Of a DNA stretch of 64,000 nt, positions 1 to 64,000 are shown in pieces. Source of the DNA: an uncultured Candidatus Berkelbacteria bacterium (GTDB lineage: Bacteria; Patescibacteriota; UBA1384; UBA12157; JAENIV01). The stretch spans positions 189,492 through 253,491 of the forward strand of contig OY969116.1 in assembly GCA_963698075.1 (NCBI GenBank). Direction: 5' to 3'. The translations under genes were made by a program, and so were the position numbers. Below the pieces are notes generated by a model that saw only the letters and a list, made by a program, of their open reading frames with translations, did not search any database and was not told where the DNA came from. The number at the start of each line of letters is the position of its first letter. Within the stretch, counting starts at the first letter, position 1.

Positions 1-174
1 CATAATGCTGGCATGGTGAAATCTACTAAGAATCGACGACCATTTATACTTGTTTATTCTGAAAAATTTGATAATAAAAAAGCTGCATTTAAAAGAGAGT
101 GGCATCTTAAACATCCAAAGGGTTACTTAGAAAAACTAAAGATCATAAAAAGCATGGGCCCATAGCTCAGCTGG
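1..174 (+). CDS. 3' end of a small GIY-YIG superfamily (YhbQ/UPF0213-like) gene, partial at window edge
   Basis: In-frame translation ...GMVKSTKNRRPFILVYSEKFDNKKAAFKREWHLKHPKGYLEKLKII* resembles the C-terminal half of short GIY-YIG proteins. The stop codon overlaps the start of the tRNA. Confidence 0.4.
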
Positions 175-229
175 TTAGAGCGTATGCATGGCATGCATAA
201 GGTCGCCGGTTCGATCCCGGCTGGGTCCA
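156..229 (+). tRNA. tRNA-Ala (anticodon GGC)
   Basis: Manual cloverleaf: 7-bp acceptor stem GGGCCCA/TGGGTCC with a G3:U70 pair (the Ala identity element). D-arm is GCTC/GAGC. Anticodon stem TATGC/GCATA with loop ATGGCAT gives U33-GGC-A37. T-arm is GCCGG-TTCGATC-CCGGC. Discriminator is A; CCA is not encoded. Confidence 0.85.
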
Positions 230-244
230 AAATAATATTATATT

Positions 245-306
245 AGTAATGGTAGAGCGGTCGCCTTGGCGACAGGTCCGGGGTTCGAATCCCCGTCGGT
301 CCACCA
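245..306 (+). pseudogene. tRNA-like 3' fragment (T-arm, acceptor 3' strand and ACCA; 5' half and anticodon loop aberrant)
   Basis: GGTAGAGCGG...CGGGG-TTCGAAT-CCCCG-TCGGTCC-A-CCA has a canonical T-arm and 3' end. No complementary 5' acceptor or D-stem strand exists upstream. The anticodon arm GTCGC-CTTG-GCGAC has only a 4-nt loop. It lies 15 nt after tRNA-Ala. Confidence 0.4.
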
Positions 307-318
307 CAGTGAATAATT

Positions 319-627
319 ATGAAAATAAAAGATCTTGGGATTTTGCCAAAATATTTCTCTTTGGTAGAAAGCTTCAAGGATTTTGAACCATTTGGTCCGC
401 TATCTTGGGCTGATTGGATTTTAGAAAATATTGATAATGGAAAGTTGTTATTGAAAGTAAGGTTGGATTTAGATTCGGACTACAGAGGAAAAACCAGAGA
501 AATTGATTTGAATAAGAGAAAGAAATATATGGATTTAAGTCCAGAAGGAAAAAGACAGTTACTTGAAATTTTATCAAGCAATGTCGGCAAAAGCATTGAA
601 GAAATTTTTGATTTAGAATTAAAATAG
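319..627 (+). CDS. hypothetical protein (102 aa)
   Basis: ORF with native AT-rich codon usage; no recognisable motif. Confidence 0.45.
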   Translation: MKIKDLGILPKYFSLVESFKDFEPFGPLSWADWILENIDNGKLLLKVRLDLDSDYRGKTREIDLNKRKKYMDLSPEGKRQLLEILSSNVGKSIEEIFDLELK

Positions 628-659
628 AAGAAAAAGTCAAGGAAGCCAAAAAGGGAAGA

Positions 660-1130
660 ATGGATAAAGAGTTTACTTTTACTGAATCGGATTTACAAAA
701 AACTAACGATAAATTAATAGCCAATATTTTTCTGTACGGGCTACCATTTTTGATTTATGCAATTGTAGAACTTATTAAAAATGGTTACTCTGTTGAAAGT
801 CTAATTGTTCTTTTGGGATCAATATTTTCAACAATTGGATCTTTAACTTACGCAGTCTCAATCCAGATTTACGGAGCGAGAAACAAAAAAAGTTGGTGGG
901 CTCTCCTATTAGTGCCGTTAGGATTTATACCCTACATATTTGGATGTTACCTTTGCTTTTATATGGGCTTTTGGAAACTAATAAAACTATTTTCTAATTT
1001 TTCATTTTGGGGATTAGTACTTTCTCTTGCTTCGATTATCTTTGGATACCTAATAGTTCGGACAATTTGGAAAATTTCAGAGATCGGGAGAGCTATCAGT
1101 GATAAAAGAATTAAAATTACAAATAATTAA
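660..1130 (+). CDS. hypothetical membrane protein (about 4 TM)
   Basis: Four long hydrophobic segments; 32 nt after the previous ORF. Confidence 0.5.
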   Translation: MDKEFTFTESDLQKTNDKLIANIFLYGLPFLIYAIVELIKNGYSVESLIVLLGSIFSTIGSLTYAVSIQIYGARNKKSWWALLLVPLGFIPYIFGCYLCFYMGFWKLIKLFSNFSFWGLVLSLASIIFGYLIVRTIWKISEIGRAISDKRIKITNN

Positions 1131-1296
1131 AAAATCTCTTGGAAAAATGCCGGAAAAATTACAAGAGTTTATTAAAGAAGGGAAAAAACTGACCGAAGAA
1201 ATAGATCAGTTTATTAAGAAGTGCAAATTAATATCTTAAAAGGGCAGGTCTAATATGCCATATGAGTTTCAATAGAGGAGTTAATAAAATAATATT

Positions 1297-1803
1297 ATGA
1301 CAATGATAATAGCAACATTTGTTATAGCAATTTCTTTCGTCGTATTTTTTTACCTGTTCGCTAATATTTTTGTTCCGCTACTATTTGATATCCCAGCAAC
1401 AACAAAACTTGGGCGAAAAAATATCATCAAACAGAAACCTGTATTAAAAAAATATATTATAACCATATTAGCGTGTAGTATAGTTGCATCTATAATTTTG
1501 GCACTTGCCTACTATTTTTTTATTAAATATTCGTTTGGTTTTTCCATAAGCCTATTTATTGGAGCTTGCCTAGCACTTTTGATATCTTTATGGAAAATGG
1601 TTTGGTTATTTTCCCGTTACTCGGACAACTATTTAAAATGGTTAGATTTTTACAGAAAAGATAACTCGCGTTACTTAGAGACAGCCGATATGGGTATTAT
1701 TGATGAAGCGTTAGGTGGAAAATCAGGAGAATTGGAAAAACAAACGAATAAAAAGATTGATAAAATGTTTAATAAAAAATACGGAAACCAGAATAAGGAA
1801 TAA
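1297..1803 (+). CDS. hypothetical membrane protein (about 4 TM plus charged C-terminal tail)
   Basis: Hydrophobic N-terminal 100 aa and Lys-rich tail. First gene of a tightly spaced five-gene block. Confidence 0.5.
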   Translation: MTMIIATFVIAISFVVFFYLFANIFVPLLFDIPATTKLGRKNIIKQKPVLKKYIITILACSIVASIILALAYYFFIKYSFGFSISLFIGACLALLISLWKMVWLFSRYSDNYLKWLDFYRKDNSRYLETADMGIIDEALGGKSGELEKQTNKKIDKMFNKKYGNQNKE

Positions 1804-1820
1804 GTTATTTAAGGATTTAT

Positions 1821-2534
1821 ATGAAAATATTTAATTGGCTTTCAAGCAAAAAAGACCGACAAACTTCAAGCGGTGGCAATATTACTGCCAAAAAGGTTTT
1901 AGATTTTGCTACAACATACGAGGAACTAAAACCATATTTTGCTCTCTTTGTGTATTATTTTAAGTCTGTATTGGACAGCGAAAAAGAAATTGAACAGAAA
2001 GTAAGAGAAATTCAGACCAAGACACAGCAAAATCTAAAAGAAGACCAATTATTTAAGGAATTATGGATATTACGATATGTTTGTTTATTTGTATGGTTTT
2101 TTGATCTTAAACCACCAAAAAATAAAACGGAACTTTCTGATGAGCTTTTGGTTATCAATAGCGCACTCAAAAGTGTTCTGAAAGAAAATAATAAGTTGGA
2201 CTACCTGCCTTGGCTTAAAAATGGATTGTCCGAATTTGCTGACGGAGAATTAACTTTTAATAACCTAAAAGGTTTTAGGAAAAACTTTTCAGACAAATTG
2301 GCGGACAAGATTCCGCATATTGCGTTTGATTGCACAGAAGGTAGATTGGGCGGTGAATTACACGATTTTGTTATTGAGTTGGTTATGACAACAATCCAAG
2401 AAGATCAGAAAGTTTTTAGTATGAGTGATGAAAATACTTTGACAGAGGAAGAAGCTCAAAATATCAAAAGTGCAATTATGGAAATGAGCGAAGATAGACA
2501 CAAAACGGCAGAAGATTTTATGAATTCTCTCTAA
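1821..2534 (+). CDS. hypothetical protein (237 aa)
   Basis: ORF 17 nt after the previous gene; no recognisable motif. Confidence 0.5.
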   Translation: MKIFNWLSSKKDRQTSSGGNITAKKVLDFATTYEELKPYFALFVYYFKSVLDSEKEIEQKVREIQTKTQQNLKEDQLFKELWILRYVCLFVWFFDLKPPKNKTELSDELLVINSALKSVLKENNKLDYLPWLKNGLSEFADGELTFNNLKGFRKNFSDKLADKIPHIAFDCTEGRLGGELHDFVIELVMTTIQEDQKVFSMSDENTLTEEEAQNIKSAIMEMSEDRHKTAEDFMNSL

Positions 2535-2557
2535 AAATTTATCTCAAAGAGCAAAAT

Positions 2558-3040
2558 ATGACTGATTTGGAATTACAAAAACGAGATTTACTTATGGAAA
2601 CACAAAGATGTTCTGAACTTTTTAATTCTCAAGTTTTTGCCCAACATCAAATTTTTACCCAGTCCGCTTTTATTGAGATTTTGGTTCGCTTGAATTATAC
2701 CCTTCAAGAGTTAGACAAAAAGAATAACAGAATAGTTTGGACGGACGATATTCAAACCGACCAAAATATCAAAGATATTACAGATTTAGTAAATAATTTA
2801 CGAAATGCCGCTTGCCACAGCGACAGCCCAAGAAATTATATCAGCAACTCAAGTATAAAATTTGTTTTTAATACTTTTGCCGGAAAGTGTCCGAATGCAG
2901 TTAAAATTGGAGAAAATATTTCGTTAGGCAACGAATATCAAGATGACATCGCTTTTTATTACGGAGACAAAAGAATCTACCTTGTGAGGCACATTAAAAG
3001 GTTGTTGGAAGAATTGCCTAACGAAATTAACAAGTTATAA
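2558..3040 (+). CDS. HEPN-like protein (R-x4-H motif), putative RNase/toxin-type domain
   Basis: Motif LVNNLRNAACHSD is R-N-x-x-x-H, the HEPN R-x4-6-H signature. Size (160 aa) is typical for HEPN. Confidence 0.4.
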   Translation: MTDLELQKRDLLMETQRCSELFNSQVFAQHQIFTQSAFIEILVRLNYTLQELDKKNNRIVWTDDIQTDQNIKDITDLVNNLRNAACHSDSPRNYISNSSIKFVFNTFAGKCPNAVKIGENISLGNEYQDDIAFYYGDKRIYLVRHIKRLLEELPNEINKL

Positions 3041-3107
3041 TAAATTAGGCGGCGCGCCAGTTTCACTGGCACAAAATTCGGTAATTTGGTAAAATTAAAC
3101 CACTTAT

Positions 3108-3476
3108 ATGGAAAATTGGACGCTCACTTGGACAAAACTTGCCGAGCTTAAAGAAAGTGAAGTTAATGAGCTCTCGGGAGGCATGACAGGAGTATATAGA
3201 CTGTCTTATAGATCCGAAGACGGAAATTTTTATGTCTTCTATGTCGGGCAGGCTGATGACATTAAAAGTCGTCTTTTAGAACATATTTCAGCCGCGGAAA
3301 AGAATGTATGCATAAAAAATTATATTGATAAAAAAAGTTGTTTTTTTAGATATGCCATAGTGACCAAAGATTATATCCGAGACGCAGCCGAACGACAAAT
3401 GTTTAAGCAATACGAACCAGAGTGCAACGACAAAGAACCGTATGGAAGAGATGACATAATACTAAATCTATCATAA
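3108..3476 (+). CDS. GIY-YIG domain nuclease-like protein
   Basis: GVYRLSY...YVFYVGQADDIKSRLLEH...E matches the GIY...YIG...R...E catalytic motif spacing. Confidence 0.6.
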   Translation: MENWTLTWTKLAELKESEVNELSGGMTGVYRLSYRSEDGNFYVFYVGQADDIKSRLLEHISAAEKNVCIKNYIDKKSCFFRYAIVTKDYIRDAAERQMFKQYEPECNDKEPYGRDDIILNLS

Positions 3477-3480
3477 AAAT

Positions 3481-4080
3481 ATGACTCTTACTATTTGTAT
3501 TATTGCTAAAGATGGTTTAGTGCTTGCTTCCGATAGCCGTGCAAGCTCTTTTCTGACGAGTAATGACACAGTTAAAAAAATTTTTAAATTAGATGACCAT
3601 AACGCTGTTGGAATTGCTGGAGATGGGCCTTTAGCGATGCACTTTTTCGACCTAATCTCCAAGGAATTAAATTTTAAAAATGGTATTTCATCATTAGCTG
3701 AGCAATTGAGGACCTTCGGCAAATCCAAATTTGATGAATTTTTTTCTCACCAAAGTCCTAAAGATCGCCCATTATTAAGCATTATTCTCGCTGGATATAG
3801 TCTTAGTGACAAGCCTGATATATATGTACTTAACAGCAACGATAATTTTGTTCCAAGAAAAAATCCAACTGGTTTCGAATGCGTGGGTATTCCGATTATT
3901 GCTAACTATTTACTTAACCGACTCTATGAGTCAGATATTACAACTGATCATGCTGCAGAACTTGCGACATTTTGTATAAGAGAAACGAGTTCTCAAGATA
4001 ATCGTGTTGGTGGTCCAACACAGATTGCGACTTTTTTCCAATACAAAAGAATATGCGGAATTATCAGTAGAAGATATTAG
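3481..4080 (+). CDS. HslV/proteasome beta-subunit-like Ntn-hydrolase peptidase (no HslU partner nearby)
   Basis: MTLTICIIAKDGLVLASDSRASS has Thr directly after Met1 and the D-S-R-A-S motif. GIAGDG is the GxGxG-like strand. The C-terminal half is collinear with proteasome beta/HslV. Confidence 0.6.
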   Translation: MTLTICIIAKDGLVLASDSRASSFLTSNDTVKKIFKLDDHNAVGIAGDGPLAMHFFDLISKELNFKNGISSLAEQLRTFGKSKFDEFFSHQSPKDRPLLSIILAGYSLSDKPDIYVLNSNDNFVPRKNPTGFECVGIPIIANYLLNRLYESDITTDHAAELATFCIRETSSQDNRVGGPTQIATFFQYKRICGIISRRY

Positions 4081-4224
4081 AAAAATTGAAAATAAATGTG
4101 ACCAATTCCGGTTATTACAAAAGGGCAATTTTTATCCTGAGGATAGCTCTGCAGGTTCTACAATATCAAAAGACGCAACTCCGTCCAGCCCAGGTACACA
4201 AAAGGCAAAAAAGGGGCTTAAACA

Positions 4225-4310
4225 TGGAAAAATACGATCCACAACAAATTGAAGCCAAGTGGCCCCACTTCGCTAAAGCTACGTGGGGTAAACTCCAGAT
4301 TTGGAAATAA
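4225..4310 (+). pseudogene. leuS 5'-end-like remnant (MEKYDPQQIEAKW...)
   Basis: MEKYDPQQIEAKWPHF... mirrors the canonical LeuS N-terminus and the real start MENYDFKSIENKW at 4320. It ends after 28 codons. Confidence 0.3.
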
Positions 4311-4319
4311 AGTAATAAA

Positions 4320-6721
4320 ATGGAAAACTACGACTTTAAATCTATCGAAAATAAGTGGCAAGAACGTTGGGAAAAATCTGGCGCTCATCAGGCAATCGAA
4401 CGTCCAAATGTTCCTAAGTTCTATTGCCTCGATTTCTTCCCCTATCCATCAGGCGAGGGCCTTCATGTCGGTCACTGGCGCGGCTATGTTTTATCTGACA
4501 TTATTTCTCGCTACCAAAAATTAAAGGGCAAAAATATCCTTCATCCAATGGGCTACGATGCCTTTGGTTTACCCGCAGAAAACGCCGCCATCAAAGCCAA
4601 TTCCCATCCTCAAATCTTTACCAATAAGGCCATCAAGCGTTTTCAAAAACAACTACGACAAATTGGCGCGATGTATGATTGGAATCGCGAAATTAATAGC
4701 TCTGATCCCCAATATTATCGCTGGACCCAATCGATATTTTTAAAGTTACACCAAGCCGGGTTTGGCTTATCGTCAAAAAGCGCCGGTTAATTGGTGCCCG
4801 GCCTGCCAGACTGTTTTAGCTAATGAGCAAGTCGTGGCCGGTGAATGTGAACGTTGTGGTGCCAAGACAATCAAAAAAGAACTCACCCAATGGTTTTTTC
4901 GCATCACAAAATATGCCGAAAAACTACTGAACAACTTAGATCAACTCGACTGGCCAGAAAGGACAAAAACTCTCCAGCGCAATTGGATCGGTAAATCTGA
5001 AGGGGCGATGATTAAATTCAAAATTCATGATTCACAATTTAAAGTTGATGTTTTTACCACCCGGCCAGACACTTTATTTGGCGCTACCTTTATGGTTTTG
5101 GCGCCAGAACACCCGATTGTTCAGCAAATCACTACCCCGGAAAATATTGGCGCTGTCCAAGACTATATTGAGAAAACACGTCAGGAATCAGAGCTTTTCC
5201 GCGAAACCGTTGAACGCGAAAAAACCGGAGTTTTTACCGGTGCCTATGCTATCAACCCTGTAAACAACGCCAAGATACCAATCTGGATTGCCGACTATTG
5301 TTTAATTCACTACGGCTCCGGCGCTGTTATGTGTGTCCCTGGTCACGACCGTCGTGATTTCGAATTTGCCAAAAAATTTGCATTACCCGTCGTTCAAGTA
5401 ATATCGCCAGATGGCAAAGTCAACGAGAAACTTCTGCCATATATTGAGTCGGGTTTCAATCTTAATTCGGGACAATACAACGGCCAAAAATCCGAAGACG
5501 CCAAACAGAAAATCACCGAAGATTTAAAAAAGAAGGGTTTGGCGGATTTTGCCACCAAATTCCGACTCCGTGATTGGTTGATTTCCCGGCAGCGTTATTG
5601 GGGGGCGCCGATTCCGATTATTTATTGTCAAAAATGCGGCGAAGTCCCCGTCCCGGAAAAAGAGCTTCCGGTCTTACTTCCAGAGGACGTTGAATTTAAA
5701 CCTAAAGGCGAATCGCCATTAAAACAATCAAAGAAATTTCTTAATACGACTCTGTCCGAAATGTGGCGGTAAAGCTACGCGGGAGACCGACACGATGGAT
5801 ACTTTTGTTGATTCCTCTTGGTATTTTTTACGGTTTACTGATCCAAAAAACAATAAAGAATTTGCCAGCCAAAAAGCCATCAATGTTTGGATGCCGGTTG
5901 ATCTTTATGTTGGCGGAATTGAACACGCCACCATGCACTTACTCTACGCCCGTTTTGTTACTTTGGCGCTTCACGATACTCGGGATTGTAAATTTTGATA
6001 AATTATGGTGAACCTTTCAAAAAACTTTTCAATATCGGTTTGATTTATCTTCACGGCGCCAAAATGTCAAAATCCCGTGGCAACATTGTTACCCCTGATG
6101 AGCTGGTCGCCAAATACGGTTCAGATGCCCTCAGGGGCTACGAAATGTTTGTCGGACCAGCAGATCAAGATAGCGAATGGCAAGTTTCAGGAATCACCGG
6201 TATTTATCGATTCTTAGAGAAAGTCTGGCGGTTTTTCTCACTTCAGGGCACAAAGGAAACATCAATTCAGAATAAACAAATAATCCATCGTCTGATCAGA
6301 AAAATTACTGAAGGATATTGAAAATTTCAGATTCAATACGGCTATTGCCATGCTGATGGAATCTTTTAACGATCTCGATGGAAATATTTCCACCGAGAAC
6401 CTTAAGACATTGGCAATTCTTATCTCACCATTCTTCCCCCACCTTGCCGAGGAAATTTGGGAAAAATTAGGTCAGTCAGAGTCTATTTTTACCGAAAGAT
6501 GGCCCAAGTATGATGCCGAATACCTGAAACTTAAAAAAATCAAAATCGCAATCCAGGTCAATGGTAAATTGCGAGATGTCATCGAGATTGATGTCGGTTT
6601 AAGTCAAAAAGAGGTTGAAGAAAAAGCTTTAACCGCTAAAGTTCAATTAATCATTGGTCCAAGAAAGATAGCCCGACAAATTTACGTTCCTGGAAAAATT
6701 GTCAATTTTGTGCTAGAATAA
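4320..6721 (+). pseudogene. leuS: leucyl-tRNA synthetase leuS, broken by at least 5 single-nucleotide frameshifts
   Basis: Fragments together carry the HVGH-like P-SGEGLHVGHW motif, VNWCPACQT, the CPKCGG zinc knuckle and KMSKS (AKMSKSRGN). Frame changes lie near 4770 (extra T in GGGTTT), 5770 (extra C), about 5990-6000 (two shifts) and 6316 (extra G). Confidence 0.85.
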
Positions 6722-6739
6722 ATTATTAAGGAGCAAAGT

Positions 6740-6918
6740 ATGGCCGAACCAAAAAAGAGATTAACAAGCACCCGATCAGGCAAAAGACGAAGCCAAATAA
6801 TTTCTAAAAACGAAAAATTTATCTATTTGTCCAAAATGTAAAAATCCTGCATCTACCACACCGAGTATGCCCTAATTGTGGGTTTTATAAAGGCAAAGAC
6901 ATACTTAAAATTAGCTGA
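6740..6918 (+). pseudogene. rpmF: ribosomal protein L32 rpmF, two internal frameshifts
   Basis: MAEPKKRLTSTRSGKRRSQ... then ...ICPKCKNPA... then ...PHRVCPNCGFYKGKDILKIS* are spread over three frames. Confidence 0.7.
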
Positions 6919-6995
6919 TAAACAACGCGCCAAGGAAGAAGCGCCGAAAAGACGTGCCGCCGAAGAAAAAAGTAATAAGAAAAAGAGGAGTCGAA

Positions 6996-7400
6996 GTGAA
7001 CCGTCACCTTTCACGAGTGATCTCGATGCAAACACTTTACGAGTGGGATTTTCGACCGAAATCTCAAATTGAAGAAATAAAAATTCGAAACATTAACAAC
7101 TATGATGAGGGTGCTGACGACTGACTATATTGACCAAACTATTCAAGGCGTGATTGACCAATCAAAAGGAAATTGATTGGAAATTGTCAAAGCTGCGCCT
7201 GAATGGCCCATTGAACAAATCTGCGGCGATTGATAAGACAATCCTGAGAATTGCGATATATGAAATTTTAAAATCCGAAGATGTTCCGCCCAAAGTGGCC
7301 ATCAACGAAGCTGTCGAGCTTGGTAAAACCTTTCGGTGGCGAAAATTCATCAAAATTTATCAATGGTGTTTTAGGAACTGTTTATCGTCAGCTTCCCTAA
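6996..7400 (+). pseudogene. nusB: transcription antitermination factor NusB, at least 4 frameshifts
   Basis: GTG start after RBS AGAGGAG. N-terminus NRHLSRVISMQTLYEWDF, then IDKTILRIAIYEIL...DVPPKVAINEAVELGKTF, then C-terminus FINGVLGTVYRQLP*, all in different frames. Confidence 0.7.
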
Positions 7401-7443
7401 GATTACAACCCCGACGAAGATGAATATCTTAAAAAGGAGAAAA

Positions 7444-8166
7444 ATGCCCAAAACAATCAGTCAATTGAAGAATTTGCTCAAAAAATTAGTCTACAATTTT
7501 AAAAATAAAAAACTTCTCAAACAAGTTTTTGTCCATCGTTCGTACCTCAATGAAAATATCGGCTTTGATCTCGATCACAACGAACGACTGGAATTTTTGG
7601 GTGATGCCGTTTTAGAACTCGTCGTTACCGAATATTTATTTGAGAATTTTGACAATCCCGAAGGAGAACTGACTAATTTGCGCTCTGCCCTGGTTAAGGG
7701 GCCGATGCTTTCCGAAGTTGCCAAGGATTTAGGCATGGAAAAAAATCTTTATCTTTCCCGCGGCGAAGCCAAGGCCGAAGGGAAATCGCGACAACTGATT
7801 TTAGCCAATGTTTTTGAGGCCTTGATTGGCGCCATTTACTTAGATCAAGGTTACAAGGCGGCCGTCGAGTTTGTTAAAAAGAACTTGATTTGCCATCTCC
7901 AAAAGATTATTGATGAAAAGCTTTTTCTAGACCCCAAAAGCCATTTACAAGAATTATCCCAAGAACAACTCGACGTTACCCCAGTTTATAAAGTTTTAGA
8001 AGAACACGGGCCGGACCACGCTAAAAGCTTTACTGTTGGCTGTTTCGTAAATGACCGTTTAATCGGCGAAGGCTCTGGCAGTGCAAAGCAAGCGGCTGAA
8101 AGCGCTGCCGCTTCCTCGGCATTAGAACATTGGACTGAAGTTAATTCACAAAACCGTTCGCATTAA
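7444..8166 (+). CDS. rnc: ribonuclease III
   Basis: RNase III signature ERLEFLGDAVLELVVTEYL plus a C-terminal dsRBD; RBS AAAAGGAG before the ATG at 7444; intact. Confidence 0.9.
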   Translation: MPKTISQLKNLLKKLVYNFKNKKLLKQVFVHRSYLNENIGFDLDHNERLEFLGDAVLELVVTEYLFENFDNPEGELTNLRSALVKGPMLSEVAKDLGMEKNLYLSRGEAKAEGKSRQLILANVFEALIGAIYLDQGYKAAVEFVKKNLICHLQKIIDEKLFLDPKSHLQELSQEQLDVTPVYKVLEEHGPDHAKSFTVGCFVNDRLIGEGSGSAKQAAESAAASSALEHWTEVNSQNRSH

Positions 8167-8873
8167 ATAACATATTTTCTAAGTTCTAAATAGAACTCGT
8201 GGGCTTTTTTACGAAGCCCGTCTCTTTCCCGAAATTCCCATGGTAAGATGGGATCTTTTTGTAATATGAGAGCATATTGAAAGATCTGCTTTTTAGCAGT
8301 AAAACGCGGATTGGGATCTTTATCAATCACCTTGAGTATTCTTTCGGCATTAAAATTAAACCTCTTGTACTCATCCTCAATATCAGCCAGTTTCCAAGAT
8401 TTCTCAATAATTGTTTTGTCTAAAGAATTGTTGCGGCTAACTTCAAAAAACTTAAGCGTATTTTCTAAATGTAGCCGACGGCGGATCTCTTCGACTTCAT
8501 TTTTGATGTCCTTCGGTGAAATCCAAACGCTCGGTTGCAGAATTCCCAATCCTAAACGATTTAAAGCTCGACGAATACGATCGCGTAAATCCCGCTGTTT
8601 TTCCGGGACATTAAATATCACTAAACGCCAGCGACCATCCCATTTACCAGTTTCCCGCAAGTTCTTTAAAATCCGATCAAATTCCTTTTCGCCTTTTGGA
8701 GTAATTACATAATGGGTTTCGCCGCCGATTTCTTTTTTCTCTGCCCAACCGTAATTTTTAAGCTTGCTTAAAACTCCCCGAGCTTTTCTGCCCCAGCGAT
8801 TTAAACGATAAAGCGGGACTTTCTTTTCATCTTCCAACAAAATGAAAATTTCTTGCAACGGTGTCAAAGACAT
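8163..8873 (-). CDS. PaaX-family-like transcriptional regulator
   Basis: WDGRWRLVIFNVPEKQRDLRDRIRRALNRLGLGILQPSVWISP matches the PaaX-type conserved core. Confidence 0.5.
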   Translation of the reverse strand: MSLTPLQEIFILLEDEKKVPLYRLNRWGRKARGVLSKLKNYGWAEKKEIGGETHYVITPKGEKEFDRILKNLRETGKWDGRWRLVIFNVPEKQRDLRDRIRRALNRLGLGILQPSVWISPKDIKNEVEEIRRRLHLENTLKFFEVSRNNSLDKTIIEKSWKLADIEDEYKRFNFNAERILKVIDKDPNPRFTAKKQIFQYALILQKDPILPWEFRERDGLRKKAHEFYLELRKYVI

Positions 8874-8921
8874 AAATCTCCTAACAACTTACCATAGCAT
8901 CTAACCGAACGGCCGTCAAGA

Positions 8922-9611
8922 TTAGTCGCTATTTTTTGGCCAGAAAATGCGCGAGATTTCGTATGCAAGAAATAGTGCAACAAGTATGCCAATAAAAAGC
9001 ATCATTTTATTTAAGAAAGCTAAGCCGAAAAAGTAAAAAATTAAGCCCCAAAAAGTTGACCAGAAAAATTGTCCTAAAATCATCAGAATAATAAATTTTT
9101 TAAAATTAACCTTCATAATTCCTGCTGAGATGGCGATCACGGCAGCAAGATTGGGATGAACAGCTCCCCAAATGTATATCAACCAACTTTTTTCGATTCT
9201 TTGGCGCATTTTCAGAATCGATTTTTCAAGTCCATATTTTGAAAAAAACTTTGCTCCTCCAGTAAAACCAAGATAGTAATCAAGTGATAAAGCTATGATA
9301 ATCCCCAATGTCGTCCAAATAATCACCGCTGGAAGACCAATAACTTTAGCGCCGGCTAAGGTAGCTCCGAGTAAGATGATTGAAGAACCCGGAAAATATA
9401 AACCTAAAATAATAGTAGCTTCGATTATTCCCGAAATAAAAAGTATTATTATTCCATAATCTTGATAAATACCACTAATAAACGAGAGTAGTTTCCCTTG
9501 ATCGGTAAAGTAGAAGATAATTCTCAAGATTATTAAAATTATTAAGGTAATAATTAAAATTTTTCCGAGGCCATGTTTCTGTTTCATCTTACTGCCAGTT
9601 CCAATTGGCAA
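8922..9611 (-). CDS. DedA/SNARE-associated family membrane protein
   Basis: Multi-TM protein with the DedA-like motif ...LGFTGGAKFFSKYG.... Confidence 0.6.
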   Translation of the reverse strand: MPIGTGSKMKQKHGLGKILIITLIILIILRIIFYFTDQGKLLSFISGIYQDYGIIILFISGIIEATIILGLYFPGSSIILLGATLAGAKVIGLPAVIIWTTLGIIIALSLDYYLGFTGGAKFFSKYGLEKSILKMRQRIEKSWLIYIWGAVHPNLAAVIAISAGIMKVNFKKFIILMILGQFFWSTFWGLIFYFFGLAFLNKMMLFIGILVALFLAYEISRIFWPKNSD

Positions 9612-10551
9612 AACCCCATTCCAAAAGTTTTTGGCTTTCAGCCGCTGAGGCGGTAATTGAGTTCTGATTAGTATTTAAAACGACGCTTAAAATTTCGTGG
9701 CCATCTTTTTGGGCGGCGGAAACCAAACAATGACCGGCAGCATAAGTAAAACCGGTTTTAACCCCAATTGCTAAAGGATAAAAAAACGGATCATCACTTT
9801 TAACCAATCGATTGGAACTTTTGAGGGCGTGAATAATTGAACCATCAACTGAAGTAATTGTCGTCTCGGGGGTTTTGACAATTTCACGAAAAGTTTGATG
9901 GCGTAGGGCGAAACTGGCCAAAATTGCTAAATCATGAGGAGTGGAATAGCCGGCATCATCTAAGCCTGCCGGGTCGGCAAAATGAGTATTTTCTAGGCCC
10001 AATCGCCTTGCCTTACTATTCATTCTAGCAACAAAAGCGTCTTTTCCACCAAAATAAATGGCCAAAGCAGTGGCAGTATCATTCCCGGACATAATTAAAA
10101 GTCCTTTTAGTAAATTTTCGACAGTAATTTTTTCACCGGAAACTAATTTAATGTCTGAGCCCTCGACAGCTATCATCGGATAAGTAATGCTAACAACGTC
10201 GTTGAGTTTGTCTTCGTAGTCTTCTAAAACCACCACCGCCGTCATAATTTTCGTGGTTGAGGCAATCGGCATTTTTTCGTCGGCGTTTTTGGCATACATC
10301 ACGTAAGCGCTGGAAACATCAGTCAAAATCGCGGCTTTAGCGGCAATTTGAGGGTCGGAAGCTTCCAAACTCTTCTCTGGGGGCCTTACAAGGGCTTTTT
10401 TATCAGGTTGGGGTAGATTGACTTCCTCTCCGGCTACTTTGATCAAAAAAGTCGTTTTTGCCTTTGAAACCACGTTAGTTGTAATAATTAACTGCCAAAC
10501 GAGGACGATAAAAAAAAGACCACTAATTAGCCAAATAATTTTTACCTTCAT
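9589..10551 (-). CDS. D-alanyl-D-alanine carboxypeptidase (serine-type, PBP5/6 family)
   Basis: N-terminal TM anchor; SxxK (ASTTK), SxN (SGND) and KTG (KTGFT) motifs in canonical order. Confidence 0.8.
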   Translation of the reverse strand: MKVKIIWLISGLFFIVLVWQLIITTNVVSKAKTTFLIKVAGEEVNLPQPDKKALVRPPEKSLEASDPQIAAKAAILTDVSSAYVMYAKNADEKMPIASTTKIMTAVVVLEDYEDKLNDVVSITYPMIAVEGSDIKLVSGEKITVENLLKGLLIMSGNDTATALAIYFGGKDAFVARMNSKARRLGLENTHFADPAGLDDAGYSTPHDLAILASFALRHQTFREIVKTPETTITSVDGSIIHALKSSNRLVKSDDPFFYPLAIGVKTGFTYAAGHCLVSAAQKDGHEILSVVLNTNQNSITASAAESQKLLEWGFANWNWQ

Positions 10552-11978
10552 TTTTTCTTGTCAATCTTAAGATGAAGCTCTTTTAATTGTTTTTGGTCAT
10601 CAACTTCGGCCGGAGCTTTCATCATTAAATCGCGGCCATCGCCGGTTTTCGGAAAGGCAATTGTCTCACGAATTGAATCCTCGCCGGCCAAAATCATTAC
10701 CAAACGATCCAGGCCCCAGGCAATCCCGCCATGAGGCGGCACACCATATTCAAAAGCTTTGAGTAAGTGGCCAAAACGTTCCTGAATTTCTTTTTTGTTG
10801 TAGCCTAAAACTTCAAAGACCTTTTCTAATATCTTGGGGGCGTGACTGCGAATACTGCCACCACCGAGTTCTTGGCCATTTAAAATCAAGTCGTATTGGG
10901 TAGTCCGGATGGACTCAATCTCGCCTTTGAGAAACTTTTTTTTATCTTTCTTAACCGGATCAGAAAACGGATTATGAGTGAAGGTCCAATTAGCTTCGTT
11001 ATTTTTCTCAAAAAACGGAAAATCAATCACCCAGCAGAAAGCCAATTCGTCGGCATCCTTTTTATTGCGGCGTAAATCTGGTCGATCGGTATGATATTTT
11101 TTTTGAACTTCATCGAAACTGAGTACCGGAAATAGTTCTTCGGTAAGTTTTTTGTTGGGCGTAATTTTTTTAACAATCGCCTTGCCAAGTTTTTCATTAA
11201 TTTCCATGACGTCTTTTTGTTCGGCAAAACTCATCTCCAAATCAAGTTGGGTATGCTCGGGTTGGCGATCACCGCGCGGATCTTCATCGCGAAAACAACG
11301 GGCAATCTGAAAATATTTTTCCACTCCGGCAATCATGAGGAGTTGCTTAAATTGTTGTGGCGACTGCGGCAGAGCATAAAACTTTCCCGGCTGCTGACGC
11401 GAGGGCACTAAATAATCGCGGGCGCCTTCAGGAGTCGATTTAGTCAAATTAGGGGTCTCAATTTCCCAAAAACCTTCTCTATCGAGCCAGTCGCGAATAA
11501 ATTTGATCGTTTTGTACCTGAGTTCAAGGATCTTTTGCATCCGTTCGGTTCTAAGATCCAAATAGCGGTATTCCATCCGTAAATCTTCGGCAATTTTTTT
11601 GGTATCGGTCGTCAAATCAAAAGGTGGCGTGTTGGCTTCGGCTAAGATCTCGAGATTTTCTGCCTCAACCTCAACTTTTCCGGTGGCAATTTTTGAGTTG
11701 TCCATGCCCTCCGGCCGCTTTTTAACTGTACCAGATATCGCCACGACATATTCAGGCCGTAATTTATCGGCTTTCTCATGCAATTCTCCCGAAAGAACCA
11801 CTTGGACTAAACCAGAACGATCTCTTAAATCAATAAAAATCAGTTTGCCGTGATCACGGCGGGCATGAACCCAGCCGGCCAAATTGACCTTCTCGCCGAC
11901 CATTTCAGCTGTTTGAATATTTGCTACTTTCATAAATCCCTTCTTCTTTAAGATAACATAACTTTCCACAGTTGACAA
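10548..11978 (-). CDS. aspS: aspartyl-tRNA synthetase (short form lacking the GAD insertion)
   Basis: Class II aaRS motifs FRDEDPRGDRQPE, QLDLEMSF and GGGSIR...GLDRLVM. N-terminal OB fold. Probable true start at internal MKVAN (about 11933). Confidence 0.85.
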   Translation of the reverse strand: MSTVESYVILKKKGFMKVANIQTAEMVGEKVNLAGWVHARRDHGKLIFIDLRDRSGLVQVVLSGELHEKADKLRPEYVVAISGTVKKRPEGMDNSKIATGKVEVEAENLEILAEANTPPFDLTTDTKKIAEDLRMEYRYLDLRTERMQKILELRYKTIKFIRDWLDREGFWEIETPNLTKSTPEGARDYLVPSRQQPGKFYALPQSPQQFKQLLMIAGVEKYFQIARCFRDEDPRGDRQPEHTQLDLEMSFAEQKDVMEINEKLGKAIVKKITPNKKLTEELFPVLSFDEVQKKYHTDRPDLRRNKKDADELAFCWVIDFPFFEKNNEANWTFTHNPFSDPVKKDKKKFLKGEIESIRTTQYDLILNGQELGGGSIRSHAPKILEKVFEVLGYNKKEIQERFGHLLKAFEYGVPPHGGIAWGLDRLVMILAGEDSIRETIAFPKTGDGRDLMMKAPAEVDDQKQLKELHLKIDKKK

Positions 11979-12000
11979 TTAAAAATTTTGATGATAAGAT
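11972..12000 (+). promoter_or_regulatory. sigma70-like promoter (TTGACA-17-TAAGAT) for the GC-rich ORF at 12072
   Basis: Hexamers with 17-nt spacing. Followed by a GC-rich leader hairpin CCCTCG-GGC-GAGGG and the RBS ACAGGAG. Confidence 0.4.
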
Positions 12001-12071
12001 AAAAATTCGCTAAGGATCTCCCTCGGGCGAGGGGTTCTTTGGCAGAAACTATCACAGGAGACAGTAACAGC

Positions 12072-12329
12072 ATGAAGCATCGCAAAAGCCCGGTGCAAAG
12101 ACTTGAGGAGTTCATTCTGACAAATCGTGGCACAACTGGGACACCAAGGCTCTTCGCCTTGGCTACCGGCCTCGAAGTCGAGGTCGTCGATGCGGTCCTC
12201 CAGACCATCGAGAACCGCGTCGTGATCCAATTGCGCCCAGGCATCTGGGGTTACAACCCCGCTTACCGCCACGAGCGTCAACCTGTTCCGGCAGCCGAAC
12301 TCAACGCGGTTGCAACCGTATCCACCTGA
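12072..12329 (+). CDS. small GC-rich hypothetical protein (about 85 aa)
   Basis: ATG 10 nt after ACAGGAG. About 60 percent GC, unlike the flanking aspS and pheT. No recognisable motif. Confidence 0.3.
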   Translation: MKHRKSPVQRLEEFILTNRGTTGTPRLFALATGLEVEVVDAVLQTIENRVVIQLRPGIWGYNPAYRHERQPVPAAELNAVATVST

Positions 12330-12383
12330 ACCTGAGTACCGTCCCCCTGCCACCCGGCTGGGGGACATCTGTTTATTTATAGA

Positions 12384-14297
12384 CTATTTAGACCTTAATT
12401 TTGCTTGAAATTGATCTTCGACCTTCGAAATAACGTTATTAATTATCTCTCGAGTTTCAGTTTCTGCCAGTGGTTTCTTCATCCCTTGAAGCCAAACATG
12501 GAAGGCAAGATTCTTCGTCCCATTTTTAAATAAAAATTCGTCGAATATTTCAACTAAAAGAATCTTATCGTCAGTTGATTTAATCACTTTAGCAACTTTA
12601 TCCGACCCAATCGCATCTTTGACCACAAAGGCTAGATCGCGGACAGTAGGCGCAAATTGGGAGATCGGCTGATACTTGTTTTGAGAAATCTTAAGATTAT
12701 ATTTTTGCGGCTTGATTTTAATTTCACCAACATCAACAAGAACATATATTATTGGTCGGCGGATTTTGTATAAATTAAGGACGTTTTGGGGAACTTTTTG
12801 AGTCTTTTTTTTGACTCCTAAAAACTCCAGTCGCATCTTAAGATTGATATCATCTTTGTCGGTGGTGGCAATGCCAAGTTGCCATCTCTCGGTGTTCGAG
12901 GTAAAAACTTTCTCAATTTCAAAAATATTGATTTCCGGCGCCCAAGGATTTTTCGCCATGGTAGACAAAAGCGACGGTAAGATAGAAGGTCGCAAATATT
13001 GGGTTTCCGGCGACAGAGGATTGGCAACTTCAACGCAATCTGCGATTTCAGTTTCCAAAGCCTCAATTTTATCTCGCTCGGCAAAACTATAGGAATAAAT
13101 TTCCGTGAAATTAAAATCCGCTAAATAATCCTTAATATATTCCCTCTTTTGAAATTCTTCATTTTCTGTTTGTGACCCGCCTGCCGTCGAGGCAGGTTTG
13201 ATGCTTTGGATTTGAGATTTTCTAATGTTGTTGTATCCATACGATCTCGCAATTTCTTCGGCTAAATCTTGCCAAATTTTAACGTCGTAGGCACGATAAG
13301 ATGGGACGGTCACGACGTTATCTTTTACTTCAAAACCTAATCGCTTAAGATATTCATCAGCAGTTTCTAAAGTGACATCCGTGCCGAGCAATTTATTGAC
13401 TCGATCAATATCAAACTCAATTTTGTTAGACTTTAGATTTTCTGACTTTATATCAACTAAATCGCCAATTTTAGCGTTTGGACAGGATTCTTTGATCATC
13501 GTTGCCGCCATATCGATGCCTAAAATAGTTCCTTCGAAATCAACTCCTCGTTCGTATCGATAGGAGGCATCGGTAACATGATTAAGATATTTTGAGGTTT
13601 TTCTTATGAATATTGGGTCAAAGATGGCGCCTTGTAAAACGATGGTTTTAGTCTTTTCATCAACTTCGGATTTTATTCCGCCCATAATACCAGCGAGATC
13701 ATAGATTTTTTTATTATCTTCAATAATAATGGCGCCGTCGTCTAAAACGCGATTTTGACCGTCCAAAGTCATTACCTCTTCGCCCTTTTTTGCTTGGCGA
13801 ATCCGCATTAGACCATTTTTGATTTTGTCGTAATCAAAGGCGTGCAGCGGTTGACCGGTAGCCACCATCACATAGTTTGTAATATCAACAATATTATTAA
13901 TCGGCCGAAAACCATATGTTGCCAAACGTTCTTGAACCTCTTTTAAAGACTTCCCTATCTTGATATTATCGATAATTCGCGCCGTAAACCTTCGACAAAT
14001 TTCCGGCTTTTCAATTTTAATATCAATATTTTTCTCAATCTTTTCTGTTTTAAGTTGCAGTTTTAAGTTTTGCGTTTTAAGTTTTAAGTTATATAATGCA
14101 GCTATTTCTCTCGCGATTCCTAAAATCGAAAGGCAGTCTCCCCTATTCGGTGTAATTTCTAAATCAAGCACATAATCATCGCCTATTTTTTCAACCGATT
14201 CGACTTCATGTCCAAACAAACTTAAATCCTCCGCCAGCTGCTCTGGGGTTTTATCAATCTCGACATAGTCTTTTAGCCAGTTATAAGAAATTTTCAT
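12384..14297 (-). CDS. pheT: phenylalanyl-tRNA synthetase beta subunit
   Basis: 637-aa ORF with an N-terminal tRNA-binding-like region and B3/4 and B5-like regions; located next to pheS. Contains a low-complexity KL repeat encoded by a GTTTTAAGTT tandem repeat at 14041-14100. Confidence 0.8.
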   Translation of the reverse strand: MKISYNWLKDYVEIDKTPEQLAEDLSLFGHEVESVEKIGDDYVLDLEITPNRGDCLSILGIAREIAALYNLKLKTQNLKLQLKTEKIEKNIDIKIEKPEICRRFTARIIDNIKIGKSLKEVQERLATYGFRPINNIVDITNYVMVATGQPLHAFDYDKIKNGLMRIRQAKKGEEVMTLDGQNRVLDDGAIIIEDNKKIYDLAGIMGGIKSEVDEKTKTIVLQGAIFDPIFIRKTSKYLNHVTDASYRYERGVDFEGTILGIDMAATMIKESCPNAKIGDLVDIKSENLKSNKIEFDIDRVNKLLGTDVTLETADEYLKRLGFEVKDNVVTVPSYRAYDVKIWQDLAEEIARSYGYNNIRKSQIQSIKPASTAGGSQTENEEFQKREYIKDYLADFNFTEIYSYSFAERDKIEALETEIADCVEVANPLSPETQYLRPSILPSLLSTMAKNPWAPEINIFEIEKVFTSNTERWQLGIATTDKDDINLKMRLEFLGVKKKTQKVPQNVLNLYKIRRPIIYVLVDVGEIKIKPQKYNLKISQNKYQPISQFAPTVRDLAFVVKDAIGSDKVAKVIKSTDDKILLVEIFDEFLFKNGTKNLAFHVWLQGMKKPLAETETREIINNVISKVEDQFQAKLRSK

Positions 14298-14560
14298 TGT
14301 CTTCGGTATTTATATGTAAAAATTATCATTAATAAATTTGCAAAACAGAATAGAATTTCAACAATTGTATAGGATGTATTCTTAATGGCGATGGCATATA
14401 CTAGCAGTAATATATTTCCTAGCAACCACGCATACCATGCCAAGACACTAATACCAGTTGAATCTTTTACTTTAATCAGATGATAAAACTGAGGTAAATA
14501 TGCCGTGATTCCAATGACACCACCAATAACCGCCCCAATTGCCAAGATATTTATAATCAT
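14294..14560 (-). CDS. SemiSWEET/PQ-loop family small transporter-like protein
   Basis: 88 aa, 3 TM, PQ motif (YLPQFYHLIK) after TM1. Lies between pheS and pheT. Confidence 0.5.
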   Translation of the reverse strand: MIINILAIGAVIGGVIGITAYLPQFYHLIKVKDSTGISVLAWYAWLLGNILLLVYAIAIKNTSYTIVEILFCFANLLMIIFTYKYRRQ

Positions 14561-15277
14561 TTAAAATTGCTTTAAAAATCTTAAATCTCCGCTATACGAT
14601 AATCGAATATCATCAATATCAAAATATTGCATCATATAGCGGTCAATGCCCATGCCAAACATAATTGCCTGCCATTGGTCGGGATCGATACCCATATTTT
14701 TCAAAACAATCGGATGCCCCATGCCCGAGCCGAGCATTTCCTGCCATTTTTGGATTCCATTTTGATTTTTGATTTTTGATTTTTTATTTATCAATATATC
14801 CATATCCATTCCCGGCTCGACAAAAGGATAAAGATGCGGCCTAACACGGGTTTCAATTTTATCGCCAAAAAGTTCTTTCATATAACCATCGAGTAGTCCG
14901 ATCAAATGACCCATATTCAAATCTTTATCTACGGCAATGCCGTCAATTTGGTAAAAAGTGTGTTCGTGGACTGGGTCGGTGGCTTCATGGCGGAAACAGC
15001 GGCCGGGGATAATTAATCTAAATGGTGGTTTTAAATTATTTTCTTTGACAAATCGGACATCGACGGCCGTCGTATGAGTTCTTAAAATCTTTCCATCCTT
15101 GGTCCAAAAAGTATCTTGAATATCACGTGACGGATGAATCGCGGGAACATTCAGGGCATCAAAATTAAACCACTCAGTTTCAATTTCCGGACCTTCAACA
15201 ATTTGAAAACCTCTTTCGCTAAAATAACCAAGTGAGGCACGCATAAATTGAGTTAAAGGATGTAAATGACCTTTCAT
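14561..15277 (-). CDS. pheS: phenylalanyl-tRNA synthetase alpha subunit (catalytic core only)
   Basis: Class II motifs FRLIIPGRCFRHEATD, HEHTFYQIDG and GMGIDRY. Contains an in-frame (GATTTTT)x3 repeat at 14762-14790. Confidence 0.85.
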   Translation of the reverse strand: MKGHLHPLTQFMRASLGYFSERGFQIVEGPEIETEWFNFDALNVPAIHPSRDIQDTFWTKDGKILRTHTTAVDVRFVKENNLKPPFRLIIPGRCFRHEATDPVHEHTFYQIDGIAVDKDLNMGHLIGLLDGYMKELFGDKIETRVRPHLYPFVEPGMDMDILINKKSKIKNQNGIQKWQEMLGSGMGHPIVLKNMGIDPDQWQAIMFGMGIDRYMMQYFDIDDIRLSYSGDLRFLKQF

Positions 15278-15666
15278 AAGGTTCCTCGCTGATTAATCTT
15301 TTTCGAACGAAAAAATAATTCAAGCATCCCCACCGCCAAAACAAATAATATTGCCACCCACCAGCTTAAAACTCGAATCTGTTGTAAAAAGAGCAATCCC
15401 GTGAAAGCCAAAGCGATGATTAATGATTGCCTGAGCGTCGGCACGAGGTGGGCAAAAATAACTTCGCGGTTAGAAACCCAAACTTTTAAATAAAATCCGA
15501 TCAAACTAAAAAGAGCGGCTAAAAAAAGATAAACGGCCAAGTAAAATAAGATTAACATCCAAAAGGGGATCTGGAAAGGATTGACGTTAAAGATGATAAA
15601 AACCGCGAGCCCGGCCGTTAAAATTAAGGCGGCGTAGAGACTAAAAAGGTAAAGTCTTAAAATCAT
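15274..15666 (-). CDS. hypothetical membrane protein
   Basis: About 4 TM segments. Confidence 0.5.
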   Translation of the reverse strand: MILRLYLFSLYAALILTAGLAVFIIFNVNPFQIPFWMLILFYLAVYLFLAALFSLIGFYLKVWVSNREVIFAHLVPTLRQSLIIALAFTGLLFLQQIRVLSWWVAILFVLAVGMLELFFRSKKINQRGTL

Positions 15667-15989
15667 AAATTTTCTAATATTTCTTCGACGCGGTTAATTT
15701 TTTCAAGACCTCTATCGAGCTTAAAATCTAATTTCGGCGTATATTTCATCTCAAGTTTTCGACCTAAATAATGCTGAAAATCTTTCGTTTTTGCATTTAA
15801 CTTTCTTAAAACTTCATCTTGATACTGTTTTTCTAAACAAGAAATATAGATAATCGCATTTTTGAGATCCATTGTCAAATCAACATCAATAATTGTCACC
15901 ATCCCATAATCCTCAGCCAAATTCGCTTTAATCATTCCCGCCAGTATTTGTTTTAAGAGCTCGGCAACCTTTGCCACTCTTCTTGTCAT
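15663..15989 (-). CDS. rbfA: ribosome-binding factor A
   Basis: 108 aa; RbfA-like KH fold pattern, VAELLKQILAGMIK...VTIIDVDLTMDLKNAIIYIS. Confidence 0.7.
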   Translation of the reverse strand: MTRRVAKVAELLKQILAGMIKANLAEDYGMVTIIDVDLTMDLKNAIIYISCLEKQYQDEVLRKLNAKTKDFQHYLGRKLEMKYTPKLDFKLDRGLEKINRVEEILENL

Positions 15990-16050
15990 AAGTTTAAAAT
16001 AGCATATTTAGGCCGATTTTACAAAAAAATATTAAATTTAGCCAAAAGAT

Positions 16051-16079
16051 TTGATTTTTAATAGCTGACGGGTTAAAAT
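16051..16079 (+). promoter_or_regulatory. sigma70-like promoter (TTGATT-17-TAAAAT)
   Basis: Hexamers with 17-nt spacing, about 35 nt upstream of a GGAGG RBS. Confidence 0.4.
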
Positions 16080-16115
16080 AAATTCGGGGCGCACTTACAA
16101 TCGGAGGTGAAGAGA

Positions 16116-16529
16116 ATGTTTCACTGGATGGCAATGTTGAAATCTGTTGGATTATGGATCTGGAAAGTCGTGCTGGCTGAACTTTATGCCGATTTTGTCC
16201 CTCGATGGTTGAAACGACCAGTGTTAGAAACTGATCATACTGTTGATCGGGTACTGATGCTTTCTACGGCTTTGAAACTTCCTTTCGCAATGGTTTTGAT
16301 CTATCACGCGATTACACCCCCAGTGAATCCAGCGTTTAAGCAACTGTTGGGAACTATTAGCATCTATCTTCTGATAGATTTTACCTACCAGATGTTTGAT
16401 ATAGGTTATTGCGCTAACCGGAAAATTCTGCGTCAGAGTGCCACACTAATAGTTGATGTACCATTTTATCTCTTCTGGTTTGGTTGGCGACGAGTTTTAG
16501 CAGCAGCCGCAGCTAAAATCAACGGCTAG
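16116..16529 (+). CDS. GC-rich hypothetical membrane-associated protein
   Basis: ORF after a GGAGG RBS; compositionally distinct (GC-rich). Confidence 0.4.
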   Translation: MFHWMAMLKSVGLWIWKVVLAELYADFVPRWLKRPVLETDHTVDRVLMLSTALKLPFAMVLIYHAITPPVNPAFKQLLGTISIYLLIDFTYQMFDIGYCANRKILRQSATLIVDVPFYLFWFGWRRVLAAAAAKING

Positions 16530-16550
16530 CCGACAAGGAGACGCGAAGAG

Positions 16551-16716
16551 ATGCACGCACTAGAAATCGGATTTCGAATGTTTAGCCTTGGCGCCGCGCT
16601 ATCATTTGCAGGGCTGGCGATACTGATCGCCAAATGGCCGTATTCCAAACTCGCCTTGAAAATGATACTTTCTGGAGTAATTCTAGCACTTATTGGAATC
16701 TTTGTCTGGAGGTGAG
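16551..16716 (+). CDS. small GC-rich membrane protein (about 55 aa, 2 TM)
   Basis: MHALEIGFRMFSLGAALSFAGLAILIAKWPYSKLALKMILSGVILALIGIFVWR; below the ORF-track size cutoff. Confidence 0.3.
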
Positions 16717-16721
16717 AAAGA

Positions 16722-16997
16722 ATGGACACCGCAACCAGTTTACTGGTAATCAGAAATGGTTTCTTCGTCGCGGGAACTGTTTCAGCTGGTTTAGGCCTTC
16801 TTTTCTTAGGAATATACCTTCTTTCAAATCGCTCTAAGAAATATCCCCCGTTGACCCCTAAAGGTAATTCTCGTTGGAATATCATGCGTGCTTATCTCGG
16901 GAATCGTAAATTTACTCAGATAACCGTAGACAACCCTCACCTGATCCGTATTCTTCAGCGCAGGACATTTAGTCTCTGCGCTTTTTGCGTTTTTTGA
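16722..16997 (+). CDS. small GC-rich membrane protein
   Basis: N-terminal TM hairpin. RBS GGAGG inside the upstream ORF end. Confidence 0.35.
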   Translation: MDTATSLLVIRNGFFVAGTVSAGLGLLFLGIYLLSNRSKKYPPLTPKGNSRWNIMRAYLGNRKFTQITVDNPHLIRILQRRTFSLCAFCVF

Positions 16998-17021
16998 CCT
17001 CCGCTAACGTAAACACAGCAA

Positions 17022-17046
17022 ACCCGTGGTTGCTGACCACGGGTTG
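17022..17046. terminator. GC-rich hairpin between convergent genes
   Basis: AACCCGTGGT-TGCTG-ACCACGGGTT, a perfect 10-bp stem. Confidence 0.45.
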
Positions 17047-17062
17047 AGGGATCGGATGTCTG

Positions 17063-17662
17063 TTATGTGACAAATCTGAGACGTCGGTGCAAACCATCGT
17101 AGGTGTAGTAGCGCTCAGATTCTTCGCCGAATTTGATCAAGTACAGCCGACCAAGCCAGAGGAAACCCCCGCGCTTAGTCGCTCCGACGGTCCGAGCTAA
17201 ACGGATTATATCTAACGGATCATTCTTCATCGGGTCCCTGACAACAGGGTCCCGGACGACAACGCAGGGTCGGCGAAAGCGACGTGACCGAATGTGAGAG
17301 ATGTTGGCTTGCTCAGATTGAATGGCTCCCTTAGCTTGCAGCGCACCGATAACATCCTCATTAATGCGAACCTCGATCGGTGTCTCAGAAACTTGCTCTT
17401 TAGAGACTTGAGCGAGCCGCATTAGCTGCTCGTCGAGCGAGCGAGTCGGATCGAGCAGCTGGAATGTGCCCGCCGGGTCCTGAACATGAAGTCTAATCGC
17501 CTCAACCGGAAGTTCCATTTTCTCGGCTAGGTTGCGAATGAAAACGTGAGTGTAGTAGCCGCGGCTCTCCATTTCAACTCTCGTAGTCCGGCCATCGCTG
17601 GCACGGAAGAGATATGTCACCTTTGGAGTATCAGATAGTTCCTTAGCCGGTATCTCTGCCAT
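17063..17662 (-). CDS. GC-rich hypothetical protein (199 aa)
   Basis: RBS GGAGGAG before the ATG. Contains a short direct repeat (VVVRDPVVRDP). Confidence 0.45.
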   Translation of the reverse strand: MAEIPAKELSDTPKVTYLFRASDGRTTRVEMESRGYYTHVFIRNLAEKMELPVEAIRLHVQDPAGTFQLLDPTRSLDEQLMRLAQVSKEQVSETPIEVRINEDVIGALQAKGAIQSEQANISHIRSRRFRRPCVVVRDPVVRDPMKNDPLDIIRLARTVGATKRGGFLWLGRLYLIKFGEESERYYTYDGLHRRLRFVT

Positions 17663-17735
17663 TTCTTCTCCTCCAGAAGGGTTTGTCCCGACAGGAGAAC
17701 AATATCATAATAAGAATTACTAGTCAAGACAACGC

Positions 17736-17761
17736 AAAACTCCGCCCGAAAGCGGAGTTTT
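17736..17761. terminator. bidirectional rho-independent terminator (end of the ribosomal-protein operon after rpsI)
   Basis: AAAACTCCGC-CCGAAA-GCGGAGTTTT, with A- and T-tracts on both sides. Confidence 0.7.
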
Positions 17762-17793
17762 GCTAAAAATATGATAAGGTACAAATACCTAAT

Positions 17794-18183
17794 TTACCGT
17801 TTTTGCCACTGTGGAGCCCGTCTGGCGCCCTTGAGCCCAGGTTTCTTTCTTTCCTTCATTCTTGGGTCTCGTCGCAGATATCCCTCCACTTTTAAGGTTT
17901 TATGTAGATCTCCGTTCATTTTATCTAAAGCTCGGGAGACCCCTAAACGAATCGCTTCTTCTTGAGAGACCAGACCGCCACCGTGGACTCGAGCAAAAAT
18001 ATCCACCTTTTTATCGTAACCCGTAAGCTTCAGTGGCTCGGTGTAAACACGACTAGGGTTAGCGATCTCTTGGTCATTAATTTTAACTTTACCGCTGCCT
18101 TCGGCAATTCTGACTTTGGCAACCGCTGTTTTCCTCCGGCCGATGGCAATATTTTCTTTGAGCTTAGCCATTAGCGTCTCCAT
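17794..18183 (-). CDS. rpsI: ribosomal protein S9
   Basis: C-terminal ...KKPGLKGARRAPQWQKR, the S9 signature. Confidence 0.9.
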   Translation of the reverse strand: METLMAKLKENIAIGRRKTAVAKVRIAEGSGKVKINDQEIANPSRVYTEPLKLTGYDKKVDIFARVHGGGLVSQEEAIRLGVSRALDKMNGDLHKTLKVEGYLRRDPRMKERKKPGLKGARRAPQWQKR

Positions 18184-18520
18184 TATATATCTTAAGATTC
18201 TTTAAAAATTTATCTTGTAATTTATTTTTTGGAAGCATACCTCTAATGGCGCGCCAGAGAACTTCAGCGGGATTTTTACGCATTATTTCACCCATGGTTT
18301 CAAATTTAAGATTGCCCAAGTAGCCTGAATGCCGATAGTATCGTTTATCGGTCAATTTCTTGCCAGTGACCTTAATTTTGGCGGCATTAATAATTATCAC
18401 TTTATCGCCAGAAACTTGATAAGGTCGAAATCCCGGTTTATTTTTTCCTCGAAGCAAAACCGCCGCCTCCGTGGCTAAGCGACCCAAAATTTTACCCGTG
18501 GCATCAAGTGTTTGAGTTTG
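18164..18520 (-). CDS. rplM: ribosomal protein L13
   Basis: DATGKILGRLATEAAVLLRGKNKP; start probably internal to the 143-aa ORF, which overlaps rplQ. Confidence 0.85.
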   Translation of the reverse strand, partial: QTQTLDATGKILGRLATEAAVLLRGKNKPGFRPYQVSGDKVIIINAAKIKVTGKKLTDKRYYRHSGYLGNLKFETMGEIMRKNPAEVLWRAIRGMLPKNKLQDKFLKNLKIYNGDANG

Positions 18521-18527
18521 AATCTCT

Positions 18528-18974
18528 TTACTTGGTTTGGGCTTTTTTGGCTGATTTCTCTTTGGTAGAATTTTTTGACTTTTCTTTGGGGACATTTTTG
18601 TCCTTTTTGACTGGTTCTTTTATTTCGATTGGCTCACCGGCCGCTAATTTCATTAAAACCATTTCAGCGCTATCACCGAGTCGTGGACCTAATTTATAAA
18701 CGTGAATAAAACCGCTCTTAGTTTTGGCAAATCTGGGGACTAAGACTTCAAATATCTTCTTAACGGCTTTTTTATCAAAAAAATAACCCAAAAGCTGCCT
18801 TCTAGCCGCCAGATTATTTTTTTTGGCGTAAATGATTAGTCGCTCAAGGATGGGTTTAACTTCTCGCGCCTTGGCGGCCGTGGTTTTGATTTCTTCATAT
18901 AAAACTAGGGAGGTGGCTAAATTCCTCAAAAGATTCTTTCGGTGATTATCTTTACGTGAAAGTGAATTAGGCAT
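18528..18974 (-). CDS. rplQ: ribosomal protein L17
   Basis: N-terminal RKDNHRKNLLRNLATSL; follows rpoA. Confidence 0.85.
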   Translation of the reverse strand: MPNSLSRKDNHRKNLLRNLATSLVLYEEIKTTAAKAREVKPILERLIIYAKKNNLAARRQLLGYFFDKKAVKKIFEVLVPRFAKTKSGFIHVYKLGPRLGDSAEMVLMKLAAGEPIEIKEPVKKDKNVPKEKSKNSTKEKSAKKAQTK

Positions 18975-18991
18975 TTTTGCTTAATGTAAAC

Positions 18992-19774
18992 TTATTTTTT
19001 TGCTGATTTTTTCGCGGGTTTTCTGGTTGCTTTTTTAGTCACTTTTACATGTCTAACCGGTTTTACTGGCACGGCAACTTCTTGGCACGCTTGATCAACC
19101 AAATTAAAATGTTCAACTAAAATTTTCGCCGCACTACCTAAGGCAACTTCTGGATCAACCGAACCATCAGTGGTAATTTCCATGGTCAGTTTATCAAAAT
19201 CTGTTTCTGCCCCAACGCGAGTATTTTCAATTTCATAGTGGACTTTTTTAACCGGGGTAAAAATCGAATCAACTGCAATTGTCCCAATAGGAAGTTTTTC
19301 ATCTTTCCGTTTCTCCACTGGAACATAACCCCGACCCTTGGCAACAGTGATGGCCATGGTTAATTTCCCGGTTTTGGTAAGCGTCGCCAAATACGTTTCC
19401 TTATTAACGACTTCGCAGGCGCCGCTTTCTTCAAAATCTTTGGCCGTCACTTCTTTTGGCCCGCGGGCGGATAATTTCAACGTTATTGGCTCGCTTGAAT
19501 TAAACTTGAAGCGTAGGGTTTTTAAATTTAGAATGATTTCGACGACGTCCTCTTCGACTCCCGGCAAGGTGGTAAATTGATGACTAGCGCCCTCAATGCG
19601 GCAGGAAATAATCGCCGCTCCTTCCAAAGAAGAAAGAAGCACTCGTCGAAGGGAATTTCCGACAGTTACCCCATAGCCTGGCGATAACGGTTCAATGATA
19701 AAAGTTCCTCGGTTGTTCACTTTCTCGAGAGTCTTAATTTGAATGAGACTCGTTTCTGGTAAAATATAATCCAT
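18992..19774 (-). CDS. rpoA: RNA polymerase alpha subunit (short; CTD apparently absent)
   Basis: GYGVTVGNSLRRVLLSSLEGAAI alpha NTD motif; start at MDYILPETS. Confidence 0.85.
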   Translation of the reverse strand: MDYILPETSLIQIKTLEKVNNRGTFIIEPLSPGYGVTVGNSLRRVLLSSLEGAAIISCRIEGASHQFTTLPGVEEDVVEIILNLKTLRFKFNSSEPITLKLSARGPKEVTAKDFEESGACEVVNKETYLATLTKTGKLTMAITVAKGRGYVPVEKRKDEKLPIGTIAVDSIFTPVKKVHYEIENTRVGAETDFDKLTMEITTDGSVDPEVALGSAAKILVEHFNLVDQACQEVAVPVKPVRHVKVTKKATRKPAKKSAKK

Positions 19775-19808
19775 GTTTCTCCCTATGCCACGCTCACCGT
19801 GACCGGGC

Positions 19809-19828
19809 GGCCCCGCCAAAGGCGGGGC
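19809..19828 (-). promoter_or_regulatory. GC hairpin between rpsD and rpoA (attenuator-like)
   Basis: GCCCCGCC-AAA-GGCGGGGC hairpin just upstream of the rpoA RBS GGGAGA. Confidence 0.35.
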
Positions 19829-19845
19829 TTAGCCTTTAATAATAT

Positions 19846-20433
19846 TTAGCGACTATAAAATTCTATTATTAATTGCTCATCTAAATCGGTTTCAATTTCC
19901 GTTCTAAGCGGCTCGCGTAAAACCTCGGCAGAAGTTTTTTTAACATCGAGTTTTAGCCATTTAGGCACGGTTATTTTTTGAATCTCTACGGATTTGCGAC
20001 ATTTGATGATATCTTTGGGCTTAACGCGCATCGAGGGAATATTGGTAATTTTATCGTTAATTGTAAAATGGCGGTGGCCAACAAACTGTCTGGCTTGAGC
20101 TCGAGATGACGCCCAGCCTAAGCGGTAAACAACGTTATCTAATCGTTCTTCTAATAAACGCAGCAAAACCTCCCCCGTGGCACTTTGGGAACGGGACGCC
20201 TCGCGAAAAGTTTTGGCAAATTGACGTTCGCGCAAACCATATTCTGCCTTCGCTTTTTGCTTTTCCAATAATTGCAGACCGTATTCAGATTTTCTAAGCG
20301 TCCCGGTTTTTGCTCCTTGCGAGCCAGGACGATAATTGCGACGAGTCAGGGCACATTTAGGAGAGGTGCAGCGAGCACCTTTAAGAAAAAGTTTGGTTCC
20401 ATGTTGACGGCACTGACGACAAACATCTGCCAT
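19846..20433 (-). CDS. rpsD: ribosomal protein S4
   Basis: N-terminal Cys cluster CRQCRQ...C..C and a C-terminal S4 domain. Confidence 0.9.
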   Translation of the reverse strand: MADVCRQCRQHGTKLFLKGARCTSPKCALTRRNYRPGSQGAKTGTLRKSEYGLQLLEKQKAKAEYGLRERQFAKTFREASRSQSATGEVLLRLLEERLDNVVYRLGWASSRAQARQFVGHRHFTINDKITNIPSMRVKPKDIIKCRKSVEIQKITVPKWLKLDVKKTSAEVLREPLRTEIETDLDEQLIIEFYSR

Positions 20434-20819
20434 TAGACTCTCCTTATCTTTTTTGGCCGAGTGCCATTATGGGGTATTGGGGTTATATCGCGAATACTGG
20501 TCACCCTAATTCCCTGACCACCAATCGCCCGGACGGCTGATTCTCGACCAGTGCCGACGCCGGAGACTTTGACCAACGCCTCTTTGATAGCGAATTTGCG
20601 AGCTTTTTCAAGAGCTTTACGAACCGTCATTTGAGCGGCAAAGGGGGTCGCTTTTTTTGTTCCAGCAAAACCGCTCGAACCCGCCGTCGCCCAAGAAATG
20701 GTATTACCGTTTATATCAGTAATGGTCACAATACAATTATTAAAAGAGGATTGAATATAAATCATTGCTTTAGCAACTTCTTTTAAGGTTTTTTTCTTTT
20801 TTTTGATTCGTTTAGCCAT
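20433..20819 (-). CDS. rpsK: ribosomal protein S11
   Basis: ATAGSSGFAGTKKATPFAAQ. Confidence 0.9.
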   Translation of the reverse strand: MAKRIKKKKKTLKEVAKAMIYIQSSFNNCIVTITDINGNTISWATAGSSGFAGTKKATPFAAQMTVRKALEKARKFAIKEALVKVSGVGTGRESAVRAIGGQGIRVTSIRDITPIPHNGTRPKKIRRV

Positions 20820-20828
20820 ATGATCTCT

Positions 20829-21212
20829 TTAGGTTTTTTCAGCCGCTTTCTTTCGTCCCGAACCGACAGTCACTCTTTTACCACGTTTAGTCCGAGCATT
20901 AGTTCGGGTTCTCTGGCCTCTGACTGGTAGATTACGGGTATGACGTAGCCCTCGATAAGTGTTAATTTCTTTTAAACGCTTAATATTTTGACTGATCTCC
21001 ATTCGTAAATCGCCCTCAACCTTAATTTGAGCCACAATTTCTCGGATTTTTTCGATCTCATGTTCGCTTAAATCAGCGACTTTTGTATCTACTTTGACCC
21101 CAGCCTCTTGGCAAATTTTCCGGGCCAATGGCACGCCAATGCCTTTGATATAAGCTAAGGAGTAAATTATATGTTTATTATCGGGGATATTAACCCCGGC
21201 AATTCTCGCCAT
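20829..21212 (-). CDS. rpsM: ribosomal protein S13
   Basis: [26 protein letters not shown]. Confidence 0.9.
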
Positions 21213-21275
21213 AATCGTTCCTTTCAGTCATTGATATTTTCATTTGACATTTGAGTTTTGAGCTTTGACATTTTA

Positions 21276-21389
21276 TCATCCTTGTCTCTGTTTATGTTTT
21301 GGGTTAACACAAATTACCCGCACTACACCTTTGCGGCGGATAATCTTACATTTTTGACAAATTTTTTTAACTGATGGACGTACCTTCAT
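21276..21389 (-). CDS. rpmJ: ribosomal protein L36
   Basis: [37 protein letters not shown]; below the ORF-track cutoff. Confidence 0.85.
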
Positions 21390-21511
21390 AATCGTCAATA
21401 GTTAATGGGTTAGGGTTAGGATGCCCGTTACGTCTAATGTCAAGCGTTGAATATCAAAAACACTAATCTTAACCGCCTCACGATACGGGCTTCGTTACCT
21501 TAACCGCTAAA

Positions 21512-21733
21512 CTAAAGTCTCCTAGTTATTCTTCCCTTGGATAAGTCGTACGGCGAAAGCTCAACTGAGACTTTGTCCCCGGGCAAAATCTTAATGTAAT
21601 TCATCCTAATTTTCCCAGAAACGTGGGCCAAAATTTCCTGCCCATTTTCCAGCCTCACACGAAAAGTAGCGTTCGGTAGAGCTTCCGTGACTTCCCCTTG
21701 TAAAACTATTTTTTCTTTATCCATACCTTGCAC
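21512..21733 (-). CDS. infA: translation initiation factor IF-1
   Basis: [49 protein letters not shown]. Confidence 0.9.
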
Positions 21734-21800
21734 AACTCACTTGTTACTACCATTGTTTAGTAGTGAAACTATTATTATCTTAACACAACTGAGAATTTTC

Positions 21801-21842
21801 GTCAACCCCAACACCTAAAATTAGGTGGTGGGGGTCAACCCC
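21801..21842 (+). promoter_or_regulatory. operator-like site: 16-bp palindrome flanked by GTCAACCCC direct repeats
   Basis: GTCAACCCC-AA-CACCTAAAATTAGGTG-GTGGG-GGTCAACCCC, immediately upstream of the promoter at 21867. Confidence 0.35.
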
Positions 21843-21866
21843 TTTACAAAGATTTCTGATGAGACA

Positions 21867-21894
21867 TTGCACGATCTTAATTTATCGCTATAAT
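21867..21894 (+). promoter_or_regulatory. sigma70-like promoter (TTGCAC-16-TATAAT)
   Basis: Hexamers upstream of an RBS GGGAGAGATG-like sequence. Confidence 0.4.
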
Positions 21895-21932
21895 CTATTT
21901 GTTGGACTGAAGAAGAACGGGAGAGATGACCG

Positions 21933-22373
21933 ATGGACGAGATTCACCAGTTTTACGCCGTCACCATCAGCGGCTCTCTTTATCTGGTAAGCGATAGACC
22001 TGACACCGAATCTCACGTTCCGATCGTCGAGAAAATCGTCATGATTGGCAGCAGTCGGCTTCCGGCCGGGACCAGACTAACCGGCGGCTCATTGGTTGGG
22101 ATTACCCCCGAGGGAATCCAGATGTTCAATCCGGATAAGCACAACCGCACCGCCTATACTGTTTCTACCAACTATTGGGGAGGCGGCTCTTCCCCAATCG
22201 TCGCCCTGTTCCGAGATGAGAGTGAAGCGAGGGAGTGCCTGGGCTCGTCCGACCTGAAGGCTTGGGACCCGAGGTGGCAAATGGCAACCAACCTTGTCCT
22301 CCAACTGATTGGTAGCGAGCATCCCATTTTCCGTCCTGAGCCACAACTCCTCGAGTCCACTCAATCAAGATAG
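21933..22373 (+). CDS. GC-rich hypothetical protein (146 aa)
   Basis: ORF after the promoter and RBS. GC-rich and foreign-looking relative to flanking infA and map. Confidence 0.5.
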   Translation: MDEIHQFYAVTISGSLYLVSDRPDTESHVPIVEKIVMIGSSRLPAGTRLTGGSLVGITPEGIQMFNPDKHNRTAYTVSTNYWGGGSSPIVALFRDESEARECLGSSDLKAWDPRWQMATNLVLQLIGSEHPIFRPEPQLLESTQSR

Positions 22374-22494
22374 ACTACATTCCATTCGTTGAGGGTAAGG
22401 CCTGTGCTTACCCTCTTTTCATTAATACCCCTTTGACAGAAAAATAATATTCAGATATGTTTAAAGCGATCTTGCCTAAGGAGGTGAGCGTACC

Positions 22495-24480
22495 TTGTCT
22501 AAACAAAATCGCCAAGTAACCCCAAGTGAATTCGAGGCTAAATGTACTAATCCTGGAGGAGAAGTCAGCCCAGAGGATCTGGCGAGACTTCTTCGAGAGC
22601 ATTTCCAGCTTGAGGGTGAAATTCAACATTTCTATCAGACTGATGTTTACTACGACACGACTTCATCACCAGATCTGCCGAGATTCCACCTAGGGGGGTC
22701 TGGTTTGAGTCTCCGTGTCCGCAGTTTCAGGGGTGGTGATTCGTATGAACTGACAGCTAAAAGGAATATCTCCGAGATCGGCGGCGTTTTCGTCAGAGAA
22801 GAAGTCCCGGCGATTATTCCGCTTTCTACGGATATCTCTTACCCGATTAACGACCAGAGGCCGAAGCTTCCACCACTCCTTATGATAAGAAAGTACATCA
22901 GCGGCAAGCTTTCACCTGTGGTTATGGTCGAGAATCATCGCATGGTCATCCGTGTTGAGATCGAGGGTCTCAAGATGAAGATCTGTCATGATACGGTTAC
23001 ATATCAAGATTTCCTGACGAACTTACAAGTACCAGATCACGAAATCGAGATTGAATTGCGGGGCCTAAATGCTCAACTGATGGAAGATGTTGTCAGACTT
23101 GTCAGGGAGAAATTCCCTAAACTGGTGGCTCAGCGCGAAGATAAGTATCGGCGCGCACTCGAGCTACTTTTCGGAGAACCGAAACATCGTTCACTTTCTT
23201 ACGTGCCACCGAGCTTTGAGATCGTCAGTCACGACGATATCGAAAGATGTCTTACCCAGGCACCTGAACCATATCGCCCACTGCTGGAGAAGCTCGTTCA
23301 AGATACCACAAGACGTTTAAGCTACAAGTCCCAACTCTCGGTCCTACCAATGCCAACTGATGTCAGACTGGCCCTTTGGCAGGAACGAACAATCGCCAAC
23401 CTGATTGAAGCCAACCCTTTCCTCTATTCTAGCGATCCAGTTCTGGCCGACAGCTGCTTTATCGCCGTTGATCTGCCAGAATCGCCTTTGAGATTCTTTG
23501 AGCATACTCGGGCTCAACATTCAATTGATGTTGCGACCTGGGCGATGACTTTGGCTCGCAAGTGCGGATTCGGAACAGATTCGATCGTTTATGTCGGTTG
23601 TGCTGGCTTAAGACATGACCTTGGACATCCCGCCCTTTGTCACAGTGGCGAAATCGTCGCTAAAGATGTGTGTGGGCTCGATCACGAAGAGAGAACCTTA
23701 CAACTAGTGGATGCAGATGCACCGATCCTATCTCGATACGACTTGGACATCGAGAAACTCAAAGCTATTCTCCGCGAAGAAGACATCGGTCAGATCCTGG
23801 CTTTGGCTGATACTCTTGCATATCTTATTCGAGATGGACAAGCCTGCGAGCGACCGCTTGATCCATCTGTTCCGCGAACAATTGCCGAACATTTTGATTA
23901 TGATTCATCTTCCAACGAGATTATCTTCGACGATGAGCTCATCAGTGCCCTTCAGACAATGCTTGATTTCCGCTTTGAGATGTTTCGGACTGTCTATTAC
24001 CATCCCTATTCCCGAATCGAAGAAGAAATGCAACAGAAAGCCATCAGATGGGCTCTCAGCCAAGGGGTGATAATCATCAGCGACCTTCTCGAGGGAGATG
24101 ATCCGACCCTTCTTAAGAAAATGGCTGAAATGGCAGCCAATGATCCGAAGCTCAAGCAACTGGTCGCCGGCTTTTTCCCGGATTACTGCGCTGTCTATCA
24201 CTACCGACCCCACATCACCTACAAAGGTGCCATTGACGCCGCCAGCATGGATAAAGCCTTAGTTGATGCCGGCTTTGACCCACTTGACTATATCATTAGT
24301 CTTCCAGACACGCGGGCTCATCGAAAAACCATCCGCGGGCGTCGCCTAAATGGCGAATCGGTTGAGCTAAGTGCCCGGAACGTCCGCAATTTCCATCAGT
24401 ATGACTCACAAACAATCATTGCTTTTGCTCCAACGCTTAAGCAACAAGATATCCTTCGAACTTTTCTTCACCCCCGCTAG
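22495..24480 (+). CDS. CYTH-like (triphosphate tunnel) N-terminal domain fused to a dGTPase/SAMHD1-type HD phosphohydrolase domain
   Basis: N-terminal SEFEAK (ExExK), LSLRVRS, ELTAKR and HEIEIEL (acidic C-terminal strand) follow the CYTH pattern. C-terminal RAQHSIDVA...LRHDLGHPALCH...DHEE matches the dNTP-triphosphohydrolase HD motifs. RBS GGAGG. Confidence 0.55.
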   Translation: MSKQNRQVTPSEFEAKCTNPGGEVSPEDLARLLREHFQLEGEIQHFYQTDVYYDTTSSPDLPRFHLGGSGLSLRVRSFRGGDSYELTAKRNISEIGGVFVREEVPAIIPLSTDISYPINDQRPKLPPLLMIRKYISGKLSPVVMVENHRMVIRVEIEGLKMKICHDTVTYQDFLTNLQVPDHEIEIELRGLNAQLMEDVVRLVREKFPKLVAQREDKYRRALELLFGEPKHRSLSYVPPSFEIVSHDDIERCLTQAPEPYRPLLEKLVQDTTRRLSYKSQLSVLPMPTDVRLALWQERTIANLIEANPFLYSSDPVLADSCFIAVDLPESPLRFFEHTRAQHSIDVATWAMTLARKCGFGTDSIVYVGCAGLRHDLGHPALCHSGEIVAKDVCGLDHEERTLQLVDADAPILSRYDLDIEKLKAILREEDIGQILALADTLAYLIRDGQACERPLDPSVPRTIAEHFDYDSSSNEIIFDDELISALQTMLDFRFEMFRTVYYHPYSRIEEEMQQKAIRWALSQGVIIISDLLEGDDPTLLKKMAEMAANDPKLKQLVAGFFPDYCAVYHYRPHITYKGAIDAASMDKALVDAGFDPLDYIISLPDTRAHRKTIRGRRLNGESVELSARNVRNFHQYDSQTIIAFAPTLKQQDILRTFLHPR

Positions 24481-24497
24481 CCGGGGGTTTCGTGTAT

Positions 24498-25247
24498 TTA
24501 TGAGATCTTAGTTAATATCTCAAAACCGTCGCTGGTTACAGCTACCGTATGCTCGAAATGCGCCGCCAGCGAACCATCTAAAGTCGCCACGGTCCAGCCG
24601 TCATTTAAAATTTTAACATGCCAATCGCCGGCGGCAACCATTGGTTCAAACGCTAAAACCATGCCAACTTTCAGAACCGGGCCAGCGCCCTCTCTGCCAA
24701 AATTGGGAATCGAGGGGTTTTCTTGAAGCTCTTGGCCGATGCCATGACCTGCCAGATCGCGAATGGCGCTATAACCGGCGCCTTCAATAATTTTTTGAAT
24801 CCGATGACAAACATCACCTAAATGGATTCCCGGTTTGATAATATCTAATCCTTCATCTAATGATTTCTTGGTAATTCTCAAAAGTTCTTTCTTTGGATAA
24901 TCGATCCGGCCCACCGGAACGGTTAAAGCAGTGTCGGTATGAAAACCCTTATATAAAATTCCCATGTCGATTCCCACCAAATCATTCTCGCGCAAAATTC
25001 GACCCGACGGGATACCGTGAACGACTTCAGAATTGACTGAGGTACAAATCGAAGCTGGGAATCCTTCATGACCCAAAAATGAGGCCTGAGCGCCACTATT
25101 TTTGATTTCTTTCGCCGCCAGAATATCCAATTCTTTGGTCGTCATTCCTGCCTTAACATTTTGAGCCACTAGATTTAAAATTCGGGCGGCAATTCGGCCT
25201 CCCTCCCGCATAATTTCGATTTCTTTTCCGGTTTTAATCGTAATCAT
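24498..25247 (-). CDS. map: methionine aminopeptidase type I
   Basis: Pita-bread fold metal-ligand pattern (D...D...H...E...E), e.g. FHTDTALTV and HGIGQELQE. Confidence 0.9.
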   Translation of the reverse strand: MITIKTGKEIEIMREGGRIAARILNLVAQNVKAGMTTKELDILAAKEIKNSGAQASFLGHEGFPASICTSVNSEVVHGIPSGRILRENDLVGIDMGILYKGFHTDTALTVPVGRIDYPKKELLRITKKSLDEGLDIIKPGIHLGDVCHRIQKIIEGAGYSAIRDLAGHGIGQELQENPSIPNFGREGAGPVLKVGMVLAFEPMVAAGDWHVKILNDGWTVATLDGSLAAHFEHTVAVTSDGFEILTKIS

Positions 25248-25291
25248 CTAGCAACTTTCAAAGACCACTCAATTAAGTTATAATTACCTTA

Positions 25292-27076
25292 ATGATAACG
25301 AAACAAGAAGAAAAATTCAATCACGTTACTGCTTCAGAAATATTTAATTTGCTGAATGGCATTCGCTGTGACAAAAAAACATTTCTGCCATTAGCTCTTT
25401 CTAATATTGAAGAGTTAAAGGATTTCTTTAAAGACGATAAAGATAAAAGTACTAACAATTATTTACTTGCTAATTATTCTCCAGGTGAAAAAATAGTAGA
25501 GTCAGGCAAGATAGAGGATAATTATTTAAAATCTCATAAAAACTTTTCTTATGCCGAGGTCCCACTTGGTTTTATAGTTAAGGGCGATGTAATAGTAAGT
25601 AAAGGTGGCAAGGCAACAAAAAGGTTATCACAGGGTGATTTTATCGGCTTGTTTGAAACGAGCGACTGGATTTTAACAGGCAAAAAGCGTGAAATTGGCG
25701 AATGGAGTTTAACTAATGATTCTCCGACTAAATTGATTTATTTTGGAGCTACAAGTTTGCAAGGTGATGATACTAATCACAGAAAACTCAAAAATTATTT
25801 GGTTGATATTGCGAAGAAAGATTATGTGCCTCAACCAATAACAACCCTCCCTCTTTTAGATTGGGTTGCTAACCATACAACTAAATCACGCTTAAACGAT
25901 TATGCAATAATTGCTCATACCCATCTATTACCAAACAATTTCCCTTTCTTTCGACAATTATCTTACCTCGTGAGCTTTAATAGAATGTTTGTTTTAGAAA
26001 AGCCATATTCAACAGTCAAAAGAACTTTCAACGATCTTGTGCAATCAGGCTGCGAAGTTATCCCAGTCAATATGGAACCAGGTTTTCCTTATGAATATTC
26101 AATTAAAAAGAGCTTGGATATACTCTGGGCAAAGGTTGTCGAAGAACAAAAGAAAACTGGTTTTAAGAAACTTCTAATTATTGATGACGGCGGTGATTTA
26201 TGGCTTTCTATTCCTTGGAATGATTTGGAAGGAGTTTCAATTGCTGGAGCTGAACAAACTCAACGCGGTATAACTCGTATAAAGAATAGCAATCATCATC
26301 TCCCTCCTATTATTAGTGTTGCGTCGAGCGGTGTTAAAAAGATTGTAGAGTCCATTTTCATCGGCAGATCAGTAGTTAACAAACTTAAGGAATTAAGGAT
26401 CCTTAACCAGTCGAGAAGAATTGGAATTATGGGTATGGGAAGTATTGGTCAAGCTGCGACTCAAAGACTAAATGAATTAGGCTATAAGCCATTATTTTAT
26501 GATTATGATTACAAGAAAGACAGTGAAATGTCCAACTATCGTTCATCGATCGATGTGTTACTTAATCAGTCGGATATAATTATTGGCACTACAGGTAACG
26601 ATTCGCTAAAAGGTATCCCATTCGAAAGAGTTCGCGGCCGAAAAATATTAACAAGTGCTTCATCTGCAGATGTAGAGTTCGCCTGCTTGTTGAAAATTGC
26701 CGAATCTACAGCTTCTCCGTTTGGAACACGCTATGTAAAGATAAACGATAACTTAAGTTTTGATATCTTAAATGGTGGTTATCCTATTAACTTTGACCGC
26801 CAAGGGAATGCTACACCAAGCGAAGACATCGTCTTAACTAGATGTCTGATGTATACTGGTGCAATGCAATCATCTAAGTTAATAGAAAGTGGCGTTCAAG
26901 AAGGAGCAATCTACAACCTTGATATTATTACTCAACAAAAACTTTTAGAAAAATGGATTGAAGACAAAAATAAGACGGGTCATAGTCCCGATATCAAAGA
27001 GGATGAAATAGATAACATCATCAAGCACTCAAACATTGAAGAATTTAAGAATATGGAAAGCGTCTGGGAAGACTAA
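25292..27076 (+). CDS. cyclic-nucleotide-binding-like domain fused to an S-adenosylhomocysteine hydrolase (AdoHcyase)-like domain
   Basis: Residues about 70-160, GEKIVESGKIED...GDVIVSKGG...GDFIGLFE, are a cNMP-binding beta-barrel pattern. The middle and C-terminus, LLIIDDGGDLW, IGIMGMGSIGQAA, IIIGTTGNDS and ILTSASSADVE, are collinear with the AdoHcyase DDGGD, GxGxxG, TTG and GHFD segments. The GHFD His is replaced. Confidence 0.5.
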   Translation: MITKQEEKFNHVTASEIFNLLNGIRCDKKTFLPLALSNIEELKDFFKDDKDKSTNNYLLANYSPGEKIVESGKIEDNYLKSHKNFSYAEVPLGFIVKGDVIVSKGGKATKRLSQGDFIGLFETSDWILTGKKREIGEWSLTNDSPTKLIYFGATSLQGDDTNHRKLKNYLVDIAKKDYVPQPITTLPLLDWVANHTTKSRLNDYAIIAHTHLLPNNFPFFRQLSYLVSFNRMFVLEKPYSTVKRTFNDLVQSGCEVIPVNMEPGFPYEYSIKKSLDILWAKVVEEQKKTGFKKLLIIDDGGDLWLSIPWNDLEGVSIAGAEQTQRGITRIKNSNHHLPPIISVASSGVKKIVESIFIGRSVVNKLKELRILNQSRRIGIMGMGSIGQAATQRLNELGYKPLFYDYDYKKDSEMSNYRSSIDVLLNQSDIIIGTTGNDSLKGIPFERVRGRKILTSASSADVEFACLLKIAESTASPFGTRYVKINDNLSFDILNGGYPINFDRQGNATPSEDIVLTRCLMYTGAMQSSKLIESGVQEGAIYNLDIITQQKLLEKWIEDKNKTGHSPDIKEDEIDNIIKHSNIEEFKNMESVWED

Positions 27077-27120
27077 AAACTACCTAAATGTTACCTTTCG
27101 AACCACACAGTTAGAAAAAT

Positions 27121-27153
27121 AAAAAACGGCATGCCACTTGCCGCTTTTTTTTG
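27121..27153. terminator. bidirectional rho-independent terminator
   Basis: AAAAAA-CGGCA-TGCCACT-TGCCG-CTTTTTTTT, between convergent genes. Confidence 0.75.
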
Positions 27154-27195
27154 AATTTAAGCTCCCCGAAAGCGAAGGATAACCCAAGGTCAATA

Positions 27196-27837
27196 CTAAA
27201 GAACTTTCTCAATTTCCTTCCAGACTTCCTCAATCATCGGCTCTCCATCGATGTTAATTAATTGACCTCTTTTTTGGTAGTACGAAATTAAAGGGGCGGT
27301 TTGTTTTTCGTAAGTCTCGATTCTCTTCGCCAAAACCTCTGGTTCATCATCATTCCTGAGAATTAATTTTCCACCACAGCTATCGCAGGTTACCTTCCCC
27401 TCGCCGACTGCATCGCGAAAAATCTTCCCGCATTTTTGGCAGATTCGTCTTTTGTGCATCCGCGCGATTAAAGATTCTGGCCTGACGCGGAGATTTAGAA
27501 TTTTAAGATTATCGAGGTTTTTCTCTTTTAAAAAAATATCCAAGTGGGCGGCTTGAAAAACCGTTCGCGGATAACCATCAAAAACGATTCCCTCATTAAT
27601 ATTAATTTCGCTCAGCTTTTTGGCGACGAATTTTTCTACCAAATCGTCGCTGACTAATTGGCCGCCCTCGATTGACTTGGAAAATTCCTCGCCCAAAGCC
27701 GTTTTTTTTCGGATTTCCTCGCGCATAAGATCACCAGTACCAAAATAAGTCAGGCCTAAAGATTGGGCCAGCTTTTTTGCCTGGGTGCCTTTGCCCGAAC
27801 CCGGCGGCCCTAAAAGAATAAAATTAGTAAATTTCAT
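27196..27837 (-). CDS. adk: adenylate kinase (with zinc lid)
   Basis: P-loop GPPGSGKGTQA; lid CxxC...CxxC (CQKCG...CDSCG). Confidence 0.9.
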   Translation of the reverse strand: MKFTNFILLGPPGSGKGTQAKKLAQSLGLTYFGTGDLMREEIRKKTALGEEFSKSIEGGQLVSDDLVEKFVAKKLSEININEGIVFDGYPRTVFQAAHLDIFLKEKNLDNLKILNLRVRPESLIARMHKRRICQKCGKIFRDAVGEGKVTCDSCGGKLILRNDDEPEVLAKRIETYEKQTAPLISYYQKRGQLINIDGEPMIEEVWKEIEKVL

Positions 27838-28478
27838 GATGATGTTCCCGTCGGCGTTGGGCTGATGCTGGGACTAATTGAGGGGCTGGGAGAAGGCGAG
27901 CTCGCATTAGAATCAACTACCTTATCTATTAACCATATATTGTTTTCCTGGGTTACTGTAAAGACTTTTACCTTGGGGCCCGTATAAATTAAATTTACTT
28001 TAACCGTGACGGTATTTTCATCGATCTTTTGGGTTGAAATTATCTCGTAGCTTCGTGCTTTCTCCGCTGAACCCAGAAAGTAATTCAGTTTCGCGCTTAA
28101 ATCGCTTAGATCTTTGCCATTAGCATCTTTAGTTGTTTCTAACTTCGCTTGGGCGACAATGGTCAAGAGGTCCCGCGCTTTATTGGCTTGAATTAGGCCG
28201 TCACTAGTGCTTGAAGATTTTAACCAAAAGTCTAGAAAGTCGGTGATGGTTTTTTCCGATTTTATTTTCCATATGGCCACGGTCACTTCCACTGAAGGCG
28301 AAGGCATGGCCTGACCCTTGGTGCCGATAATATAATTGGCATAATACCAATAGCCGCCACCGCCGATTATAAGAATGACGATTGTCACAATCAACCACTT
28401 AAGAATCCCGCCCCCTGACGACTCACCCGGTGTTTCGGAGCCATTCGCTCCCGGATTTTCCAAAACGCTCTGATTCAA
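27834..28478 (-). CDS. membrane-anchored hypothetical protein with Ser/Pro-rich tail
   Basis: N-terminal TM and a C-terminal SPSPSPSISPSISPTPTG low-complexity tail. Confidence 0.5.
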   Translation of the reverse strand: MNQSVLENPGANGSETPGESSGGGILKWLIVTIVILIIGGGGYWYYANYIIGTKGQAMPSPSVEVTVAIWKIKSEKTITDFLDFWLKSSSTSDGLIQANKARDLLTIVAQAKLETTKDANGKDLSDLSAKLNYFLGSAEKARSYEIISTQKIDENTVTVKVNLIYTGPKVKVFTVTQENNIWLIDKVVDSNASSPSPSPSISPSISPTPTGTSS

Positions 28479-28490
28479 AATATCTCCTTA

Positions 28491-29180
28491 TTAAATCTTT
28501 TTAATCGATTGGATCGCCCAAATCCCTTTTTCACCTTTTGTTATCGGCTGAGTAAGGGTGATTAAGAAGTTGCCGCCTTCGGAACTGGCCTGGACCGTGG
28601 CCGTGCCATTGGCGTCATCACGGTTCTTGATAGTGTAAGTATCAGTCACTTTTAAACCGTAGACGTTCGGCGCATCCGCTCTGGCAGTTTCATCGGGAGC
28701 CAGGCGCCATTGGGTTTTGCCTTGGTCGACTTGGTTTTGAATGGCTGTCGCCTTGGTGTTATCGATCATAAACTCGACTTGACCATTTTCCGGAATGTAA
28801 AGTACCTGGCCTGCTTGAATTTTATCAGCATCCGTAATCCCGTTGGCTTCGGAAAGGTCCGCCAAGGTAGTCCCTTGTTTTTGGGCAATGCCAAAAAGAG
28901 TCTCTTTGGCTTGGATGGTATAGGTTTTATTCGGGCTTGATGGTTTTTCCGTCGCCGGCCGTGAAACCGCGGTCGAAACCTGCGGCCCCGGCGTAGCCGC
29001 CGCCTCCGTTGAGGCGGTCGCCGGAGATTTTGTACTCTCGACTCCTGCTTTCTTCGAGTTGGTCGAACGGCTTTTGGCAGCAAAAAAAGTCGTGGTTGAA
29101 GCCAAAATTGCTACTAATATAACCAATCCATAAAATAAAATTTTCATTTGCTTGTTCATCATTCTCCTTACTGGAGCCAT
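28491..29180 (-). CDS. LysM-domain cell-surface protein
   Basis: YTIQAKETLFGIAQKQGTTLADLSEANGI...GQVLYIP is a LysM motif. N-terminal signal anchor. Confidence 0.65.
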   Translation of the reverse strand: MAPVRRMMNKQMKILFYGLVILVAILASTTTFFAAKSRSTNSKKAGVESTKSPATASTEAAATPGPQVSTAVSRPATEKPSSPNKTYTIQAKETLFGIAQKQGTTLADLSEANGITDADKIQAGQVLYIPENGQVEFMIDNTKATAIQNQVDQGKTQWRLAPDETARADAPNVYGLKVTDTYTIKNRDDANGTATVQASSEGGNFLITLTQPITKGEKGIWAIQSIKKI

Positions 29181-30151
29181 CCTAAAATTTGAATCGCTTT
29201 ACCCATGGCTTTTTGGCTCGAATCCTTTAGATTTTCGATAAAAATTTGGCCATTGGTTTTATCGTCGATACTCTGGTTGTACTGAGCCACCAAGAAACAC
29301 AAAAACTTTTCATCGGCACTCGAGAATATGAAATTCGCCTGGCCACCGCTAAAGTCAGCCACTTTATTCATCTTATCATCAGCGATTTCAATTGTCTCGA
29401 GACTACCTTCGTGGCTGCCAATGTTTCTCAGAGAGAAAACAATTTTCCGATCTGAAACCCATGAAAGCCAATCAACGATTTTGCCTTCAAAACTTTTTAG
29501 AGTAGAAACATCTTTAGAACTAACATTGACAATTTTAATCTGGCCCTCAGTTCCCGAAGAAGCGGCAAAAGCCACTTTTGATCCTAGCGTGTCCCAGGCC
29601 GGAGATCTGATTTCTGAGGAACTATTAAATAATTTTTGCTGGTCGGAACCGGTATTTTGCTCTATATAAAGGGTGTAGCCGTAATTTTCCTCCGTGTTGG
29701 AAAATTTGATATAGGCGATCTTTTCGGCATCTTGGGTAATTGACCAGTAAAGCGGGCGGCTGAAAGTGCTCTGGAGCGTCTCTTTGGCCCCACTGCCAAG
29801 ATTAATCAAGATTAGTTTGCCCGAGCCTGCCTTAGGGTCTTTATTGGTAATCGCCAGAATCTTTTGATTGCTTGCCGCCAGGTTAGAAACCTTAATTAAT
29901 TTTTCTGATTCATCAGCGTCAGTAAAGATTTTTTTTAACTTGCCGCCTAAATCTTTCATCCAGATTTCTTTAGCATTACCCGAAATCAAGTAAACGAAGG
30001 CGGCATCTTTTCCGCTTGCCTGAATCAGTGGATTGGATGTCCCGGCTTGAGGCTCAGACGCCGTTTGATTAAGATAGGTTTTATTGACATACCAAGCTAA
30101 CCCACCAATCACAAGCAAAATCAAAATAGTAGTGATTGTTTTTTGGGCCAT
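29168..30151 (-). CDS. TolB-like beta-propeller (PD40 repeat) exported protein
   Basis: N-terminal anchor and repeated PD40-like segments. Confidence 0.45.
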   Translation of the reverse strand: MAQKTITTILILLVIGGLAWYVNKTYLNQTASEPQAGTSNPLIQASGKDAAFVYLISGNAKEIWMKDLGGKLKKIFTDADESEKLIKVSNLAASNQKILAITNKDPKAGSGKLILINLGSGAKETLQSTFSRPLYWSITQDAEKIAYIKFSNTEENYGYTLYIEQNTGSDQQKLFNSSSEIRSPAWDTLGSKVAFAASSGTEGQIKIVNVSSKDVSTLKSFEGKIVDWLSWVSDRKIVFSLRNIGSHEGSLETIEIADDKMNKVADFSGGQANFIFSSADEKFLCFLVAQYNQSIDDKTNGQIFIENLKDSSQKAMGKAIQILGWLQ

Positions 30152-30182
30152 TGGACCTAGGCTAAATTTTTAATTAAATCCT

Positions 30183-30506
30183 TTATTCGGCGGCTGAGGC
30201 GCTGGTGGTCGGTGACGGAGAAACAGCAGCCGAAGCCGATGCCGATGGTGATGCCTTGGGCGAAGTCGAAGCCGAGACAGTGGGCGAAGTCGTCACACTG
30301 GTAGTCGGCGAAGGTGATTTCTTCACTGTCACCGTTGGCGAAGGTGAAGCGGTTTTCGTCCCAGTCTTGGATGACTTGGTGTAATACCAAACTCCGACGG
30401 CCGCCAGAATGACAACGACTAAGATGATCAAGAGCCACTTAAGGGCTCCGCCACCGCCTCCAGCGGGCATGGGTGCCTGAGGCATCCCGGGTTGTGGTTG
30501 GTTCAT
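30183..30506 (-). CDS. membrane-anchored Ser/Thr/Pro-rich small protein
   Basis: MNQPQPGMPQ..., TM, then an SPSPT-rich tail. Confidence 0.4.
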   Translation of the reverse strand: MNQPQPGMPQAPMPAGGGGGALKWLLIILVVVILAAVGVWYYTKSSKTGTKTASPSPTVTVKKSPSPTTSVTTSPTVSASTSPKASPSASASAAVSPSPTTSASAAE

Positions 30507-30534
30507 TAAAACCCTCCTTAACTTTAATATTAAA

Positions 30535-31074
30535 CTATTTATTTGTGAATTGGAAGGTGGAAAGGACATTATTGGTAATAAAATCCGGCACAGTCGTTGA
30601 TTTATCTTTCCAATCACTCGTCGGTACGCCCGTATTTAAACCATAAGCAAAAACATACTGATTGTTTTGATTAATCAATGTCGGTATCGGGCCTTGCTCT
30701 TTTTGGATAGCACTCCACTGGGTCGGCGTGTAAACATAGAGATAAAATGCTTCATATACCCCTGGAGCATCACTTGACGGCAGATCCATCGTGTAAAATG
30801 CCGTGGTGCCTTGGCTGGTGGATTTTTTCATAAAGTATCCCTGCCAAGCTCCCGGTAAAGTCAAAGTAAAACCGTAATCTTGATTGGTATAGGTTAAACT
30901 GGCCGAAGCCGGTGGCGAAGTTGTAGTCGTTGCTGTTGGACTCGGATTTAAAGTCGTCGTTCCGGTTGGCTGAACGTATTTGATATAGTACCAGTAAGAA
31001 ATTCCTAAAATCACGACTAACACCAAAACTGTTAATAGCCAGGGGAGAAAATTGGTCTTTGTTTTTTGATCCAT
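30535..31074 (-). CDS. membrane-anchored hypothetical protein
   Basis: N-terminal TM and a T/S/P-rich linker. RBS GAGAGGGG. Its ATG directly follows the third secY-tail copy. Confidence 0.5.
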   Translation of the reverse strand: MDQKTKTNFLPWLLTVLVLVVILGISYWYYIKYVQPTGTTTLNPSPTATTTTSPPASASLTYTNQDYGFTLTLPGAWQGYFMKKSTSQGTTAFYTMDLPSSDAPGVYEAFYLYVYTPTQWSAIQKEQGPIPTLINQNNQYVFAYGLNTGVPTSDWKDKSTTVPDFITNNVLSTFQFTNK

Positions 31075-31090
31075 GTCTGCCCCTCTCGAA

Positions 31091-31276
31091 TTAATAGGTT
31101 TCGTATTGACGCATCAGCAACTGCGCCTGAATTTGTCTCATCGTTTCAATTACGTTTTTCGTAACCGGAAAAGGAATAGAGACAATGGCTTTTGGCAACT
31201 GGTACGATTTAATAATTTTCGTACTGTCGCATCAATAACTGGGCTTGGATCTGACGCATTGTCTCTATTAAAATTC
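31091..31276 (-). repeat. two extra diverged copies of the secY 3' terminus (last about 21 codons plus stop), tandem to the native secY end at 31321-31386
   Basis: Minus-strand translations are IETMRQIQAQLLMRQYENY* (31209-31271) and IETMRQIQAQLLMRQYETY* (31091-31153). The native end is IIETMRQIQAQLLMRQYETY*. Period is about 112-118 nt. Nucleotide identity is about 75-85 percent, with differences almost all synonymous. Confidence 0.8.
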
Positions 31277-31320
31277 TCCTTGAATTTAATTGAAACTTTT
31301 CCTTTTACCATTCTTAAGGT

Positions 31321-32664
31321 TTAATAAGTCTCATACTGGCGCATCAGAAGCTGCGCCTGGATTTGCCTCATCGTTTCAATTATAACAGAAACCATAATTA
31401 AAACACCAGTGCCACCAATAACCAAAGTGTTAACCTTCGTAATCGCCTGAACAATAAACGGCAATACCGCAATTACTCCCAAGAAAACGGCCCCGGTGAG
31501 ATTTACCCGAGAAATAATCCGTGAAAGATACCCTGCCGTCTCCTGGCCCGGCCTGACCCCAGGGATAAAGCCGCCTTGTTTTTGTAAGTTTTCGGCAATC
31601 TGGGTCGGTTTGAGGATAATCCCGGTATAGAAAAAGGTAAAAAGGATTACCAAAATAAAGTAGGCAATCCCATAAAACCAGTTATTGGTAAAAAGGTTGG
31701 CCACCCAGGTAGCGGCCTGGGCAAGCCACTCCGAACGCGCTTGAGAGAGGAATTTGGCCCCGACGCCCGGGAAAAGCATAATTGACATCGCAAAAATGAT
31801 TGGGATAACCCCAGCCGTATTGACCCGAATCGGTAAATGGGTGTCCACCCCGCCGTATGCCTTCAATCCACGAATGCGCCTGGCGTAGGAAACGGGAATT
31901 TGCCGCCGGCCTTCATTGACGATGACGATTAAAATCACCACCGCCAGGGCGATTAAACCAAAGATGATTAGACCAATAATTTTCGTCGTATCTAAAACCG
32001 CGAGGGTATTGCGAACCTGGGCCGGCAGGCCCGCCACAATCCCTAACGTAATAATTAAAGAAACGCCGTTACCGATCCCATTTTCGGAAATGAGCTCGCC
32101 GATCCACATGAGAAGTATCGTTCCAGCGGTAATCGAGATAAGCATTACCGCCAACTGTATCGGCGTCCAAGAAATGACAATTTGCTGATTGCGAAGCAAA
32201 ACCAACATGCTGTAAGACTGAATCAACGCCAATGGCACGGTTAGGATCCTCGTCCAATAATTAATCTTTTGCTGGCCGCTCTCCCCTTCTTTTTGGAGCT
32301 CCTCTAAGGAAGGAATGACCATCGTCAAGAGCTGGACAATAATTGAGGAAGTAATGTAAGGACCAACGCCCATCATAATAATCGAAAAGTTCTCCATTGC
32401 CCCGCCGGAAAACATGTTCAAAAGCCCGAAAATTTGGTTCCGGCCAAAAAAATCTCTCAGTTGAACAATATCGACGCCGGGTAAAGGAATGTGGGCCAAA
32501 ACCCTGGCGATCAGTAACAGGGCGACGGCATATAAAACTCGCCGTCTTAAATCCGGCAAAGTAAAAATCTGTTTTAAAGTCTCCCAAAAACGCATAAAAA
32601 CAACCTTTCTTTTTAGGTCTATTTCTATCTTATCACTTGCTCCGAAATAGTCAATAAATCCCAA
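31321..32664 (-). CDS. secY: preprotein translocase SecY
   Basis: 447 aa, 10 TM, in the canonical position after rplO in the spc operon. Confidence 0.9.
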   Translation of the reverse strand: MGFIDYFGASDKIEIDLKRKVVFMRFWETLKQIFTLPDLRRRVLYAVALLLIARVLAHIPLPGVDIVQLRDFFGRNQIFGLLNMFSGGAMENFSIIMMGVGPYITSSIIVQLLTMVIPSLEELQKEGESGQQKINYWTRILTVPLALIQSYSMLVLLRNQQIVISWTPIQLAVMLISITAGTILLMWIGELISENGIGNGVSLIITLGIVAGLPAQVRNTLAVLDTTKIIGLIIFGLIALAVVILIVIVNEGRRQIPVSYARRIRGLKAYGGVDTHLPIRVNTAGVIPIIFAMSIMLFPGVGAKFLSQARSEWLAQAATWVANLFTNNWFYGIAYFILVILFTFFYTGIILKPTQIAENLQKQGGFIPGVRPGQETAGYLSRIISRVNLTGAVFLGVIAVLPFIVQAITKVNTLVIGGTGVLIMVSVIIETMRQIQAQLLMRQYETY

Positions 32665-32671
32665 GCTTAGT

Positions 32672-32700
32672 TTGACAGAAGGAATCGTCTTTTATATAAT
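32672..32700 (+). promoter_or_regulatory. consensus sigma70 promoter (TTGACA-17-TATAAT), divergent from secY
   Basis: Exact consensus hexamers with 17-nt spacing. RBS AAGGGAG and the ATG at 32729 are downstream. Confidence 0.5.
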
Positions 32701-32728
32701 CTTTTTAGACGCGACAAGGGAGCAAGGC

Positions 32729-33124
32729 ATGGGACAGGTAACGATCGACTCTCATGACGGCGTACCACTAACTTGGCCGCACTGCAAAGATCTGCGCTGG
32801 TACCGATCCGGGAGTTTCAGTCTGAACGATCACGACCGTCAGGCGATTCTCAACCATTTCGGCATGAAGGATTGGTACTTCCGCCTCGAACGGGTAGACC
32901 GAACTTCTCCGGCCCAACTCCGGGAATTCGCCGAAAAAGGCATTAGCCTGGATCTGCTCGACAATGAGGAGCTTTTGACGCTTCATCAAAGAACGGCCAC
33001 GCAGTTCGGCATCGTCTTGACCGAAGACCAGGACCAGGAACTGATGACCCGTTGGAAAGGGTTGATGACGAAAGTCGGAGAGACGATCATCGCGCGGATG
33101 CGCCCGAATCCGAATATCACCTAA
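32729..33124 (+). CDS. GC-rich hypothetical protein (about 131 aa)
   Basis: MGQVTIDSHDGVPLTW...; compositionally foreign. Confidence 0.45.
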   Translation: MGQVTIDSHDGVPLTWPHCKDLRWYRSGSFSLNDHDRQAILNHFGMKDWYFRLERVDRTSPAQLREFAEKGISLDLLDNEELLTLHQRTATQFGIVLTEDQDQELMTRWKGLMTKVGETIIARMRPNPNIT

Positions 33125-33239
33125 CGATCAGATCCATCAAATCTTACAAGAGCCCAAAGCCGGGCTCTTTTCCGTTCCCTTGACACCATTAATTTTTGGT
33201 TTATGATAGAACTAAGAACCCAGAACTCAAGGAGGAATA

Positions 33240-33986
33240 ATGAATAAAAAATGGTTGTTTATTGGTCTAATAATTTTATCACTTATCGCGGGTGGCGCAA
33301 TTTATGCCAAATTTGCCGGCCAAGCCCGGGCCGCGTTCCCAGGCGCCCCAGACGGTATTGATTTGCACATCTTACTTGAAGTCAGTGCCGATAATAGCGC
33401 CACTTGGCATAATTTTACCGGGACTGATATCCAGGGCGGCGAGACGCTCAATATCAATTCGGGGACGACGGTTCTTTTTCGGGTGAAAGTTTGGAATGAC
33501 GGCTTGGGGGCTGCGGGTGGCGTCCAAATTATCGGTGAGATTGAAGATGCCGAATATATCACTGAGGCGGGAGTGACCAATAATCAGCTTGGCGACCATC
33601 CATTTACTGGCTTTGATATTGAAAATGGAACACAGGGAGAAGTCGCGGTTGTTAATTTCGGCGGCAATCAAAATAATGGTTATGAGGGACTCCAGGGGTC
33701 AATTACGTTTAGTCTTGATTTTCCGACCGACCAAACAATCCTCATCGGCGCGGTTTGGATTCACGATTATGCCTTAATTGGTTATCGAAATAATAATCAA
33801 TTTATTCGTGTGGCTCACGCCAATGGTGTCAATAACTTTTCACAAGTCAGATTAGTCGTTAATCGTGCTCACGCCAGCATCGGCGTAAAACTGACTCCCA
33901 CGCCATCACCCGCCGCCTCCGCGATCGCGACCTTACCTTCCACCGGTAGCTCGATTTTGGAGGATTTAAAGAACTGGTGGCGCTAA
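33240..33986 (+). CDS. secreted protein with C-terminal LPSTG motif (paralog of 35957..36763)
   Basis: Signal anchor. Shared N-terminal block GIDLH...SADN.ATWHN. C-terminus ...ATLPSTGSSILEDLKNWWR* lacks a TM segment. Confidence 0.6.
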   Translation: MNKKWLFIGLIILSLIAGGAIYAKFAGQARAAFPGAPDGIDLHILLEVSADNSATWHNFTGTDIQGGETLNINSGTTVLFRVKVWNDGLGAAGGVQIIGEIEDAEYITEAGVTNNQLGDHPFTGFDIENGTQGEVAVVNFGGNQNNGYEGLQGSITFSLDFPTDQTILIGAVWIHDYALIGYRNNNQFIRVAHANGVNNFSQVRLVVNRAHASIGVKLTPTPSPAASAIATLPSTGSSILEDLKNWWR

Positions 33987-34462
33987 ACTTAATTTATCTA
34001 ATTATTGCTGCGATTCTTCTTTTAGCCGGGGCGGCGAGCACGCTTTTGCTAGTTTTTCCGTCCTTGGCTTTTATGTTTTTGGTCGCTTTCGGCTACGCCT
34101 TACTCGATCATTTTGAACATCTTTCGGCGGTCGAACTGGGAATTTTGGCGGCCATGGCCATCTTAGCCGAAACCATTGATTATTTGGCCGGATTTATCGG
34201 TGCTAAAATCGGCGGTGCCAAAACTAAATCATTGCTTTTAGGAATAGTGGGGTTAATCATCGGAATGGTAATTTATCCACCCTTAGGCGGCATTTTTGGA
34301 CTCTTTTTAGGCATTGTCCTGGGTGAAATTTTGTCATACAAAGAATTAGCAAAAGCCTTCAGAGCCGGCTTCGCCGGGGTTCTTGGGTCACTTGCCGGTA
34401 CAATCGTTAAAATGATTTTAGCAGTTTTGTTTTTAGTCCTCTTTTTAGTCTTTACGCTTTAA
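33977..34462 (+). CDS. DUF456-like small membrane protein (paralog of 63357..63839)
   Basis: About 70 percent identical to the ORF at 63357-63839; Gly-rich TM helices. Confidence 0.6.
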   Translation: MALNLIYLIIAAILLLAGAASTLLLVFPSLAFMFLVAFGYALLDHFEHLSAVELGILAAMAILAETIDYLAGFIGAKIGGAKTKSLLLGIVGLIIGMVIYPPLGGIFGLFLGIVLGEILSYKELAKAFRAGFAGVLGSLAGTIVKMILAVLFLVLFLVFTL

Positions 34463-34787
34463 GGTATAACAAAAGATTACCAACGATGAGGGTTTCATCT
34501 TCGGTGTAGGGCGAGTAGAGGGCCCGCGCAGAGACTTCTTCCCAGGTTGGGTAATTGATGGCTGAGGTGATGATCCCGGCGCCATCGACATTGAGAATCC
34601 TTAGCAGGGTGAAGTCAGTCTCGAGCACGATCTCGCCCGGGCCATGGAAAGCCACATCTTGACCGCCCCATGATTCATCCAGCCGGATCTCGATTTGGCT
34701 ACCTCGCAAGCGGCCACCGATAGCGCCACAGCCGACAGGAGTGATAACCCGGGTACCAGGTTTCTTCCACTTGGGGCTCAAGGGCAT
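34452..34787 (-). CDS. GC-rich hypothetical protein
   Basis: Probable start MPLSPKWKKPG after RBS AAGGAGG. Promoter TTGACT-17-TATTAT upstream on the minus strand. Confidence 0.4.
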   Translation of the reverse strand: MPLSPKWKKPGTRVITPVGCGAIGGRLRGSQIEIRLDESWGGQDVAFHGPGEIVLETDFTLLRILNVDGAGIITSAINYPTWEEVSARALYSPYTEDETLIVGNLLLYLKA

Positions 34788-35133
34788 GGACGTTACCTCC
34801 TTAATTGAGCTAGGTAGATAATAACATGAAGATTTCCGAAAGTCAATCAAAAAACAGGTTGGTGCTTTTCTTGATTCTACAAACGCTAAAATCTTCTTTC
34901 CCCTTGACTTTTTTCCCAACCTATGCTATACTTAATTAACTTAAGAGTTAGCTACGTACTAAATTTTAAGTATTGGCTCGTTGTCAAGACCAAACGTTCT
35001 TCAATACTCCCATTTATATTCGGCATTACTATTCCGAACGGAAGTCAACTTAGAGAATGCTTGGCAGCGGGCTAAATCTCTCTTCGACCATCTTACACCG
35101 GTCGTTTTGTGGTATGATTAAAAAAGGAGGAAT

Positions 35134-35598
35134 ATGAATAAGATCTGGAAATTTGTGATTTCAATTCTCGTAAGTTTTTTAGCTGGAGCCATTGGCTCGA
35201 TTTTTACCACGCCGGCAATCAGAGACTGGTATCCAACCTTAGTCAAACCCGGGTTTAATCCTCCCAATTGGCTTTTTGCGCCAGCCTGGACCGTTCTATA
35301 TATCTTAATGGGAATTGCTTTGTATTTGGTCTGGATCTCGAGCAGGGAAAATAAAAAGATTGCCTACATTGTCTTTTTTGTCCAGTTGGCCTTAAACGCT
35401 CTTTGGTCTTATATTTTCTTTGGCGCTCACGAGTTGGGCTGGGCTTTTTTCGAGATTGTCGTGTTGTGGCTGGCCATTCTGGGGACAATTATTGCTTTTA
35501 ATCGCATCTTAAAACCAGCGGCTTATTTGCTAATTCCCTATATTCTTTGGGTGATATTCGCCGCTGTTTTGAACTACAGTGTTTGGCATTTAAATTAA
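35134..35598 (+). CDS. TspO/MBR (tryptophan-rich sensory protein) family membrane protein
   Basis: NPPNWLFAPAWTVLYILMGIA...WSYIFFG matches conserved TspO motifs; 5 TM. Confidence 0.7.
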   Translation: MNKIWKFVISILVSFLAGAIGSIFTTPAIRDWYPTLVKPGFNPPNWLFAPAWTVLYILMGIALYLVWISSRENKKIAYIVFFVQLALNALWSYIFFGAHELGWAFFEIVVLWLAILGTIIAFNRILKPAAYLLIPYILWVIFAAVLNYSVWHLN

Positions 35599-35621
35599 AA
35601 ATTGATGGGGCCAATAAGATT

Positions 35622-35882
35622 ATGAAAAAATATTGGTCTGGGAAAGTAACAAAAGAAAGTAATGCTTTAGATTTAGAACCGGGTGTTTTTACATGGGACG
35701 ATCCGAAAAGAATCGCCCAGTCGCTCGCAAATTCGGCGAAAATTAGTACCCGTCGCAAAGGCACGCCAATGCAGTCGGCAATGTCAATGTTAAATTTTTA
35801 TATTAATCGCGCGGGCAAAAATCTGTCCAAAGAGCGCCGCGAAATTCTTGAGAAAACCAAAGTAGAACTTAGAAAGATGTAA
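35622..35882 (+). CDS. DUF3175-like small protein
   Basis: LDLEPGVFTWDDPKRIAQSL...STRRKGTPMQSAMSMLNFYINRAGKNL matches the DUF3175 conserved core. Confidence 0.5.
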   Translation: MKKYWSGKVTKESNALDLEPGVFTWDDPKRIAQSLANSAKISTRRKGTPMQSAMSMLNFYINRAGKNLSKERREILEKTKVELRKM

Positions 35883-35956
35883 TATTAAAACTTGACAAAT
35901 TTCTCGGGTAGTGTATGTTATTTATGAGATAAGTTTACAAGAACTACGGAGGGGAA

Positions 35957-36763
35957 ATGTTCCAACACATGCAAAAAATTTGGATTTTATTCTTGGTTTT
36001 TGGACTTATGGTTCTCTCTGGTGCGGCTTATCTTTTTTCTGGTACAAAAAACGTTTTGGCCGCCCCCCATGTAGGTGACGGCGTTGATTTACACGTTACG
36101 GCCCTCGGCAGTGCCGATAACGGGGCTACTTGGCATAATTATAATGGGACCGAGAACCCTCAATGGGAAACATTGACTGTCGCTCCCGGAGCGACGATTA
36201 GATTTGCAATTTTTGTTTTTGGCGTTGATCAATCGGTGGCGGCGGCAAATGTTAAAATTGAAGGTAATGTTAATTTAACCGATCCTACCTACATCACTGG
36301 TTTACGTGTTGACTTTCCAGATGCAGATCTTGATGACAATGCTTTTATTGGCTTTACTTTCCGCGGCGGCGGTGAGGGCACCGTGGCCCAAGTTCTACCC
36401 GGAAATCTCAATACGCAAATATTAGTGGGTACATTTCAGCTTTCCAACTATTTTCCCCTTGGTCAAACAATCTTACTTGGTCATGTGGACATCACCGACT
36501 ATACACCAATAGTTGGGGGTTATCATCCGTTAAAAAACCTTCGTCAAGCCTTAGGTATTAAGACTGCCCGAGCCGAAGGGGTTGGTCGTTTTTCAGACAT
36601 TAGGATTGTTGTCAATGGCAATGGAATACTTCATGGGACGACTCAAGCGACTCCCACGCCGACGCCAACATCAACAGTCTCACCTGCCAGCCAAATCACC
36701 AATCTTCCTCAAACCGGTGGGGGCATTCTTGATAATTTGTCAAGATTTTTAAGATTATATTAA
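35957..36763 (+). CDS. secreted protein with C-terminal LPQTG motif (paralog of 33240..33986)
   Basis: GVDLHVTALGSADNGATWHN... and the C-terminus ...NLPQTGGGILDNLSRFLRLY*. Confidence 0.6.
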   Translation: MFQHMQKIWILFLVFGLMVLSGAAYLFSGTKNVLAAPHVGDGVDLHVTALGSADNGATWHNYNGTENPQWETLTVAPGATIRFAIFVFGVDQSVAAANVKIEGNVNLTDPTYITGLRVDFPDADLDDNAFIGFTFRGGGEGTVAQVLPGNLNTQILVGTFQLSNYFPLGQTILLGHVDITDYTPIVGGYHPLKNLRQALGIKTARAEGVGRFSDIRIVVNGNGILHGTTQATPTPTPTSTVSPASQITNLPQTGGGILDNLSRFLRLY

Positions 36764-36783
36764 AGAGATACTCAATCTTTTCT

Positions 36784-37041
36784 TTGACTAGAGCTGGTAA
36801 GCCAATTAAAGGAGGTTTGATGAGAAAAGTGTTACTTTGGGGAGGGCTTGTTGGGACGATCGTTTTTTTTGCTTTTGCTTTTTTGGCCGGCGCCAGCAAC
36901 AATGGCAAGGCCATCTTGCCAGGAATCTACGGCACCAGCGGTCTGATGTGGGCCTTTTTTGCCGTCATTACCTTAATCCTATTCATCATCGGTTTGATTA
37001 TGGTGATTGTTAATGCCATCAAAAATCGAAATAGTCAATGA
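36784..37041 (+). CDS. small membrane protein (2 TM)
   Basis: Hydrophobic 85-aa ORF; probable start MRKVLLWGG. Confidence 0.4.
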   Translation: MTRAGKPIKGGLMRKVLLWGGLVGTIVFFAFAFLAGASNNGKAILPGIYGTSGLMWAFFAVITLILFIIGLIMVIVNAIKNRNSQ

Positions 37042-37508
37042 AAAACATCATTATTGCGATTTTGGTTTTGATCATTGTTGGTGTTGCCGGGTGGGGTTTT
37101 TATCAAGGATACAAAGTAAAATCTTACGCCAAGGAAATTAAGGGCATCATCGACCAAAGTACAAGTAAATGGACATATAACCAAATTACTATCAAGGGTT
37201 ATAATAGTAAGGCGGAGATGGAGACTGACGCCAATTTAGTCGTTAGCGATTCGAAAGAACAATTAGCCAAATTAGACAAATTAAACTTTTCTTCAAAAAC
37301 CGCTGCTCTCGAGCAAAAAACAAAAGATTATTTTAATACTGCTGTTATCGCCGGCCAAAAAGCCCAGGAACTATTGAAAACCAATGCTTTTACGGATCTA
37401 ATTTCAACCCCGTTAGTGACTGCCGAGCAAGAAACTATTTTACAAACTTATCCTGACCAAATCAAATCCGAAGCGCAAAACCTACAAAAAACTATTTTTA
37501 CTTTTTAA
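37038..37508 (+). CDS. membrane-anchored hypothetical protein
   Basis: N-terminal TM and a coiled-coil-like body. Confidence 0.45.
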   Translation: MKNIIIAILVLIIVGVAGWGFYQGYKVKSYAKEIKGIIDQSTSKWTYNQITIKGYNSKAEMETDANLVVSDSKEQLAKLDKLNFSSKTAALEQKTKDYFNTAVIAGQKAQELLKTNAFTDLISTPLVTAEQETILQTYPDQIKSEAQNLQKTIFTF

Positions 37509-37524
37509 TCAAAGCGAGTACTAT

Positions 37525-37938
37525 TTACTTTTTCGAGAACTCAAAAATTTTTCGCGATAATTTAACCTCGCGGAAAATGTATTTTTTTTGCGGTTTGACA
37601 TCAGCTAAAATTTTAATTGGCAAATTAGCGTCCGTAATTAGCTTCTTTTCTAAGAGTGCTTTGATATCAATCCTTTCCCCATCTTTGAAATTTTTCTCTA
37701 ATGTTGACAATTTGACGATTTGGGGCTTAAGATTTCGGCTACGAAAGCCCTTAGCCTTGGGTATTCGCTGAATCCAGGGCATTTGGCCACCTTCAAAACG
37801 CCGGGGAATGTTGTAACCAGCTCGGGATTTTTGTCCCTTGGTCCCTCGACCGGCAGTGGTCCCCCGTCCGGAACCCGACCCTCGGCCCAACCTCTTTGCT
37901 TTTCGAGTTCTAATTTTTACCACTTGGTTTAATTTCAT
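37525..37938 (-). CDS. rplO: ribosomal protein L15
   Basis: [27 protein letters not shown]. Confidence 0.9.
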
Positions 37939-38405
37939 CTGACCTCGCCTCGGGAAATGCGCTTTAAAGCTTCCATCGTCGCCTTAGCATTGTTGATTTT
38001 ATTGGCTGTCCCCAGAATTTTGGCAACAATATTTTTAATGCCCGCCAAATCGGCAATCGTTCTGATCGTGCCGCCGGCGACAATTGAAGTTCCTGGTCTG
38101 GCCGGTTTCAAAATTAAATGGGCCGATCCCATTTTAATATCGATGCGATTAGGAATCGTTCCATTGACAATTTTTACCTCAATCATATTTTTTTGGGCAA
38201 ATTTAGAAGCTTTAGCCACCGCATCAACGACTTCAGCAGCTTTACCAATGCCCATACCGACTTTGCCGGCGCGGTTACCCATAATCACCAGTGCCCGGAA
38301 GCGGATTCTTTTGCCTCCAGCCACCGTGCGGGCGACCCGATCAACTTGTAAAACCCGTTTTTCAAATTCGCTTTTTTCTTCTTGACGTCTCGGACGATAA
38401 TCCAT
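37935..38405 (-). CDS. rpsE: ribosomal protein S5
   Basis: S5 dsRBD plus C-terminal domain; operon order. Confidence 0.9.
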
Positions 38406-38714
38406 TTAAAACTCCAAACCTTCTTTTCTTAAATCTTCAGCGATTTTTTTAATTTGGCCATGATATTTGTAACCCGCGCGGTCAAAAACGACTTTTTTGA
38501 TTTTTTTCGTCTTAAGCGCTTTAACAAATTTAGTCGCGATTGTCTCTTTATCTTTCAAAGTAGAAGCTGAAGCCAATGTCGTTTGCTTTTCATCATCAAT
38601 TGCCTGCAAATAAAGATATTTATTGGATCGATATACCGCTATTCGTGGCCGCTCAGCGGTCCCGAAAATCTTGGCTCTGATTCTTAATTTTCTTTTTAAC
38701 ATTCCGGGTTTCAT
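38406..38714 (-). CDS. rplR: ribosomal protein L18
   Basis: [18 protein letters not shown]. Confidence 0.85.
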
Positions 38715-39265
38715 TGGGTCGCTCCAATGGCCGCTTTGGCCGCTTTACCCGGCTTGCGCCGCGGGATTTCCTCAAGATATTTAATGCCCTTTCCCTTATA
38801 AGGTTCGACTGGTTTTGCCGCTCTGATTTGGGCCGCTATTTGACCGACTTTTTGGGCATCAATACCTGAAACCGTAATTATATTTTTTTCGACTTTAAAT
38901 TCGATTTTGTCCGGAGCTTTTATTTCCACCGGGTGGGAAAAACCGACGTGCAAAACGAGCTTATCATCAGTTGCTTCCGCCCGAAAACCAACCCCTTTAA
39001 AATCAAGTTGCCTTACAAAACCAACGCTGACCCCTTGAATCATGTTGGCAATCAAAGCGCGAATCAGGCCGTGAAGCGAGCGGGTGTAGTTTCCGTGTCT
39101 TAAGCGCGTCACTTCTATTTGGGATCCCGAAACTTTGACGACAATATTTTTGGGAATTTTTAATTCTAGCTCACCCTTGGGGCCAATAGCTTTAATTGAA
39201 TCAGCGTCAAGTTCAACCTTGACGCCTGCCGGAATATTAATTTTTTGGATCCCAATTTTTGACAT
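38711..39265 (-). CDS. rplF: ribosomal protein L6
   Basis: [17 protein letters not shown]...; two L6 repeats. Confidence 0.9.
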
Positions 39266-39658
39266 TTAGACCACCTCACCGATGAATTCCCCGCCTAAAC
39301 CCTTTTTTCGAGCTTCTTCTCCAGTCATCATCCCTTCGGAGGTCGAAAAAATCAAGAGACCCTTAGGGCTTTTCGGTCGCGGGATTCGCCCGTTTGAAGC
39401 ATAGACTCTTCGACCCGGACAACTGATCCTTTTGATTTGCATTCTTTGCGACGATTGTTCGGAAAGCTTTATTTCGATTTTTTTAGCCGCTGGCCGGTTT
39501 TTATCATCAATTTGGCGAAAACTATTGATTTTATGACTTCGCTGTAAAATATCTAAAATAGCCATTTTCACTTTGGAGAAGTGAACAGAAACTGTGTCTT
39601 TGCCAGCATTTTGGGCGTTTTGAATTTGGACAAACATTTCCGCAATTGGATCAGTCAT
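39266..39658 (-). CDS. rpsH: ribosomal protein S8
   Basis: MTDPIAEMFVQIQNAQNAGK. Confidence 0.9.
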   Translation of the reverse strand: MTDPIAEMFVQIQNAQNAGKDTVSVHFSKVKMAILDILQRSHKINSFRQIDDKNRPAAKKIEIKLSEQSSQRMQIKRISCPGRRVYASNGRIPRPKSPKGLLIFSTSEGMMTGEEARKKGLGGEFIGEVV

Positions 39659-39667
39659 TTAATCTCC

Positions 39668-39868
39668 TTACCATGATGATTTTGTAATCCCAGGTATTTG
39701 ACCACGACTGGCTAATTCACGAAAACAAATTCGACAAATGCCAAATTTTCTCAAATAGCCTCGTCTTCGACCGCACCTCGTGCAACGTCTCACTACCCTA
39801 GTTGAAAATTTTGGTTTTCTTTTGGCTCTTTCAATCTGCGATACTTTAGCCACGTTCGCTCCTTTCAA
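39668..39868 (-). CDS. rpsN: ribosomal protein S14 (Z-type, zinc-binding)
   Basis: 61-66 aa with CTRCGRRRG...CRICFRELA (CxxC...CxxC). Confidence 0.85.
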
Positions 39869-40388
39869 ACGGCAACCCCCAGGCCTTAAGGAGAGCTTTT
39901 CCTTCTTGGGCGTTTTTGGCGGTGGTGGTCATTGTGATTGCCAGACCAAACAAATTTTCCGCCTGTTCGGTGGAAATTTCCGGAAAAACTAGATGTTCGG
40001 CGATACCTAAAGTATAATTACCATTTTTATCGAAACTTGAGACTTTTAGCCCCCGAAAATCACGCATTCTGGGCAAGACAATATTGGCTAATTTAATCAC
40101 AAAATCTTCCATTCTTTGACCTCGGAGTGTTATTTGAAGTCCGACTTTATCACCCTGGCGAATCTTAAAACCGGCAATGGCTTGGCGGGCTCGACGGCTC
40201 GCTGGTTTTTGACCGGCCAGCGTCGCTAATGATTTTTCCACCTGCTCGATGTATCCCGGCTTAGCTTTATTTCTATCCACGCCAACATTGACGACCATTT
40301 TTTCGAGACGGGGCAAAGCTAAGGTATTTTTAATCCCCAACTCGCTTTTTAATTTTTCATTAACCTCTCGGCGCGAAATTTTAGGCAT
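39846..40388 (-). CDS. rplE: ribosomal protein L5
   Basis: L5 core; precedes rpsN and rpsH as in the spc operon. Confidence 0.9.
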
Positions 40389-40692
40389 CTAAACTCTCCT
40401 TACACTGGCGACAAATGCGGATTTTTTTACCACTCGTCACTTTATAACCAATTCTTGATGGATGACTACAACGGGGACAAACGATGATCACATTTGAAGC
40501 GGAAATCGGCGATAGTTTATCGATGATCCCGCCATGGGGATTTTTACGAGATGGTTTTAAATGATGCTTGCTAATATTGATTCCTGTCACCATCACTTTG
40601 TCCATTTTCGGTAAAACTTTTTCGATTCGGCCACGCTTACCGCGATCCTTGCCGGAAATTATTAAAACATTGTCACCTTTTTTTAACTTCAC
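40381..40692 (-). CDS. rplX: ribosomal protein L24
   Basis: KOW motif [23 protein letters not shown]. Confidence 0.9.
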
Positions 40693-41057
40693 CAGACCTC
40701 CGTCGCCATTGAGATAATTTTAGCGAAACCCGCGTCTCGTAACTCTCGGGTCACTGGTCCGAAAATTCTTGTTCCGCGCGGGGTTTTGTCAGGATTGATT
40801 AAGACCACCGCGTTGTCATCGAATCTAATCGTCGTCCCATCATGGCGCTTGAGCGGACTCTTTTGCCTGACAATTACCCCCCGAACGACCTCTTTTTTCT
40901 TAACCGCGGAGTGAGGAGCAGCGATTTTGACGGCACCAACAATAATATCGCCGATTTTTAAGGCATCTTTTTTGGCCGCCGAAAGGCCACGAATCACCAT
41001 CACTTCCTTTGCTCCAGAATTATCGGCCACTTTTAAACGGGTGTAGCTTTGAATCAT
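40689..41057 (-). CDS. rplN: ribosomal protein L14
   Basis: [22 protein letters not shown]; start at the internal Met of the longer ORF. Confidence 0.9.
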
Positions 41058-41308
41058 TTTGTCTTTATCATGCTCCGCACTTTCCAAGATTTCTTTTTAC
41101 TCAAAGGTCTTGTCTCGAGGATTTCCACGACCTGGCCCTTTTTAATTGGGTGGGCGGTATGGACCAAATATTTTCTGGCGGTCCAATATCTTTTTTGATA
41201 AAGCCGCTGAATTTTGATTTTGGCCACCAACACTGGAACCGTGTTATTGATACTATCGCGCAAAGCGGTGCCTTTTAAAACCCTTTGAATAATTTTCTTA
41301 TTTGGCAT
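41054..41308 (-). CDS. rpsQ: ribosomal protein S17
   Basis: OB fold, KRVLKGTA...; order. Confidence 0.85.
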
Positions 41309-41543
41309 TTTTTACCTCGGAAATTTTTTCTTTGTCTAATTCTTCAATTGTCCTCTCAGAAAGAATCGTCCAAATCCAAGCAATTTTTTTACGCATCGCC
41401 CCGATTTCTTGATAGTTTTTAAGCTTACGAAAACTGGCCTTGAATCGCAACTCAATAATTTGCCGCTCGGCTTGGGCTAATTCGGAAAACAAGGTTTTAT
41501 TATCTTTGCTTCTTAATTCTTTGATTAATAATTTCTTTTTCAT
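41298..41543 (-). CDS. rpmC: ribosomal protein L29
   Basis: Small helical ORF between rplP and rpsQ. Confidence 0.8.
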
Positions 41544-41947
41544 TGTCTTTTCACAAATTTGGTGGGGATATTTAATTTATAACTGGCCAATCTCAAGGCC
41601 TCGCGAGCAATATTTTCATTGACCCCGCCCATCTCAAAGAGAATTCTTCCCGGGGTAACCACGGCGACAAAGTGATCAAGGGTACCTTTTCCGCCACCCA
41701 TGCCCGTTTCCGCCGCGGTTTTGGTCACTGGTTTATCAGGGAAAATTCTCGTCCAGACTGCGCCGCCGCGGCGAATGTAATGGGTTATTGCCCGGCGGGC
41801 GGCCTCAATTTGACGAGCGCTCACCCAGGCACGACCAAGCGATTTCAAGCCATAATTACCAAAAGATAAGGTATAGCCGCGATTGGCCACGCCGCGCATT
41901 TTCCCTCGAGCGACTTTACGATGTTTTAATTTTCTGGGAATAAGCAT
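41540..41947 (-). CDS. rplP: ribosomal protein L16
   Basis: [19 protein letters not shown]. Confidence 0.9.
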
Positions 41948-41949
41948 CT

Positions 41950-42651
41950 TTAACCTTCAGATTCTTGCTCTAATTTATCACCCTTGTAAATCCAAACTTT
42001 GACGCCGATGATTCCATAGGTGGTCAAAGCATTAACCTGGGCAAAATCAATGTCCGCTCTGAGTCTTCCCAAAGGAACCGAACCAGCCCCATAATGCTCA
42101 CGGCGAGCAATTTCGGCGCCGCCGAGACGGCCGGCGACTGCAATTTTGACGCCTTTGGCTTTGGCCTCCATCGCTCTAGTGATTGCTTGTTTGATCGCCC
42201 GTTTGTAGGCAATTCTTTTTTCAATTTGTAAGGACACTTGTTGGGCAACGATTTCGGCGGAAAGCTCAGGATTTTTAATCTCCATGATTTCGATTTCGAT
42301 TTTTTTGGCGGCCAAACCGGTCTTGGGATTTCTAAGTTTGGCGCTATTACGGATTAAATAAAGCTTTAAATCATTGATTCCCTGCCCGCTTCGACCGATT
42401 AAAATACCCGGTTTGGAAGTGTGAATAATAACTTTGATGGTGTCTTGTGATCTAACAATTTCCACTTTCGCCACGCCGGCGGTTTTACCGAAACGTTTGG
42501 CTAAAATTTTTCTAATTTCAATATCTTCACCCAGATTTTGGGCAAAATCACGCTTGCCAAACCATTTTGACTGCCAGTCCTTGTTTAACTGGAGTCGGAA
42601 ACTAACGGGATTAACCTTATGACCCACGATACGCTCCCTTCGGTCGCTCAA
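41950..42651 (-). CDS. rpsC: ribosomal protein S3
   Basis: KH domain plus S3 C-terminal domain; [11 protein letters not shown]. Confidence 0.9.
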
Positions 42652-43060
42652 TTTTTACTTTTTCGCTTTTAGCTTTTAGTTTAGGTTGTTCTGAAAGAAC
42701 AACCGTAATATGGGACATTCTTTTTAAGATAGTTGTTGCCCGCCCTCGATGAATAATTCGTCGTCTTTTCAATTTAGGGCCTTCGTCAACAATAATATTT
42801 CTAATCCAAATTTGATCATAATTTTTGTCCTTGGCCTGCGTAAGTCCATTCTTTAAAACCAGCTCCAAGGGCCTCGTCGCCGCCCGGGGAATAAACTTCA
42901 AGATATTTAAGGCGGTCTCCAATTCTTGACTGATAAGCTTCTCCGCGACTAACCTTATTTTACGCGGCGGAATTCTGACAAAGCGACTTTTAACCACTAA
43001 ATCCGGCTTTGGAGGTAAAGCGATATTTTTTGATTTTTTGATGGTTTTTATTTCTGCCAT
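42617..43060 (-). CDS. rplV: ribosomal protein L22
   Basis: Order between rpsS and rpsC; L22 fold with an N-terminal extension. Confidence 0.85.
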
Positions 43061-43072
43061 GGTATTTATTTA

Positions 43073-43429
43073 TTATTTCTTTTCTTCACCCGGCCGGGTT
43101 GGGGGCGTCTCTTGAGCTTGCTGAACCGATTGGGCTACTTTCTGGGCTTCAGCTTGTTCCTCTTCGCGGGCGATGCGACCACCATGTTTTATAAATTTTC
43201 TGGTCGGGGCGAATTCGCCCAATTTATGACCAACCATATCTTCAACTATCAATACCGGGATGTGTTCTCGACCATTATGAATTCCAATTCTAAAGCCAAC
43301 CATTTCTGGCGAAATCACCGAATTCCTTGCCCAGGTTTTAACCACGGTTTGATCGCCTTTTTTTATCTTGGCCAATTTCTTGATTAAATTTTCATCCAAA
43401 TACGGACCTTTTTTAAGTGAACGTGACAT
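43073..43429 (-). CDS. rpsS: ribosomal protein S19
   Basis: [18 protein letters not shown]...[13 protein letters not shown]. Confidence 0.9.
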
Positions 43430-43560
43430 TTTATTCCTTATTTATGTGGCCGCAGGGGATGTGTCTTCGCGAAGTGCCGGCGTCCCGAATCGCCGAAGGC
43501 GAATTCGAGACAGGGCTGGAGTGGGTGGCCGAGAGCGAAGGCACGACCCGAGGCCATTCA
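43430..43560. repeat. GC-rich intergenic element, copy B (homolog of 46322-46483)
   Basis: Shares blocks GGGGATGTG, GCGAAGTGCCGG and GGGTGGCCGAGAGCGAAGGCACGACCCGAGGCCA with the tuf-rpsJ intergenic region. About 65 percent GC in an AT-rich operon. Confidence 0.6.
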
Positions 43561-44391
43561 TTATTTCTTTCTCCTCTGGACAATCATTTTATCAGAATAT
43601 TTGTGTTTTTTCCGGGTACGAACGCCTGAAGCGTGTTTGCCCCATGGCGTCTTGGGATATTTTAAGCCAATCGGATTAACTCCTTCGCCCCCGCCGTGCG
43701 GATGGGCGTCAGGATGCATCGCTTTGCCGCGAACTGACGGCCGAATTCCCATATGACGCTTTCTGCCAGCTTTACCTATCCGCTGAGCCGAATGACTAAT
43801 ATTAGAAACTTGACCGATGCTTGCCCAGCCATCTTTCGAAAGTCTCCGAACCTCGCCTGAAGGCATTTTGATATGAACCCAACTCCCTTCTTTGGCGACG
43901 ATTGAAGCCGAAGCGCCAGCTGAACGTACCAGCTTGCCACCTTGACCAGGTTTGACTTCCAGATCAAAAATCTCAATGCCATTCGGGATATTGGCCATCT
44001 TTATACGATTACCGGCTTTAATTTCACCCTTTTCTTGGGCGACAAGGTGTTCATCAACTTTTACCCCTTCCCAAGCAATCAAATACTTTTTTTCTTTATC
44101 TTCAAACTCCACCAAAACCACAAAGGCGGTGCGGCCGGGATCATATTCGATTTCTTTTACCTTGGCCTTGACTTCTTTCTTGGTCTCGAGTGAACCCAAA
44201 ATCCGATACTTACGCTTGCTACCACCACCTTGGTGTCTGATACTAATCTGACCAGTGTTATCTCGACCAGCCTGTCGGGTGATTTTTAAAACCAAACCTT
44301 TTTCAGGTTTTCTGCGGGTTAAAACCGAGAAATCAACGACTGACATTTTTCGGCGTCCCTGGGTTGTGGGTCTGTATTGTTTTAACATCAC
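43561..44391 (-). CDS. rplB: ribosomal protein L2
   Basis: 276 aa; ...GGGEGVNPIGLKYPKTPWGK.... Confidence 0.9.
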   Translation of the reverse strand: MMLKQYRPTTQGRRKMSVVDFSVLTRRKPEKGLVLKITRQAGRDNTGQISIRHQGGGSKRKYRILGSLETKKEVKAKVKEIEYDPGRTAFVVLVEFEDKEKKYLIAWEGVKVDEHLVAQEKGEIKAGNRIKMANIPNGIEIFDLEVKPGQGGKLVRSAGASASIVAKEGSWVHIKMPSGEVRRLSKDGWASIGQVSNISHSAQRIGKAGRKRHMGIRPSVRGKAMHPDAHPHGGGEGVNPIGLKYPKTPWGKHASGVRTRKKHKYSDKMIVQRRKK

Positions 44392-44666
44392 TTTTCCTCA
44401 AAGCCCGGAATTTTCTGACCTTTTTTTAAAGTGACAATTGCTTTCTTAAAAGGCTTGATTTTACTCCGATAACGACCTCTGGTTAATTTTTCTTCGCCGG
44501 GATTATGGATCATATTCACCTTGATGACTTTAACCTTGTACATCTCTCCGATTGCTTGGGCGACCTGGGCTTTGTTGGCCAGAGGGTGAATTTTAAAAAC
44601 ATATTTGCTCTGCTGGCTCATGCCGATCGCTTTTTCCGAAATTTTCGGTTCAATTAAGACTTGCAT
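44388..44666 (-). CDS. rplW: ribosomal protein L23
   Basis: Order between rplD and rplB. Confidence 0.85.
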   Translation of the reverse strand: MQVLIEPKISEKAIGMSQQSKYVFKIHPLANKAQVAQAIGEMYKVKVIKVNMIHNPGEEKLTRGRYRSKIKPFKKAIVTLKKGQKIPGFEEK

Positions 44667-45280
44667 TTTTCCTCGATTGCTTCTAAACTTTCTTTGTCAG
44701 TCACCAGATAATCGTAATTTAAGATATCAATTAAGGTAAGACCGGAAACAGGAACCGTCTTAACATAAGGCAGGTTCGCGCTCGCCAGCTCTAAATTGAC
44801 ATTCGTTTTCGAAATGGCAATGAGAATACTGCCTTCCTGGATTGGTAATTTCTCCAAGAAACTTTGAACCTCGCGAGTTTTGGGCTCTTTTAATTCCAAC
44901 TTCGAAATCACAATGAGACGGTTATTTTTGATTCTGTCTGACAATGCCATTCTTAAGGCCGACTTGGCCATCTTTTGAGAAATTCTTTTGGAAAAATTAC
45001 GATTATTTCGCGGACCAAAAACCACCCCGCCGCCTACCCAAAGCGGAGAGCGATTCGAACCAGCGCGAGCGTTACCGGTGCCTTTTTGGCGAAAAGGCTT
45101 GCGACCGCCGCCAGAAACCTCGCTTCTATCTTTAGTATGAGCGATGGCGCGGCGGCGATTAGCTAACTGTCCTTGAACTACTTGGGCAAGAAGTTTTGGG
45201 TTTTCAGCCACTTTAAAAATCTTATCCTCAATTTCAATTGTTTGCCCTGATTTACTAGCGGGATATATCTTAAGCTTCAT
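44654..45280 (-). CDS. rplD: ribosomal protein L4
   Basis: 208 aa; order. Confidence 0.9.
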
Positions 45281-45872
45281 TTTGACTCCAAAGTTTTACC
45301 CAAGAATTTTTTGCTCCCGGCACTGCGCCTTTGATAAAGATTAATGATTTTTCGGGGTCTATTTTGATAATTTCGAGTTTTTTGATGGTCTTTTTTTGAT
45401 TGCCTAAATGACCGGCCATGCGGCGGCCTTTAATCACCCGTTGGGGAAACATTGATCCGATTGAGCCAGGTTGGCGATAATTATTGGATCCATGAGTCTT
45501 GGGACCTAGTGTAAATCCGTGGCGCTTGACGGTCCCAGCAAAACCCTTACCTTTGGATACGCCCGAAACATTGATTTTTTCTCCCTCCGCAAACAAATCA
45601 ACCTTGATTTGGGTACCAACCTGATGATTAGCAATCGTCTCTACCTCAAAGATTTTCTCCGGTCTCAATTTTAAACTCTCAAATTGACCCTTTTCGGATT
45701 TATTTAGTCGTTTTTTTTGACCAGCCGCTATTTGAATCCGGTTCTCCCTTTCGCCAGCCGTCACCCGGGTGACAGTATTGGTTTTTGCCTCAACTAAAGT
45801 AATCGGGATCTCGCGACCCTGTTTGTCAAATATTCTTGTCATTCCTAATTTTTTACCTAATATTGCACGCAT
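45270..45872 (-). CDS. rplC: ribosomal protein L3
   Basis: 200 aa; GMTRIFD motif. Confidence 0.9.
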   Translation of the reverse strand: MRAILGKKLGMTRIFDKQGREIPITLVEAKTNTVTRVTAGERENRIQIAAGQKKRLNKSEKGQFESLKLRPEKIFEVETIANHQVGTQIKVDLFAEGEKINVSGVSKGKGFAGTVKRHGFTLGPKTHGSNNYRQPGSIGSMFPQRVIKGRRMAGHLGNQKKTIKKLEIIKIDPEKSLIFIKGAVPGAKNSWVKLWSQNEA

Positions 45873-45958
45873 AAATACTCTTTATCCGGAAACGCCCCAC
45901 ACTCTAGCGAGACATTATCCTGACTACTTTCTGAACTAAATTATTACTTTTTACTTAC

Positions 45959-46321
45959 TTAGGTTTTAATCTCGATATCAACTCCGGCTGGCAAATCAAG
46001 ACTCATGAGTGAATCAATCGTTTTTGCCGAAGGATCATAAACATCAATTAATCTTTTATGAATCCGCATCTCGAACTGTTCCCGGGCGTCTTTGTGAACA
46101 AAGGTAGACTTTAGAACCGTCACCTTATTCTTTTCCGTTGGCAAAGGGATCGGGCCGGTGACAACCGCACCAGTTCTTTCGGCGGTTTCAATAATTTTGC
46201 GCGCCGATTTATCGATAATTCGATGATCATAGGCCTTAAGCCGAATGCGAATTTTCTGTTTGACTTCCGGTACCTCTTTTTTGGATACTGTGGATGTAGT
46301 TTTTGAAGTACTCTTTGGCAT
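45959..46321 (-). CDS. rpsJ: ribosomal protein S10 (N-terminally extended)
   Basis: [30 protein letters not shown]. Confidence 0.9.
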
Positions 46322-46483
46322 GTGAACGTTTTACGCCGAGGGGATGTGCCTGAGCGAAATGCCGGTCTCGATTACGCTCCGTCTTTGGCGAGTCACGCAT
46401 GAGCCAAAACGGAAGTAATCGAGTAGGTTGGCTAGGGTGGCTGAAAGCGAATGGCACGACCCGAGGCGATAATTTATCTAAAT
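46322..46483. repeat. GC-rich intergenic element, copy A (S10-leader position between tuf and rpsJ)
   Basis: Homologous to 43430-43560 (see copy B). Confidence 0.6.
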
Positions 46484-47671
46484 TTACTTTACTATCTTTG
46501 TTACTACTCCTGCTCCAACGGTTTTACCCCCTTCACGAATGGCAAACCGCATTCCTTCTTCCATGGCCACTGGCTGGAGCAATTTGACTTTGAATTTAAT
46601 CGTGTCCCCTGGCATGACCATTTCCGTGTCCGCTGGCAGTTCAACTTCGCCGGTAACGTCAGTTGTCCGAATATAAAATTGGGGCTTATAACCTTTAAAG
46701 AACGGCGTGTGACGTCCACCTTCCTCTTTGGTTAAGACGTAAACTTCTGATTCGAATTCGGTGTGTGGGGTAATCGACCCAGGTTTGGCTAAAACTTGGC
46801 CGCGCTCAACATCTTCTCGCTCGACACCACGAAGTAAGGCGCCGATGTTATCGCCGGCAATTCCTTCATCAAGCTGCTTTTTAAACATCTCGACGCCGGT
46901 AACAACCACTTTTTTAGTCGGTTTGAGACCCACAATTTCTACTTCTTCATTAACTTTAACTTTACCGCGTTCGATTCGACCGGTAGCCACCGTGCCCCGT
47001 CCTTTAATCGAGAAAACGTCTTCGACCGCCATCAAGAAGGGTTTTTCCACATCCCGTTTTGGTTCAGGGACGAATTCATCAAGAGCCTTGAGTAATTCTT
47101 CAATTGATTTTTCCCCTTCGGCGTCGCCTTCAAGGGCTTTGAGAGCCGAGCCTTTTATAATCGGGGTCTCATCGCCGGGAAATTCATATTTTTTCAAGAG
47201 ATCGCGAACTTCCATTTCAACTAATTCCAAAAGTTCTTTATCGGTCACTTGATCAACCTTATTTAGATAAACCACAATTGACGGCACTCCCACCTGACGG
47301 GCTAACAGGATATGCTCGCGAGTTTGCGGCATTGGACCGTCAGCAGCCGAGACCACCAAAATCGCTCCATCCATCTGCGCCGCTCCGGTGATCATATTTT
47401 TGACATAGTCAGCGTGACCCGGGCAGTCAACGTGAGCATAATGACGTTTATCGGTTTCGTACTCAACATGACAAGTAGCAATCGTGATCCCGCGTTCTTT
47501 TTCTTCTGGAGCATTGTCAATTTGATCAACTGTCCGCGGCTCGGCCAAGCCTTTTTTGGACTGAATTTTCAAAATCGCCGCGGTTAACGTTGTTTTGCCG
47601 TGGTCAACATGACCAATGGTTCCCACATTAACATGGGGTTTCTTGCGTTCAAATTTTTTGGTCTCTGCCAT
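46484..47671 (-). CDS. tuf: elongation factor Tu
   Basis: [18 protein letters not shown] and NKVD G-domain motifs; 395 aa, intact. Confidence 0.95.
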
Positions 47672-47710
47672 TGAAGCTCCTTCAAAATTAAATTAATTTT
47701 ACTAAATAAT

Positions 47711-47738
47711 TTTAATATAATTTAGGGTATATGTCAAT
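47711..47738 (-). promoter_or_regulatory. tuf promoter (TTGACA-18-TAAAAT on minus strand)
   Basis: Hexamers about 60 nt upstream of the tuf RBS GAAGGAG. Confidence 0.45.
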
Positions 47739-47806
47739 ATATACAGCTAAAAAACTCCCCTCAAGAACATCTTAACATAAAACCATAATTTCGTCAATAA
47801 TACTAA

Positions 47807-47835
47807 AAGATGTCCTCGCGAATTGCGGAGACATC
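47807..47835 (-). terminator. hairpin plus U-tract terminator after the 47852..48343 gene
   Basis: GATGTC..GAGGACATC imperfect 9-bp stem, followed on the minus strand by TTTTAGTATT. Confidence 0.5.
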
Positions 47836-47851
47836 TATGTTCAGAATGGGG

Positions 47852-48343
47852 CTACGGTTTTCTGGTTATTTCGATGATCATTTCCTGCCTAGCATCGAAG
47901 ATGACGATGGGCTCGTTGAAACCTTCATCGACAACACCAATTGTTTCCCCTAAAAGGACGATTTCGAATACCCCAGGAAGGATCTCACCTTGGAAGTGAC
48001 CGTTGGTATCTGCGTAGAGGTTTTCAGAATTGGCATCTCTGTCGCGGTGTCTGAAAACAATCGTCACATTAGGAACGGGCCGACCGTTTGATTCCCTGAC
48101 AATTCCCTCGACCATACGTGAACCCGGGCCTCTGGGTCTAAAGCCGTTTCCTCTAACCGATATCATCGACTTGACATAATGACCATGCACGTCCCTCAAA
48201 GCAGGTTGCCCAGGCGTAGTCGGAAGCTGCGTCAATCCAATCCAAACCAGGCATACACCCATAAAAGACATCAGGAAAGCCATCAGCCAATCCTCCTGTC
48301 GTCCAGATGGAAATATCGTACCTGAAAATATAAATAAAGTCAA
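47852..48343 (-). CDS. GC-rich exported protein with a carboxypeptidase-regulatory-like (CarbopepD_reg) beta-sandwich motif
   Basis: Signal peptide MAFLMSFMGVCLVWIG; GRPVPNVTIVF...ADTNGHFQGEILPG matches the CarbopepD_reg pattern. Promoter TTGACT-17-TACGAT and RBS AGGAGGA upstream. Confidence 0.45.
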   Translation of the reverse strand: MTLFIFSGTIFPSGRQEDWLMAFLMSFMGVCLVWIGLTQLPTTPGQPALRDVHGHYVKSMISVRGNGFRPRGPGSRMVEGIVRESNGRPVPNVTIVFRHRDRDANSENLYADTNGHFQGEILPGVFEIVLLGETIGVVDEGFNEPIVIFDARQEMIIEITRKP

Positions 48344-48371
48344 GCAAAAATGCTAAAAATCGGATGATTCC

Positions 48372-49265
48372 TTACGACTTTTTGACTAACGCCAAATAGG
48401 TCAAGGTTAAAACCGTTGAATAAAAGGTGTTAAAAATACCAGCAACAATCACCAGTGCCGCCAAGAAAATCAAACCAATCGTGACGCCATAAATAATGCT
48501 AACTAAAGGACTGGCTAAAAACATCCCAAAACCGATAGCCAATAAAATCCCGCCAACAATCAAGATGGCCAGCATATAGGCAATACCAAAGCCAAGACTT
48601 ATGGCAAATAAAAGTAAATACATCACCACCACTTCTTTCCAAAAATCGCGAAAGAAATGTAAAGAGCCGCGGATACTTTCCCAGATCCCATCATCTTTTA
48701 AAACTACCATCCGTAAAGAATAGGGCAAAATTAGGCCAACCAGAATCCAAAAAGCGATCGAGACAAACAAGAGCAATATCCCCCAGATTAGAGCCAAGAC
48801 CCACTGACCAAAAACAAACAAAAAGATCGAGGGCCCAAGCAAGACTACCAAAGAAGCCAAAACCATTAAGGTATAAAGAACCAACACTCCTAAAATTCGC
48901 CAAAAATGATGGCTGCCGATCTTAAAACCATCGCCGAAATTACTTTTTTTACCCCCAGCAATCTTGTCAACTGAACCGATTAATCCCCCTTGGCTGATGA
49001 TATTGAGGATAAATAAAATGATTGCCAACCCAGCACAAATTAGCAAACAAGTAATTATCAGGCCGCCCCAGATTTGCCAAAAACTGGCAAAACTTGAATA
49101 TGGCAATTTGTTGGTCCAATCCGAGCTATTGGTCGTATAATTGCCAAAATTGGAATTGAGACCTCGAAAACCACCGTACCCACCGGCTAAAATCCCAAAA
49201 ATCCAGAGGAATTTGTGCTTAATGCTAATTTCGTAAGCTCTTTTGATAATGCCTAAATAGTCCAT
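48372..49265 (-). CDS. hypothetical polytopic membrane protein (297 aa)
   Basis: About 7 TM segments; AT-rich native composition. Confidence 0.5.
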   Translation of the reverse strand: MDYLGIIKRAYEISIKHKFLWIFGILAGGYGGFRGLNSNFGNYTTNSSDWTNKLPYSSFASFWQIWGGLIITCLLICAGLAIILFILNIISQGGLIGSVDKIAGGKKSNFGDGFKIGSHHFWRILGVLVLYTLMVLASLVVLLGPSIFLFVFGQWVLALIWGILLLFVSIAFWILVGLILPYSLRMVVLKDDGIWESIRGSLHFFRDFWKEVVVMYLLLFAISLGFGIAYMLAILIVGGILLAIGFGMFLASPLVSIIYGVTIGLIFLAALVIVAGIFNTFYSTVLTLTYLALVKKS

Positions 49266-49297
49266 AATTTCACCTCAACTCTAATATAGCACAAATT

Positions 49298-49326
49298 CTT
49301 GACATTTTCATCACTTTATGGTATAA
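49298..49326 (+). promoter_or_regulatory. consensus sigma70 promoter with extended -10 (TTGACA-17-TGGTATAAT)
   Basis: Exact hexamers plus TGn. Nearly identical to the promoter at 53766. Confidence 0.55.
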
Positions 49327-49335
49327 TCTCGGGTT

Positions 49336-49503
49336 ATGAATATCATCCTTGTTTTAATTTTAATGTTTTTTGCCAGCGCCTTGACGAGTTTTCTTATCTC
49401 CTGCGCTTGCTTAAGTTTGGCCACCAAAATCAGGGCTAATTTGTGGATTTTAATGATGATTGTCGGCATATTCATCCTTAGTTGGATAAGGTTGGCGATT
49501 TAA
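49336..49503 (+). CDS. possible small membrane protein (55 aa)
   Basis: MNIILVLILMFFASALTSFLISCACLSLATKIRANLWILMMIVGIFILSWIRLAI*; alternatively part of a long 5' UTR. Confidence 0.25.
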   Translation: MNIILVLILMFFASALTSFLISCACLSLATKIRANLWILMMIVGIFILSWIRLAI

Positions 49504-49509
49504 AAATCT

Positions 49510-49574
49510 CCTGAAGGGAAAATTGGTGGCGCGATATGACCGCCAGCAGTTTCTCCTTCGGGAGCTTACCAGGC
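49510..49574 (+). ncRNA. conserved structured leader element E1 (candidate cis-regulatory RNA)
   Basis: CCUGAAGGGAAAAUUGGUGG-[hairpin UGGCG..CGCCA]-CAGUUUCUCCUUCGGGAG, shared with E2. The outer helix CUGAAGG/CCUUCGG competes with a local CUCC-UUCG-GGAG tetraloop hairpin. Confidence 0.45.
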
Positions 49575-49630
49575 AGGCTTTACCTAGTAAGGCACGCTTG
49601 GAAGAGAAGCACAAGAGGAGGCAGGCTTCC

Positions 49631-50170
49631 ATGTCGGAGGCAAGCTTCGGTGAGCAGTCAAGTTGGGAAGATGTCGGTCGTCTTCTGACACAACTGGGGG
49701 CGTTCTTCAGGAAGGCCGCGCGTAGACTCGATTCAGAGTTCCTCCAAGCCTTCACTGACTTCACTCCCTTTAGGGAGGCAGTCGCTGCGACCTATCGGAA
49801 ATGGGCACTACGACTGGTGCAGGAAGCCTTCGGTGTCTGGGTCCTGGAGAGCAGGTGGGCCCAACTCAGGGTATACGACCAACGCAAAACCCCCACTCAT
49901 GTCATGGAGGCCATGAGGGCGCTCGAGAGGATGGTCAAAGACGGCCGCGAGGGGCCCAAGCTTCACGTCCAAGATCATCATTTCACAACTCGAAGCTGCA
50001 GCACCAACATCGTCCAGGTGCTCTTCGCGAATAATCGCGTGCTCTATGTCAGATTCGGAGAGCGTGGAGACGTCTACTGGGATATCTACGGCGCAGCCGT
50101 CTGCCCCATCACCGGTGATGGACCATGTGAGCTCGAAGACATGGTCGCGGCCGTCAAACGCCTCTTCTGA
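49631..50170 (+). CDS. GC-rich hypothetical protein (179 aa)
   Basis: ATG after RBS AAGAGGAGG; no recognisable motif. Confidence 0.5.
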   Translation: MSEASFGEQSSWEDVGRLLTQLGAFFRKAARRLDSEFLQAFTDFTPFREAVAATYRKWALRLVQEAFGVWVLESRWAQLRVYDQRKTPTHVMEAMRALERMVKDGREGPKLHVQDHHFTTRSCSTNIVQVLFANNRVLYVRFGERGDVYWDIYGAAVCPITGDGPCELEDMVAAVKRLF

Positions 50171-50186
50171 CCCTATCTCGAACCCA

Positions 50187-50220
50187 AGACCGCCGGAGCG
50201 GTTAATTGCGCCGGCGGTCT
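50187..50220 (+). terminator. GC hairpin after gene 49631..50170
   Basis: AGACCGCCGG-(14 nt)-CCGGCGGTCT, a 10-bp stem. Confidence 0.45.
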
Positions 50221-50252
50221 CTCATATCTAGAGAGCTTTCTATACCATGGAT

Positions 50253-50281
50253 TGACAAAGGAACAGCTTTATGCTACACTC
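50253..50281 (+). promoter_or_regulatory. sigma70-like promoter (TTGACA-17-TACACT)
   Basis: Hexamers upstream of E2 and the gene at 50438. Confidence 0.4.
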
Positions 50282-50327
50282 AAGGAGTTTTGAAGCTGAA
50301 GAATAGTCCGCCAGTCGGCGGATTTCC

Positions 50328-50391
50328 CCTGAAGGGAAAATTGGTGGTGATATCATTATTGGATTATCGCCGGCAGTTTCTCCTTCGGGAG
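50328..50391 (+). ncRNA. conserved structured leader element E2 (paralog of E1)
   Basis: Same outer helix and UUCG hairpin as E1. The inner hairpin differs in sequence but preserves pairing (GGUGAUA...UAUCGCC versus UGGCG...CGCCA), a compensatory change. Confidence 0.45.
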
Positions 50392-50437
50392 ACGGGTGTA
50401 TCCCGGAAACAACACCGCTTAACAATTGAGGGATAAC

Positions 50438-51028
50438 ATGCGAGCCTTCGTACGGGGCACACTCTGGACATTGCTGGTGTTGGGCGCCATCGTGGCGGCC
50501 TTCTACGCCAGCATCAAGTACCTAGATGGCGCCTGCTGTCTGGGACTGGAACTCCTGATGGTATTGATCGCTTCTCTGGTCCTCGGCATCGTCCCGGCGG
50601 CGGTCATCGATCTGTTCTTCGCGAAGATCGTCAGGCGCCCCAGGTGGGGAGCAATCGGATTCTACACCGTACTCGGTGCCGTTTTCATCTTCATCCTGGT
50701 ACCGCAGCTCGGTATGACCCACAAGTTGGTACCCTTGGCGCGCAACTTCCACCAAGCGTGCCAGGCCGATCACCGGGAATACCAGTCGGATGACCCCGAG
50801 GTAGTCGTGGCTGATTTCGGCGGCTCGCTGGACAACATCACGTTCGAACGTGACGACGTCCTGCGGGCCGACCAGTATCTCGGCCTCGGCGGGTGGCACT
50901 ACAAGAATAGTAGCGCTACAGTCGGGATGCTGTACCTCTACACCTACCTCCCCAAGACGACTTTCGATCGGTGGTTCCCCGACCCTTACCGGCCGGCGGA
51001 ATCCCAAGAAGCAAAGGGGCGTGGCTGA
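50438..51028 (+). CDS. GC-rich membrane protein (2-3 TM plus soluble C-terminal domain)
   Basis: MRAFVRGTLWTLLVLGAIVAAFY...; RBS GAGGGA. Confidence 0.5.
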   Translation: MRAFVRGTLWTLLVLGAIVAAFYASIKYLDGACCLGLELLMVLIASLVLGIVPAAVIDLFFAKIVRRPRWGAIGFYTVLGAVFIFILVPQLGMTHKLVPLARNFHQACQADHREYQSDDPEVVVADFGGSLDNITFERDDVLRADQYLGLGGWHYKNSSATVGMLYLYTYLPKTTFDRWFPDPYRPAESQEAKGRG

Positions 51029-51111
51029 CGCCACGCCCCGACGTACCCTTCTTACGGAAAAAGTGACTGCGAAATATCGTCGTTACTTTCTCCGCAAAAG
51101 AAGTCTTATAC

Positions 51112-51140
51112 AAAAAAACCGCCCAAAGAGCGGTCTTTTT
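51112..51140. terminator. bidirectional rho-independent terminator (also ends fusA)
   Basis: AAAAAAA-CCGC-CCAAAGA-GCGG-TCTTTTTCTTT. Confidence 0.6.
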
Positions 51141-51163
51141 CTTTATTATTTTCGTTTTTTACC

Positions 51164-53263
51164 TTATTTTTGTTTCCCCTCAATAATCTTTTGCGCTATA
51201 TGACGAGGCACTTCGGCGTAGTGGGAAAATTCCATAGTGAAGCTTGCCCGGCCTTGGGACATACTCCGTAAAGAAGTGGCGTAGCCAAACATTTCCGCCA
51301 AAGGCACTTCGCCGTCAATCACCTTCATTTTCGCTCGATCCGACATTTCTTTAATATGAGTTCTCTTAGAATTTAAATCCCCCAAAACATCACCCATAAA
51401 ATCTTCTGGCACGACGACTTCAATCCGCATAATTGGCTCCAATAAAACCGGATTGGCTTTTTTAACTCCGGCCTGCAAAGCAAGTGAGCCGGCAATTTGG
51501 AAGGCAATTTCCGAAGAATCAACTTCGTGAAAAGAGCCGTCGTACAAAGTTGTTGACATATCCACCAACGGATAGCCGGCAATCACGCCTCGGGTCATTG
51601 CTTCTTTAATCCCCTTTTCCACTGCCGGAATAAATTCTTTAGGAATTGTGCCGCCGACAATTTTATCGATAAATTCAAAACCTTTGCCGCGTTCCATTGG
51701 GTTTAATTCTAACCAAACATGGCCGTATTGACCGCGGCCGCCTGTTTGACGGATATATTTACCTTCAGCTTTAATACCGAGCGCTTTGATCGTTTCTTTG
51801 TAAGCAACTTGCGGGGCGCCGACATTGGCCTCAACTTTAAATTCCCGTTTCATCCGGTCAACAATAATTTCCAAATGTAGCTCGCCCATGCCGGAAATAA
51901 TTGTCTGACCGGTTTCCGGATCGCCTTTGACCCGAAAGGTCGGATCTTCTTGAGCTAAGCGATTTAAAGCAATGCCCATTTTTTCCTGATCCTGCTTGGT
52001 TTTTGGTTCAATCGCCACACCAATTACGGGCTCTGGGAAAGTAATTGCCTCCAAAATTATTGGCGATTTTTCGTCACATAAAGTATCGCCGGTAGTAGTA
52101 TCTTTTAGGCCCACAGCCGCGGCAATTTCGCCGGCAAAAACTTCGCTGACTTCTTCGCGATGTTGAGCATGCATTCTGACAATTCGGCCGATGCGTTCTT
52201 TTTTGTCTTTAGAAGAATTAAGGACATATGTGCCGGCTTTTAACATCCCAGAATAAACTCTAAAAAAAGTTAAAGTCCCAACAAATGGATCAGCAGCGAC
52301 TTTAAAAGCCAAAGCGGCGAATGGTTCGGCGTCATCGGGCGATCTTTCGAGTTCTTCTTCGGTTCTTGGCTTCCAGCCCTTGACTGGGGGAATATCGAGC
52401 GGTGAAGGCAAATATTCAACCACTGCATCCAAAACCTGCTGCACGCCTTTGTTTTTTAGGGCTGACCCACAGAAAACTGGTACTAATTTATTGGCAATGG
52501 TGGCATTTCGAGAACTTTTTTTAATTCTTCATAGGTCGGTTTTTGACCTTCTAAATATTTATGGAGTAACTCATCATCTTGCTCGGCGATTTTTTCGACT
52601 AAAATTTGATGGAGTTTTTCCGCTTTTTCTTTGAAGCTCCGCCGGGATTTCGAGTTCTTTAACATCTTGACCTTTATCGCCATGGAATTCATAAGCTTTC
52701 ATTTTCAAAACATCGATCACTTGCGAAAATTTTTCTTCATGGGCGTTGGGGAATTGGATGGCAACGGCGTTGTCAGTTAAACGTTCTTTAATTGAATCAA
52801 ATGACTTATTAAAATCTGCGCCCATGCGGTCAAGTTTATTAATAAAACAAATCCGTGGCACCCCGAATTTATCCGCCTGATGCCAAACCGTTTCCGATTG
52901 CGGCTCAACCCCGGCAACGCCGTCAAAAACCACGATCGCGCCATCAAGAACGCGCAAAGAGCGCTGGACTTCGGCGGTAAAATCAATGTGACCGGGAGTA
53001 TCGATAATATTAAAGCGAATTTTTTCTCGAGGATTATCACGGCTGGCCCAAAAACAAGTGGTGGCGGCTGAAGTAATCGTAATTCCCCGCTCGCGCTCCT
53101 GGGCCATCCAGTCCATCACGGCCGCCCCTTCGTGAACTTCGCCGATTTTATAGGTTTTGCCGGTATAAAACAGAACCCGCTCGGTCATCGTCGTCTTCCC
53201 AGCGTCGATATGGGCAATGATGCCAAAATTACGGGTTTTTTCAAGTGAATATTCTCGTGCCAT
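51164..53263 (-). pseudogene. fusA: elongation factor G fusA, two frameshifts (near 52650 and 52455)
   Basis: N-terminal [17 protein letters not shown] and NKLDR. Middle [29 protein letters not shown]. Then [36 protein letters not shown] continues to the C-terminus in other frames. A one-nucleotide deletion (CC to C) lies at about 52455. Confidence 0.85.
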
Positions 53264-53404
53264 AATCTCCGATTTAAATTAAAAATTTCCCCTTTGTCTC
53301 TCTTATTTTATCAAAGAAATTGGATGAAGTCAACTAAAATACCACCATATTTCAGGTGGCATTTTAGCTTTTGGTTAACCAAAAATCTCTTTTTGCCAGA
53401 AAAT

Positions 53405-53689
53405 CTACTGCTTGGCCGCGGCTCCCGGAATGGTTCCTTTTTTGCGGCCGATGATCAAATAGAGAATCGGCCCGATCCAAGCAATCAAGATGATAAGAAC
53501 CAGCCAGAGAATCTTGTCATTTGGGTTGGTAAACTGGCGGCGAATGCAGTCTATCAGGGCCCAAAGCCATAAGATGAACCCCACGCCCGCAAAAATCACC
53601 CAGAAAATTACCCAGCCGATGACCAAAGTTCCGGCCACAGCAGTGGCAGCCGCCGCTGCCGCGGGATCATAACTTGCAGAATAGTCCAT
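53405..53689 (-). CDS. PLD-nuclease N-terminal domain (PLDc_N)-like small membrane protein
   Basis: LWALIDCIRRQFTNPNDKILWLVLIILIAWIGPILYLIIGRK matches the PLDc_N motif. Confidence 0.55.
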   Translation of the reverse strand: MDYSASYDPAAAAAATAVAGTLVIGWVIFWVIFAGVGFILWLWALIDCIRRQFTNPNDKILWLVLIILIAWIGPILYLIIGRKKGTIPGAAAKQ

Positions 53690-53765
53690 TAAACCTCCTT
53701 TTTTCTCGACCTAATTACAGTTTCGCATAAGATAAAAAATTTGTCAAATCTAATGTCTTTTAAGC

Positions 53766-53794
53766 TTGACTTTTACCATAAAATATGGTATAAT
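53766..53794 (+). promoter_or_regulatory. consensus sigma70 promoter with extended -10 (TTGACT-17-TGGTATAAT)
   Basis: Near-duplicate of the promoter at 49298. Followed by a GC-rich 5' leader of about 110 nt. Confidence 0.5.
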
Positions 53795-53905
53795 CCTTAT
53801 GTCAGAGCATCGCTCGGGTATAACCTGTAGCCTGCTCGGCTAACCCACTCACCGATCAATGGCCCTATGGGGACCGGAGACGGAAAGAAGAAAGGGAGAA
53901 GTGAG

Positions 53906-54379
53906 ATGTCTAGCATTCGAGTCGTCGGACCCGACGGACGTCCTGTTTCTGAAGAGCAGTACCCCATGGATGGACCAGCCCCAAAGTTGGAAAATGGGCA
54001 GAGTTTCTCGCTCTTCGAGATCCTCTCGAACCCAATCTTCATCAATGGAACGCCACTGGAACACATCCACGGAACGGCCCGAGCAACGCTGTATCCCCGG
54101 AACACTGCCGTCTGTAAGGATCGAGTGCGCTATTTCGAGCTCAGCATCCGGTCGCGGAGCTGGGACGATATGATCGCGCTCTTCCACGAAGTCCGTAGGC
54201 TCGTCTACAGCTATGAGCCGCTAATACACAAGCCGGCGCCGCCCGCACCGCCGAAGCCGGAGGATCCGTCCTTCATGGGCGGCATCAAGTGGCTGATCCG
54301 CGGAATCTGGTATGATGTCTGCCGCGTCTGGCTCTACTGCGGCCACATCTTGGACCGAGCCTACGAAGACGGCGTGTAG
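53906..54379 (+). CDS. GC-rich hypothetical protein (157 aa)
   Basis: MSSIRVVGPDGRPV... after RBS AAGGGAG. Confidence 0.5.
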   Translation: MSSIRVVGPDGRPVSEEQYPMDGPAPKLENGQSFSLFEILSNPIFINGTPLEHIHGTARATLYPRNTAVCKDRVRYFELSIRSRSWDDMIALFHEVRRLVYSYEPLIHKPAPPAPPKPEDPSFMGGIKWLIRGIWYDVCRVWLYCGHILDRAYEDGV

Positions 54380-54403
54380 AGTAGTCAACCGACCGCTTCA
54401 CTG

Positions 54404-54427
54404 GGGCGCCCTCTTCCGAGGGCGCCC
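54404..54427 (+). terminator. GC hairpin terminator after 53906..54379
   Basis: GGGCGCCCTC-TTCC-GAGGGCGCCC, a 10-bp stem with T-rich sequence downstream. Confidence 0.55.
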
Positions 54428-54518
54428 TTCTCATATCTGAAATACTTTTTTTATTACCAGAAAAGATTCCGTCAGGAATCTTTCTTCATAATCTTATGAG
54501 ATTTTCCAATTTTAAAAA

Positions 54519-54989
54519 TCAAAATCTTGCATAGTGCGCAAAAGCCTTATTGGCTTCGGCCATTTTATGCATATTTTCTTTTTGTTTGATTGAAACGCCA
54601 GTATTGCCGTAAGCCGCTAAAATTTCGTCCGCTAAGAGTTTCTCAAAATTGGCACCTTGACCTTTGCGGGCAGTCTTAATCATCCAGCGCATCGCCAAGG
54701 TTTGGCCGCGATCGCCACCAACCTCAACCGGTACTTGATAAGTCGCCCCACCGATGCGGCGGGGTTTGACTTCCAATAAGGGAGTGGCGTTCTTTAAGGC
54801 CGCTTCAAAAATCTCGAGCGGTTCTTTACTGGTTTTATCTTTTAAAATGTCAAAAGAGCCATAAACAAGCTTTCGGGCGGTTTCTTTCTGCCCCCTCAGC
54901 ATCACTTTATTGATAAACTTGGCCACTGTCACCGATTGGTATTTGGGATCCGGGTTCAATTTTCTTTTTTTGGCTCTTTTACCTCTCAT
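54519..54989 (-). CDS. rpsG: ribosomal protein S7
   Basis: 156 aa; order rpsL-rpsG. Confidence 0.9.
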   Translation of the reverse strand: MRGKRAKKRKLNPDPKYQSVTVAKFINKVMLRGQKETARKLVYGSFDILKDKTSKEPLEIFEAALKNATPLLEVKPRRIGGATYQVPVEVGGDRGQTLAMRWMIKTARKGQGANFEKLLADEILAAYGNTGVSIKQKENMHKMAEANKAFAHYARF

Positions 54990-54991
54990 CT

Positions 54992-55474
54992 TTAACCTTC
55001 CGTAGTTACCGGCTGCTCAGGAGAAGCAGCCGGAGCGGCGACTTTTCTTTGAACACCCGCCGCGCCCTTTTTCGTCCCATACTTAGAACGACCTTGAAGC
55101 CGACCTTCAACCCCAGCGGTATCGAATTTTCCTCTAACAATATGATAACGAACTCCAGGAAGGTCCTTGACTCTACCGCCGCGAATCAAAACCACAGCGT
55201 GTTCTTGCAAATTATGGCCTTCTCCAGGAATATAGGCAGTCACTTCTTGGCCCGAGGTTAGTCTCACTCGAGCAATTTTTCTTAGAGCGGAATTAGGTTT
55301 TTTGGGCGTCACCGTTGTCACTTTCACGCAGACGCCACGTAAAAACGGCCGACCTTTGACAAACTCAACTGGTCGGTTTTTTAAAAAATTAAAACCACGC
55401 CGCAGTGCCGGCGTTTTTGTCCGCTTAATCTTTGACTTTCTTCCTTTTTTTAAAAGTTGTTGAACAGTAGGCAT
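54992..55474 (-). CDS. rpsL: ribosomal protein S12 (C-terminally extended)
   Basis: [11 protein letters not shown]...KKPNSALRK...; classic S12. Confidence 0.9.
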
Positions 55475-55489
55475 AAATTTAGTTGTTAG

Positions 55490-59298
<3,809 letters not shown>

Positions 59299-59370
59299 TA
59301 TTCTCCTTCATCAATCGGTTTTGATTTTAATTCGGGGGCAGGAACCGCTAATTCGGTGACCTCAATATCC

Positions 59371-62612
<3,242 letters not shown>

Positions 62613-62765
62613 TAAGTTTCTCCTTTAGTCCCGATTAGCGGGCTTAGAACACCAAAAGAATTCAACAACAGCAATAAATACACAGCAAGCTCTGCTGCAT
62701 GGCGGCAGATGATTTAAAGTTTGCGATTAATTCTTTCCACCCTTTAAAATTATCTTTCTGTATTT

Positions 62766-62794
62766 ATTTTAAAACAAGTCTTAATTTTTGTCAA
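62766..62794 (-). promoter_or_regulatory. rpoB promoter (TTGACA-17-TAAAAT on minus strand)
   Basis: Hexamers about 150 nt upstream of the rpoB start; long leader. Confidence 0.45.
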
Positions 62795-62905
62795 GTGCCT
62801 TTGTTTACTGCCAATAATTACTACCCGTTACACTCGCACTTGACCCAGGCACCCCCCTTAGGGCGATCATATTTTAGATTTGGTATTTAGCTGGGATCAA
62901 CCTTT

Positions 62906-63307
62906 CTATTCGGTCGTTTTGCCGTCAAATTCCGGCGAGCTCTCTTCGGCTTCTTCTTTAGTGGCGCGGACCACGCCGTCTTGGTGGTGAGCCGGCGAAT
63001 AAATGGTGTAGAGCTTGAGACCTTCGGTCTCAGAAATATTGATAACATTGTGATTGGCGCCAGCCGGCACGACCACGGCTACGCCATCTTTAAGATCATA
63101 GACGTTTCCGTCAATCACACACTGGCCTTGCCCTTTTTCAAAGCGGAAAAATTGATCGTTACTGGGGTGGACTTCCATGCCAATTTCTTCTTTGGGCTTT
63201 AAACTCATCAGCACCAACTGACTGTGCTTGGCGGTATAGAGAACCTGGCGAAAATTTTCATTGACCAAGGTCTCTTTTTCAATGTTGGTGGTAAATCCTT
63301 TCATCAT
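62906..63307 (-). CDS. cupin-domain protein
   Basis: Cupin_2-like HPSNDQFFRFEKGQGQCVIDGNVYDLKDGVAVVVPAGANHNVIN. Confidence 0.6.
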   Translation of the reverse strand: MMKGFTTNIEKETLVNENFRQVLYTAKHSQLVLMSLKPKEEIGMEVHPSNDQFFRFEKGQGQCVIDGNVYDLKDGVAVVVPAGANHNVINISETEGLKLYTIYSPAHHQDGVVRATKEEAEESSPEFDGKTTE

Positions 63308-63356
63308 GCTCCTTTCTATAAAATATTACTTTTATCTAATTATACTGTAATTTCAC

Positions 63357-63839
63357 TTATAAAATAAAAACTAAAAATAAGACTAAAAAGATAATGGCAA
63401 AAATAATTTTTAAAATGGTTCCGAAAATAGATCCTAAAACGCCAGCCAGTCCTGTTCTGAAGGCCTTTAATAGTTCTTTATATGAAAGAATCTCGCCTAA
63501 GAAAATTCCCAAAAATAATCCTAAAAGGCCGCCAAAGGGCGGAAAAATTAATAGACCGATAATTAATCCTAGGATGCCAAAAAGAAGAGATTTTGCTTTG
63601 GCGCCGCCAATCTTAGCGCCAAGAATCCCGGTAATGTAATCAATTATTTCCGCCACTAAAGCAATTATTCCCAAAATTACCAGTTCAAATATTGATAGAT
63701 GCGTAAAATGATCAAAAAAAGCATACCCGAAAGCGACCAGAAACATAATTAATAAAGATGGGACCACCATTAAAAGCGTGCTCGCCGCGGCGGCTAAAAG
63801 CAAAATTCCCGCCGAAATAGTTAAGACTAAATATGACAT
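63357..63839 (-). CDS. DUF456-like small membrane protein (paralog of 33977..34462)
   Basis: About 70 percent identity to the 33977 ORF. Confidence 0.6.
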   Translation of the reverse strand: MSYLVLTISAGILLLAAAASTLLMVVPSLLIMFLVAFGYAFFDHFTHLSIFELVILGIIALVAEIIDYITGILGAKIGGAKAKSLLFGILGLIIGLLIFPPFGGLLGLFLGIFLGEILSYKELLKAFRTGLAGVLGSIFGTILKIIFAIIFLVLFLVFIL

Positions 63840-64000
63840 TGACTTAATTTTATCACAGACATCTTGACATTTCTTGATTTCAGATTAGAATATGGGTGAA
63901 ACTGCTCCTTGAGAACTTGGGAGCCGAAGGAGAGACTGCAGTGCCGACCACCAACCCCTTTACTACTCGCTACGACTTTCGTGAACCGTTCTTGACCGAC

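Follow-up and report, generated by a model that had tools for sequence, protein, structure and literature searches.

What is a protein that joins a cyclic-nucleotide-binding-domain (CNBD) fold to a module resembling S-adenosylhomocysteine (SAH) hydrolase (SAHH) doing inside a cluster of ribosomal protein genes? The question is raised by a gene of the 64-kb window, the whole stretch of DNA analysed here, which starts with ATG in the list of open reading frames, covers positions 25292..27076 of the plus strand (stop codon included) and encodes a protein of 594 amino acids. Pfam matches identify its neighbours as map (methionine aminopeptidase; 24498..25247, minus strand; Peptidase_M24, E 4.4e-47) and adk (adenylate kinase; 27196..27837, minus strand; ADK, E 5.9e-44). 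Since these two genes, SecY upstream and S13/S11/S4/RpoA/L17 downstream are all encoded on the minus strand, the gene lies within the spc-alpha region in opposite orientation, the position that a first-pass annotation of this DNA had assigned to it. It is divergent from map, with a 44-bp spacer, and convergent with adk.

The gene is a real, conserved one and no chance open reading frame, because 166 homologues of the 594-aa protein were found, mostly of full length and with 45-88% identity, and the mean column identity amounts to 54% in a 56-sequence alignment of the CNBD branch (alignment A1). The AF2 model of the protein has a pLDDT of 91.6 and a pTM of 0.91. The motifs quoted in the first-pass annotation, GEKIVESGKIED (residues 65-76), GDFIGLFE (115-122), LLIIDDGGDLW (294-304), IGIMGMGSIGQAA (378-390), IIIGTTGNDS (429-438) and ILTSASSADVE (451-461), are all present in the translation in that order, and the proposed union of a cyclic-nucleotide-binding-type domain with an SAHH-like NAD module describes a real two-part protein. 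This portion of the earlier interpretation stands, the native composition that it ascribed to the gene does not, and its verdict of a possibly inactivated enzyme calls for nuance.

The SAHH-like module (residues 185-594; 25844..27073, plus strand) is complete. It consists of a substrate-binding domain, an NAD-binding Rossmann domain and a C-terminal tail that ends in the conserved Trp592, and thus has the same two-domain fold as SAHH (PDB 1LI4, 6GBN, 3X2F), with which it aligns over ~360-430 residues. In SAHH, Tyr430 caps the NAD of the adjacent subunit, a role that Trp592 may have here. The Rossmann domain (roughly residues 360-505; 26369..26806, plus strand; Pfam 2-Hacid_dh_C, E 6.9e-9, residues 373-431) comprises the segment G381-x-G383-x-x-G386 (26432..26449, plus strand) as well as D404, G435 and N500. 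Across the superfamily to which the protein belongs, G381, G383, G386, G435 and N500 are invariant, and D404, the acidic NAD-ribose residue at the end of beta-2, is present in 22 of 23 CNBD-less relatives. The SAHH-type NAD signature (GxGxxG, the beta-2 acid and Asn346) is therefore intact, with G381, G383, G386, D404 and N500 each occurring in 56/56 sequences of A1. Identity to SAHH is only 15-19%, and the scores remain far below the thresholds of the curated adenosylhomocysteinase families (TIGR00936, 21.4 vs 497.6 bits; NF004005, 34.2 vs 275 bits); Pfam AdoHcyase gave no match to the full protein even at E<=10. Judged by its sequence, the 594-aa protein is no canonical SAHH.

Equivalences to SAHH residues (human numbering) were drawn from HMMER alignments and assessed in A1 and in a sampled set of 8 CNBD-branch and 23 CNBD-less sequences (A4). 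H211 (His55), E321 (Glu155), T323 (Thr157), K349 (Lys186), E353 (Asp190) and N500 (Asn346) are found in all 56 sequences of A1 and are invariant in A4, where a single CNBD-less sequence has a gap at the position of H211. D298 (Asp130) is likewise invariant in A4 and occurs in 52/56 sequences of A1; D299 (Asp131) occurs in 55/56. The catalytic set formed by His55, Asp131, Lys186 and Asp190 is thus preserved, the last of these through a conservative Asp to Glu change, and the equivalents of Asp303 and Glu305 are conserved as well. A second group of residues has been exchanged: Q322 (56/56) stands for Glu156, S458 (56/56) for His301, and T508 (42/56, otherwise E/V/A/S) for His353. L213, N215 and N216 or S216 occupy the positions of Thr57, Glu59 and Thr60, the adenine-recognition residues of SAHH. 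Thr158/159 are replaced by Gln/Arg and Asn191 by Ser, and the protein has an extra N-terminal CNBD of ~180 residues. The superfamily also possesses invariant residues of its own that are absent from SAHH, namely K237 (SAHH Asn80) and S455/S457/S458, and further D502 (55/56 in A1, 22/23 in the CNBD-less relatives). Together with Q322, these residues are predicted to line the pocket.

The conservation check on the catalytic Lys, Asp and His residues that the first-pass annotation had called for accordingly confirms the loss of a histidine, that of His301. The loss of both His301 and His353 and the presence of Gln for Glu156 favour the suggestion of inactivation, but the near-invariance of the Lys186, Asp131, His55 and Asp190 equivalents and of the NAD-binding residues, which extends to the far larger CNBD-less part of the superfamily, speaks against it. 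A pattern in which the ribose-oxidation set is kept and the histidines are lost fits an altered chemistry or substrate better than decay.

The N-terminal sensor module (residues 1-176; 25292..25819, plus strand) displays the constituents of the CNBD fold: N-terminal helices (residues 14-22 and 33-47), an eight-strand beta-barrel (57-151) with the helix of the phosphate-binding cassette (PBC), and C-terminal helices (153-176) corresponding to the B and C helices. Pfam cNMP_binding matched neither the full protein at E<=10 nor residues 1-183 at E<=0.01. When the family profile was compared with PDB sequences, the E-values for the sensor module were weak (0.02-1.4), yet the matches were exclusively to CNBD proteins. 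Alignment with HMMER to the Plasmodium PKA-R CNB delineates a modified PBC region (residues 115-140, GDFIGLFETSDWILTGKKREIGEWSL; 25634..25711, plus strand), in which the PBC Gly is retained as G119 and the phosphate-binding Arg as R133, the Glu has given way to L120, and insertions of four and three residues are present. The canonical (S/T)-A after the Arg is missing, the position following R133 being variable (Q/E/N/H). As a whole, the cassette is near-invariant among the 56 sequences, since G119, E122, G136 and W138 occur in all of them and L120, T123 and R133 in 55. The absence of the canonical Glu and (S/T)-A, together with the two insertions, makes the binding of a cyclic nucleotide by this cassette putative only. 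Epac-type CNBDs bind cAMP although they lack the PBC Glu.

The same departures from the canonical cassette set the protein apart from known CNBD-regulated enzymes, such as the cAMP-gated lysine acetyltransferase Rv0998 of M. tuberculosis (4AVA), the CNBD-GGDEF protein 5H5O, the CNBD-EAL protein Bd1971 and PycTIR (8JSK). No CNBD-regulated enzyme with an SAHH-like output domain was found in the literature searched, nor anything relevant on CNBD-SAHH fusions or on SAHH in Patescibacteria. In the neighbourhoods of the homologue loci, no nucleotide cyclase recurs near the homologue genes. A CYTH+HD gene (possible cyclase-type fold) is located 0.8 kb upstream of the gene in the window; it was rejected as a partner of the CNBD, as it is not recurrent at other homologue loci. 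Sensor and SAHH-like module are connected by a conserved linker, D-x-VPQP (residues 177-182; 25820..25837, plus strand). Of its residues, D177, V179, P180 and P182 each reach 90% conservation or more in A1, and P180, Q181 and P182 do so in alignment A2, where D177 and V179 never vary. The matching of the CNBD-less relatives, and of L030, in which a methyltransferase takes the place of the CNBD, begins at residue ~185.

Proteins with the CNBD make up a minor branch, found mostly in CPR bacteria, of an extensive and unnamed superfamily of SAHH-like proteins. It comprises 878 clusters at E<=1e-30, at ~25-30% identity, and its members mostly have no CNBD; NCBI labels some of them 'NAD(P)-dependent oxidoreductase', and 'adenosylhomocysteinase' is also used by annotation pipelines. 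SAH hydrolase is among the most conserved enzymes and governs the methylation potential of the cell. Through the CNBD form, more than 800 clusters of SAHH-fold enzymes come into view that share a fixed non-SAHH signature (Glu156 replaced by Gln, His301 by Ser and Asn80 by Lys). As a widespread sister family that has kept the NAD/Lys/Asp redox core and rewired the substrate pocket, they would bring a new reaction or regulatory layer to SAM/SAH biology; in CPR bacteria, the family has moreover gained a ligand-sensing CNBD and undergone repeated fusion to one methyltransferase.

A functional clue comes from the relatives, which are repeatedly associated with one MTS/NPPY-type methyltransferase (MTS Pfam, E 3e-16; motif IV FNLPYH). 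Among NCBIfam models it matches PRK14968 'putative methyltransferase' best (E 6.5e-21); in its MTS domain and its motif IV it resembles amino-methyltransferases of the HemK/Mtq2/RsmC type, but it scores below every equivalog cut-off. The methyltransferase gene is adjacent to and upstream of the SAHH-like gene at four loci (L001, L004, L017, L021), the enzyme is fused N-terminally in P0120/L006 and in L030, and C-terminally at L027-L029, and further fusions are found in P0121, P0132, P0136 and P0141. At L001, a Parcubacteria locus (LFCR01000002.1), the methyltransferase gene occupies 5265-5990 and the SAHH-like gene 6001-7773. In the reverse test, the SAHH-like gene was adjacent or fused at 12 of 18 informative metagenome loci seeded with the methyltransferase, and at least 26 contigs, matched by their lengths, carry both genes. 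These repeated fusions and adjacencies probably link the SAHH-like proteins to the chemistry of methylation by-products; formed several times independently, the fusions provide an unusually clean functional link, one open to test because enzyme and partner can be co-expressed. The link is not universal, because the window's own subclade shows no such partner. A tblastn search of the 64-kb window gave no match, by which a partner hidden elsewhere in it was rejected, and, with contigs matched by length, no methyltransferase was seen on the 929,420-bp contig carrying P0001 among the 120 of 131 matches listed.

As its most likely role, we infer that the gene product works as an NAD-dependent enzyme under ligand control, with SAH or a related nucleoside by-product as its substrate. 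In the form of an SAHH-type cycle on SAH or a close 5'-substituted nucleoside, run by an enzyme of the SAHH fold, we advance this reading tentatively. Its basis is the joining of a CNBD sensor by the conserved linker to a complete two-domain module that has kept the residues for NAD binding and for oxidation of the ribose 3'-OH. The module would carry a tightly bound NAD+ and run a cycle of oxidation, elimination and re-reduction on SAH, or on a close 5'-substituted nucleoside, that SAM-dependent transferases release as a by-product, and its removal would relieve the product inhibition of these enzymes. The CNBD pocket would be filled by a small molecule bearing a phosphate, by default presumed to be a cyclic nucleotide, and the C-helix and linker would relay the occupancy of the pocket to the catalytic cleft, which would open or close in response. 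The connection of this scheme to methylation would be that suggested by the fused or adjacent NPPY-type amino-methyltransferase of other lineages. It is conceivable, although we consider it doubtful, that a second messenger sensed by the CNBD sets the clearance rate of SAH or a relative and thereby controls a dedicated amino-methyltransferase in CPR bacteria. If so, the methyltransferase, possibly a modifier acting at the epigenetic or translational level, would be under second-messenger control in these ultra-small cells. CPR metabolisms are minimal and poorly understood, and whether such proteins recycle SAH is therefore of importance. No SAH, SAM or cyclic-dinucleotide riboswitch was detected in the window or at seven homologue loci.

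SAH itself may not be the substrate, because substitutions affect Glu156, His301, His353 and the residues that contact adenine, and because AgmF, an NAD+-dependent SAHH-like dehydratase of angustmycin biosynthesis, has kept both histidines and loses its activity with either H56A or H299A (PMC8599513). AgmF, which shares 34% identity with the SAHH of M. tuberculosis, lacks a CNBD and is encoded in a biosynthetic cluster (PMC8599513), reuses the tightly bound NAD+/Lys/Asp machinery of a divergent SAHH fold for a different nucleoside reaction; it differs from the family studied here, which has Ser at the second histidine, and sets a precedent for proteins that are SAHH-like but not SAHH. The SAHH-like module could thus perform other NAD-dependent nucleoside chemistry unrelated to SAH removal, such as AgmF-type dehydration, epimerisation, or the cleavage or synthesis of another 5'-substituted nucleoside, with the linked methyltransferase as a second tailoring enzyme of the same small-molecule pathway. 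We regard this as a serious but not a probable alternative. The replacement of all base-contact and 5'-substituent-contact residues next to an intact ribose-oxidation set suits it, as do the superfamily's own residues K237, S455/S457/S458 and D502 and the proof by AgmF that the fold can carry out different reactions. CNBD-less relatives also occur without an MTS methyltransferase, and loci that lack the SAHH-like gene have the methyltransferase fused to a second such domain, an arrangement reminiscent of a tailoring pathway. However, none of the neighbourhoods seen, which are housekeeping or heterogeneous, resembles a biosynthetic gene cluster; the gene stands alone in this genome; and fusion in three different orders is as typical of partners related through a by-product or cofactor as of members of one pathway.

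The eukaryotic AHCYL proteins offer another template. They are much closer in sequence to true SAHH, and their extension is a disordered, phospho-regulated segment. To our knowledge, no hydrolase activity has been reported for AHCYL1 and AHCYL2, in which an SAHH-like body follows an N-terminal regulatory extension. By analogy with these proteins (IRBIT; PDB 3MTG, 3GVP), the protein could be a non-catalytic sensor or regulator that binds NAD and a nucleoside under control of the CNBD, in its case a folded extension, and acts on partners such as the methyltransferase. AHCYL2 is in fact the best PDB sequence-profile match (3gvp, E 1e-10), although only marginally better than the matches to true SAHHs. 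The shared architecture, the loss of Glu156, His301 and His353, and the physical fusion to a methyltransferase, which would suit a regulatory subunit, are in accord with such a pseudoenzyme. What makes it rather unlikely in our view is that the equivalents of Lys186, Asp131, His55 and Asp190, like many polar, family-specific residues, hardly vary across a superfamily at ~25-30% identity, which is expected of catalysis more than of mere binding.

Still less probable is a horizontally acquired component of a conflict or defence system, be it a CNBD-gated, Pycsar-like effector or an accessory of a methylation-based (MADS/R-M-like) system. In the MacSyFinder definition of the MADS preprint, mad6-8 are mandatory, and mad1, mad2 and mad5 count as accessory, because resemblance to R-M components and regulators might produce spurious matches. 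No operon with MAD6, MAD7 and MAD8 was found, and no mad profile matched in the window; the matches of mad2 (methyltransferase) and mad3 (ATPase) profiles in relatives are generic, so that MADS membership was rejected. PADLOC had no match for the protein itself or for the 873-, 527- and 544-aa neighbours in relatives, and neither an adjacent nucleotide cyclase nor a defence-profile match, as expected for Pycsar/CBASS, was found; no cyclase or nuclease recurs beside the CNBD form. Most CNBD-branch neighbourhoods consist of housekeeping genes, the only recurrent neighbours of the CNBD form being the methyltransferase, a TrmB-like gene and gltX. The CNBD form is absent from the viral contigs of IMG/VR and from phage genomes, and conjugative plasmids of Legionella and Simkania carry CNBD-less relatives only; carriage of the CNBD form by phages or plasmids was therefore rejected. 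It is hardly credible that the protein is an ordinary 2-hydroxyacid dehydrogenase of the D-isomer-specific type, the alternative that the first-pass annotation had itself named, or a generic NAD(P)-dependent oxidoreductase: 2-Hacid_dh_C is the sole Pfam match above threshold and some NCBI names point the same way, but no match spanning the NAD-binding and the catalytic domain of these dehydrogenases over their full length was obtained.

The composition of the gene bears on how it came to its present position. With a GC of 0.356 and a GC3 of 0.30, it departs from its adjacent genes (GC 0.42-0.49, GC3 0.42-0.51) in a window whose composition is patchy, a caveat on this argument, as the genes at 1821..2534 (GC 0.33) and 12384..14297 (GC 0.38) are also low in GC. 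The supposed native composition is thereby contradicted. Nor is the idea of a lineage-specific rather than recently acquired gene supported, since the neighbourhood of an 87%-identical orthologue is unrelated, and that orthologue agrees in GC with the genes around it. At none of the other homologue loci examined, that of the 87%-identical orthologue included, was map or adk found beside the gene, and a conserved functional coupling to map/adk or the ribosomal operon was rejected on these grounds. The gene between map and adk is probably a recently acquired, stand-alone copy, and its seat within the ribosomal-protein/secY-adk-map cluster would then be an accident of recent insertion, which corrects the tempting inference from its neighbours.

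A consensus scan placed a promoter-like site, TTCAAA-16-TATAAT, at 25257..25284 (plus strand), its end 7 nt upstream of the ATG. Sites of this kind are no more frequent in the region than expected from shuffling (8 vs 8.7), so the leaderless or near-leaderless mRNA that this site would give is suggested by weak evidence only. Between the gene and adk, a scan revealed a hairpin at 27121..27149 with T-runs on both strands, an 11-pair stem on the minus strand and a 5-pair stem followed by T8 on the plus strand, which from its sequence may be a bidirectional terminator-like element.

The open reading frame proposed in the first-pass annotation between map (24498..25247, minus strand) and adk (27196..27837, minus strand) lies at 25292..27076 on the plus strand, starts with ATG and encodes a protein of 594 amino acids, in whose translation every one of the peptide motifs quoted there is found. 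Since its neighbours map and adk are transcribed from the minus strand, with secY (31321..32664) located upstream and rpsM-rpsK-rpsD-rpoA-rplQ (18528..21212) downstream, all of them identified by Pfam, the gene is positioned antisense inside the spc/alpha region. The protein is conserved: 166 homologues were found, most of them full length and with identities between 45 and 88%, and a 56-sequence family alignment has a mean column identity of 54%.

The assignment of a cyclic-nucleotide-binding domain (CNBD) and an S-adenosylhomocysteine hydrolase (SAHH)-like module is confirmed at the fold level by profiles and by an AlphaFold2 model combined with Foldseek, which establishes the architecture and fold of the protein. 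Its sole Pfam match is to 2-Hacid_dh_C (residues 373-431, E 6.9e-9), a region that is the dinucleotide-binding beta-alpha-beta unit, and its best NCBIfam matches are adenosylhomocysteinase models, which it reaches with 34 bits (cut-off 275) and 21 bits (cut-off 498). When compared with PDB sequences, the single protein is collinear with the SAHH 7r39 across residues 292-547 (E 2.6e-6), while the family profile recovers AHCYL2 (3gvp; residues 196-458 aligned to 51-311, E 1e-10) as well as numerous true SAHHs. The AlphaFold2 model, calculated with the family alignment as input, is very confident (pLDDT 91.6, pTM 0.91), and its 50 best Foldseek matches consist entirely of SAHH and AHCYL chains (E 3e-15 to 2e-12), among them 1LI4, which the first-pass annotation had named for comparison.

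Active-site equivalences were derived from HMMER alignments to real SAHH sequences, and residues were counted in the 56-sequence alignment and in a superfamily alignment; SAHH residues are given in human numbering with their established roles. Kept in 56/56 family members are H211 (His55), E321 (Glu155), T323 (Thr157), K349 (Lys186), N500 (Asn346) and E353 (Asp190, here as Glu), together with the NAD-binding residues G381xG383xxG386, D404 (the NAD-ribose acid) and G435. The acidic pair D298 (Asp130, 52/56) and D299 (Asp131, 55/56) is nearly invariant, as are the equivalents of Asp303 (D460, 54/56) and Glu305 (E462, 56/56). Fixed changes affect Glu156 (Q322), His301 (S458) and Asn80 (K237), each in 56/56 sequences, Thr158/159 (Q324, 55/56; R325, 56/56) and Asn191 (S354); His353 is replaced by T508 in 42/56, and the adenine contacts Thr57/Glu59/Thr60 correspond to L213/N215/N216. 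The protein thus has the redox and NAD core in common with SAHH and differs from it in the residues of the base and 5'-substituent pockets, a combination that argues for a working NAD enzyme with a predicted substrate or reaction other than that of canonical SAHH; the picture is not that of a decaying pseudogene's product. How much the His/Asp/Lys/Asp/His set matters to enzymes with the SAHH fold is illustrated by mutagenesis of AgmF (PMC8599513). The earlier view of a possibly inactivated module was right about the lost His, as His301 and other SAHH residues are changed, but 'inactivated' is too strong a term for a protein that keeps the equivalents of Lys186, Asp131 and His55.

With regard to the sensor domain, no match to Pfam cNMP_binding was found, and a profile built from residues 1-182 matched only CNBD proteins (PKG, PKA-R, CAP) among PDB sequences, weakly (E 0.02-1.4). 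HMMER pairs GDFIGLFETSDW..R..IGDW with the canonical GDYFGELALL..PRAA of the PKA-R CNB domain. The Gly (G119) of the phosphate-binding cassette and the phosphate-binding Arg (R133, 55/56) are retained, whereas the cassette Glu is a Leu (L120, 55/56), extra 4- and 3-residue insertions are present, and the residue following the Arg varies. The cassette is nearly invariant (G119, E122, G136 and W138 in 56/56, T123 in 55/56, D125 in 54/56), and a conserved ligand or interface function of the pocket is therefore likely; a ligand bearing a phosphate is plausible, and a cyclic nucleotide in this role is unproven.

An exhaustive profile search over 1.84 billion cluster representatives yielded 3076 matches, 878 of them at E<=1e-30. 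Only about 17 are full-length CNBD and SAHH-like clusters; most are stand-alone proteins of 400-450 amino acids covering only profile positions ~180-560 with 215-250 bits, far above the 44 bits scored by canonical SAHH. These CNBD-less relatives, whose hosts include Acidobacteria, Pseudomonadota and Legionella, bear automatic names only, have no dedicated Pfam or NCBIfam model, and carry the same active-site signature, Gln322 and Ser458 included (8 CNBD-branch and 23 CNBD-less sequences aligned). By sequence, the CNBD form makes up a minor branch within a large SAHH-like superfamily that is uncharacterised, and, as judged from the record titles of 23 genome loci, it occurs mostly in CPR bacteria (Berkelbacteria, Saccharibacteria, Moranbacteria, Paceibacterota, Parcubacteria, Levyibacteriota). 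The sequences are already public under automatic labels, the family itself is uncharacterised, and our literature searches found no paper on the CNBD-SAHH-like architecture.

Legionella members offer a cultured and tractable entry to the superfamily. On an L. pneumophila plasmid (L062; NZ_CP015948.1, 4596-8287) and in L. yabuuchiae (L059; 1-2902), the stand-alone gene, labelled 'NAD(P)-dependent oxidoreductase', forms a divergent pair with a large gene for a response regulator or hybrid histidine kinase; on Legionella conjugative plasmids its surroundings include toxin-antitoxin modules and two genes with a MazG and a WGR domain, respectively. Another CNBD-less member (locus L061, 3525-9388, plus strand) resides in an apparent operon with a faint CbiQ-like protein, an ABC_tran ATPase, a 483-aa unknown protein and a DUF2332 protein, with SIR2_2 and SMC-like ATPase genes close by. 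In a single case, a 541-kb contig of one CPR genome (L003), a 587-aa caspase-like Peptidase_C14 protein is encoded on the same strand (7761-9524, plus) 5 bp after the CNBD-SAHH-like gene.

The map/adk position and ribosomal context do not recur among the homologue loci compared; the recurrent neighbour is a ~240-aa MTS-family methyltransferase of the NPPY type (FNLPYH; Pfam MTS E 3e-16, NCBIfam PRK14968 E 6.5e-21), related to RsmC, PrmC, Mtq2 and METTL5. It adjoins the homologue upstream on the same strand in L001, L004, L017 and L021, is fused N-terminally in P0120 (locus L006) and in L030, where it takes the place of the CNBD, and is fused C-terminally in L027-L029; further fusions are P0121, P0132, P0136 and P0141. 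In the reverse test, in which 23 metagenome loci were seeded with the methyltransferase, the SAHH-like gene was adjacent or fused in 12 of the 18 informative loci (8 with the CNBD, 4 with a divergent CNBD-less 392-aa form). In loci without it, the methyltransferase was fused to a second methyltransferase domain instead; MTS-type plus Methyltransf_11-type fusions of 406-412 aa occur in this setting in L044 (2849-4069), L046 (5989-7227), L055 (3310-4545) and L048 (342-1577). At least 26 contigs, matched between the two hit lists by identical length, contain both genes. Fusions and adjacency make a strong Rosetta-stone case for a link to SAM-dependent methylation. This link is subclade-specific: the partner is found neither in the 64-kb window nor, among the methyltransferase matches listed, on the 929,420-bp contig with the target protein or the 541-, 391- and 309-kb contigs of close relatives.

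In five loci a TrmB-like gene stands beside the methyltransferase in divergent orientation. Its product, which is ~250 aa long and bears a faint signature of the winged-helix regulator TrmB, is encoded in L001 (4401-5144, minus), L004 (4434-5177, minus), L017, L021, L030, L036, L037 and L041; in the Parcubacteria subclade the gene is divergent from the methyltransferase/SAHH-like pair and is a candidate local regulator. A conserved operon surrounds the CNBD-less form in L047 (2841-9309), L050 and L052. It encodes a 235-aa unknown protein, an ABC/SMC-type ATPase of 405 aa that matches PADLOC mad3 (E 1e-24), the SAHH-like protein of 392 aa, an MTS methyltransferase of 241 aa (the reading frames overlap) and a protein of 873 aa that neither Pfam nor PADLOC recognises (two proteins, of 527 and 544 aa, in L052); it is possibly an undescribed methylation-based system.

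We tentatively favour, at somewhat below an even chance for the reading as a whole, an SAHH-type NAD enzyme that would act on SAH or a related nucleoside under control of the CNBD. Such a protein would bind NAD+ tightly and apply the 3'-oxidation chemistry of SAHH to SAH itself or to a similar 5'-substituted nucleoside from SAM-dependent transferases, and the CNBD may gate domain closure via the conserved D-x-VPQP linker. No SAH or SAM riboswitch was found, which neither supports nor contradicts this mechanism. Nucleoside chemistry of another kind, unrelated to SAH, is a rather doubtful use of the altered pocket, and it is unlikely that the module is a non-catalytic regulator resembling the AHCYL proteins. 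A role in a defence or conflict system is improbable. The partner methyltransferase matches PADLOC mad2 (E 3e-20), described as an N6-adenine methyltransferase in the MADS preprint, the ABC-type ATPase of the CNBD-less operons matches mad3, and CNBD-less relatives reside on conjugative Legionella and Simkania plasmids amid toxin-antitoxin genes and also beside a response-regulator or hybrid-kinase gene; however, PADLOC has no match for the target protein itself, the mandatory MAD6-8 were not detected, and the family is absent from the viral contigs and phage genomes searched. In the same preprint MAD1, MAD2 and MAD5 are accessory, because they are similar to R-M components and widespread regulators. 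A plain dehydrogenase is scarcely credible, as no better match to a 2-hydroxyacid dehydrogenase was seen and SAHH and AHCYL chains fill the Foldseek top 50.

The first-pass inference of a native composition and a lineage-specific gene was not supported. The target has a GC content of 0.356 (GC3 0.30), compared with 0.42-0.49 (GC3 0.42-0.51) for map, adk and other adjacent genes, although it should be noted that the GC content of the window is patchy and two other genes are comparably low. The 87%-identical orthologue P0003 lies elsewhere, with a Zip transporter gene on one side and a PALP enzyme gene on the other, and its GC content of 0.365 fits that of its contig (0.37-0.38). A promoter-like TTCAAA-16-TATAAT ends 7 nt ahead of the target start codon, and the convergent target and adk genes are separated at 27121..27149 by a hairpin that has T-runs on either strand; both elements are consensus matches only. 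Taken together, these features favour the view that the gene was inserted fairly recently and came from a relative of lower GC content. If functional on the minus strand, the hairpin would uncouple adk from map, which would then require a promoter of its own within or next to the 5' end of the target; a promoter-like site is located at 25320..25292 (minus strand).

The secY-adk-map cluster of this genome is broken up at several points. Three genes that do not belong to the classical spc operon lie between secY and adk (27834-30151, minus strand), encoding a 214-aa Ser/Pro-rich protein with a weak DUF4878 match, a LysM-domain protein of 229 aa and a protein of 327 aa without a Pfam match. Between map and the rpsM cluster, this operon contains another insertion on the opposite strand, the second of its kind. 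It comprises a plus-strand gene (22495-24480, GC 0.49) for a 661-aa protein with CYTH (triphosphate-tunnel/CyaB-like), HD and HD_assoc_2 (dGTPase/SAMHD1-like) domains and, ahead of it, a 146-aa open reading frame (21933-22373, plus) with no Pfam match and an unusually high GC content (0.55; GC3 0.64); the same CYTH-HD/map/target order is found in an independent assembly (L035). Across the window, with a mean GC content of 0.43, the composition is markedly patchy, at 0.30-0.36 over 1-4000, where a tRNA gene is located (156-229), and 0.57 at 50001-51000. The contig of the 87%-identical orthologue carries a group I catalytic intron (L033, 14178-14401, minus strand; Rfam RF00028, 86 bits).

Follow-up and report, generated by a model that had tools for sequence, protein, structure and literature searches.

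In the window (the whole 64,000-nt stretch of Berkelbacteria DNA that was analysed), secY lies on the minus strand (32595-31321) and encodes an intact protein of 424 aa with a match to the Pfam SecY family (E=4e-102); a protein 100% identical to this SecY is present on a public contig of 929 kb. The C-terminal end of the protein is IETMRQIQAQLLMRQYETY*. The initial annotation of this DNA had claimed three tandem secY 3' ends, and our analysis bore this out: the last 20 codons and the TAA are present three times in register (copies hereafter called tails), at 31321-31380, 31209-31268 and 31091-31150, with start-to-start distances of 112 and 118 nt. This array is the sole short-range repeat of at least 35 nt within the 64 kb, and Tandem Repeats Finder overlooks it because the spacers between the tails (52 and 58 nt) are mutually non-homologous. 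A gap of 16 nt separates tail 3 from the next gene (ATG at 31074). The features of the locus are as follows.

31321..32595, minus strand: secY coding sequence (Pfam SecY, E=4e-102)
31381..31413, minus strand: codons immediately upstream of the insertion point, GGCACTGGTGTTTTAATTATGGTTTCTGTTATA; synonymous conservation elevated
31373..31382, minus strand: core TAATTGAAAC at the junction of gene body and tail 1, putative insertion/crossover point; TAATWGARAC is common to all junctions
31321..31380, minus strand: tail 1, IETMRQIQAQLLMRQYETY*, the present functional secY end
31269..31320, minus strand: spacer A, 52 nt; spacer type also in L081, L083, L085 and L163
31261..31296, minus strand: junction hairpin A, GTTTCAATTAAATTC-AAGGA-GAATTTTAATAGAGAC; predicted fold of -5.1 kcal/mol, z = -1.5
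31209..31268, minus strand: tail 2, IETMRQIQAQLLMRQYENY*, probable displaced former end; 52/60 match to the functional tail of L166
31151..31208, minus strand: spacer B, 58 nt; 55/58 identity to the spacer after the functional secY end in L166
31091..31150, minus strand: tail 3, IETMRQIQAQLLMRQYETY*; 9 synonymous differences from tail 1
30535..31074, minus strand: first downstream gene, 179 aa, membrane-anchored, no family, outside the repeat; marks the ancestral right-hand context

Same-codon use in the GGCACTGGTGTTTTAATTATGGTTTCTGTTATA stretch reaches 0.66, compared with a mean of 0.44, and ranks second among the 10-codon windows of secY. Based on this conservation, the stretch may form the left half of the target site; the evidence is weak because a high same-codon window is not unique in the gene. 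Spacer A contains an inverted repeat of the tail-1 start (GTTTCAATT, 31288-31296) together with the 5' arm and loop of hairpin A, and the 3' arm of this hairpin is the start of tail 2. Hairpin A is degraded in the window (two mismatches and a bulge); its homologues pair almost perfectly in loci with nearly identical tails, such as L081 (-11.8 kcal/mol). The 3' 24 nt of spacer A align with 83% identity to the ribosome-binding region of the gene at 30506. In spacer B, the inverted repeat (CATTGTCTCTATT, 31175-31187) is complementary to the tail-2 start at 13/13 positions and is followed by hairpin B (CCTTTTCCGGTTACGAAAAACGTA, 31151-31174), for which L161 has 23/24 identity. Tail 3 adjoins the 179-aa gene via GAGGGGCAGAC and the start codon, and the same junction is seen after the last tail in L161 and L081 and after the only tail in L162; homologues of the 179-aa gene after the last tail were found only in these three loci. 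A plus-strand open reading frame across the array (31073-31324, 83 aa) was rejected as a real feature, as it belongs to no family and the length of the array varies in relatives.

Divergence, distribution and displacement of the tails

Tails 3 and 1 differ at 9 nucleotides, all synonymous (9/9), and tails 2 and 1 differ at 15, of which 14 are synonymous and one causes a Thr>Asn change. The near-total synonymy described in the initial annotation is upheld, and its counts of 8 and 13 nt are corrected to these values. The codon directly 5' of IETM varies among copies (I, L or V) and is the homology boundary. We ran the synonymous/nonsynonymous comparison on the window tails and obtained pS of 0.7-1.3 and pN of 0.02-0.1; synonymous sites are essentially saturated, and the differences include multi-step codon switches at Arg (AGG/CGT) and Leu (CTT/TTA). 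When 12 adjacent-copy pairs from 10 of the arrays were pooled, we counted 118 synonymous to 35 nonsynonymous differences (path-averaged Nei-Gojobori, which is conservative), and these counts reject neutral drift of a displaced copy (P<1e-20). Displaced tails mostly carry lineage-specific residues in common with the tail of their own genome, and such sharing requires either closely related donors or patchy gene conversion. Conversion-like patterns are visible in L166, L003 and L081: the L003 copies are identical over the first 33 nt, with all seven differences within the last 27, and copies 1 and 2 of L166 both contain CAGCTTGTxATGCGACAGTACGAA.

Comparable arrays occur in 13 further, independently assembled loci of the Berkelbacteria clade (14 including the window). 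Arrays of two, three or more copies are present in the window, L001, L002, L003, L005, L081, L083-L086, L161, L163, L166 and L167; a single tail is present in L004, L082, L087-L089, L162, L164, L169-L172 and L221; and no tail arrays were found in about 145 other CPR secY loci. Periods between copies are 109-123 and 238 nt across the arrays. Identical copies occur in L001, L005, L084 and L086, and those in L084 form a perfect 121-nt tandem on a contig that stops within the repeat, with the last copy out of view. We found no strain-level copy-number polymorphism, either between L221 and L222 (identical) or among four L001-type assemblies, in which the array is base-identical. These data also bear on the suspicion that the copies arose through misjoining or repeat expansion in an error-prone assembly. 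Base-level quality in the window is imperfect, with frameshifts in leuS, fusA and rpoC; however, homologous arrays in 13 other loci come from different projects, samples and assemblers, four assemblies agree on the L001 array, and the copies differ by 15-25%, which makes collapsed or expanded reads impossible. We therefore give the artefact explanation almost no weight.

Window unit 2 (tail 2 plus spacer B) is displaced in the window and corresponds to the working secY end in L166 (spacer 55/58, tail 52/60), where it is functional. The secY bodies of the two loci share only 78% identity, and outside the unit the flanking sequences are unrelated (g179 in the window, an ORF84-like gene in L166). 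The last copy of an array adjoins the same downstream gene as the tail of single-copy relatives (L162 compared with the window, L161 and L081; L164 compared with L166). Defects in displaced copies take the form of stop codons, a frameshift or truncation, and the three defective copies (L002 copy 2, L081 copy 3 and L001 copy 3) are all the most distal of their arrays; the latter two are also of allele types foreign to their own genomes. The unit shared with L166, the conserved downstream junction and the distal position of decay together argue that the tails are displaced former ends and that insertion was serial. On the strength of these alignments, the proposal in the initial annotation that the copies were once functional ends of different secY alleles, stacked by repeated insertion at a fixed site that pushed each earlier end downstream, is supported. 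Tail 1 would then be the most recently acquired end and tail 3 the oldest copy, the original end of the window lineage. We infer horizontal movement of units mainly from one very clear pair, the window and L166, together with weaker cases.

Unit architecture and the proposed mode of insertion

The repeating unit consists of a tail and a spacer of 46-63 nt, giving a length of about 110-120 bp, and the 3' part of the spacer holds an inverted repeat of the tail start followed by a small hairpin. The fourteen arrays contain ~17 inserts that share this conserved architecture, and all are 46-63 nt long except for one of 178 nt in L005. The core TAATWGARAC is present at every junction of every array, with inter-copy homology starting at TAAT, and the three spacer types all finish ...TAAT at one identical codon. 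IS200/IS605-type single-strand elements combine a subterminal hairpin with cleavage at a fixed short motif and insert 3' of it without duplicating the target. At secY, every unit ends in a hairpin and TAAT, after which insertion occurs; a left-end hairpin is absent, and the hairpin motifs are not dispersed elsewhere in the loci. We rejected a dispersed REP-like element, as the hairpins are confined to secY.

In 9/9 informative units, the inverted repeat of the spacer is a closer match to the unit's own (preceding) tail than to the one that follows, and the helix between tail start and spacer repeat, confined to the first 9-13 nt, covaries at two variable synonymous sites (own-tail pairing, 1/500 shuffles vs. 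next-tail pairing, 117/500). In every case the crossover maps to the left of tail position 4-7; seven informative junctions place it within about 4 nt at the 5' edge of the tail, and none of the seven has a chimeric tail start. Where adjacent tails are identical, the junction palindrome has a predicted folding energy of -11.8 to -15.7 kcal/mol (z = -2.4 to -4.8), and that of L167 has the form 12-8-12. The type B hairpin consists of an outer stem, an internal loop, an inner stem and a tetraloop; the hairpins of L001 and L084 have an identical 25-nt core. The loop of the palindrome varies in length and sequence between spacer types and the left arm of the secY site is weak, so the site does not fit a canonical tyrosine-recombinase core.

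Selection on the displaced tails in place, either as translated mimics of the SecY C-terminus (16-20 residues) or as RNA structure in the secY 3' untranslated region, would be in keeping with the conservation of amino acids in displaced copies, lineage-specific residues included, and AAGGAG lies 7 nt before the first codon (ATA) of copy 2. Start codons and ribosome-binding sites are inconsistent, however: type B and C spacers have none, and the L005 tails have no Met. The spacing of copies (109-123 and 238 nt) keeps no fixed reading frame, three displaced copies carry stops, a frameshift or truncation, and single-copy relatives manage without displaced tails. With regard to RNA, cUUCGg loops occur in three type-B hairpins and predicted unit folds reach z ~ -4 in window unit 2 and L166 unit 1, but several others are not above shuffles (L084, z = -0.8; L167, z = -1.1). 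The initial annotation had set a conserved, covarying RNA structure against its coding interpretation; a covarying helix does exist, yet it accounts for the first 9-13 nt and not for codon-periodic conservation over 60 nt. Selection in place is, in our assessment, highly improbable. Assignment to a known RNA family was rejected, since Rfam at permissive E-values returned only chance snoRNA matches.

Pfam and NCBIfam identified no integrase, transposase or reverse transcriptase among ~50 window ORFs (all those of at least 210 aa included) and no recombinase domains in the islands lying 5' of secY in the window and L003; the upstream neighbours of secY are rplO or unrelated small genes, none with an integrase domain. 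Neither an element body nor a recombinase was found in about 30 Berkelbacteria loci, and no autonomous parent element was found in 160 genome and metagenome loci or in IMG/VR. Within IMG/VR, the tail-coding pattern had 0 matches as a phage source, and the pattern of palindrome plus tail start had 48, of which 0 continued as a secY tail. No Y1/HUH transposase (TnpA or RAYT) was found in the 64-kb window of the roughly 929-kb genome, and no free or circular units, or units elsewhere than secY, were seen. Three other candidates were rejected: a diversity-generating retroelement (the third-position changes are of all base types, and the window has no reverse transcriptase), CRISPR (the repeats are coding, and associated genes are absent) and an integron-like arrangement of the small genes nearby (hairpins or cores of this kind are missing from the other intergenic regions).

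The initial annotation had envisaged integrase-bearing elements with deleted bodies, that is, a conventional prophage, ICE or IME with a secY 3' end in its attP that integrated serially and was then almost wholly lost, as in CIME-like accretion. Gene-restoring 3'-end integration, CIME decay and tandem accretion are established for streptococcal IMEs and ICEs (PMC5704250), and in the arrays the direct repeats include the gene end, differ mainly at synonymous sites and have their older copies in distal positions. Nevertheless, the longest of the ~17 inserts is 178 nt, and the conserved, uniformly short architecture of 46-63 nt is unlike random deletion scars; no integrase was found in the window or any locus examined, and no phage contig with a tail in IMG/VR. 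Beyond the 27.8-31 kb block, where an integrase had been suspected, lie adk and map; the block itself (g327-LysM-g214 before adk in all Berkelbacteria loci examined) is conserved clade synteny and was rejected as a mobile element. We consider a history of deleted elements improbable.

Our main reading, to which we assign a probability of roughly one half, is that miniature 'tail cassettes' without genes have been inserted serially at one point in secY and now lie stacked in the array. Each cassette would comprise a replacement for the last 19-20 codons and stop of secY plus a spacer of 46-63 nt, which would end in an inverted repeat of the cassette's own first 9-13 nt and a short hairpin or loop. 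The insertion point would be fixed at the core TAAT|WGARAC (codons Ile-Ile-Glu-Thr). An arriving tail would become the working SecY end and shift the earlier tail downstream, outside the gene, where it would decay (stop codons, truncation, frameshift) or be patch-converted by its neighbours. A circular unit, or a tandem of identical units, may provide the complete palindromic site (repeat, loop, tail start); exchange between this site and the one in secY would take place at the base of the 3' arm, in the manner of integron cassettes, through a recombinase acting in trans; transfer between lineages would presumably occur by DNA uptake. A double-stranded circle of 110-120 bp is an awkward recombination substrate, which is a difficulty for this model, as is the likeness of spacer A to the downstream ribosome-binding region, which could indicate an origin by local duplication.

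A rival account, possible but rather doubtful, requires no dedicated machinery: tandem duplication at microhomology (TAAT) or template switching at a fragile quasi-palindrome in secY (GTTTC..GAAAC) would copy the tail and downstream leader, and later homologous or homology-facilitated illegitimate recombination with DNA acquired by uptake from related Berkelbacteria would swap individual tails or units, and conversion would homogenise the rest. Identical copies in four loci, including the perfect tandem of L084, agree with duplication, as do the 83% identity of the spacer A 3' end to a ribosome-binding region, the similarity of the L005 hairpin to the ribosome-binding hairpin of its next gene, the conversion-like mosaics in L003 and L166, and the fact that no recombinase was found; the raised synonymous conservation just 5' of the junction could anchor recombination. 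However, simple tandem duplication requires a spacer after the last copy, and there is none (the L084 end being unseen). Crossovers within 60-nt tails of 75-85% identity should scatter, whereas 7/7 informative ones are at the 5' edge; duplication also leaves unexplained why the inverted repeat is universal and why it covaries with the preceding tail, and the three spacer types share their ...TAAT end at one codon.

If serial insertion of tail cassettes is correct, the unit would be smaller than any gene-restoring integrative unit seen to date, consisting of a tail and a site with no cargo or enzyme, and in this CPR lineage it would occupy a gene that is both essential and universally conserved. 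More tentatively, these units may represent an undescribed class of ~115 bp gene-free mobile cassettes, made up solely of a replacement secY 3' end and a folded recombination site, which would insert serially at a single nucleotide position of secY through integron-cassette-like exchange at the hairpin base, catalysed in trans, and spread between species. Our literature search found no account of integration at secY or of CPR arrays of this kind; to our knowledge, secY is no reported integration site, and we know of almost no mobile elements of this CPR lineage. The stack of displaced tails would preserve, as a dated record, one insertion after another and the exchange of genes among Berkelbacteria species, and the fixed junction and palindromic site would provide a handle for recombinase discovery; a hairpin-recognising CPR enzyme would interest genome engineering. 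The arrays would also carry a lesson for annotation: a 'ghost' gene end that follows a gene and codes almost perfectly may be neither translated nor under selection where it lies.

Comparison with known systems

Phage 21 and e14 integrate at icd in E. coli, replacing the 3' end of a protein-coding gene. Streptococcal IMEs and ICEs integrate at the 3' ends of ribosomal-protein and other housekeeping genes (PMC5704250). As in both of these cases, the DNA arriving at secY would bring the last codons of its target and leave the gene intact, and the old end remains as a displaced direct repeat with mostly synonymous differences. In the window and 13 other loci, the inserts are flanked by direct repeats with the secY 3' end; the working gene end is restored (secY, 424 aa), and the differences are allele-like (14:1 and 9:0 synonymous to nonsynonymous). 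Unlike these elements, the insert is 46-63 nt (178 nt in L005) without integrase, cargo or transfer genes, and the host is a CPR bacterium.

According to PMC5704250, which draws on Pavlovic 2004 and Bellanger 2011, CIMEs and tandem accretion involve recombinase-less, att-flanked units stacked at one site through site-specific insertions in succession. The secY units are similarly att-flanked, have no recombinase of their own, are stacked at one site and may be mobilised in trans. CIMEs are recognisable remnants of larger ICEs with existing full-length relatives, whereas no parent element was found for the secY units in the 160 loci or in IMG/VR, and the units have a uniform minimal architecture.

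Like integron attC, the 3' end of the secY unit is predicted to fold as an imperfect palindrome with an outer stem, an internal loop, an inner stem and a variable loop, and a one-base bulge is conserved in the type A hairpins. The newest unit adjoins a fixed insertion site, as in integrons, and the boundary of the unit is likewise at the base of the 3' arm, so that a unit's first bases complement the 5' arm of its own site and not that of its neighbour. Unlike integrons, the array has no IntI, attI or Pc; the secY arms are (CAT)TGTYTCWATT ... AATWGARACA(ATG), with GTTTCWATT / AATWGAAAC where attC has RYYYAAC / GTTRRRY, and the unit carries a gene fragment instead of an ORF, with its insertion site within an essential gene.

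The IMEX elements CTX, TLC and VGJ exploit XerCD at dif. The secY units resemble them in having no integrase of their own, a folded or palindromic attP, and serial tandem integration that regenerates the target; they differ in having a target other than dif, in being much smaller and in not replicating.

The secY repeat array and its gene neighbourhood

The initial annotation described three secY 3' ends in tandem, and the anatomy of the window confirms this:

32595-31321, minus strand: secY, 424 aa, intact (Pfam SecY, E=4e-102)
31321-31380, minus strand: tail 1, the secY terminus, 20 codons plus TAA, IETMRQIQAQLLMRQYETY*
31209-31268, minus strand: tail 2, repeat of the last 20 secY codons plus TAA
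31091-31150, minus strand: tail 3, repeat of the last 20 secY codons plus TAA

Tails (copies c1 to c3) are numbered outward from the gene body, and a tail plus the spacer after it constitutes a unit. Start to start, the tails lie 112 and 118 nt apart; spacer A (52 nt, after tail 1) and spacer B (58 nt, after tail 2) have no relation to each other. The array is the sole short-range repeat of ≥35 nt within the 64 kb. Copy 3 differs from copy 1 at nine positions, all of them synonymous (9/9), and copy 2 differs at 15, with 14 synonymous changes and one Thr>Asn; the counts first reported, 8 and 13, were slightly low. Multi-step codon switches are among the differences (Arg AGG/CGT, Leu CTT/TTA), so constraint acts on the protein sequence. 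A plus-strand 83-aa ORF antisense to the entire repeat region (31073-31324) is probably spurious, as it has no family match and its length varies in relatives.

On the minus strand, the canonical rpsE-rplO-secY-adk-map order is kept with three interruptions: ~5 kb of genes, most of them on the plus strand, separates rplO from secY; five small genes for membrane or secreted proteins (31074-27834) lie between secY and adk; and a single plus-strand gene lies between adk and map. Within the secY-adk block, a TolB/Tricorn-like beta-propeller protein of 327 aa, a LysM protein and a 214-aa protein (27834-30151) have homologues in the same order in nearly all Berkelbacteria-clade secY loci examined (L001-L005, L081-L089, L162-L172); the block is therefore not a recent element. 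The next outgroups do not have it and carry adk directly after secY, and, within this region, variation between genomes affects only the one or two small genes nearest secY. Neither the ~50 window ORFs searched nor the islands upstream of secY in the window and L003 yielded an integrase, transposase or reverse transcriptase, so the suggestion that an integrase neighbours the array is not supported.

The rplO-secY junction is a second insertion hot spot. Inserts were observed in the window (32672-37508, ~5 kb; TspO, DUF456 and unknown genes), in L162 (1-5534; a type I restriction-modification system, a ParE/Phd toxin-antitoxin pair and RadC) and in L003 (1140-10000, ~9 kb), and no integrase was seen in them.

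Displaced tails in related genomes

We surveyed 160 secY loci from genome and metagenome collections and 13 Berkelbacteria-clade loci obtained via SecY homologues, using each locus's own tail peptide as the query. Extra tails are present in the window, L001, L002, L003, L005, L081, L083, L084, L085, L086, L161, L163, L166 and L167; a single tail is present in L004, L082, L087-L089, L162, L164/165, L169-L172 and L221/222; and none of ~145 loci from other CPR groups has an extra tail. Single-copy and array-bearing genomes are intermingled in the SecY tree.

An assembly artefact might be suspected, given that leuS, fusA and rpoC are frameshifted in the window; however, arrays recur in assemblies from various projects and assemblers, and the L001 array is identical to the base across four assemblies, which excludes this explanation. 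Based on six-frame translation, frameshifts or in-frame stops break leuS (4320-6721, at least four frame switches), fusA (51164-53263) and rpoC (55490-59856), suggesting assembly indel errors, possibly from unpolished long reads, rather than real pseudogenes.

Twelve adjacent-copy pairs from 10 arrays contain 118 synonymous and 35 nonsynonymous differences, by a path-averaging count that overstates nonsynonymous change; pS is 0.7-1.3, indicating saturated synonymous sites, and pN is 0.02-0.1. Neutral drift of the displaced copies in situ, with only the first copy constrained, predicts ~60% nonsynonymous differences and is rejected (P<1e-20). Selection on displaced tails where they now stand, as translated mini-peptides or as 3'-UTR RNA structure, fits poorly with inconsistent start signals and reading frames, with RNA pairing that spans only 9-13 nt, with the lack of the whole arrangement in single-copy relatives, and with the decay of three copies. 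These three, the only defective copies, are L002 c2 (nonsense codon), L081 c3 (5' truncated, with a stop) and L001 c3 (5' truncated and frameshifted); all three lie farthest from the gene body in their arrays, and the latter two are allele types foreign to their own genomes.

Window unit 2 (tail 2 plus spacer B) and unit 1 of L166 are almost the same piece of DNA; in L166, an intact secY has this unit as its functional end. Spacer identity is 55/58 nt, unconstrained part included, and tail identity is 52/60; the secY bodies are 78% identical, a divergence at which synonymous sites are saturated. The flanks of the shared unit are unrelated: on one side, the window has hairpin A (the spacer A junction hairpin) where L166 has the gene body; downstream, a 179-aa gene in the window stands against an ORF84-like gene in L166. 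L161, a closer relative (94% SecY identity), has the same hairpin B as the window but a different unconstrained spacer part, and its repeat matches its own tail; the window-L166 identity is thus not a general spacer constraint. These comparisons indicate that the unit descends from a recent common ancestor and has moved horizontally.

The gene downstream of an array's last tail, and the junction between the two, are those found at the lone tail of single-copy relatives (L162 for the window, L161 and L081; L164 for L166; L082 and L170 for L002, L163 and L167). It follows that new units are inserted on the gene-body side of the tail already present, and the last tail, judged by its context, is the ancestral one. 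In L083 and L089, whose SecY proteins are 95% identical, divergence jumps precisely at the tail start; directly after the stop, L083 has ~430 nt of contiguous extra sequence (2042-2470 versus L089 11276-11300) comprising spacer A, a second tail and an 83-aa coiled-coil ORF.

The comparative evidence supports the original proposal that former functional ends were stacked via serial insertion at secY, though not its corollary that classical integrase-bearing elements inserted and later lost their bodies. Such a history would match the known accretion of decayed elements at the 3' ends of housekeeping genes (PMC5704250); however, 0 of ~17 inserts contain an element body, they have a minimal architecture in common, and no phage carrying the tail turned up in two IMG/VR scans.

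Unit anatomy and junction hairpins

Displaced tails start at the same codon in every case, and the core TAATWGARAC is common to every junction, the native one between gene body and tail 1 among them (the L005 equivalent is ATCGAAAC). Each spacer consists of ~20 nt of non-conserved sequence, an inverted repeat of the tail start (GTYTCWATT, up to 13 nt) and a short hairpin/loop ending in TAAT immediately before the next tail.

Spacer types at secY arrays
Type A: window spacer 1, L081, L083, L085, both L163 spacers
Type B: window spacer 2, L001, L002, L003, L084, L086, L161, L166; variant in L005
Type C: L167; 12-8-12 palindrome

Between identical or nearly identical tails, the repeat, loop and next tail start are predicted to form a strong hairpin, with values of -11.8 to -15.7 kcal/mol (z -2.4 to -4.8); the hairpin is degraded where neighbouring tails have diverged, as in the window. 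Nine units are informative in that successive tails differ within the first 13 nt, and in all nine the repeat complements the preceding tail better than the following one; window spacer B, for instance, matches the tail-2 start at 13/13 positions and the tail-3 start at only 10/13. At two variable synonymous sites, repeat and tail start covary, with 7 double changes, a number reached by 1/500 shuffles, whereas pairing with the next tail does not exceed what shuffling gives (117/500). Tail and following spacer are thus inherited jointly as one unit, and each junction hairpin takes its 3' arm from the unit next to it.

In the unit shared by the window (31151-31268) and L166 (1751-1868), the non-conserved spacer part TCGTACCAGTTGC also pairs with the tail 3' end GCGACAGTACGA, so that the entire unit forms one long hairpin with the stop codon at its centre (RNA fold z ~-4), a fold observed in none of the other units. 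The 178-nt insert in L005 (11282-11459) contains three copies of a 23-nt hairpin with a cUUCGg loop, GCGGAAATTTTCTTCGGAAAATT, each followed by a secY fragment with a different start (ATGG; ATGGTTTCAGTTATCAT; full tail) and separated by two other palindromes, which suggests that events were nested or recurred and that there is a second target five codons upstream.

The ribosome-binding-site hairpin of a 107-aa gene (30505-30528, ATTAAAGTTAAGGAGGGTTTTAAT) aligns with the 3' end of spacer A (31267-31290), the first tail codon ATA occupying the place of the gene's ATG; in several relatives this start region is GGGTTTCAATGAAC, which resembles repeat plus core. The ribosome-binding region may be the origin of type A spacers, or the resemblance may be chance. 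Local microhomology-mediated duplication combined with inter-lineage recombination could draw on this match, which amounts to 83% identity between the 3' 24 nt of spacer A and the ribosome-binding region of the gene at 30506 (borderline significance), and it fits arrays whose copies are identical. Yet it accounts neither for the universal repeat, which covaries with the tail before it, nor for the fixed exchange point, nor for the lack of a spacer after the last copy.

Proposed insertion mechanism and related systems

At seven informative junctions, the exchange point falls within ~4 nt at the extreme 5' edge of the tail, and none has a chimeric tail start. Because, in addition, all three spacer types end in TAAT at the same codon, we infer site-specific exchange. 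The sequence comparisons show serial insertion of tail-plus-spacer units at one fixed position, each replacing the functional tail, and at least one transfer between lineages. That this occurs by a site-specific, miniature-cassette mechanism we rate at about 50%. A unit that is circular, or that sits in a tandem of identical units (as L084 has), would contain the palindromic site in full, with a 3' arm identical to the secY target. The intermediate may be a double- or single-stranded circle, and movement between lineages might, as a guess, involve DNA uptake. Neither a free unit nor a recombinase was found. The palindrome arms enclose a loop that is not conserved, and the left arm of the native secY site is only weak (GTTTC...GAAAC, with synonymous conservation modestly raised over the 10 codons upstream). 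Patchy gene conversion between tails clearly operates as well: tails share an identical 5' half in L003 and a 3' segment in L166, and tails that differ by 1 nt in L081 have spacers ~30% different. If confirmed, the cassette mechanism would define a distinct minimal class of mobile DNA.

The secY arrays belong to none of the three families they resemble, namely 3'-end integrative elements, CIMEs and integron cassettes. Searches for the features that define these families (integrase, element body, R-box sequences, attI/intI, cassette ORFs) found none of them. With 3'-end integration (phage 21/e14 at icd; streptococcal IMEs/ICEs), they share the restoration of a protein-gene end after insertion, and with CIMEs, the tandem accretion of att-flanked units without a recombinase. 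The likeness to integron cassettes lies in boundary logic and a folded site. In integron arrays, the 3' arm of the junction hairpin belongs to the neighbour and the exchange point is at the base of the attC 3' arm; the same relationship between a unit's own repeat and its neighbour's 3' arm is found in the secY arrays.

Follow-up and report, generated by a model that had tools for sequence, protein, structure and literature searches.

GC-rich mobile palindromes are familiar from compact genomes that are otherwise richer in AT: the mitochondria of yeasts and green algae carry GC clusters and palindromic repeats of this kind, coding regions included. REP/REPIN elements can stabilise the mRNA upstream of them. 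The genomes of CPR bacteria are close to 1 Mb in size and are regarded as poor in mobile DNA. Here we describe a structured repeat in the S10 operon of one such bacterium, which we consider very probably to be a non-autonomous selfish palindromic repeat that is dispersed in the Patescibacteria (CPR) and behaves like Rickettsia palindromic elements (RPEs) and MITEs. For RPEs we rely on the work of Ogata et al., 2000, as far as it is summarised in two reviews (PMC10969869; PMC3184786), and the reviews of RPEs and MITEs describe the same behaviour as we find here (PMC10969869; PMC3184786).

The window, by which we mean the whole stretch of DNA that was analysed, covers 64 kb of a 929-kb source genome and leaves 93% of that genome outside our view. 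Its S10 operon lies on the minus strand, with gene identities taken from Pfam searches on identical or related contigs. From the gene coordinates, a spacer of 162 nt (46322-46483) separates tuf (EF-Tu, minus strand, 46484-47671, read from 47671 to 46484, with a promoter-like site upstream at 47737-47709) from rpsJ (S10, minus strand, 45959-46321), and a spacer of 131 nt (43430-43560) separates rplB (L2, minus strand, 43561-44391) from rpsS (S19, minus strand, 43073-43429), just as the original prediction had it. The sequence blocks on which that prediction was built are indeed found in both spacers, alike in order and orientation; they were quoted as read on the plus strand, which is antisense to the operon. 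When the tuf-rpsJ spacer (spacer A) is compared with the whole window by blastn, the sole match is the rplB-rpsS spacer (spacer B), in two collinear segments of 36 nt at 88.9% identity (E 3.6e-7) and 32 nt at 84.4% (E 0.002). Exact occurrences of the 14-mer CCTCGGGTCGTGCC in the window are confined to the same two spacers, and a covariance model run over the 64 kb with filters off finds copies A and B only, the next-best match having an E of 0.17. The observation itself is confirmed. The base composition is less extreme than had been claimed: the arms, at 65% GC, and copy B, at 68%, fit the stated figure of about 65%, but copy A overall has 59%, the full spacers come to 52% (tuf-rpsJ) and 60% (rplB-rpsS), and the operon, described as AT-rich, is only mildly so at 44% GC.

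Each of the two spacers holds one copy of the element, a GC-rich imperfect palindrome of 96-152 nt in which the arms, of 30 nt each, are conserved and the distal hairpin varies. Copy A (46335-46467, 133 nt, plus strand; 171.8 bits with covariance model R1) is of a long-hairpin subtype. Its 5' arm GCCGAGGGGATGTGCCTGAGCGAAATGCCGG (46335-46365), which contains the 5' halves of helices P1-P4 and the GA and GAAAU loops, is followed on the plus strand by the variable distal hairpin (46366-46423), the conserved junction motif TAGGTTGGCTAGGG (46424-46437) and the 3' arm TGGCTGAAAGCGAATGGCACGACCCGAGGC (46438-46467). Copy B (43449-43554, 106 nt, plus strand; 129.1 bits with the same model) is of a short-hairpin subtype and consists, again on the plus strand, of the 5' arm GCCGCAGGGGATGTGTCTTCGCGAAGTGCCGG (43449-43480), the variable distal hairpin (43481-43511), a diverged junction segment AGGGCTGGAGTGGG (43512-43525) and the 3' arm TGGCCGAGAGCGAAGGCACGACCCGAGGC (43526-43554). 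The G-rich strand is the plus strand in both cases, antisense to the tuf-rpsJ transcript at copy A and to the rplB-rpsS transcript at copy B, and an AAGGA Shine-Dalgarno sequence is kept between copy B and the ATG of rpsS. Parts of each copy recur elsewhere: a 26-nt core of the copy A 5' arm is found exactly in L011-L014, the junction motif TAGGTTGGCTAGGG is present with at most two substitutions in 11 of the 12 aligned copies, and the translation of the copy A distal hairpin, RSRLRSVFGESRMSQNGS, reappears in the TsaD protein (P0146) of the same genome. Close copies of the B type occur in L014, L021 and P0241; the distal hairpin of copy B is homologous to that of L014, with a compensatory swap from A-U to U-A.

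Folded, the element is a rod of four helices, P1 (GCC/GGC), P2 (GGG/CCC), P3 (approximately GUGCC/GGCAC) and P4 (GCCG/YGGC), with conserved purine-rich internal loops between them (GA/GA, GAU/GA and GAAAU/UGAAA). At the tip of the rod stands a junction with the conserved motif UAGGUUGGCUAGGG, and then a hairpin that varies in length and sequence. The pairing of GTGCC with GGCAC that had been anticipated is present and is helix P3. The ends GCC-GA-GGG and CCC-GA-GGC pair, and the whole arms form 20 bp, with conserved mismatches; the terminal inverted repeat is both short and imperfect. Predicted fold energies across element copies range from -39 to -60 kcal/mol, those of a long stable stem-loop, with values of -56.2 (G strand) and -48.4 kcal/mol (C strand) for copy A and -50.0 and -44.1 kcal/mol for copy B; both window spacers reach z of -3.0 to -4.1 against shuffled sequence. 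All seven copies tested are more stable on the G strand, by 3-19 kcal/mol, and across these copies the G strand has 26 G-U pairs and the C strand 11. In an alignment of 12 copies, 95.4% of cells pair, compared with 31-40% when the partners are slid. Compensatory double changes are seen at 13 of the 20 basal pairs, none of 500 shuffles reaches the observed values, and the distal hairpins always keep their pairing while their sequences differ. Inspected by eye, the GA loops also suggested a hammerhead, a k-turn or a C/D box, readings that were dropped because copy B has Watson-Crick pairs in place of one such 'motif'.

Neither site carries the element in the nearest relatives, whose L3 proteins are 84%, 79% and 77% identical to that of the source genome. 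In L002-L007 both S10-operon sites are without it: the tuf-rpsJ spacers measure 10-21 nt, except in L007, where 78 nt of AT-rich sequence are unrelated, the rplB-rpsS spacers measure 1-22 nt, and the covariance model gives no match on these relatives' S10-operon loci. The copy A site is empty in L002, L003 and L004 and the copy B site in L002, L004 and L005. Because the spacers of the relatives are so short, we take copies A and B to be lineage-specific insertions.

Copies of the element are found at many other loci. The 26-nt 5'-arm pattern matches four JGI metagenome contigs, all with a full two-armed copy (53-109 bits with the covariance model), and these lie between a ZIP-like ORF and ybaB, between a Na+/H+-pyrophosphatase gene and a small ORF, between a cupin-like ORF and a desulfoferrodoxin-domain gene, and within tsaD. 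Apart from copies A and B, six copies outside tsaD, on Patescibacteria/CPR contigs, lie between unrelated genes or within a short hypothetical ORF. Altogether there are 13 DNA copies in 10 distinct contigs, with further copies known only as protein inserts, and three known copies in the source genome, two in the window and one in tsaD. In its length, below about 400 bp, its lack of a transposase ORF and its multiple dispersed copies, the element is like a MITE. All five intergenic copies between co-directional genes have one and the same orientation; the G strand is antisense between genes and sense in genes. Collections other than these yielded little. In the GTDB representative genomes, among which the source genome is not included, the 3'-arm pattern has two chance matches only; these fall in coding DNA of Myxococcales and Planctomycetota. 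Spacer A has no BLAST match in collections of phages and plasmids, the two arm patterns gave one chance match and then none against viral contigs, and a literature search on palindromic or MITE elements of CPR/Patescibacteria found nothing relevant.

One of the loci is tsaD, which encodes the universal t6A enzyme and contains at least 13 copies of the element, translated in frame. DNA copies are confirmed in tsaD of L016, L018, L019 and L020, and element-derived peptides (AEGMCPSEMPV...AESEGSTRG and variants) occur in 9 of 120 TsaD cluster representatives. The L012 tsaD holds two copies, of 96 and 117 nt, both multiples of 3 and free of stop codons, and even with them the ORF reaches 331 bits as a TsaD equivalog. 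Genomes differ in whether tsaD sites 1-3 are filled or empty, and positions 405-435 of L016 hold a degraded or 'solo' remnant of the element; tsaD is so far the one gene with in-gene copies. In the source genome tsaD lies outside the window, and its product P0146 is encoded on the 929,420-bp contig that also encodes the window's L3; within the window the P0146 insert matches copy A alone (67% identity, E 1e-11). When P0146 is modelled with AlphaFold, the TsaD core is confident (pTM 0.82) and the insert makes a low-confidence excursion from it, with pLDDT below 50 at residues 96-113. Sequence and structure of the element are very strongly conserved between hosts whose TsaD proteins are only about 58% identical. 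With copies in unrelated CPR contexts and in tsaD of the same genome, and with orthologous sites empty in the nearest relatives, there is support for the suggestion that a small element of the REP or MITE kind has spread.

How else might two such spacers have come to resemble each other? Frameshifted essential genes in the window suggest local assembly errors, so one could suspect chance or an assembly artefact, an explanation with next to no probability left. Chance is contradicted by the blastn and covariance-model statistics; an independent Logan assembly of run ERR10755944 has both element halves identical base for base, so the element is not an assembly artefact; and at least 13 homologous copies in other samples refute either version. 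The original prediction had offered another explanation, that of a shared autoregulatory motif, with copy A at the position of the L4-binding S10 leader. In this reading the element would be an r-protein leader duplicated within the operon, and r-protein binding would repress translation or terminate transcription. Copy A does take up the place immediately before rpsJ at which the S10 leader of E. coli is found, and both copies are structured (z = -3 to -4) and precede r-protein genes. However, the position of copy A and the presence of structure are all that the element shares with the E. coli leader and its L4 autoregulation; it has no sequence or structure match to that leader, relatives do not share it, and it turns up at unrelated loci. 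At gathering scores, an Rfam cmscan of the window reports a single tRNA and nothing else, and neither spacer matches an r-protein leader family or anything else relevant at E<=10. The nearest relatives have spacers of 1-22 nt at both sites and nothing like such a leader before rpsJ. The element also occurs by ybaB, the pyrophosphatase gene with its small ORF and the desulfoferrodoxin-domain gene as well as inside tsaD, and in the operon the better-folding strand, which has the G-U pairs and the GA loops, runs antisense. A promoter and terminator scan found neither associated with copy A or copy B. Another conserved, covarying motif, upstream of rplC, is the better leader candidate. We regard the leader reading as very improbable and close to refuted. 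Rather more can be said for a structured RNA module that is useful to the host and would be kept, wherever it has inserted, for its tuning of mRNA decay or of expression; a CPR-specific protein or RNase III might bind or process it, or it might give rise to a small RNA from the G-rich strand. Strong conservation across hosts and strict orientation could indeed also indicate a host-useful function: covariation is strong, 12 copies from divergent hosts show almost no variation in the unpaired purine-rich loops or in the junction motif UAGGUUGGCUAGGG, the G strand is the better folded and richer in G-U pairs, the orientation of the intergenic copies is uniform, and RNase III is encoded in the window (7420-8166). 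Yet the host genes have nothing in common, the same sites in close relatives are without copies, and the well-folding strand of the intergenic copies is the non-transcribed one, with no associated promoter or terminator. The tsaD copies, moreover, are translated and include degraded or 'solo' remnants, the pattern expected of decaying selfish DNA, and conservation of structure is equally expected if a mobilising enzyme recognises the hairpin. A host-useful module seems to us quite unlikely.

If the element is selfish DNA, its mode of movement has to be considered. At seven inspected junctions no target-site duplication is seen, and a filled and empty pair of tsaD sites shares only GCCGA, again with no target-site duplication; the intergenic empty sites are too diverged for this check to be decisive. 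A CCGAGG direct repeat at both ends was rejected as a target-site duplication because it is accounted for by the GA/GA mismatch inside GC stems. Pfam searches of roughly 60 window ORFs found no transposase, integrase or HUH enzyme. Given the missing target-site duplication and the strand asymmetry, we consider a single-strand (HUH-type) mechanism, or another that departs from convention, just as plausible as the classical DDE-type mechanism of MITEs. In one specific form of this idea, an HUH enzyme (IS200/IS605 TnpA or RAYT-like) that reads the folded G-rich strand would move the element as single-stranded DNA, so that it would resemble REPINs and palindrome-associated elements and not a cut-and-paste DDE MITE. 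Besides the target sites, the strand-asymmetric folding with G-T/G-U pairs on one strand only, the uniform orientation of intergenic copies relative to neighbouring genes and the conserved hairpin mismatches, which fit structure-specific recognition, speak for it; a Y1/HUH transposase is lacking among the roughly 60 window ORFs searched, there are no GTAG motifs of the REP type, and neither arm is self-complementary or a palindrome by itself. Furthermore, in the r-protein operon, which presumably lies on the leading strand, the G strand is the one opposite the sense strand, the reverse of the IS608 rule. On balance we think this specific mechanism rather unlikely. A broader conjecture, which we put forward tentatively and with some doubt, is that no RPE-like system would have been described before this one except for the classical cases: CPR-wide GC-rich palindromes with three conserved purine-rich loops and a conserved junction motif would be moved by an unconventional, structure-recognising mechanism without target duplication (through ssDNA or RNA), would be exchanged horizontally among distant Patescibacteria and would favour the surface loops of TsaD and reshape them, and the orientation rule would reflect a real coupling to transcription, translation or replication.

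The reading that we prefer, a non-autonomous selfish repeat, would then work as follows. The element would have inserted at tuf-rpsJ and rplB-rpsS after the split from the nearest sequenced relatives, and a third copy lies in frame in tsaD of the same genome; an enzyme acting in trans would presumably mobilise the element, for which we know of no cognate IS. Within the S10 operon it would merely be co-transcribed as a stable hairpin: the mRNA would bear the C-rich strand, whose fold of -44 to -48 kcal/mol precedes a ribosome-binding region that has stayed intact. For the operon the element probably has no effect, or none beyond the processing or stabilisation of mRNA at the hairpin, and it is probably not involved in L4 feedback. 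Against this reading stand the low copy number, with two copies in 64 kb and three known in the genome, and the missing target-site duplication. Nor have we seen any within-species presence/absence polymorphism, so ongoing mobility is something we infer and do not show. A structured repeat found both in core operons and in an essential universal enzyme suggests that selfish DNA shapes operon architecture and protein surfaces in CPR bacteria. It also carries a warning for annotation, as GC-rich structured spacers in CPR ribosomal operons should not be named 'leaders'. The covariance model seed now allows the family to be mapped, and the mobilising enzyme can then be searched for by co-occurrence.

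Among known systems, the mitochondrial GC clusters belong to organelle genomes and have unrelated sequences, so that their likeness to the element is by analogy only. The RAYT-mobilised REP/REPIN elements are, like it, GC-rich extragenic palindromes in operons that have two conserved arms, a less conserved centre and a long hairpin and leave no target duplication; unlike them, our element has arms that are not short palindromes and no GTAG motif, it also lies inside coding sequence, and no RAYT gene is seen among the roughly 60 window ORFs searched. MITEs such as ERIC, Correia/CREE, Nezha, Chunjie and the Coxiella QMITE are likewise small and non-autonomous with a long stable stem-loop, and they too occupy transcribed intergenic operon spacers, show filled and empty sites and occasionally fuse to ORFs (PMC3184786), whereas the present element has no detected target-site duplication and a short terminal inverted repeat with conserved GA mismatches. 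From the RPEs it differs in its host, which belongs to the CPR/Patescibacteria and not to the Alphaproteobacteria, in being GC-rich in a genome of 43% GC and in having its in-gene copies only in tsaD; the comparison is one of analogy, made from descriptions, and not of membership. As far as the summaries of RPEs go, the element nevertheless matches them in being a palindromic repeat of about 100-150 nt without a transposase in a small, reduced genome, and in lying both between genes and in frame within unrelated or essential protein genes, where the added peptide is tolerated by the fold.

Two spacers of the S10 operon, which runs on the minus strand of the window, hold copies of one GC-rich element. 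Copy A (46335-46467, 133 nt) lies between tuf (46484-47671), upstream, and rpsJ (45959-46321), and copy B (43449-43554, 106 nt) lies between rplB (43561-44391), upstream, and rpsS (43073-43429), with rplC, rplD and rplW between rpsJ and rplB (all on the minus strand; identities from Pfam annotations of identical or near-identical contigs). The G-rich strand of both copies is the + strand, antisense to the operon. The spacers have the predicted lengths of 162 and 131 nt, and alignment upholds the claim that they share blocks in equal order and orientation: by blastn, spacer B is the sole match of spacer A in the whole window, in two collinear stretches (36 nt, 88.9%, E 3.6e-7; 32 nt, 84.4%, E 0.002), and a 14-mer of the 3' block occurs exactly only in these two spacers. 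A search of the 64 kb with the covariance model of the element, its filters switched off, turns up no third copy. The GC content of about 65% holds for the element's conserved arms (65%) and copy B (68%) but not for copy A (59%), in an operon of 44% GC. An AAGGA ribosome-binding sequence is retained downstream of copy B. Both elements are base-for-base identical in an independent Logan assembly (run ERR10755944). The Logan contig ends fall inside the distal hairpins of both copies: one contig covers window 46413 to 43479, another begins at 43508, and their overlap at copy B is exactly 30 nt, a k-1 junction. Such a junction suggests a branch in the assembly graph, and with it more copies or variants of the same hairpin in the sample.

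Both copies are imperfect palindromes. Read on the + strand, the 5' half consists of helix P1 (GCC), loop GA, P2 (GGG), loop GAU and P3 (GUGCC plus 2-3 further pairs), followed by loop GAAAU, P4 (GCCG), a variable hairpin and the motif UAGGUUGGCUAGGG, after which the complementary halves follow, their loops being UGAAA, GA and GA; the proposed GTGCC/GGCAC pairing is helix P3. Both strands of both spacers fold far below shuffled controls (z -3.0 to -4.1), and the G-rich strand is the more stable in each of seven copies, by 3-19 kcal/mol, with 26 G-U pairs vs 11 on the other strand. In a 12-copy alignment, whose pairing statistics carry the caveat that it was guided by and fitted to the model, 95.4% of cells are in standard pairs (31-40% with slid partners), 13 of 20 pairs have changed on both sides, and 0 of 500 shuffles reach the observed values. 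P3 occurs as GUGCC/GGCAC, GUGUC/GGCAC, AUACC/GGUAU, ACUCU/AGAGU, GUCCUC/GAGGAU and GCCCC/GGGGU, and the distal hairpins differ wholly in sequence between subtypes with pairing always kept, including an A-U to U-A swap between copy B and metagenome contig L014. Judged by this covariation, the structure is maintained across copies.

What is such an element doing in a ribosomal protein operon? Copy A had been placed as a possible L4-binding S10 leader. Against Rfam 15, no family is found at gathering scores and none at E<=10 with either spacer. The host belongs to the Patescibacteria (CPR); its L3 protein shares 63% identity with a Berkelbacteria-annotated L3, and its contig measures 929,420 bp. 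In the three closest relatives recovered (L3 identity 84%, 79% and 77%), tuf and rpsJ are separated by 21, 10 and 78 nt (the 78-nt gap is AT-rich and unrelated), rplB and rpsS by 21, 1 and 22 nt, and the covariance model has no match in their S10-operon loci. We therefore reject an S10/L4-type leader for either copy; given the tight junctions and the negative model, copies A and B are, on the available loci, lineage-specific insertions into otherwise tight junctions. Separately, the rpsJ-rplC spacer (45873-45958) carries a motif CAGGAUAAUG-[hairpin]-GCGUUUCCGGAU at 45884-45922 (minus strand) that is kept in the window and three related loci (L002, L004, L005). RNAalifold gives its hairpin 14 pairs, 6 with compensatory changes (four sequences only), and it has no Rfam match. 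As a candidate for a true r-protein leader, here upstream of rplC/rplD, this motif ranks above copies A and B.

The alternative in the original prediction, a small REP- or MITE-like element that has spread, is supported by copies in unrelated contexts on other CPR contigs. A 26-nt degenerate 5'-arm pattern matched four JGI metagenome contigs, all of which hold complete two-armed copies (53-109 bits) in contexts unrelated to ribosomal proteins. The L014 copy separates a ZIP-like membrane ORF from ybaB, the L013 copy follows a membrane pyrophosphatase, the L011 copy has a cupin-like ORF on one side and a desulfoferrodoxin-domain gene on the other, and L012 has two copies inside a 434-aa TsaD. 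An exhaustive peptide search with the copy B translation adds a B-type copy between convergent genes on a hypothetical-ORF contig (L021) and a further TsaD with an insert (P0241). A scan of the GTDB representative genomes with a 3'-arm pattern gave chance matches only, and we observed no within-species presence/absence polymorphism.

The two elements in the L012 tsaD (96 and 117 nt) share one frame with 0 stops. One TsaD loop thereby gains AEGMCPSEMPVTRTKFESRLARAAESEGSTRG and another a 39-residue variant, yet at 331 bits the ORF clears the TsaD equivalog cut-off of 296. Searching with this protein returns homologues of 330-466 aa, and element-derived peptides occur in 9 of the 120 listed TsaD representatives, in each case read from the G-rich strand; DNA copies are confirmed in L016, L018, L019 and L020. 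L016 has two full copies and a 31-nt 'solo' remnant of the two ends (405-435, GGTCGAGGGGAC|GACCCGAGACC, P1 + P2 only), whose translation at TsaD site 1, occupied in L012 by a full copy, is VEGTTRD; it was left either by excision, as a footprint, or by a deletion inside the element that spans the palindrome. Among the nine, P0146 is encoded on the window's own 929,420-bp contig, outside the window, which has no tsaD gene. Its insert AEGISLSERRSRLRSVFGESRMSQNGSRRVGRLGSPNANGVSRG matches only copy A in the window (46339-46473, 67% identity, E 1e-11), so that together with copies A and B the source genome, by sequence, carries three or more copies, belonging to two or more subtypes. AlphaFold models P0146 with a confident TsaD core (pTM 0.82) and the insert as a partly helical excursion whose distal residues 96-113 have pLDDT <50. 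Unrelated repeated peptides, often twice per protein, occupy the same 3-4 loops of other TsaD proteins (P0136, P0148, P0169, P0122, P0123, P0138), among them SSEVQSESQTPQ...SSLNDERA, KKYGS(N/D)EVMKYK and STEVQSNSSLVIG...NELPITN; because the loops are shared, several in-frame repeat families seem to target tsaD in CPR. Within a few kb of their element-bearing tsaD, contigs L019 (8549-8920) and L020 (546-923) encode 23S_rRNA_IVP/bAvd-domain proteins that resemble the accessory proteins of diversity-generating retroelements.

Orientation follows a rule. Every in-gene copy found sits in tsaD and has the G-rich strand as sense, two from unbiased searches among them, and in 5 of 5 intergenic copies between co-directional genes the G-rich strand runs antisense to the neighbouring genes. 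Stop codons alone are insufficient to explain the in-gene bias, since most short copies leave two of three antisense frames open. The element is also much better conserved than its hosts (host TsaD ~58% identical), which speaks for horizontal transfer or strong constraint.

Within the operon, a strong sigma-70-like match upstream of tuf (47737-47709, minus strand, TTGACA-17-TAAAAT, 11/12 consensus positions) and the separate placement of fusA-rpsG-rpsL (51164-55474) make tuf appear to head the S10 transcription unit. The element would be co-transcribed from this promoter-like site and is predicted to fold in the transcript as a hairpin of -44 to -48 kcal/mol. We found no promoter or terminator associated with copies A and B, and any effect would go no further than 3' protection or RNase III-type processing; the window's RNase III gene (7420-8166, +, Ribonucleas_3_3 and dsrm domains) encodes the obvious candidate cutter. 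Elsewhere in the window, long essential genes lie in pieces in different frames (leuS 4320-6721, fusA 51164-53263, rpoC/rpoB 55490-62612, pheS 14561-15666), fusA with two compensating frameshifts ~45 codons apart at A5 and A7 runs (around 52445-52640), and the 10-kb S10-spc operon is unbroken despite 41 homopolymer runs >=6; the breaks come either from indel errors in the local assembly or from something stranger. A 29-nt direct repeat (90% identity, 49536-49564 and 50363-50391) lies in neighbouring GC-rich ORFs (49523-50170, no Pfam match, and 50206-50436), and a 62-nt unit occurs three times at ~115-nt spacing (31091-31382).

We commit to the reading that the element is a selfish palindromic repeat, presumably mobilised in trans by some enzyme, with a structure-recognising single-strand mechanism as a serious sub-hypothesis. 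Nothing on such elements in CPR came up in the literature available for searching. Our commitment follows from properties shared more generally with MITEs, namely a small, non-autonomous, palindromic nature (PMC10969869, PMC3184786), and from an incomplete membership of that class, since the element has no visible target-site duplication and only a short terminal repeat, and the ~60 window ORFs scanned contain no transposase-like Pfam domain. The closest resemblance is to the Rickettsia palindromic elements, which are likewise sited both between genes and in frame inside genes (PMC10969869, PMC3184786).

Follow-up and report, generated by a model that had tools for sequence, protein, structure and literature searches.

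Imperfect hairpins at the borders of genes are known from several kinds of systems. In translational attenuation leaders of the ermC/cat type, an upstream open reading frame (ORF) ends at the foot of the leader hairpin, and there, as in leaders that sequester the Shine-Dalgarno (SD) sequence, the most conserved strand is a pyrimidine-rich, anti-SD-like one with two alternative partners, a purine-rich strand on its 5' side and the ribosome-binding region on its 3' side. The RNase III processing hairpins of the T7 early R sites and the lambda N leader consist of imperfect double-stranded RNA, about two turns or longer, that separates cistrons or belongs to a 5' untranslated region (UTR); their apex is dispensable and they lack a U-tract. 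The attC/attI sites of integrons are imperfect hairpins with variable terminal structure that border cassettes of unrelated, compositionally foreign ORFans in an array-like slot beside a promoter, and attC carries the core sites R'' (RYYYAAC) and R' (GTTRRRY) at its hairpin ends. The fluoride riboswitch (crcB motif, RF01734) is small and joins a GC hairpin to a UUCGG-containing segment, and the metagenomic candidate motifs of the Weinberg/Breaker type in Rfam include short, conserved 5' UTR hairpins of narrow phylogenetic range. To our knowledge, almost no cis-regulatory RNAs have been characterised in the Candidate Phyla Radiation (CPR).

Here, we describe a hairpin, termed E, from a Candidatus Berkelbacteria (CPR) genome, found in a stretch of 64,000 nucleotides (hereafter, the window). 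E is a real, undescribed and lineage-restricted leader element; unlike the metagenomic motifs just mentioned, it lies outside Rfam 15 and is bound to one chromosomal slot with hypervariable cargo. With E, the CPR gains a structured leader motif that is well delimited and testable. The motif is tied to small, GC3-rich orphan genes that each have a near-consensus promoter and a terminator, sit antisense among the genes of the str/ribosomal-protein region and are exchanged from one close relative to the next, and it could reveal how tiny genomes express or restrain newly gained genes. We consider it likely that E functions as a cis-acting leader RNA. The best overall explanation, which we put forward tentatively, is a cis-acting leader RNA within a conserved promoter-leader unit that would act after transcription through its 3' arm. 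As it stands, E is a narrow, lineage-specific element with a putative function.

Two modules and three hairpins between tuf and fusA

Both tuf (46484-47671) and fusA (51164-53263) are encoded on the minus strand, and the interval between them holds two GC-rich modules on the plus strand, as the first-pass annotation had described, together with a DUF7544 gene and a gene for a 163-aa protein. Module 1 opens with promoter P1 (49299-49327, plus strand; TTGACA-17-TATAAT with an extended -10 TG), which had been called a consensus promoter and matches the consensus at 12 of 12 positions; a P1 homologue precedes the small ORF (sORF) described below in contigs L001, L124, L126, L130 and L137. The promoter proposed for module 2, TTGACA-17-TACACT, was likewise recovered (P2; 50252-50280, plus strand), with 10 of 12 consensus positions and a TG. 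P2 starts a unit of about 140 nt comprising promoter, leader and E (50249-50391, plus strand), which is approximately 72% identical to positions 7004-7130 of contig L124 and 748-860 of contig L125.

Between P1 and the first hairpin lies the sORF (49336-49503, plus strand), which encodes a 55-aa hydrophobic protein with two helices and whose stop codon is located 4 nt before the hairpin base. Initially listed as a possible membrane sORF, it is a real conserved gene, with homologues in seven contigs (L001, L124, L126, L128, L130, L137 and L139); among 1.84 billion representatives, only one other cluster at 50% identity was found. In four genomes (copies E1, L1a, L126 and L130), the sORF stop codon is situated 0-4 nt upstream of the hairpin, whereas five modules (E2, L1b, L124, L125 and L128) have no upstream ORF ending there. 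No conserved leader peptide was found upstream of the P2-type copies.

The hairpin itself occurs three times in the window, always on the plus strand. In E1 (49508-49564; 79.5 bits), a long and imperfect hairpin, the 5' arm is rich in purines, the apex variable, and the 3' arm pyrimidine-rich and invariant; E2 (50325-50392; 74.7 bits) is the same hairpin with a longer and different apex. The sequence said to be common to both consists of two exact arms: the 20-mer CCTGAAGGGAAAATTGGTGG is present solely at 49510 and 50328, and the 18-mer CAGTTTCTCCTTCGGGAG solely at 49547 and 50374, and neither has another match across the 64-kb window when as many as three mismatches are tolerated (chance expectation 0.00 and 0.06, respectively). 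E1 and E2 each fold into a single continuous hairpin of about -34 kcal/mol (z-scores -3.6 and -4.3), and their inner stems have diverged yet still pair, as had been noticed. The proposal of a conserved leader element stands, and there is a third copy in addition: E3 (51048-51103; 24.4 bits, E = 5e-5) is degenerate, sits 3' of gene B with no gene after it, and resembles the second copy of contig L001 (L1b). Across the copies, 18-30 pairs are predicted, with folding energies of -20 to -36 kcal/mol in most.

Two further hairpins are predicted in the leaders, namely a small 5'-proximal one, UCCGCCAGUCGGCGGA, in the fold of the module 2 leader (50307-50322, plus strand) and a second one, H2 (49565-49605, plus strand), whose purine-rich 3' strand resembles the 5' arm of E and which is partly conserved in L125, L126 and L130. 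E is not an intrinsic terminator, since no T-run follows the hairpin in the DNA (no U-run in the RNA): the next nucleotides are GCUUACC or ACGGGUG, and E is absent from the terminator scan. A conserved peptide read through E was also rejected, because the frame relative to the downstream ATG differs among copies (E1 is in frame, E2 ends 1 nt before the ATG, and L1a and L124 are out of frame).

Recurrence of the hairpin and asymmetry of its arms

A covariance-model search added seven copies from six related contigs of Berkelbacteria, all beside fusA, which makes ten copies in seven contigs, every one reading in the same direction as the gene after it. What precedes a copy is either the sORF stop codon or a sigma-70-type promoter of its own. 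The first-pass annotation had raised the question of which genes such elements precede elsewhere; the locus is always the same one, but the genes form no coherent set, being unrelated ORFans. A locus carries one to three copies: five of the six related contigs have exactly one E for one cargo gene and no second site, and the window has three copies of E and two cargo genes. Beyond this locus, no copy was found in the 64-kb window (the genome measures 929 kb) or in the related loci, which amount to approximately 80 kb. In more distant Berkelbacteria, the slot is the same but the hairpin is missing, and E is therefore dispensable for the capture and expression of cargo. Homology between genomes ends 0-27 nt past E and restarts at the fusA stop codon. 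The earlier worry that the shared segment might be the terminal repeat of an insertion element can be set aside, as all copies are direct, each has one cargo gene, only one locus is involved, and no transposase is present among the called genes.

Several weaker matches were discarded. One at 63134-63203 (17.7 bits) was treated as chance because it lies inside a cupin-like gene. A loose pattern search of genome contigs gave at least 120 matches, attributed to chance; among those listed, the covariance model supports only L023, which was itself judged a chance match because it lies within long ORFs of a GC-rich Chthoniobacterales contig. Scans of viral sequences gave one coding-region match per arm, also judged chance, blastn against phage and plasmid collections left E unmatched, and literature searches found nothing relevant to it.

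The compensatory base changes reported between E1 and E2 hold up in the wider set, which consists of the ten closely related copies only: the paired fraction of alignment cells is 86%, against 81.5% for shuffles, none of the 500 attaining 86%, and 42-52% for slid controls. At seven pairs both partners have changed, which just one of the 500 shuffles matches. In six of the ten copies, the plus strand folds better than the minus strand by 8-14 kcal/mol because of G-U pairs.

The two arms are not equally conserved. The pyrimidine-rich 3' arm, CAGUUUCUCCUUCGGGAG, is near-invariant and the 5' arm drifts, with differences at 5 of 162 versus 23 of 162 positions (Fisher p = 5e-4). Were C to change to U in the 3' arm, pairing would persist as G-U, whereas the G-to-A changes actually seen in the 5' arm make A.C mismatches. 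The invariance extends over the whole 18-19 nt of the 3' arm, across genomes and paralogous copies and beyond the SD-complementary core, and UUUCUCC is the sole block retained even in the degenerate E3. The apex, in contrast, is free to differ both in sequence and in length (4 nt at the shortest, a 43-nt insert in L126 at the longest), the mismatch positions shift among copies, and there is no conserved junction or ligand pocket. Such asymmetry between arms is the pattern expected of a segment that has a second partner.

Possible roles of the leader hairpin

E probably controls the translation or processing of captured foreign genes by means of its anti-SD-like 3' arm. The analysis shows the hairpin with its conservation and position, the unequal arms and the exchange of cargo genes; we infer that E acts as an RNA and that its 3' arm is sequestered and then released, as follows. 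Between fusA and DUF7544-tuf, one Candidatus Berkelbacteria subclade has a hypervariable slot filled by modules with E, whose native conserved unit is either sORF-E or P2-leader-E and behind which unrelated ORFans are plugged in. The 3' arm bears a putative anti-SD core, CUCCUU, which the purine-rich, SD-like 5' arm would normally lock, leaving the ribosome-binding region of the cargo gene free. Were the 5' arm opened or occupied, whether by a ribosome that ends translation at the stop codon of the sORF, a trans-acting factor or a nuclease, the freed 3' arm could pair with the purine-rich stretch and the SD before the cargo gene and lower its translation. Folding predictions are compatible with this scheme: with the 5' arm blocked, the minimum-free-energy structure pairs UUUCUCC with the SD region in five of nine modules, and in RNAalifold runs on four leaders without the 5' arm, the 3' arm pairs with the downstream purine-rich stretch in all four. 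As a particular mechanism, sequestration and release is nonetheless doubtful. Unlike in SD-sequestration leaders, the alternative pairing of E has no statistical support, the 3' arm complementing its own downstream leader no better than dinucleotide shuffles of it (mean z = -0.28, best p = 0.09); any SD pairs with CUCC. The cargo SD is 40-110 nt away, outside the hairpin, and half of the modules lack an upstream ORF, so that another opener would be needed in the five modules in which no ORF ends at the hairpin. Where the ORF is present, it encodes the conserved 55-aa membrane protein and not a stalling peptide as in ermC/cat-type leaders. The hairpin is predicted to be very stable and would form co-transcriptionally, which counts against a release step.

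The invariance of the whole 3' arm fits a common trans-acting partner better than variable cis partners, and E could thus be an operator for a dedicated RNA-binding protein or small RNA that reads the 3' arm or the basal helix. Such a factor would co-ordinately repress or activate all leader-bearing captured genes, in keeping with a conserved basal helix under a free apex, with an 18-19-nt arm that stays constant while its cis partners vary, and with one leader standing ahead of unrelated genes. This reading appears unlikely all the same: no candidate regulator was identified, the 64-kb window holds no other complement to the 3' arm, and the regulon would be small because each locus has only one to three copies. 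We regard as somewhat less unlikely a double-stranded RNA signal for processing or stability, of the RNase III type, that would part the sORF mRNA from the cargo or trim the leader, cleavage then setting the half-life and translatability of the cargo. The imperfect helix of 22-28 bp with its single-nucleotide mismatches, its predicted pairs corresponding to the minimum helix for RNase III (approximately 20 bp, largely helical), and its dispensable apex, including the insert in L126, all agree with this, as do the position of E, which in four genomes is intercistronic, directly after the sORF, and elsewhere falls in the 5' UTR, and the missing T-run, which sets it apart from a terminator. Cleavage would leave unexplained that the 3' arm, and not the 5' arm, is invariant, one-sided sequence invariance not being a trait of RNase III sites such as the T7 R sites and the lambda N leader, and the mismatch positions shift between copies.

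Readings at the DNA level fare worse. An attC-like recombination site or homology anchor marking the fixed end of the slot would account for the stretch of variable DNA that runs from a point 0-27 nt past E to a conserved terminator or to fusA, for unrelated GC3-rich ORFans as cargo, and for three copies of E around two cargo genes, a flanking-site pattern; basal stems with a variable terminal structure also recall attC. We consider it very unlikely, however, given that the core motifs RYYYAAC and GTTRRRY are missing on both strands (the 3' arm reads CAGTTTCTCC, where GTT is followed by TCT and not RRR), that E precedes its gene and follows a promoter or the sORF, whereas integron sites come after their gene, and that most loci have a single site per cargo gene with staggered, imprecise junctions. 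Moreover, no integrase or transposase was called within approximately 5 kb in L131, L133, L136 and L137, related genomes exchange cargo in the same slot without E, and the G-U pairs favour the transcribed strand and point to RNA. A broader version, in which a gene-capture slot has the promoter-hairpin unit as its fixed end for docking and expression, integron-like or under RNA-level xenogeneic control without a known integrase, is a long shot; if true, the 3' arm would be the handle of a dedicated recombinase or regulator through which the lineage captures and co-controls foreign GC-rich genes. That E has no function, being either a selfish palindrome of the MITE or REP kind or the neutral remnant of a local duplication, seems highly improbable: it is an imperfect palindrome with several copies within 1.6 kb, of which E3 is decaying, but its orientation and position relative to gene starts are constant at one locus in seven contigs, the window has no other copy, the phage and plasmid collections have none, and its arms show 100% identity across genomes in which the adjacent DUF7544 proteins are 61-81% identical.

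The original interpretation of E as a metabolite- or ion-sensing riboswitch, loosely of the fluoride class, is hardly credible, even though a conserved structured element in 5' leaders with a local UUCG hairpin overlapping its 3' arm invites it. The whole window at the gathering score yielded only a tRNA, and cmscan of 49250-51200 at E <= 10 only sub-threshold miRNA-hairpin matches and none to crcB; E is not among the 4227 families of Rfam 15, nor did the related loci give matches. There are no conserved unpaired nucleotides, no multi-helix junction and no two competing folds of comparable energy, the apex is free, the element includes no terminator, and the SD lies outside it. The CUCC-UUCG-GGAG hairpin advanced as the alternative state amounts to only -4.1 kcal/mol, is absent in L1a and E3, and costs 6.7-12.7 kcal/mol to force; because of this penalty of 7-13 kcal/mol, no equilibrium switch is expected. 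Compared to the fluoride riboswitch in particular, E has neither a covariance-model match nor pseudoknot evidence, and the downstream genes, ORFans without known family, show no crcB/eriC or fluoride-response association and no transport or metabolic theme.

Cargo genes and their borders

Both genes were confirmed at the positions first assigned to them. Gene A (49631-50170, plus strand) encodes a 179-aa ORFan with a GC content of 0.57 (0.62/0.44/0.67 at codon positions 1/2/3), for which no homologue was found. Gene B (50438-51028, plus strand) encodes a 196-aa membrane ORFan (GC 0.60, GC3 0.77) and has a single homologue, with 54% identity, behind a copy of E in L001; codon-position differences of 58/28/83 between the two show that gene B is clearly coding. 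Searches for Pfam, PHROG and PADLOC families among the genes downstream of E found none. The AlphaFold models (pLDDT 39 for gene A, unusable; 51 for gene B, low confidence) were too poor for a fold search. Each of the further copies of E stands ahead of a different GC3-rich ORFan, and the cargo genes are mutually unrelated. On compositional grounds, they are best explained as foreign-looking genes that would have been joined to a native leader unit 0-27 nt after the hairpin.

Both genes are followed by terminators. After gene B, where the first-pass annotation placed a bidirectional terminator, the terminator scan puts a plus-strand terminator at 51118-51134, in a bidirectional element common to the fusA 3' end; a hairpin nearer to gene B, at 51016-51039, is followed by a T-run only when the minus strand is read. 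The terminator region of gene A (50178-50235, plus strand) comprises a GC hairpin (50186-50221) and a small hairpin with a T-run (50219-50235), and is 89% identical to positions 4507-4562 of contig L136, where it stands behind an unrelated cargo gene.

A leader hairpin repeated between tuf and fusA

Between tuf and fusA, both on the minus strand, re-reading showed what the first-pass annotation had described: two plus-strand modules with their own promoters and a shared pair of arms, which form a leader hairpin of about 60 nt (E). E1 (49508–49564, +) and E2 (50325–50392, +) each fold into a single long imperfect hairpin (-34.0 kcal/mol, z = -3.6, and -33.5 kcal/mol, z = -4.3, respectively). 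E1 and E2 are the only places in the 64-kb window that carry the 5′ 20-mer or the 3′ 18-mer, even with three mismatches tolerated (chance expectations 0 and 0.06), and beyond E itself the two leaders do not align. A promoter scan placed TTGACA-17-TATAAT (P1; 49299–49327, +) and TTGACA-17-TACACT (P2; 50252–50280, +), both with an extended -10 TG, together with a terminator at 51118–51134 (+); a DUF7544 membrane-protein gene (48372–49265) also lies between tuf and fusA.

At the gathering score, Rfam 15 matched only tRNA in the whole window. In a permissive scan of 49250–51200, the sole additions were hits to a microRNA precursor model below its gathering score (32 and 31 bits versus 72), which say no more than that the hairpin is long; the proposed likeness to the fluoride type found no backing there, as neither that nor any other riboswitch model matched. 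No description of E was found in the literature.

Among 5.8 billion proteins, gene A (49631–50170), the cargo gene behind E1, has no homologue, and gene B (50438–51028, +), behind E2, has one, on Logan contig L001. This contig shares the window's layout: from a DUF7544-like gene and a consensus promoter it runs through a homologous hydrophobic small ORF of 55 aa (sORF) and an E-like hairpin to the gene B homologue; beyond a terminator, promoter and E-like hairpin occur a second time, followed by another GC-rich ORF. Two further contigs, L124 (tuf ~96% identical to that of the window) and L125, came from JGI metagenomes, scanned with a stricter pattern, and L126–L139 are contigs of DUF7544 homologues, whose names place the organism in Candidatus Berkelbacteria. 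A covariance model trained on four copies scored E1 at 79.5 bits and E2 at 74.7 bits, and found seven more copies in related contigs (two in L001 and one each in L124, L125, L126, L128 and L130; the L129 copy is identical to that of L128). The only other credible match in the window was a degenerate copy, E3 (~51048–51103, +; 24.4 bits, E = 5e-5), which lies downstream of gene B with no gene behind it and most resembles the second copy of L001, suggesting that a third module, since lost, formerly occupied this spot. E adjoins the 3′ end of fusA in every case in the DNA examined, which for this organism was 64 kb of a 929-kb genome. The model found no E in the more distant relatives, of which L137 and L139 have the sORF without E, and L133 and L136 a promoter and an ORFan with neither; E is thus an add-on of one subclade.

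Turnover of the genes behind the hairpin

In E1, the first L001 copy, L126 and L130, the sORF stop codon lies 0–4 nt ahead of the hairpin base, and in E2, the second L001 copy, L124, L125 and L128, a dedicated sigma-70-type promoter lies ~25–45 nt upstream. The cargo gene starts 41–109 nt 3′ of E and is a different one each time; the only clearly related pair is gene B with its homologue in L001, and the L001-C and L130 cargo genes are weakly related. Both proteins had been called unknown in the first pass, and the cargo genes gave no match in Pfam, PHROGs or PADLOC; structure models reached a pLDDT of 39 for gene A and 51 for gene B. All called frames except that of L126, probably a wrong frame, show the coding-type pattern GC1 > GC2 < GC3, their GC3 being 0.54–0.78 versus 0.42 in long ORFs of the window. 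Gene B and its homologue differ at 58/28/83 sites by codon position and use different codons at 40 of 83 identical residues, a clear mark of purifying selection. An antisense 170-aa ORF (50522–51034, −) covers nearly all of gene B; such an ORF would be expected in GC-rich DNA, and codon-position statistics favour the plus-strand frame.

The homology that blastn detects with related contigs covers DUF7544, P1, the sORF and E of the window, ends 0–27 nt past E, and restarts precisely at the stop codon of fusA (51164). The P2–leader–E2 unit (50249–50391) is ~72% identical to the L124 and L125 units ahead of unrelated genes, and the gene A terminator hairpin (50178–50232) is 89% identical to L136 4507–4562, which in this more distant relative stands behind an unrelated 111-aa GC-rich ORFan. 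Together, these limits and shared parts indicate that the regulatory frames persist while the inner gene is replaced, and that terminator frames, as with the leader, outlive the genes they enclose.

Fold, 3′ arm and possible role of E

In a ten-copy alignment, 86% of cells fall in standard pairs versus 81.5% in column shuffles (0/500 reach the observed value) and 42–52% in slid controls. The compensatory changes reported earlier recur as both-sided changes in seven pairs (1/500 shuffles), the apical stem is remade with differing sequences among copies, and L126 carries a 43-nt insert at the apex; since the copies are few and closely related, this amounts to moderate support. In six copies the plus strand is the more stable fold by 8–14 kcal/mol; in three the two strands are about equal, and in one the minus strand folds better, a result that favours, without proving, a function in the transcript. 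The 3′ arm, CAGUUUCUCCUUCGGGAG, differs at 5/162 positions versus 23/162 in the 5′ arm (p = 5e-4, uncorrected for phylogeny). Changes in the 5′ arm are mostly G-to-A, giving A.C or U.C mismatches whose place differs among copies; because C-to-U changes are absent from the 3′ arm, although G-U pairing would survive them, and differences there are few, this arm is constrained in sequence beyond pairing. The 3′ arm has an anti-SD-like core, CUCCUU, and the decayed E3 retains a single block, UUUCUCC.

The first-pass reading stands as to a leader RNA with compensatory changes and is not supported as to a riboswitch. The local CUCC-UUCG-GGAG hairpin, put forward as mutually exclusive with the long stem, is worth only -4.1 kcal/mol, is missing from the first L001 copy and E3, and is ruled out as a competing equilibrium state by the cost of forcing it (12.7 kcal/mol in E1, 6.7 kcal/mol in E2). 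The evidence supports E as a functional cis-acting leader hairpin in a conserved promoter/sORF–leader unit before hypervariable foreign ORFans. How it acts can be said only tentatively, the favoured mechanism, in which the anti-SD-like 3′ arm is sequestered and then released, being possible rather than probable; in sORF-linked copies, release would be coupled with translation ending at the stop codon of the sORF. When the first 20 nt were masked to mimic a terminating ribosome, the 3′ arm paired with the SD region in five of nine modules, and RNAalifold on four leaders without the 5′ arm paired it with a purine-rich stretch farther downstream, similar to that arm (~19/22 nt in L125, counted by eye). 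Duplex energies between 3′ arm and leader were no better than with dinucleotide-shuffled leaders (mean z = -0.28), and release followed by re-pairing is plausible but unproven on these predicted folds.

A processing or stability signal of the RNase III type is a serious rival to this release model, if itself a doubtful one; an operator at which some trans-acting factor would bind, likewise a serious rival, is rated unlikely. Recombination at the DNA level is a less likely role: attC core motifs are missing, E precedes its gene, the junctions are staggered, a single E per cargo gene is the rule at most loci, the neighbourhood showed no integrase, and cargo turns over in relatives without E.

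Other modules and neighbouring features

Orphan genes of foreign appearance seem to be scattered over the genome. Each of three stand-alone modules without E, at 11972–12370, 21869–22420 and 53766–54440 (all +), has a small GC-rich ORF (GC3 0.64–0.71 versus a background of 0.42) behind a sigma-70-like promoter and structured leader, and a GC hairpin terminator after it; an incomplete one, likewise without E (63865–64000, +), has a promoter and GC-rich leader from ~63865 and leaves the window before any ORF or terminator. The third, directly upstream of a PLDc_N gene and antisense to the str region, apparently sits between that gene and rpsG, a gap of just ~250 nt in L131. fusA (51164–53263, −) is split into three ORFs (52574–53263, 52483–52692 and 51164–52444) by two frameshifts at ~52440–52700 and is intact in relatives L124, L126 and L130 (699–731 aa); the frameshifts are probably indel errors of long-read assembly, a pseudogene being possible.

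The sORF (49336–49503, +), a two-helix, hydrophobic 55-aa frame divergent from DUF7544, is conserved across Berkelbacteria relatives, including those without E and cargo genes (L137, L139), in a tiny family: among 1.84 billion representatives there is a single further cluster at 50% identity. Between the DUF7544 start and P1, L124 (6530–6660) and L133 (5890–6010; minus-strand reading) share a conserved insert of ~110 nt, closed by GTCCACC...GGTGGAC and structured in appearance, which draws no Rfam match at the gathering score and does not occur in the window. A separate palindromic repeat, ATACCACAAAATGCGCTCCAGCG...TGGTAT, not found in the window, occupies intergenic spots of L139 (~830–870, 1150–1190 and 1830–1870), L124 (~6940–6975) and L125 (~915–940), and looks like a terminator or REP-like element. 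Between tuf and DUF7544, a 163-aa gene (47852–48343, −) with a weak CarboxypepD_reg-like match is missing from L124 and has larger SLH/CarboxypepD_reg genes in its position in L135 and L136; this interval is a second variable spot of the region.
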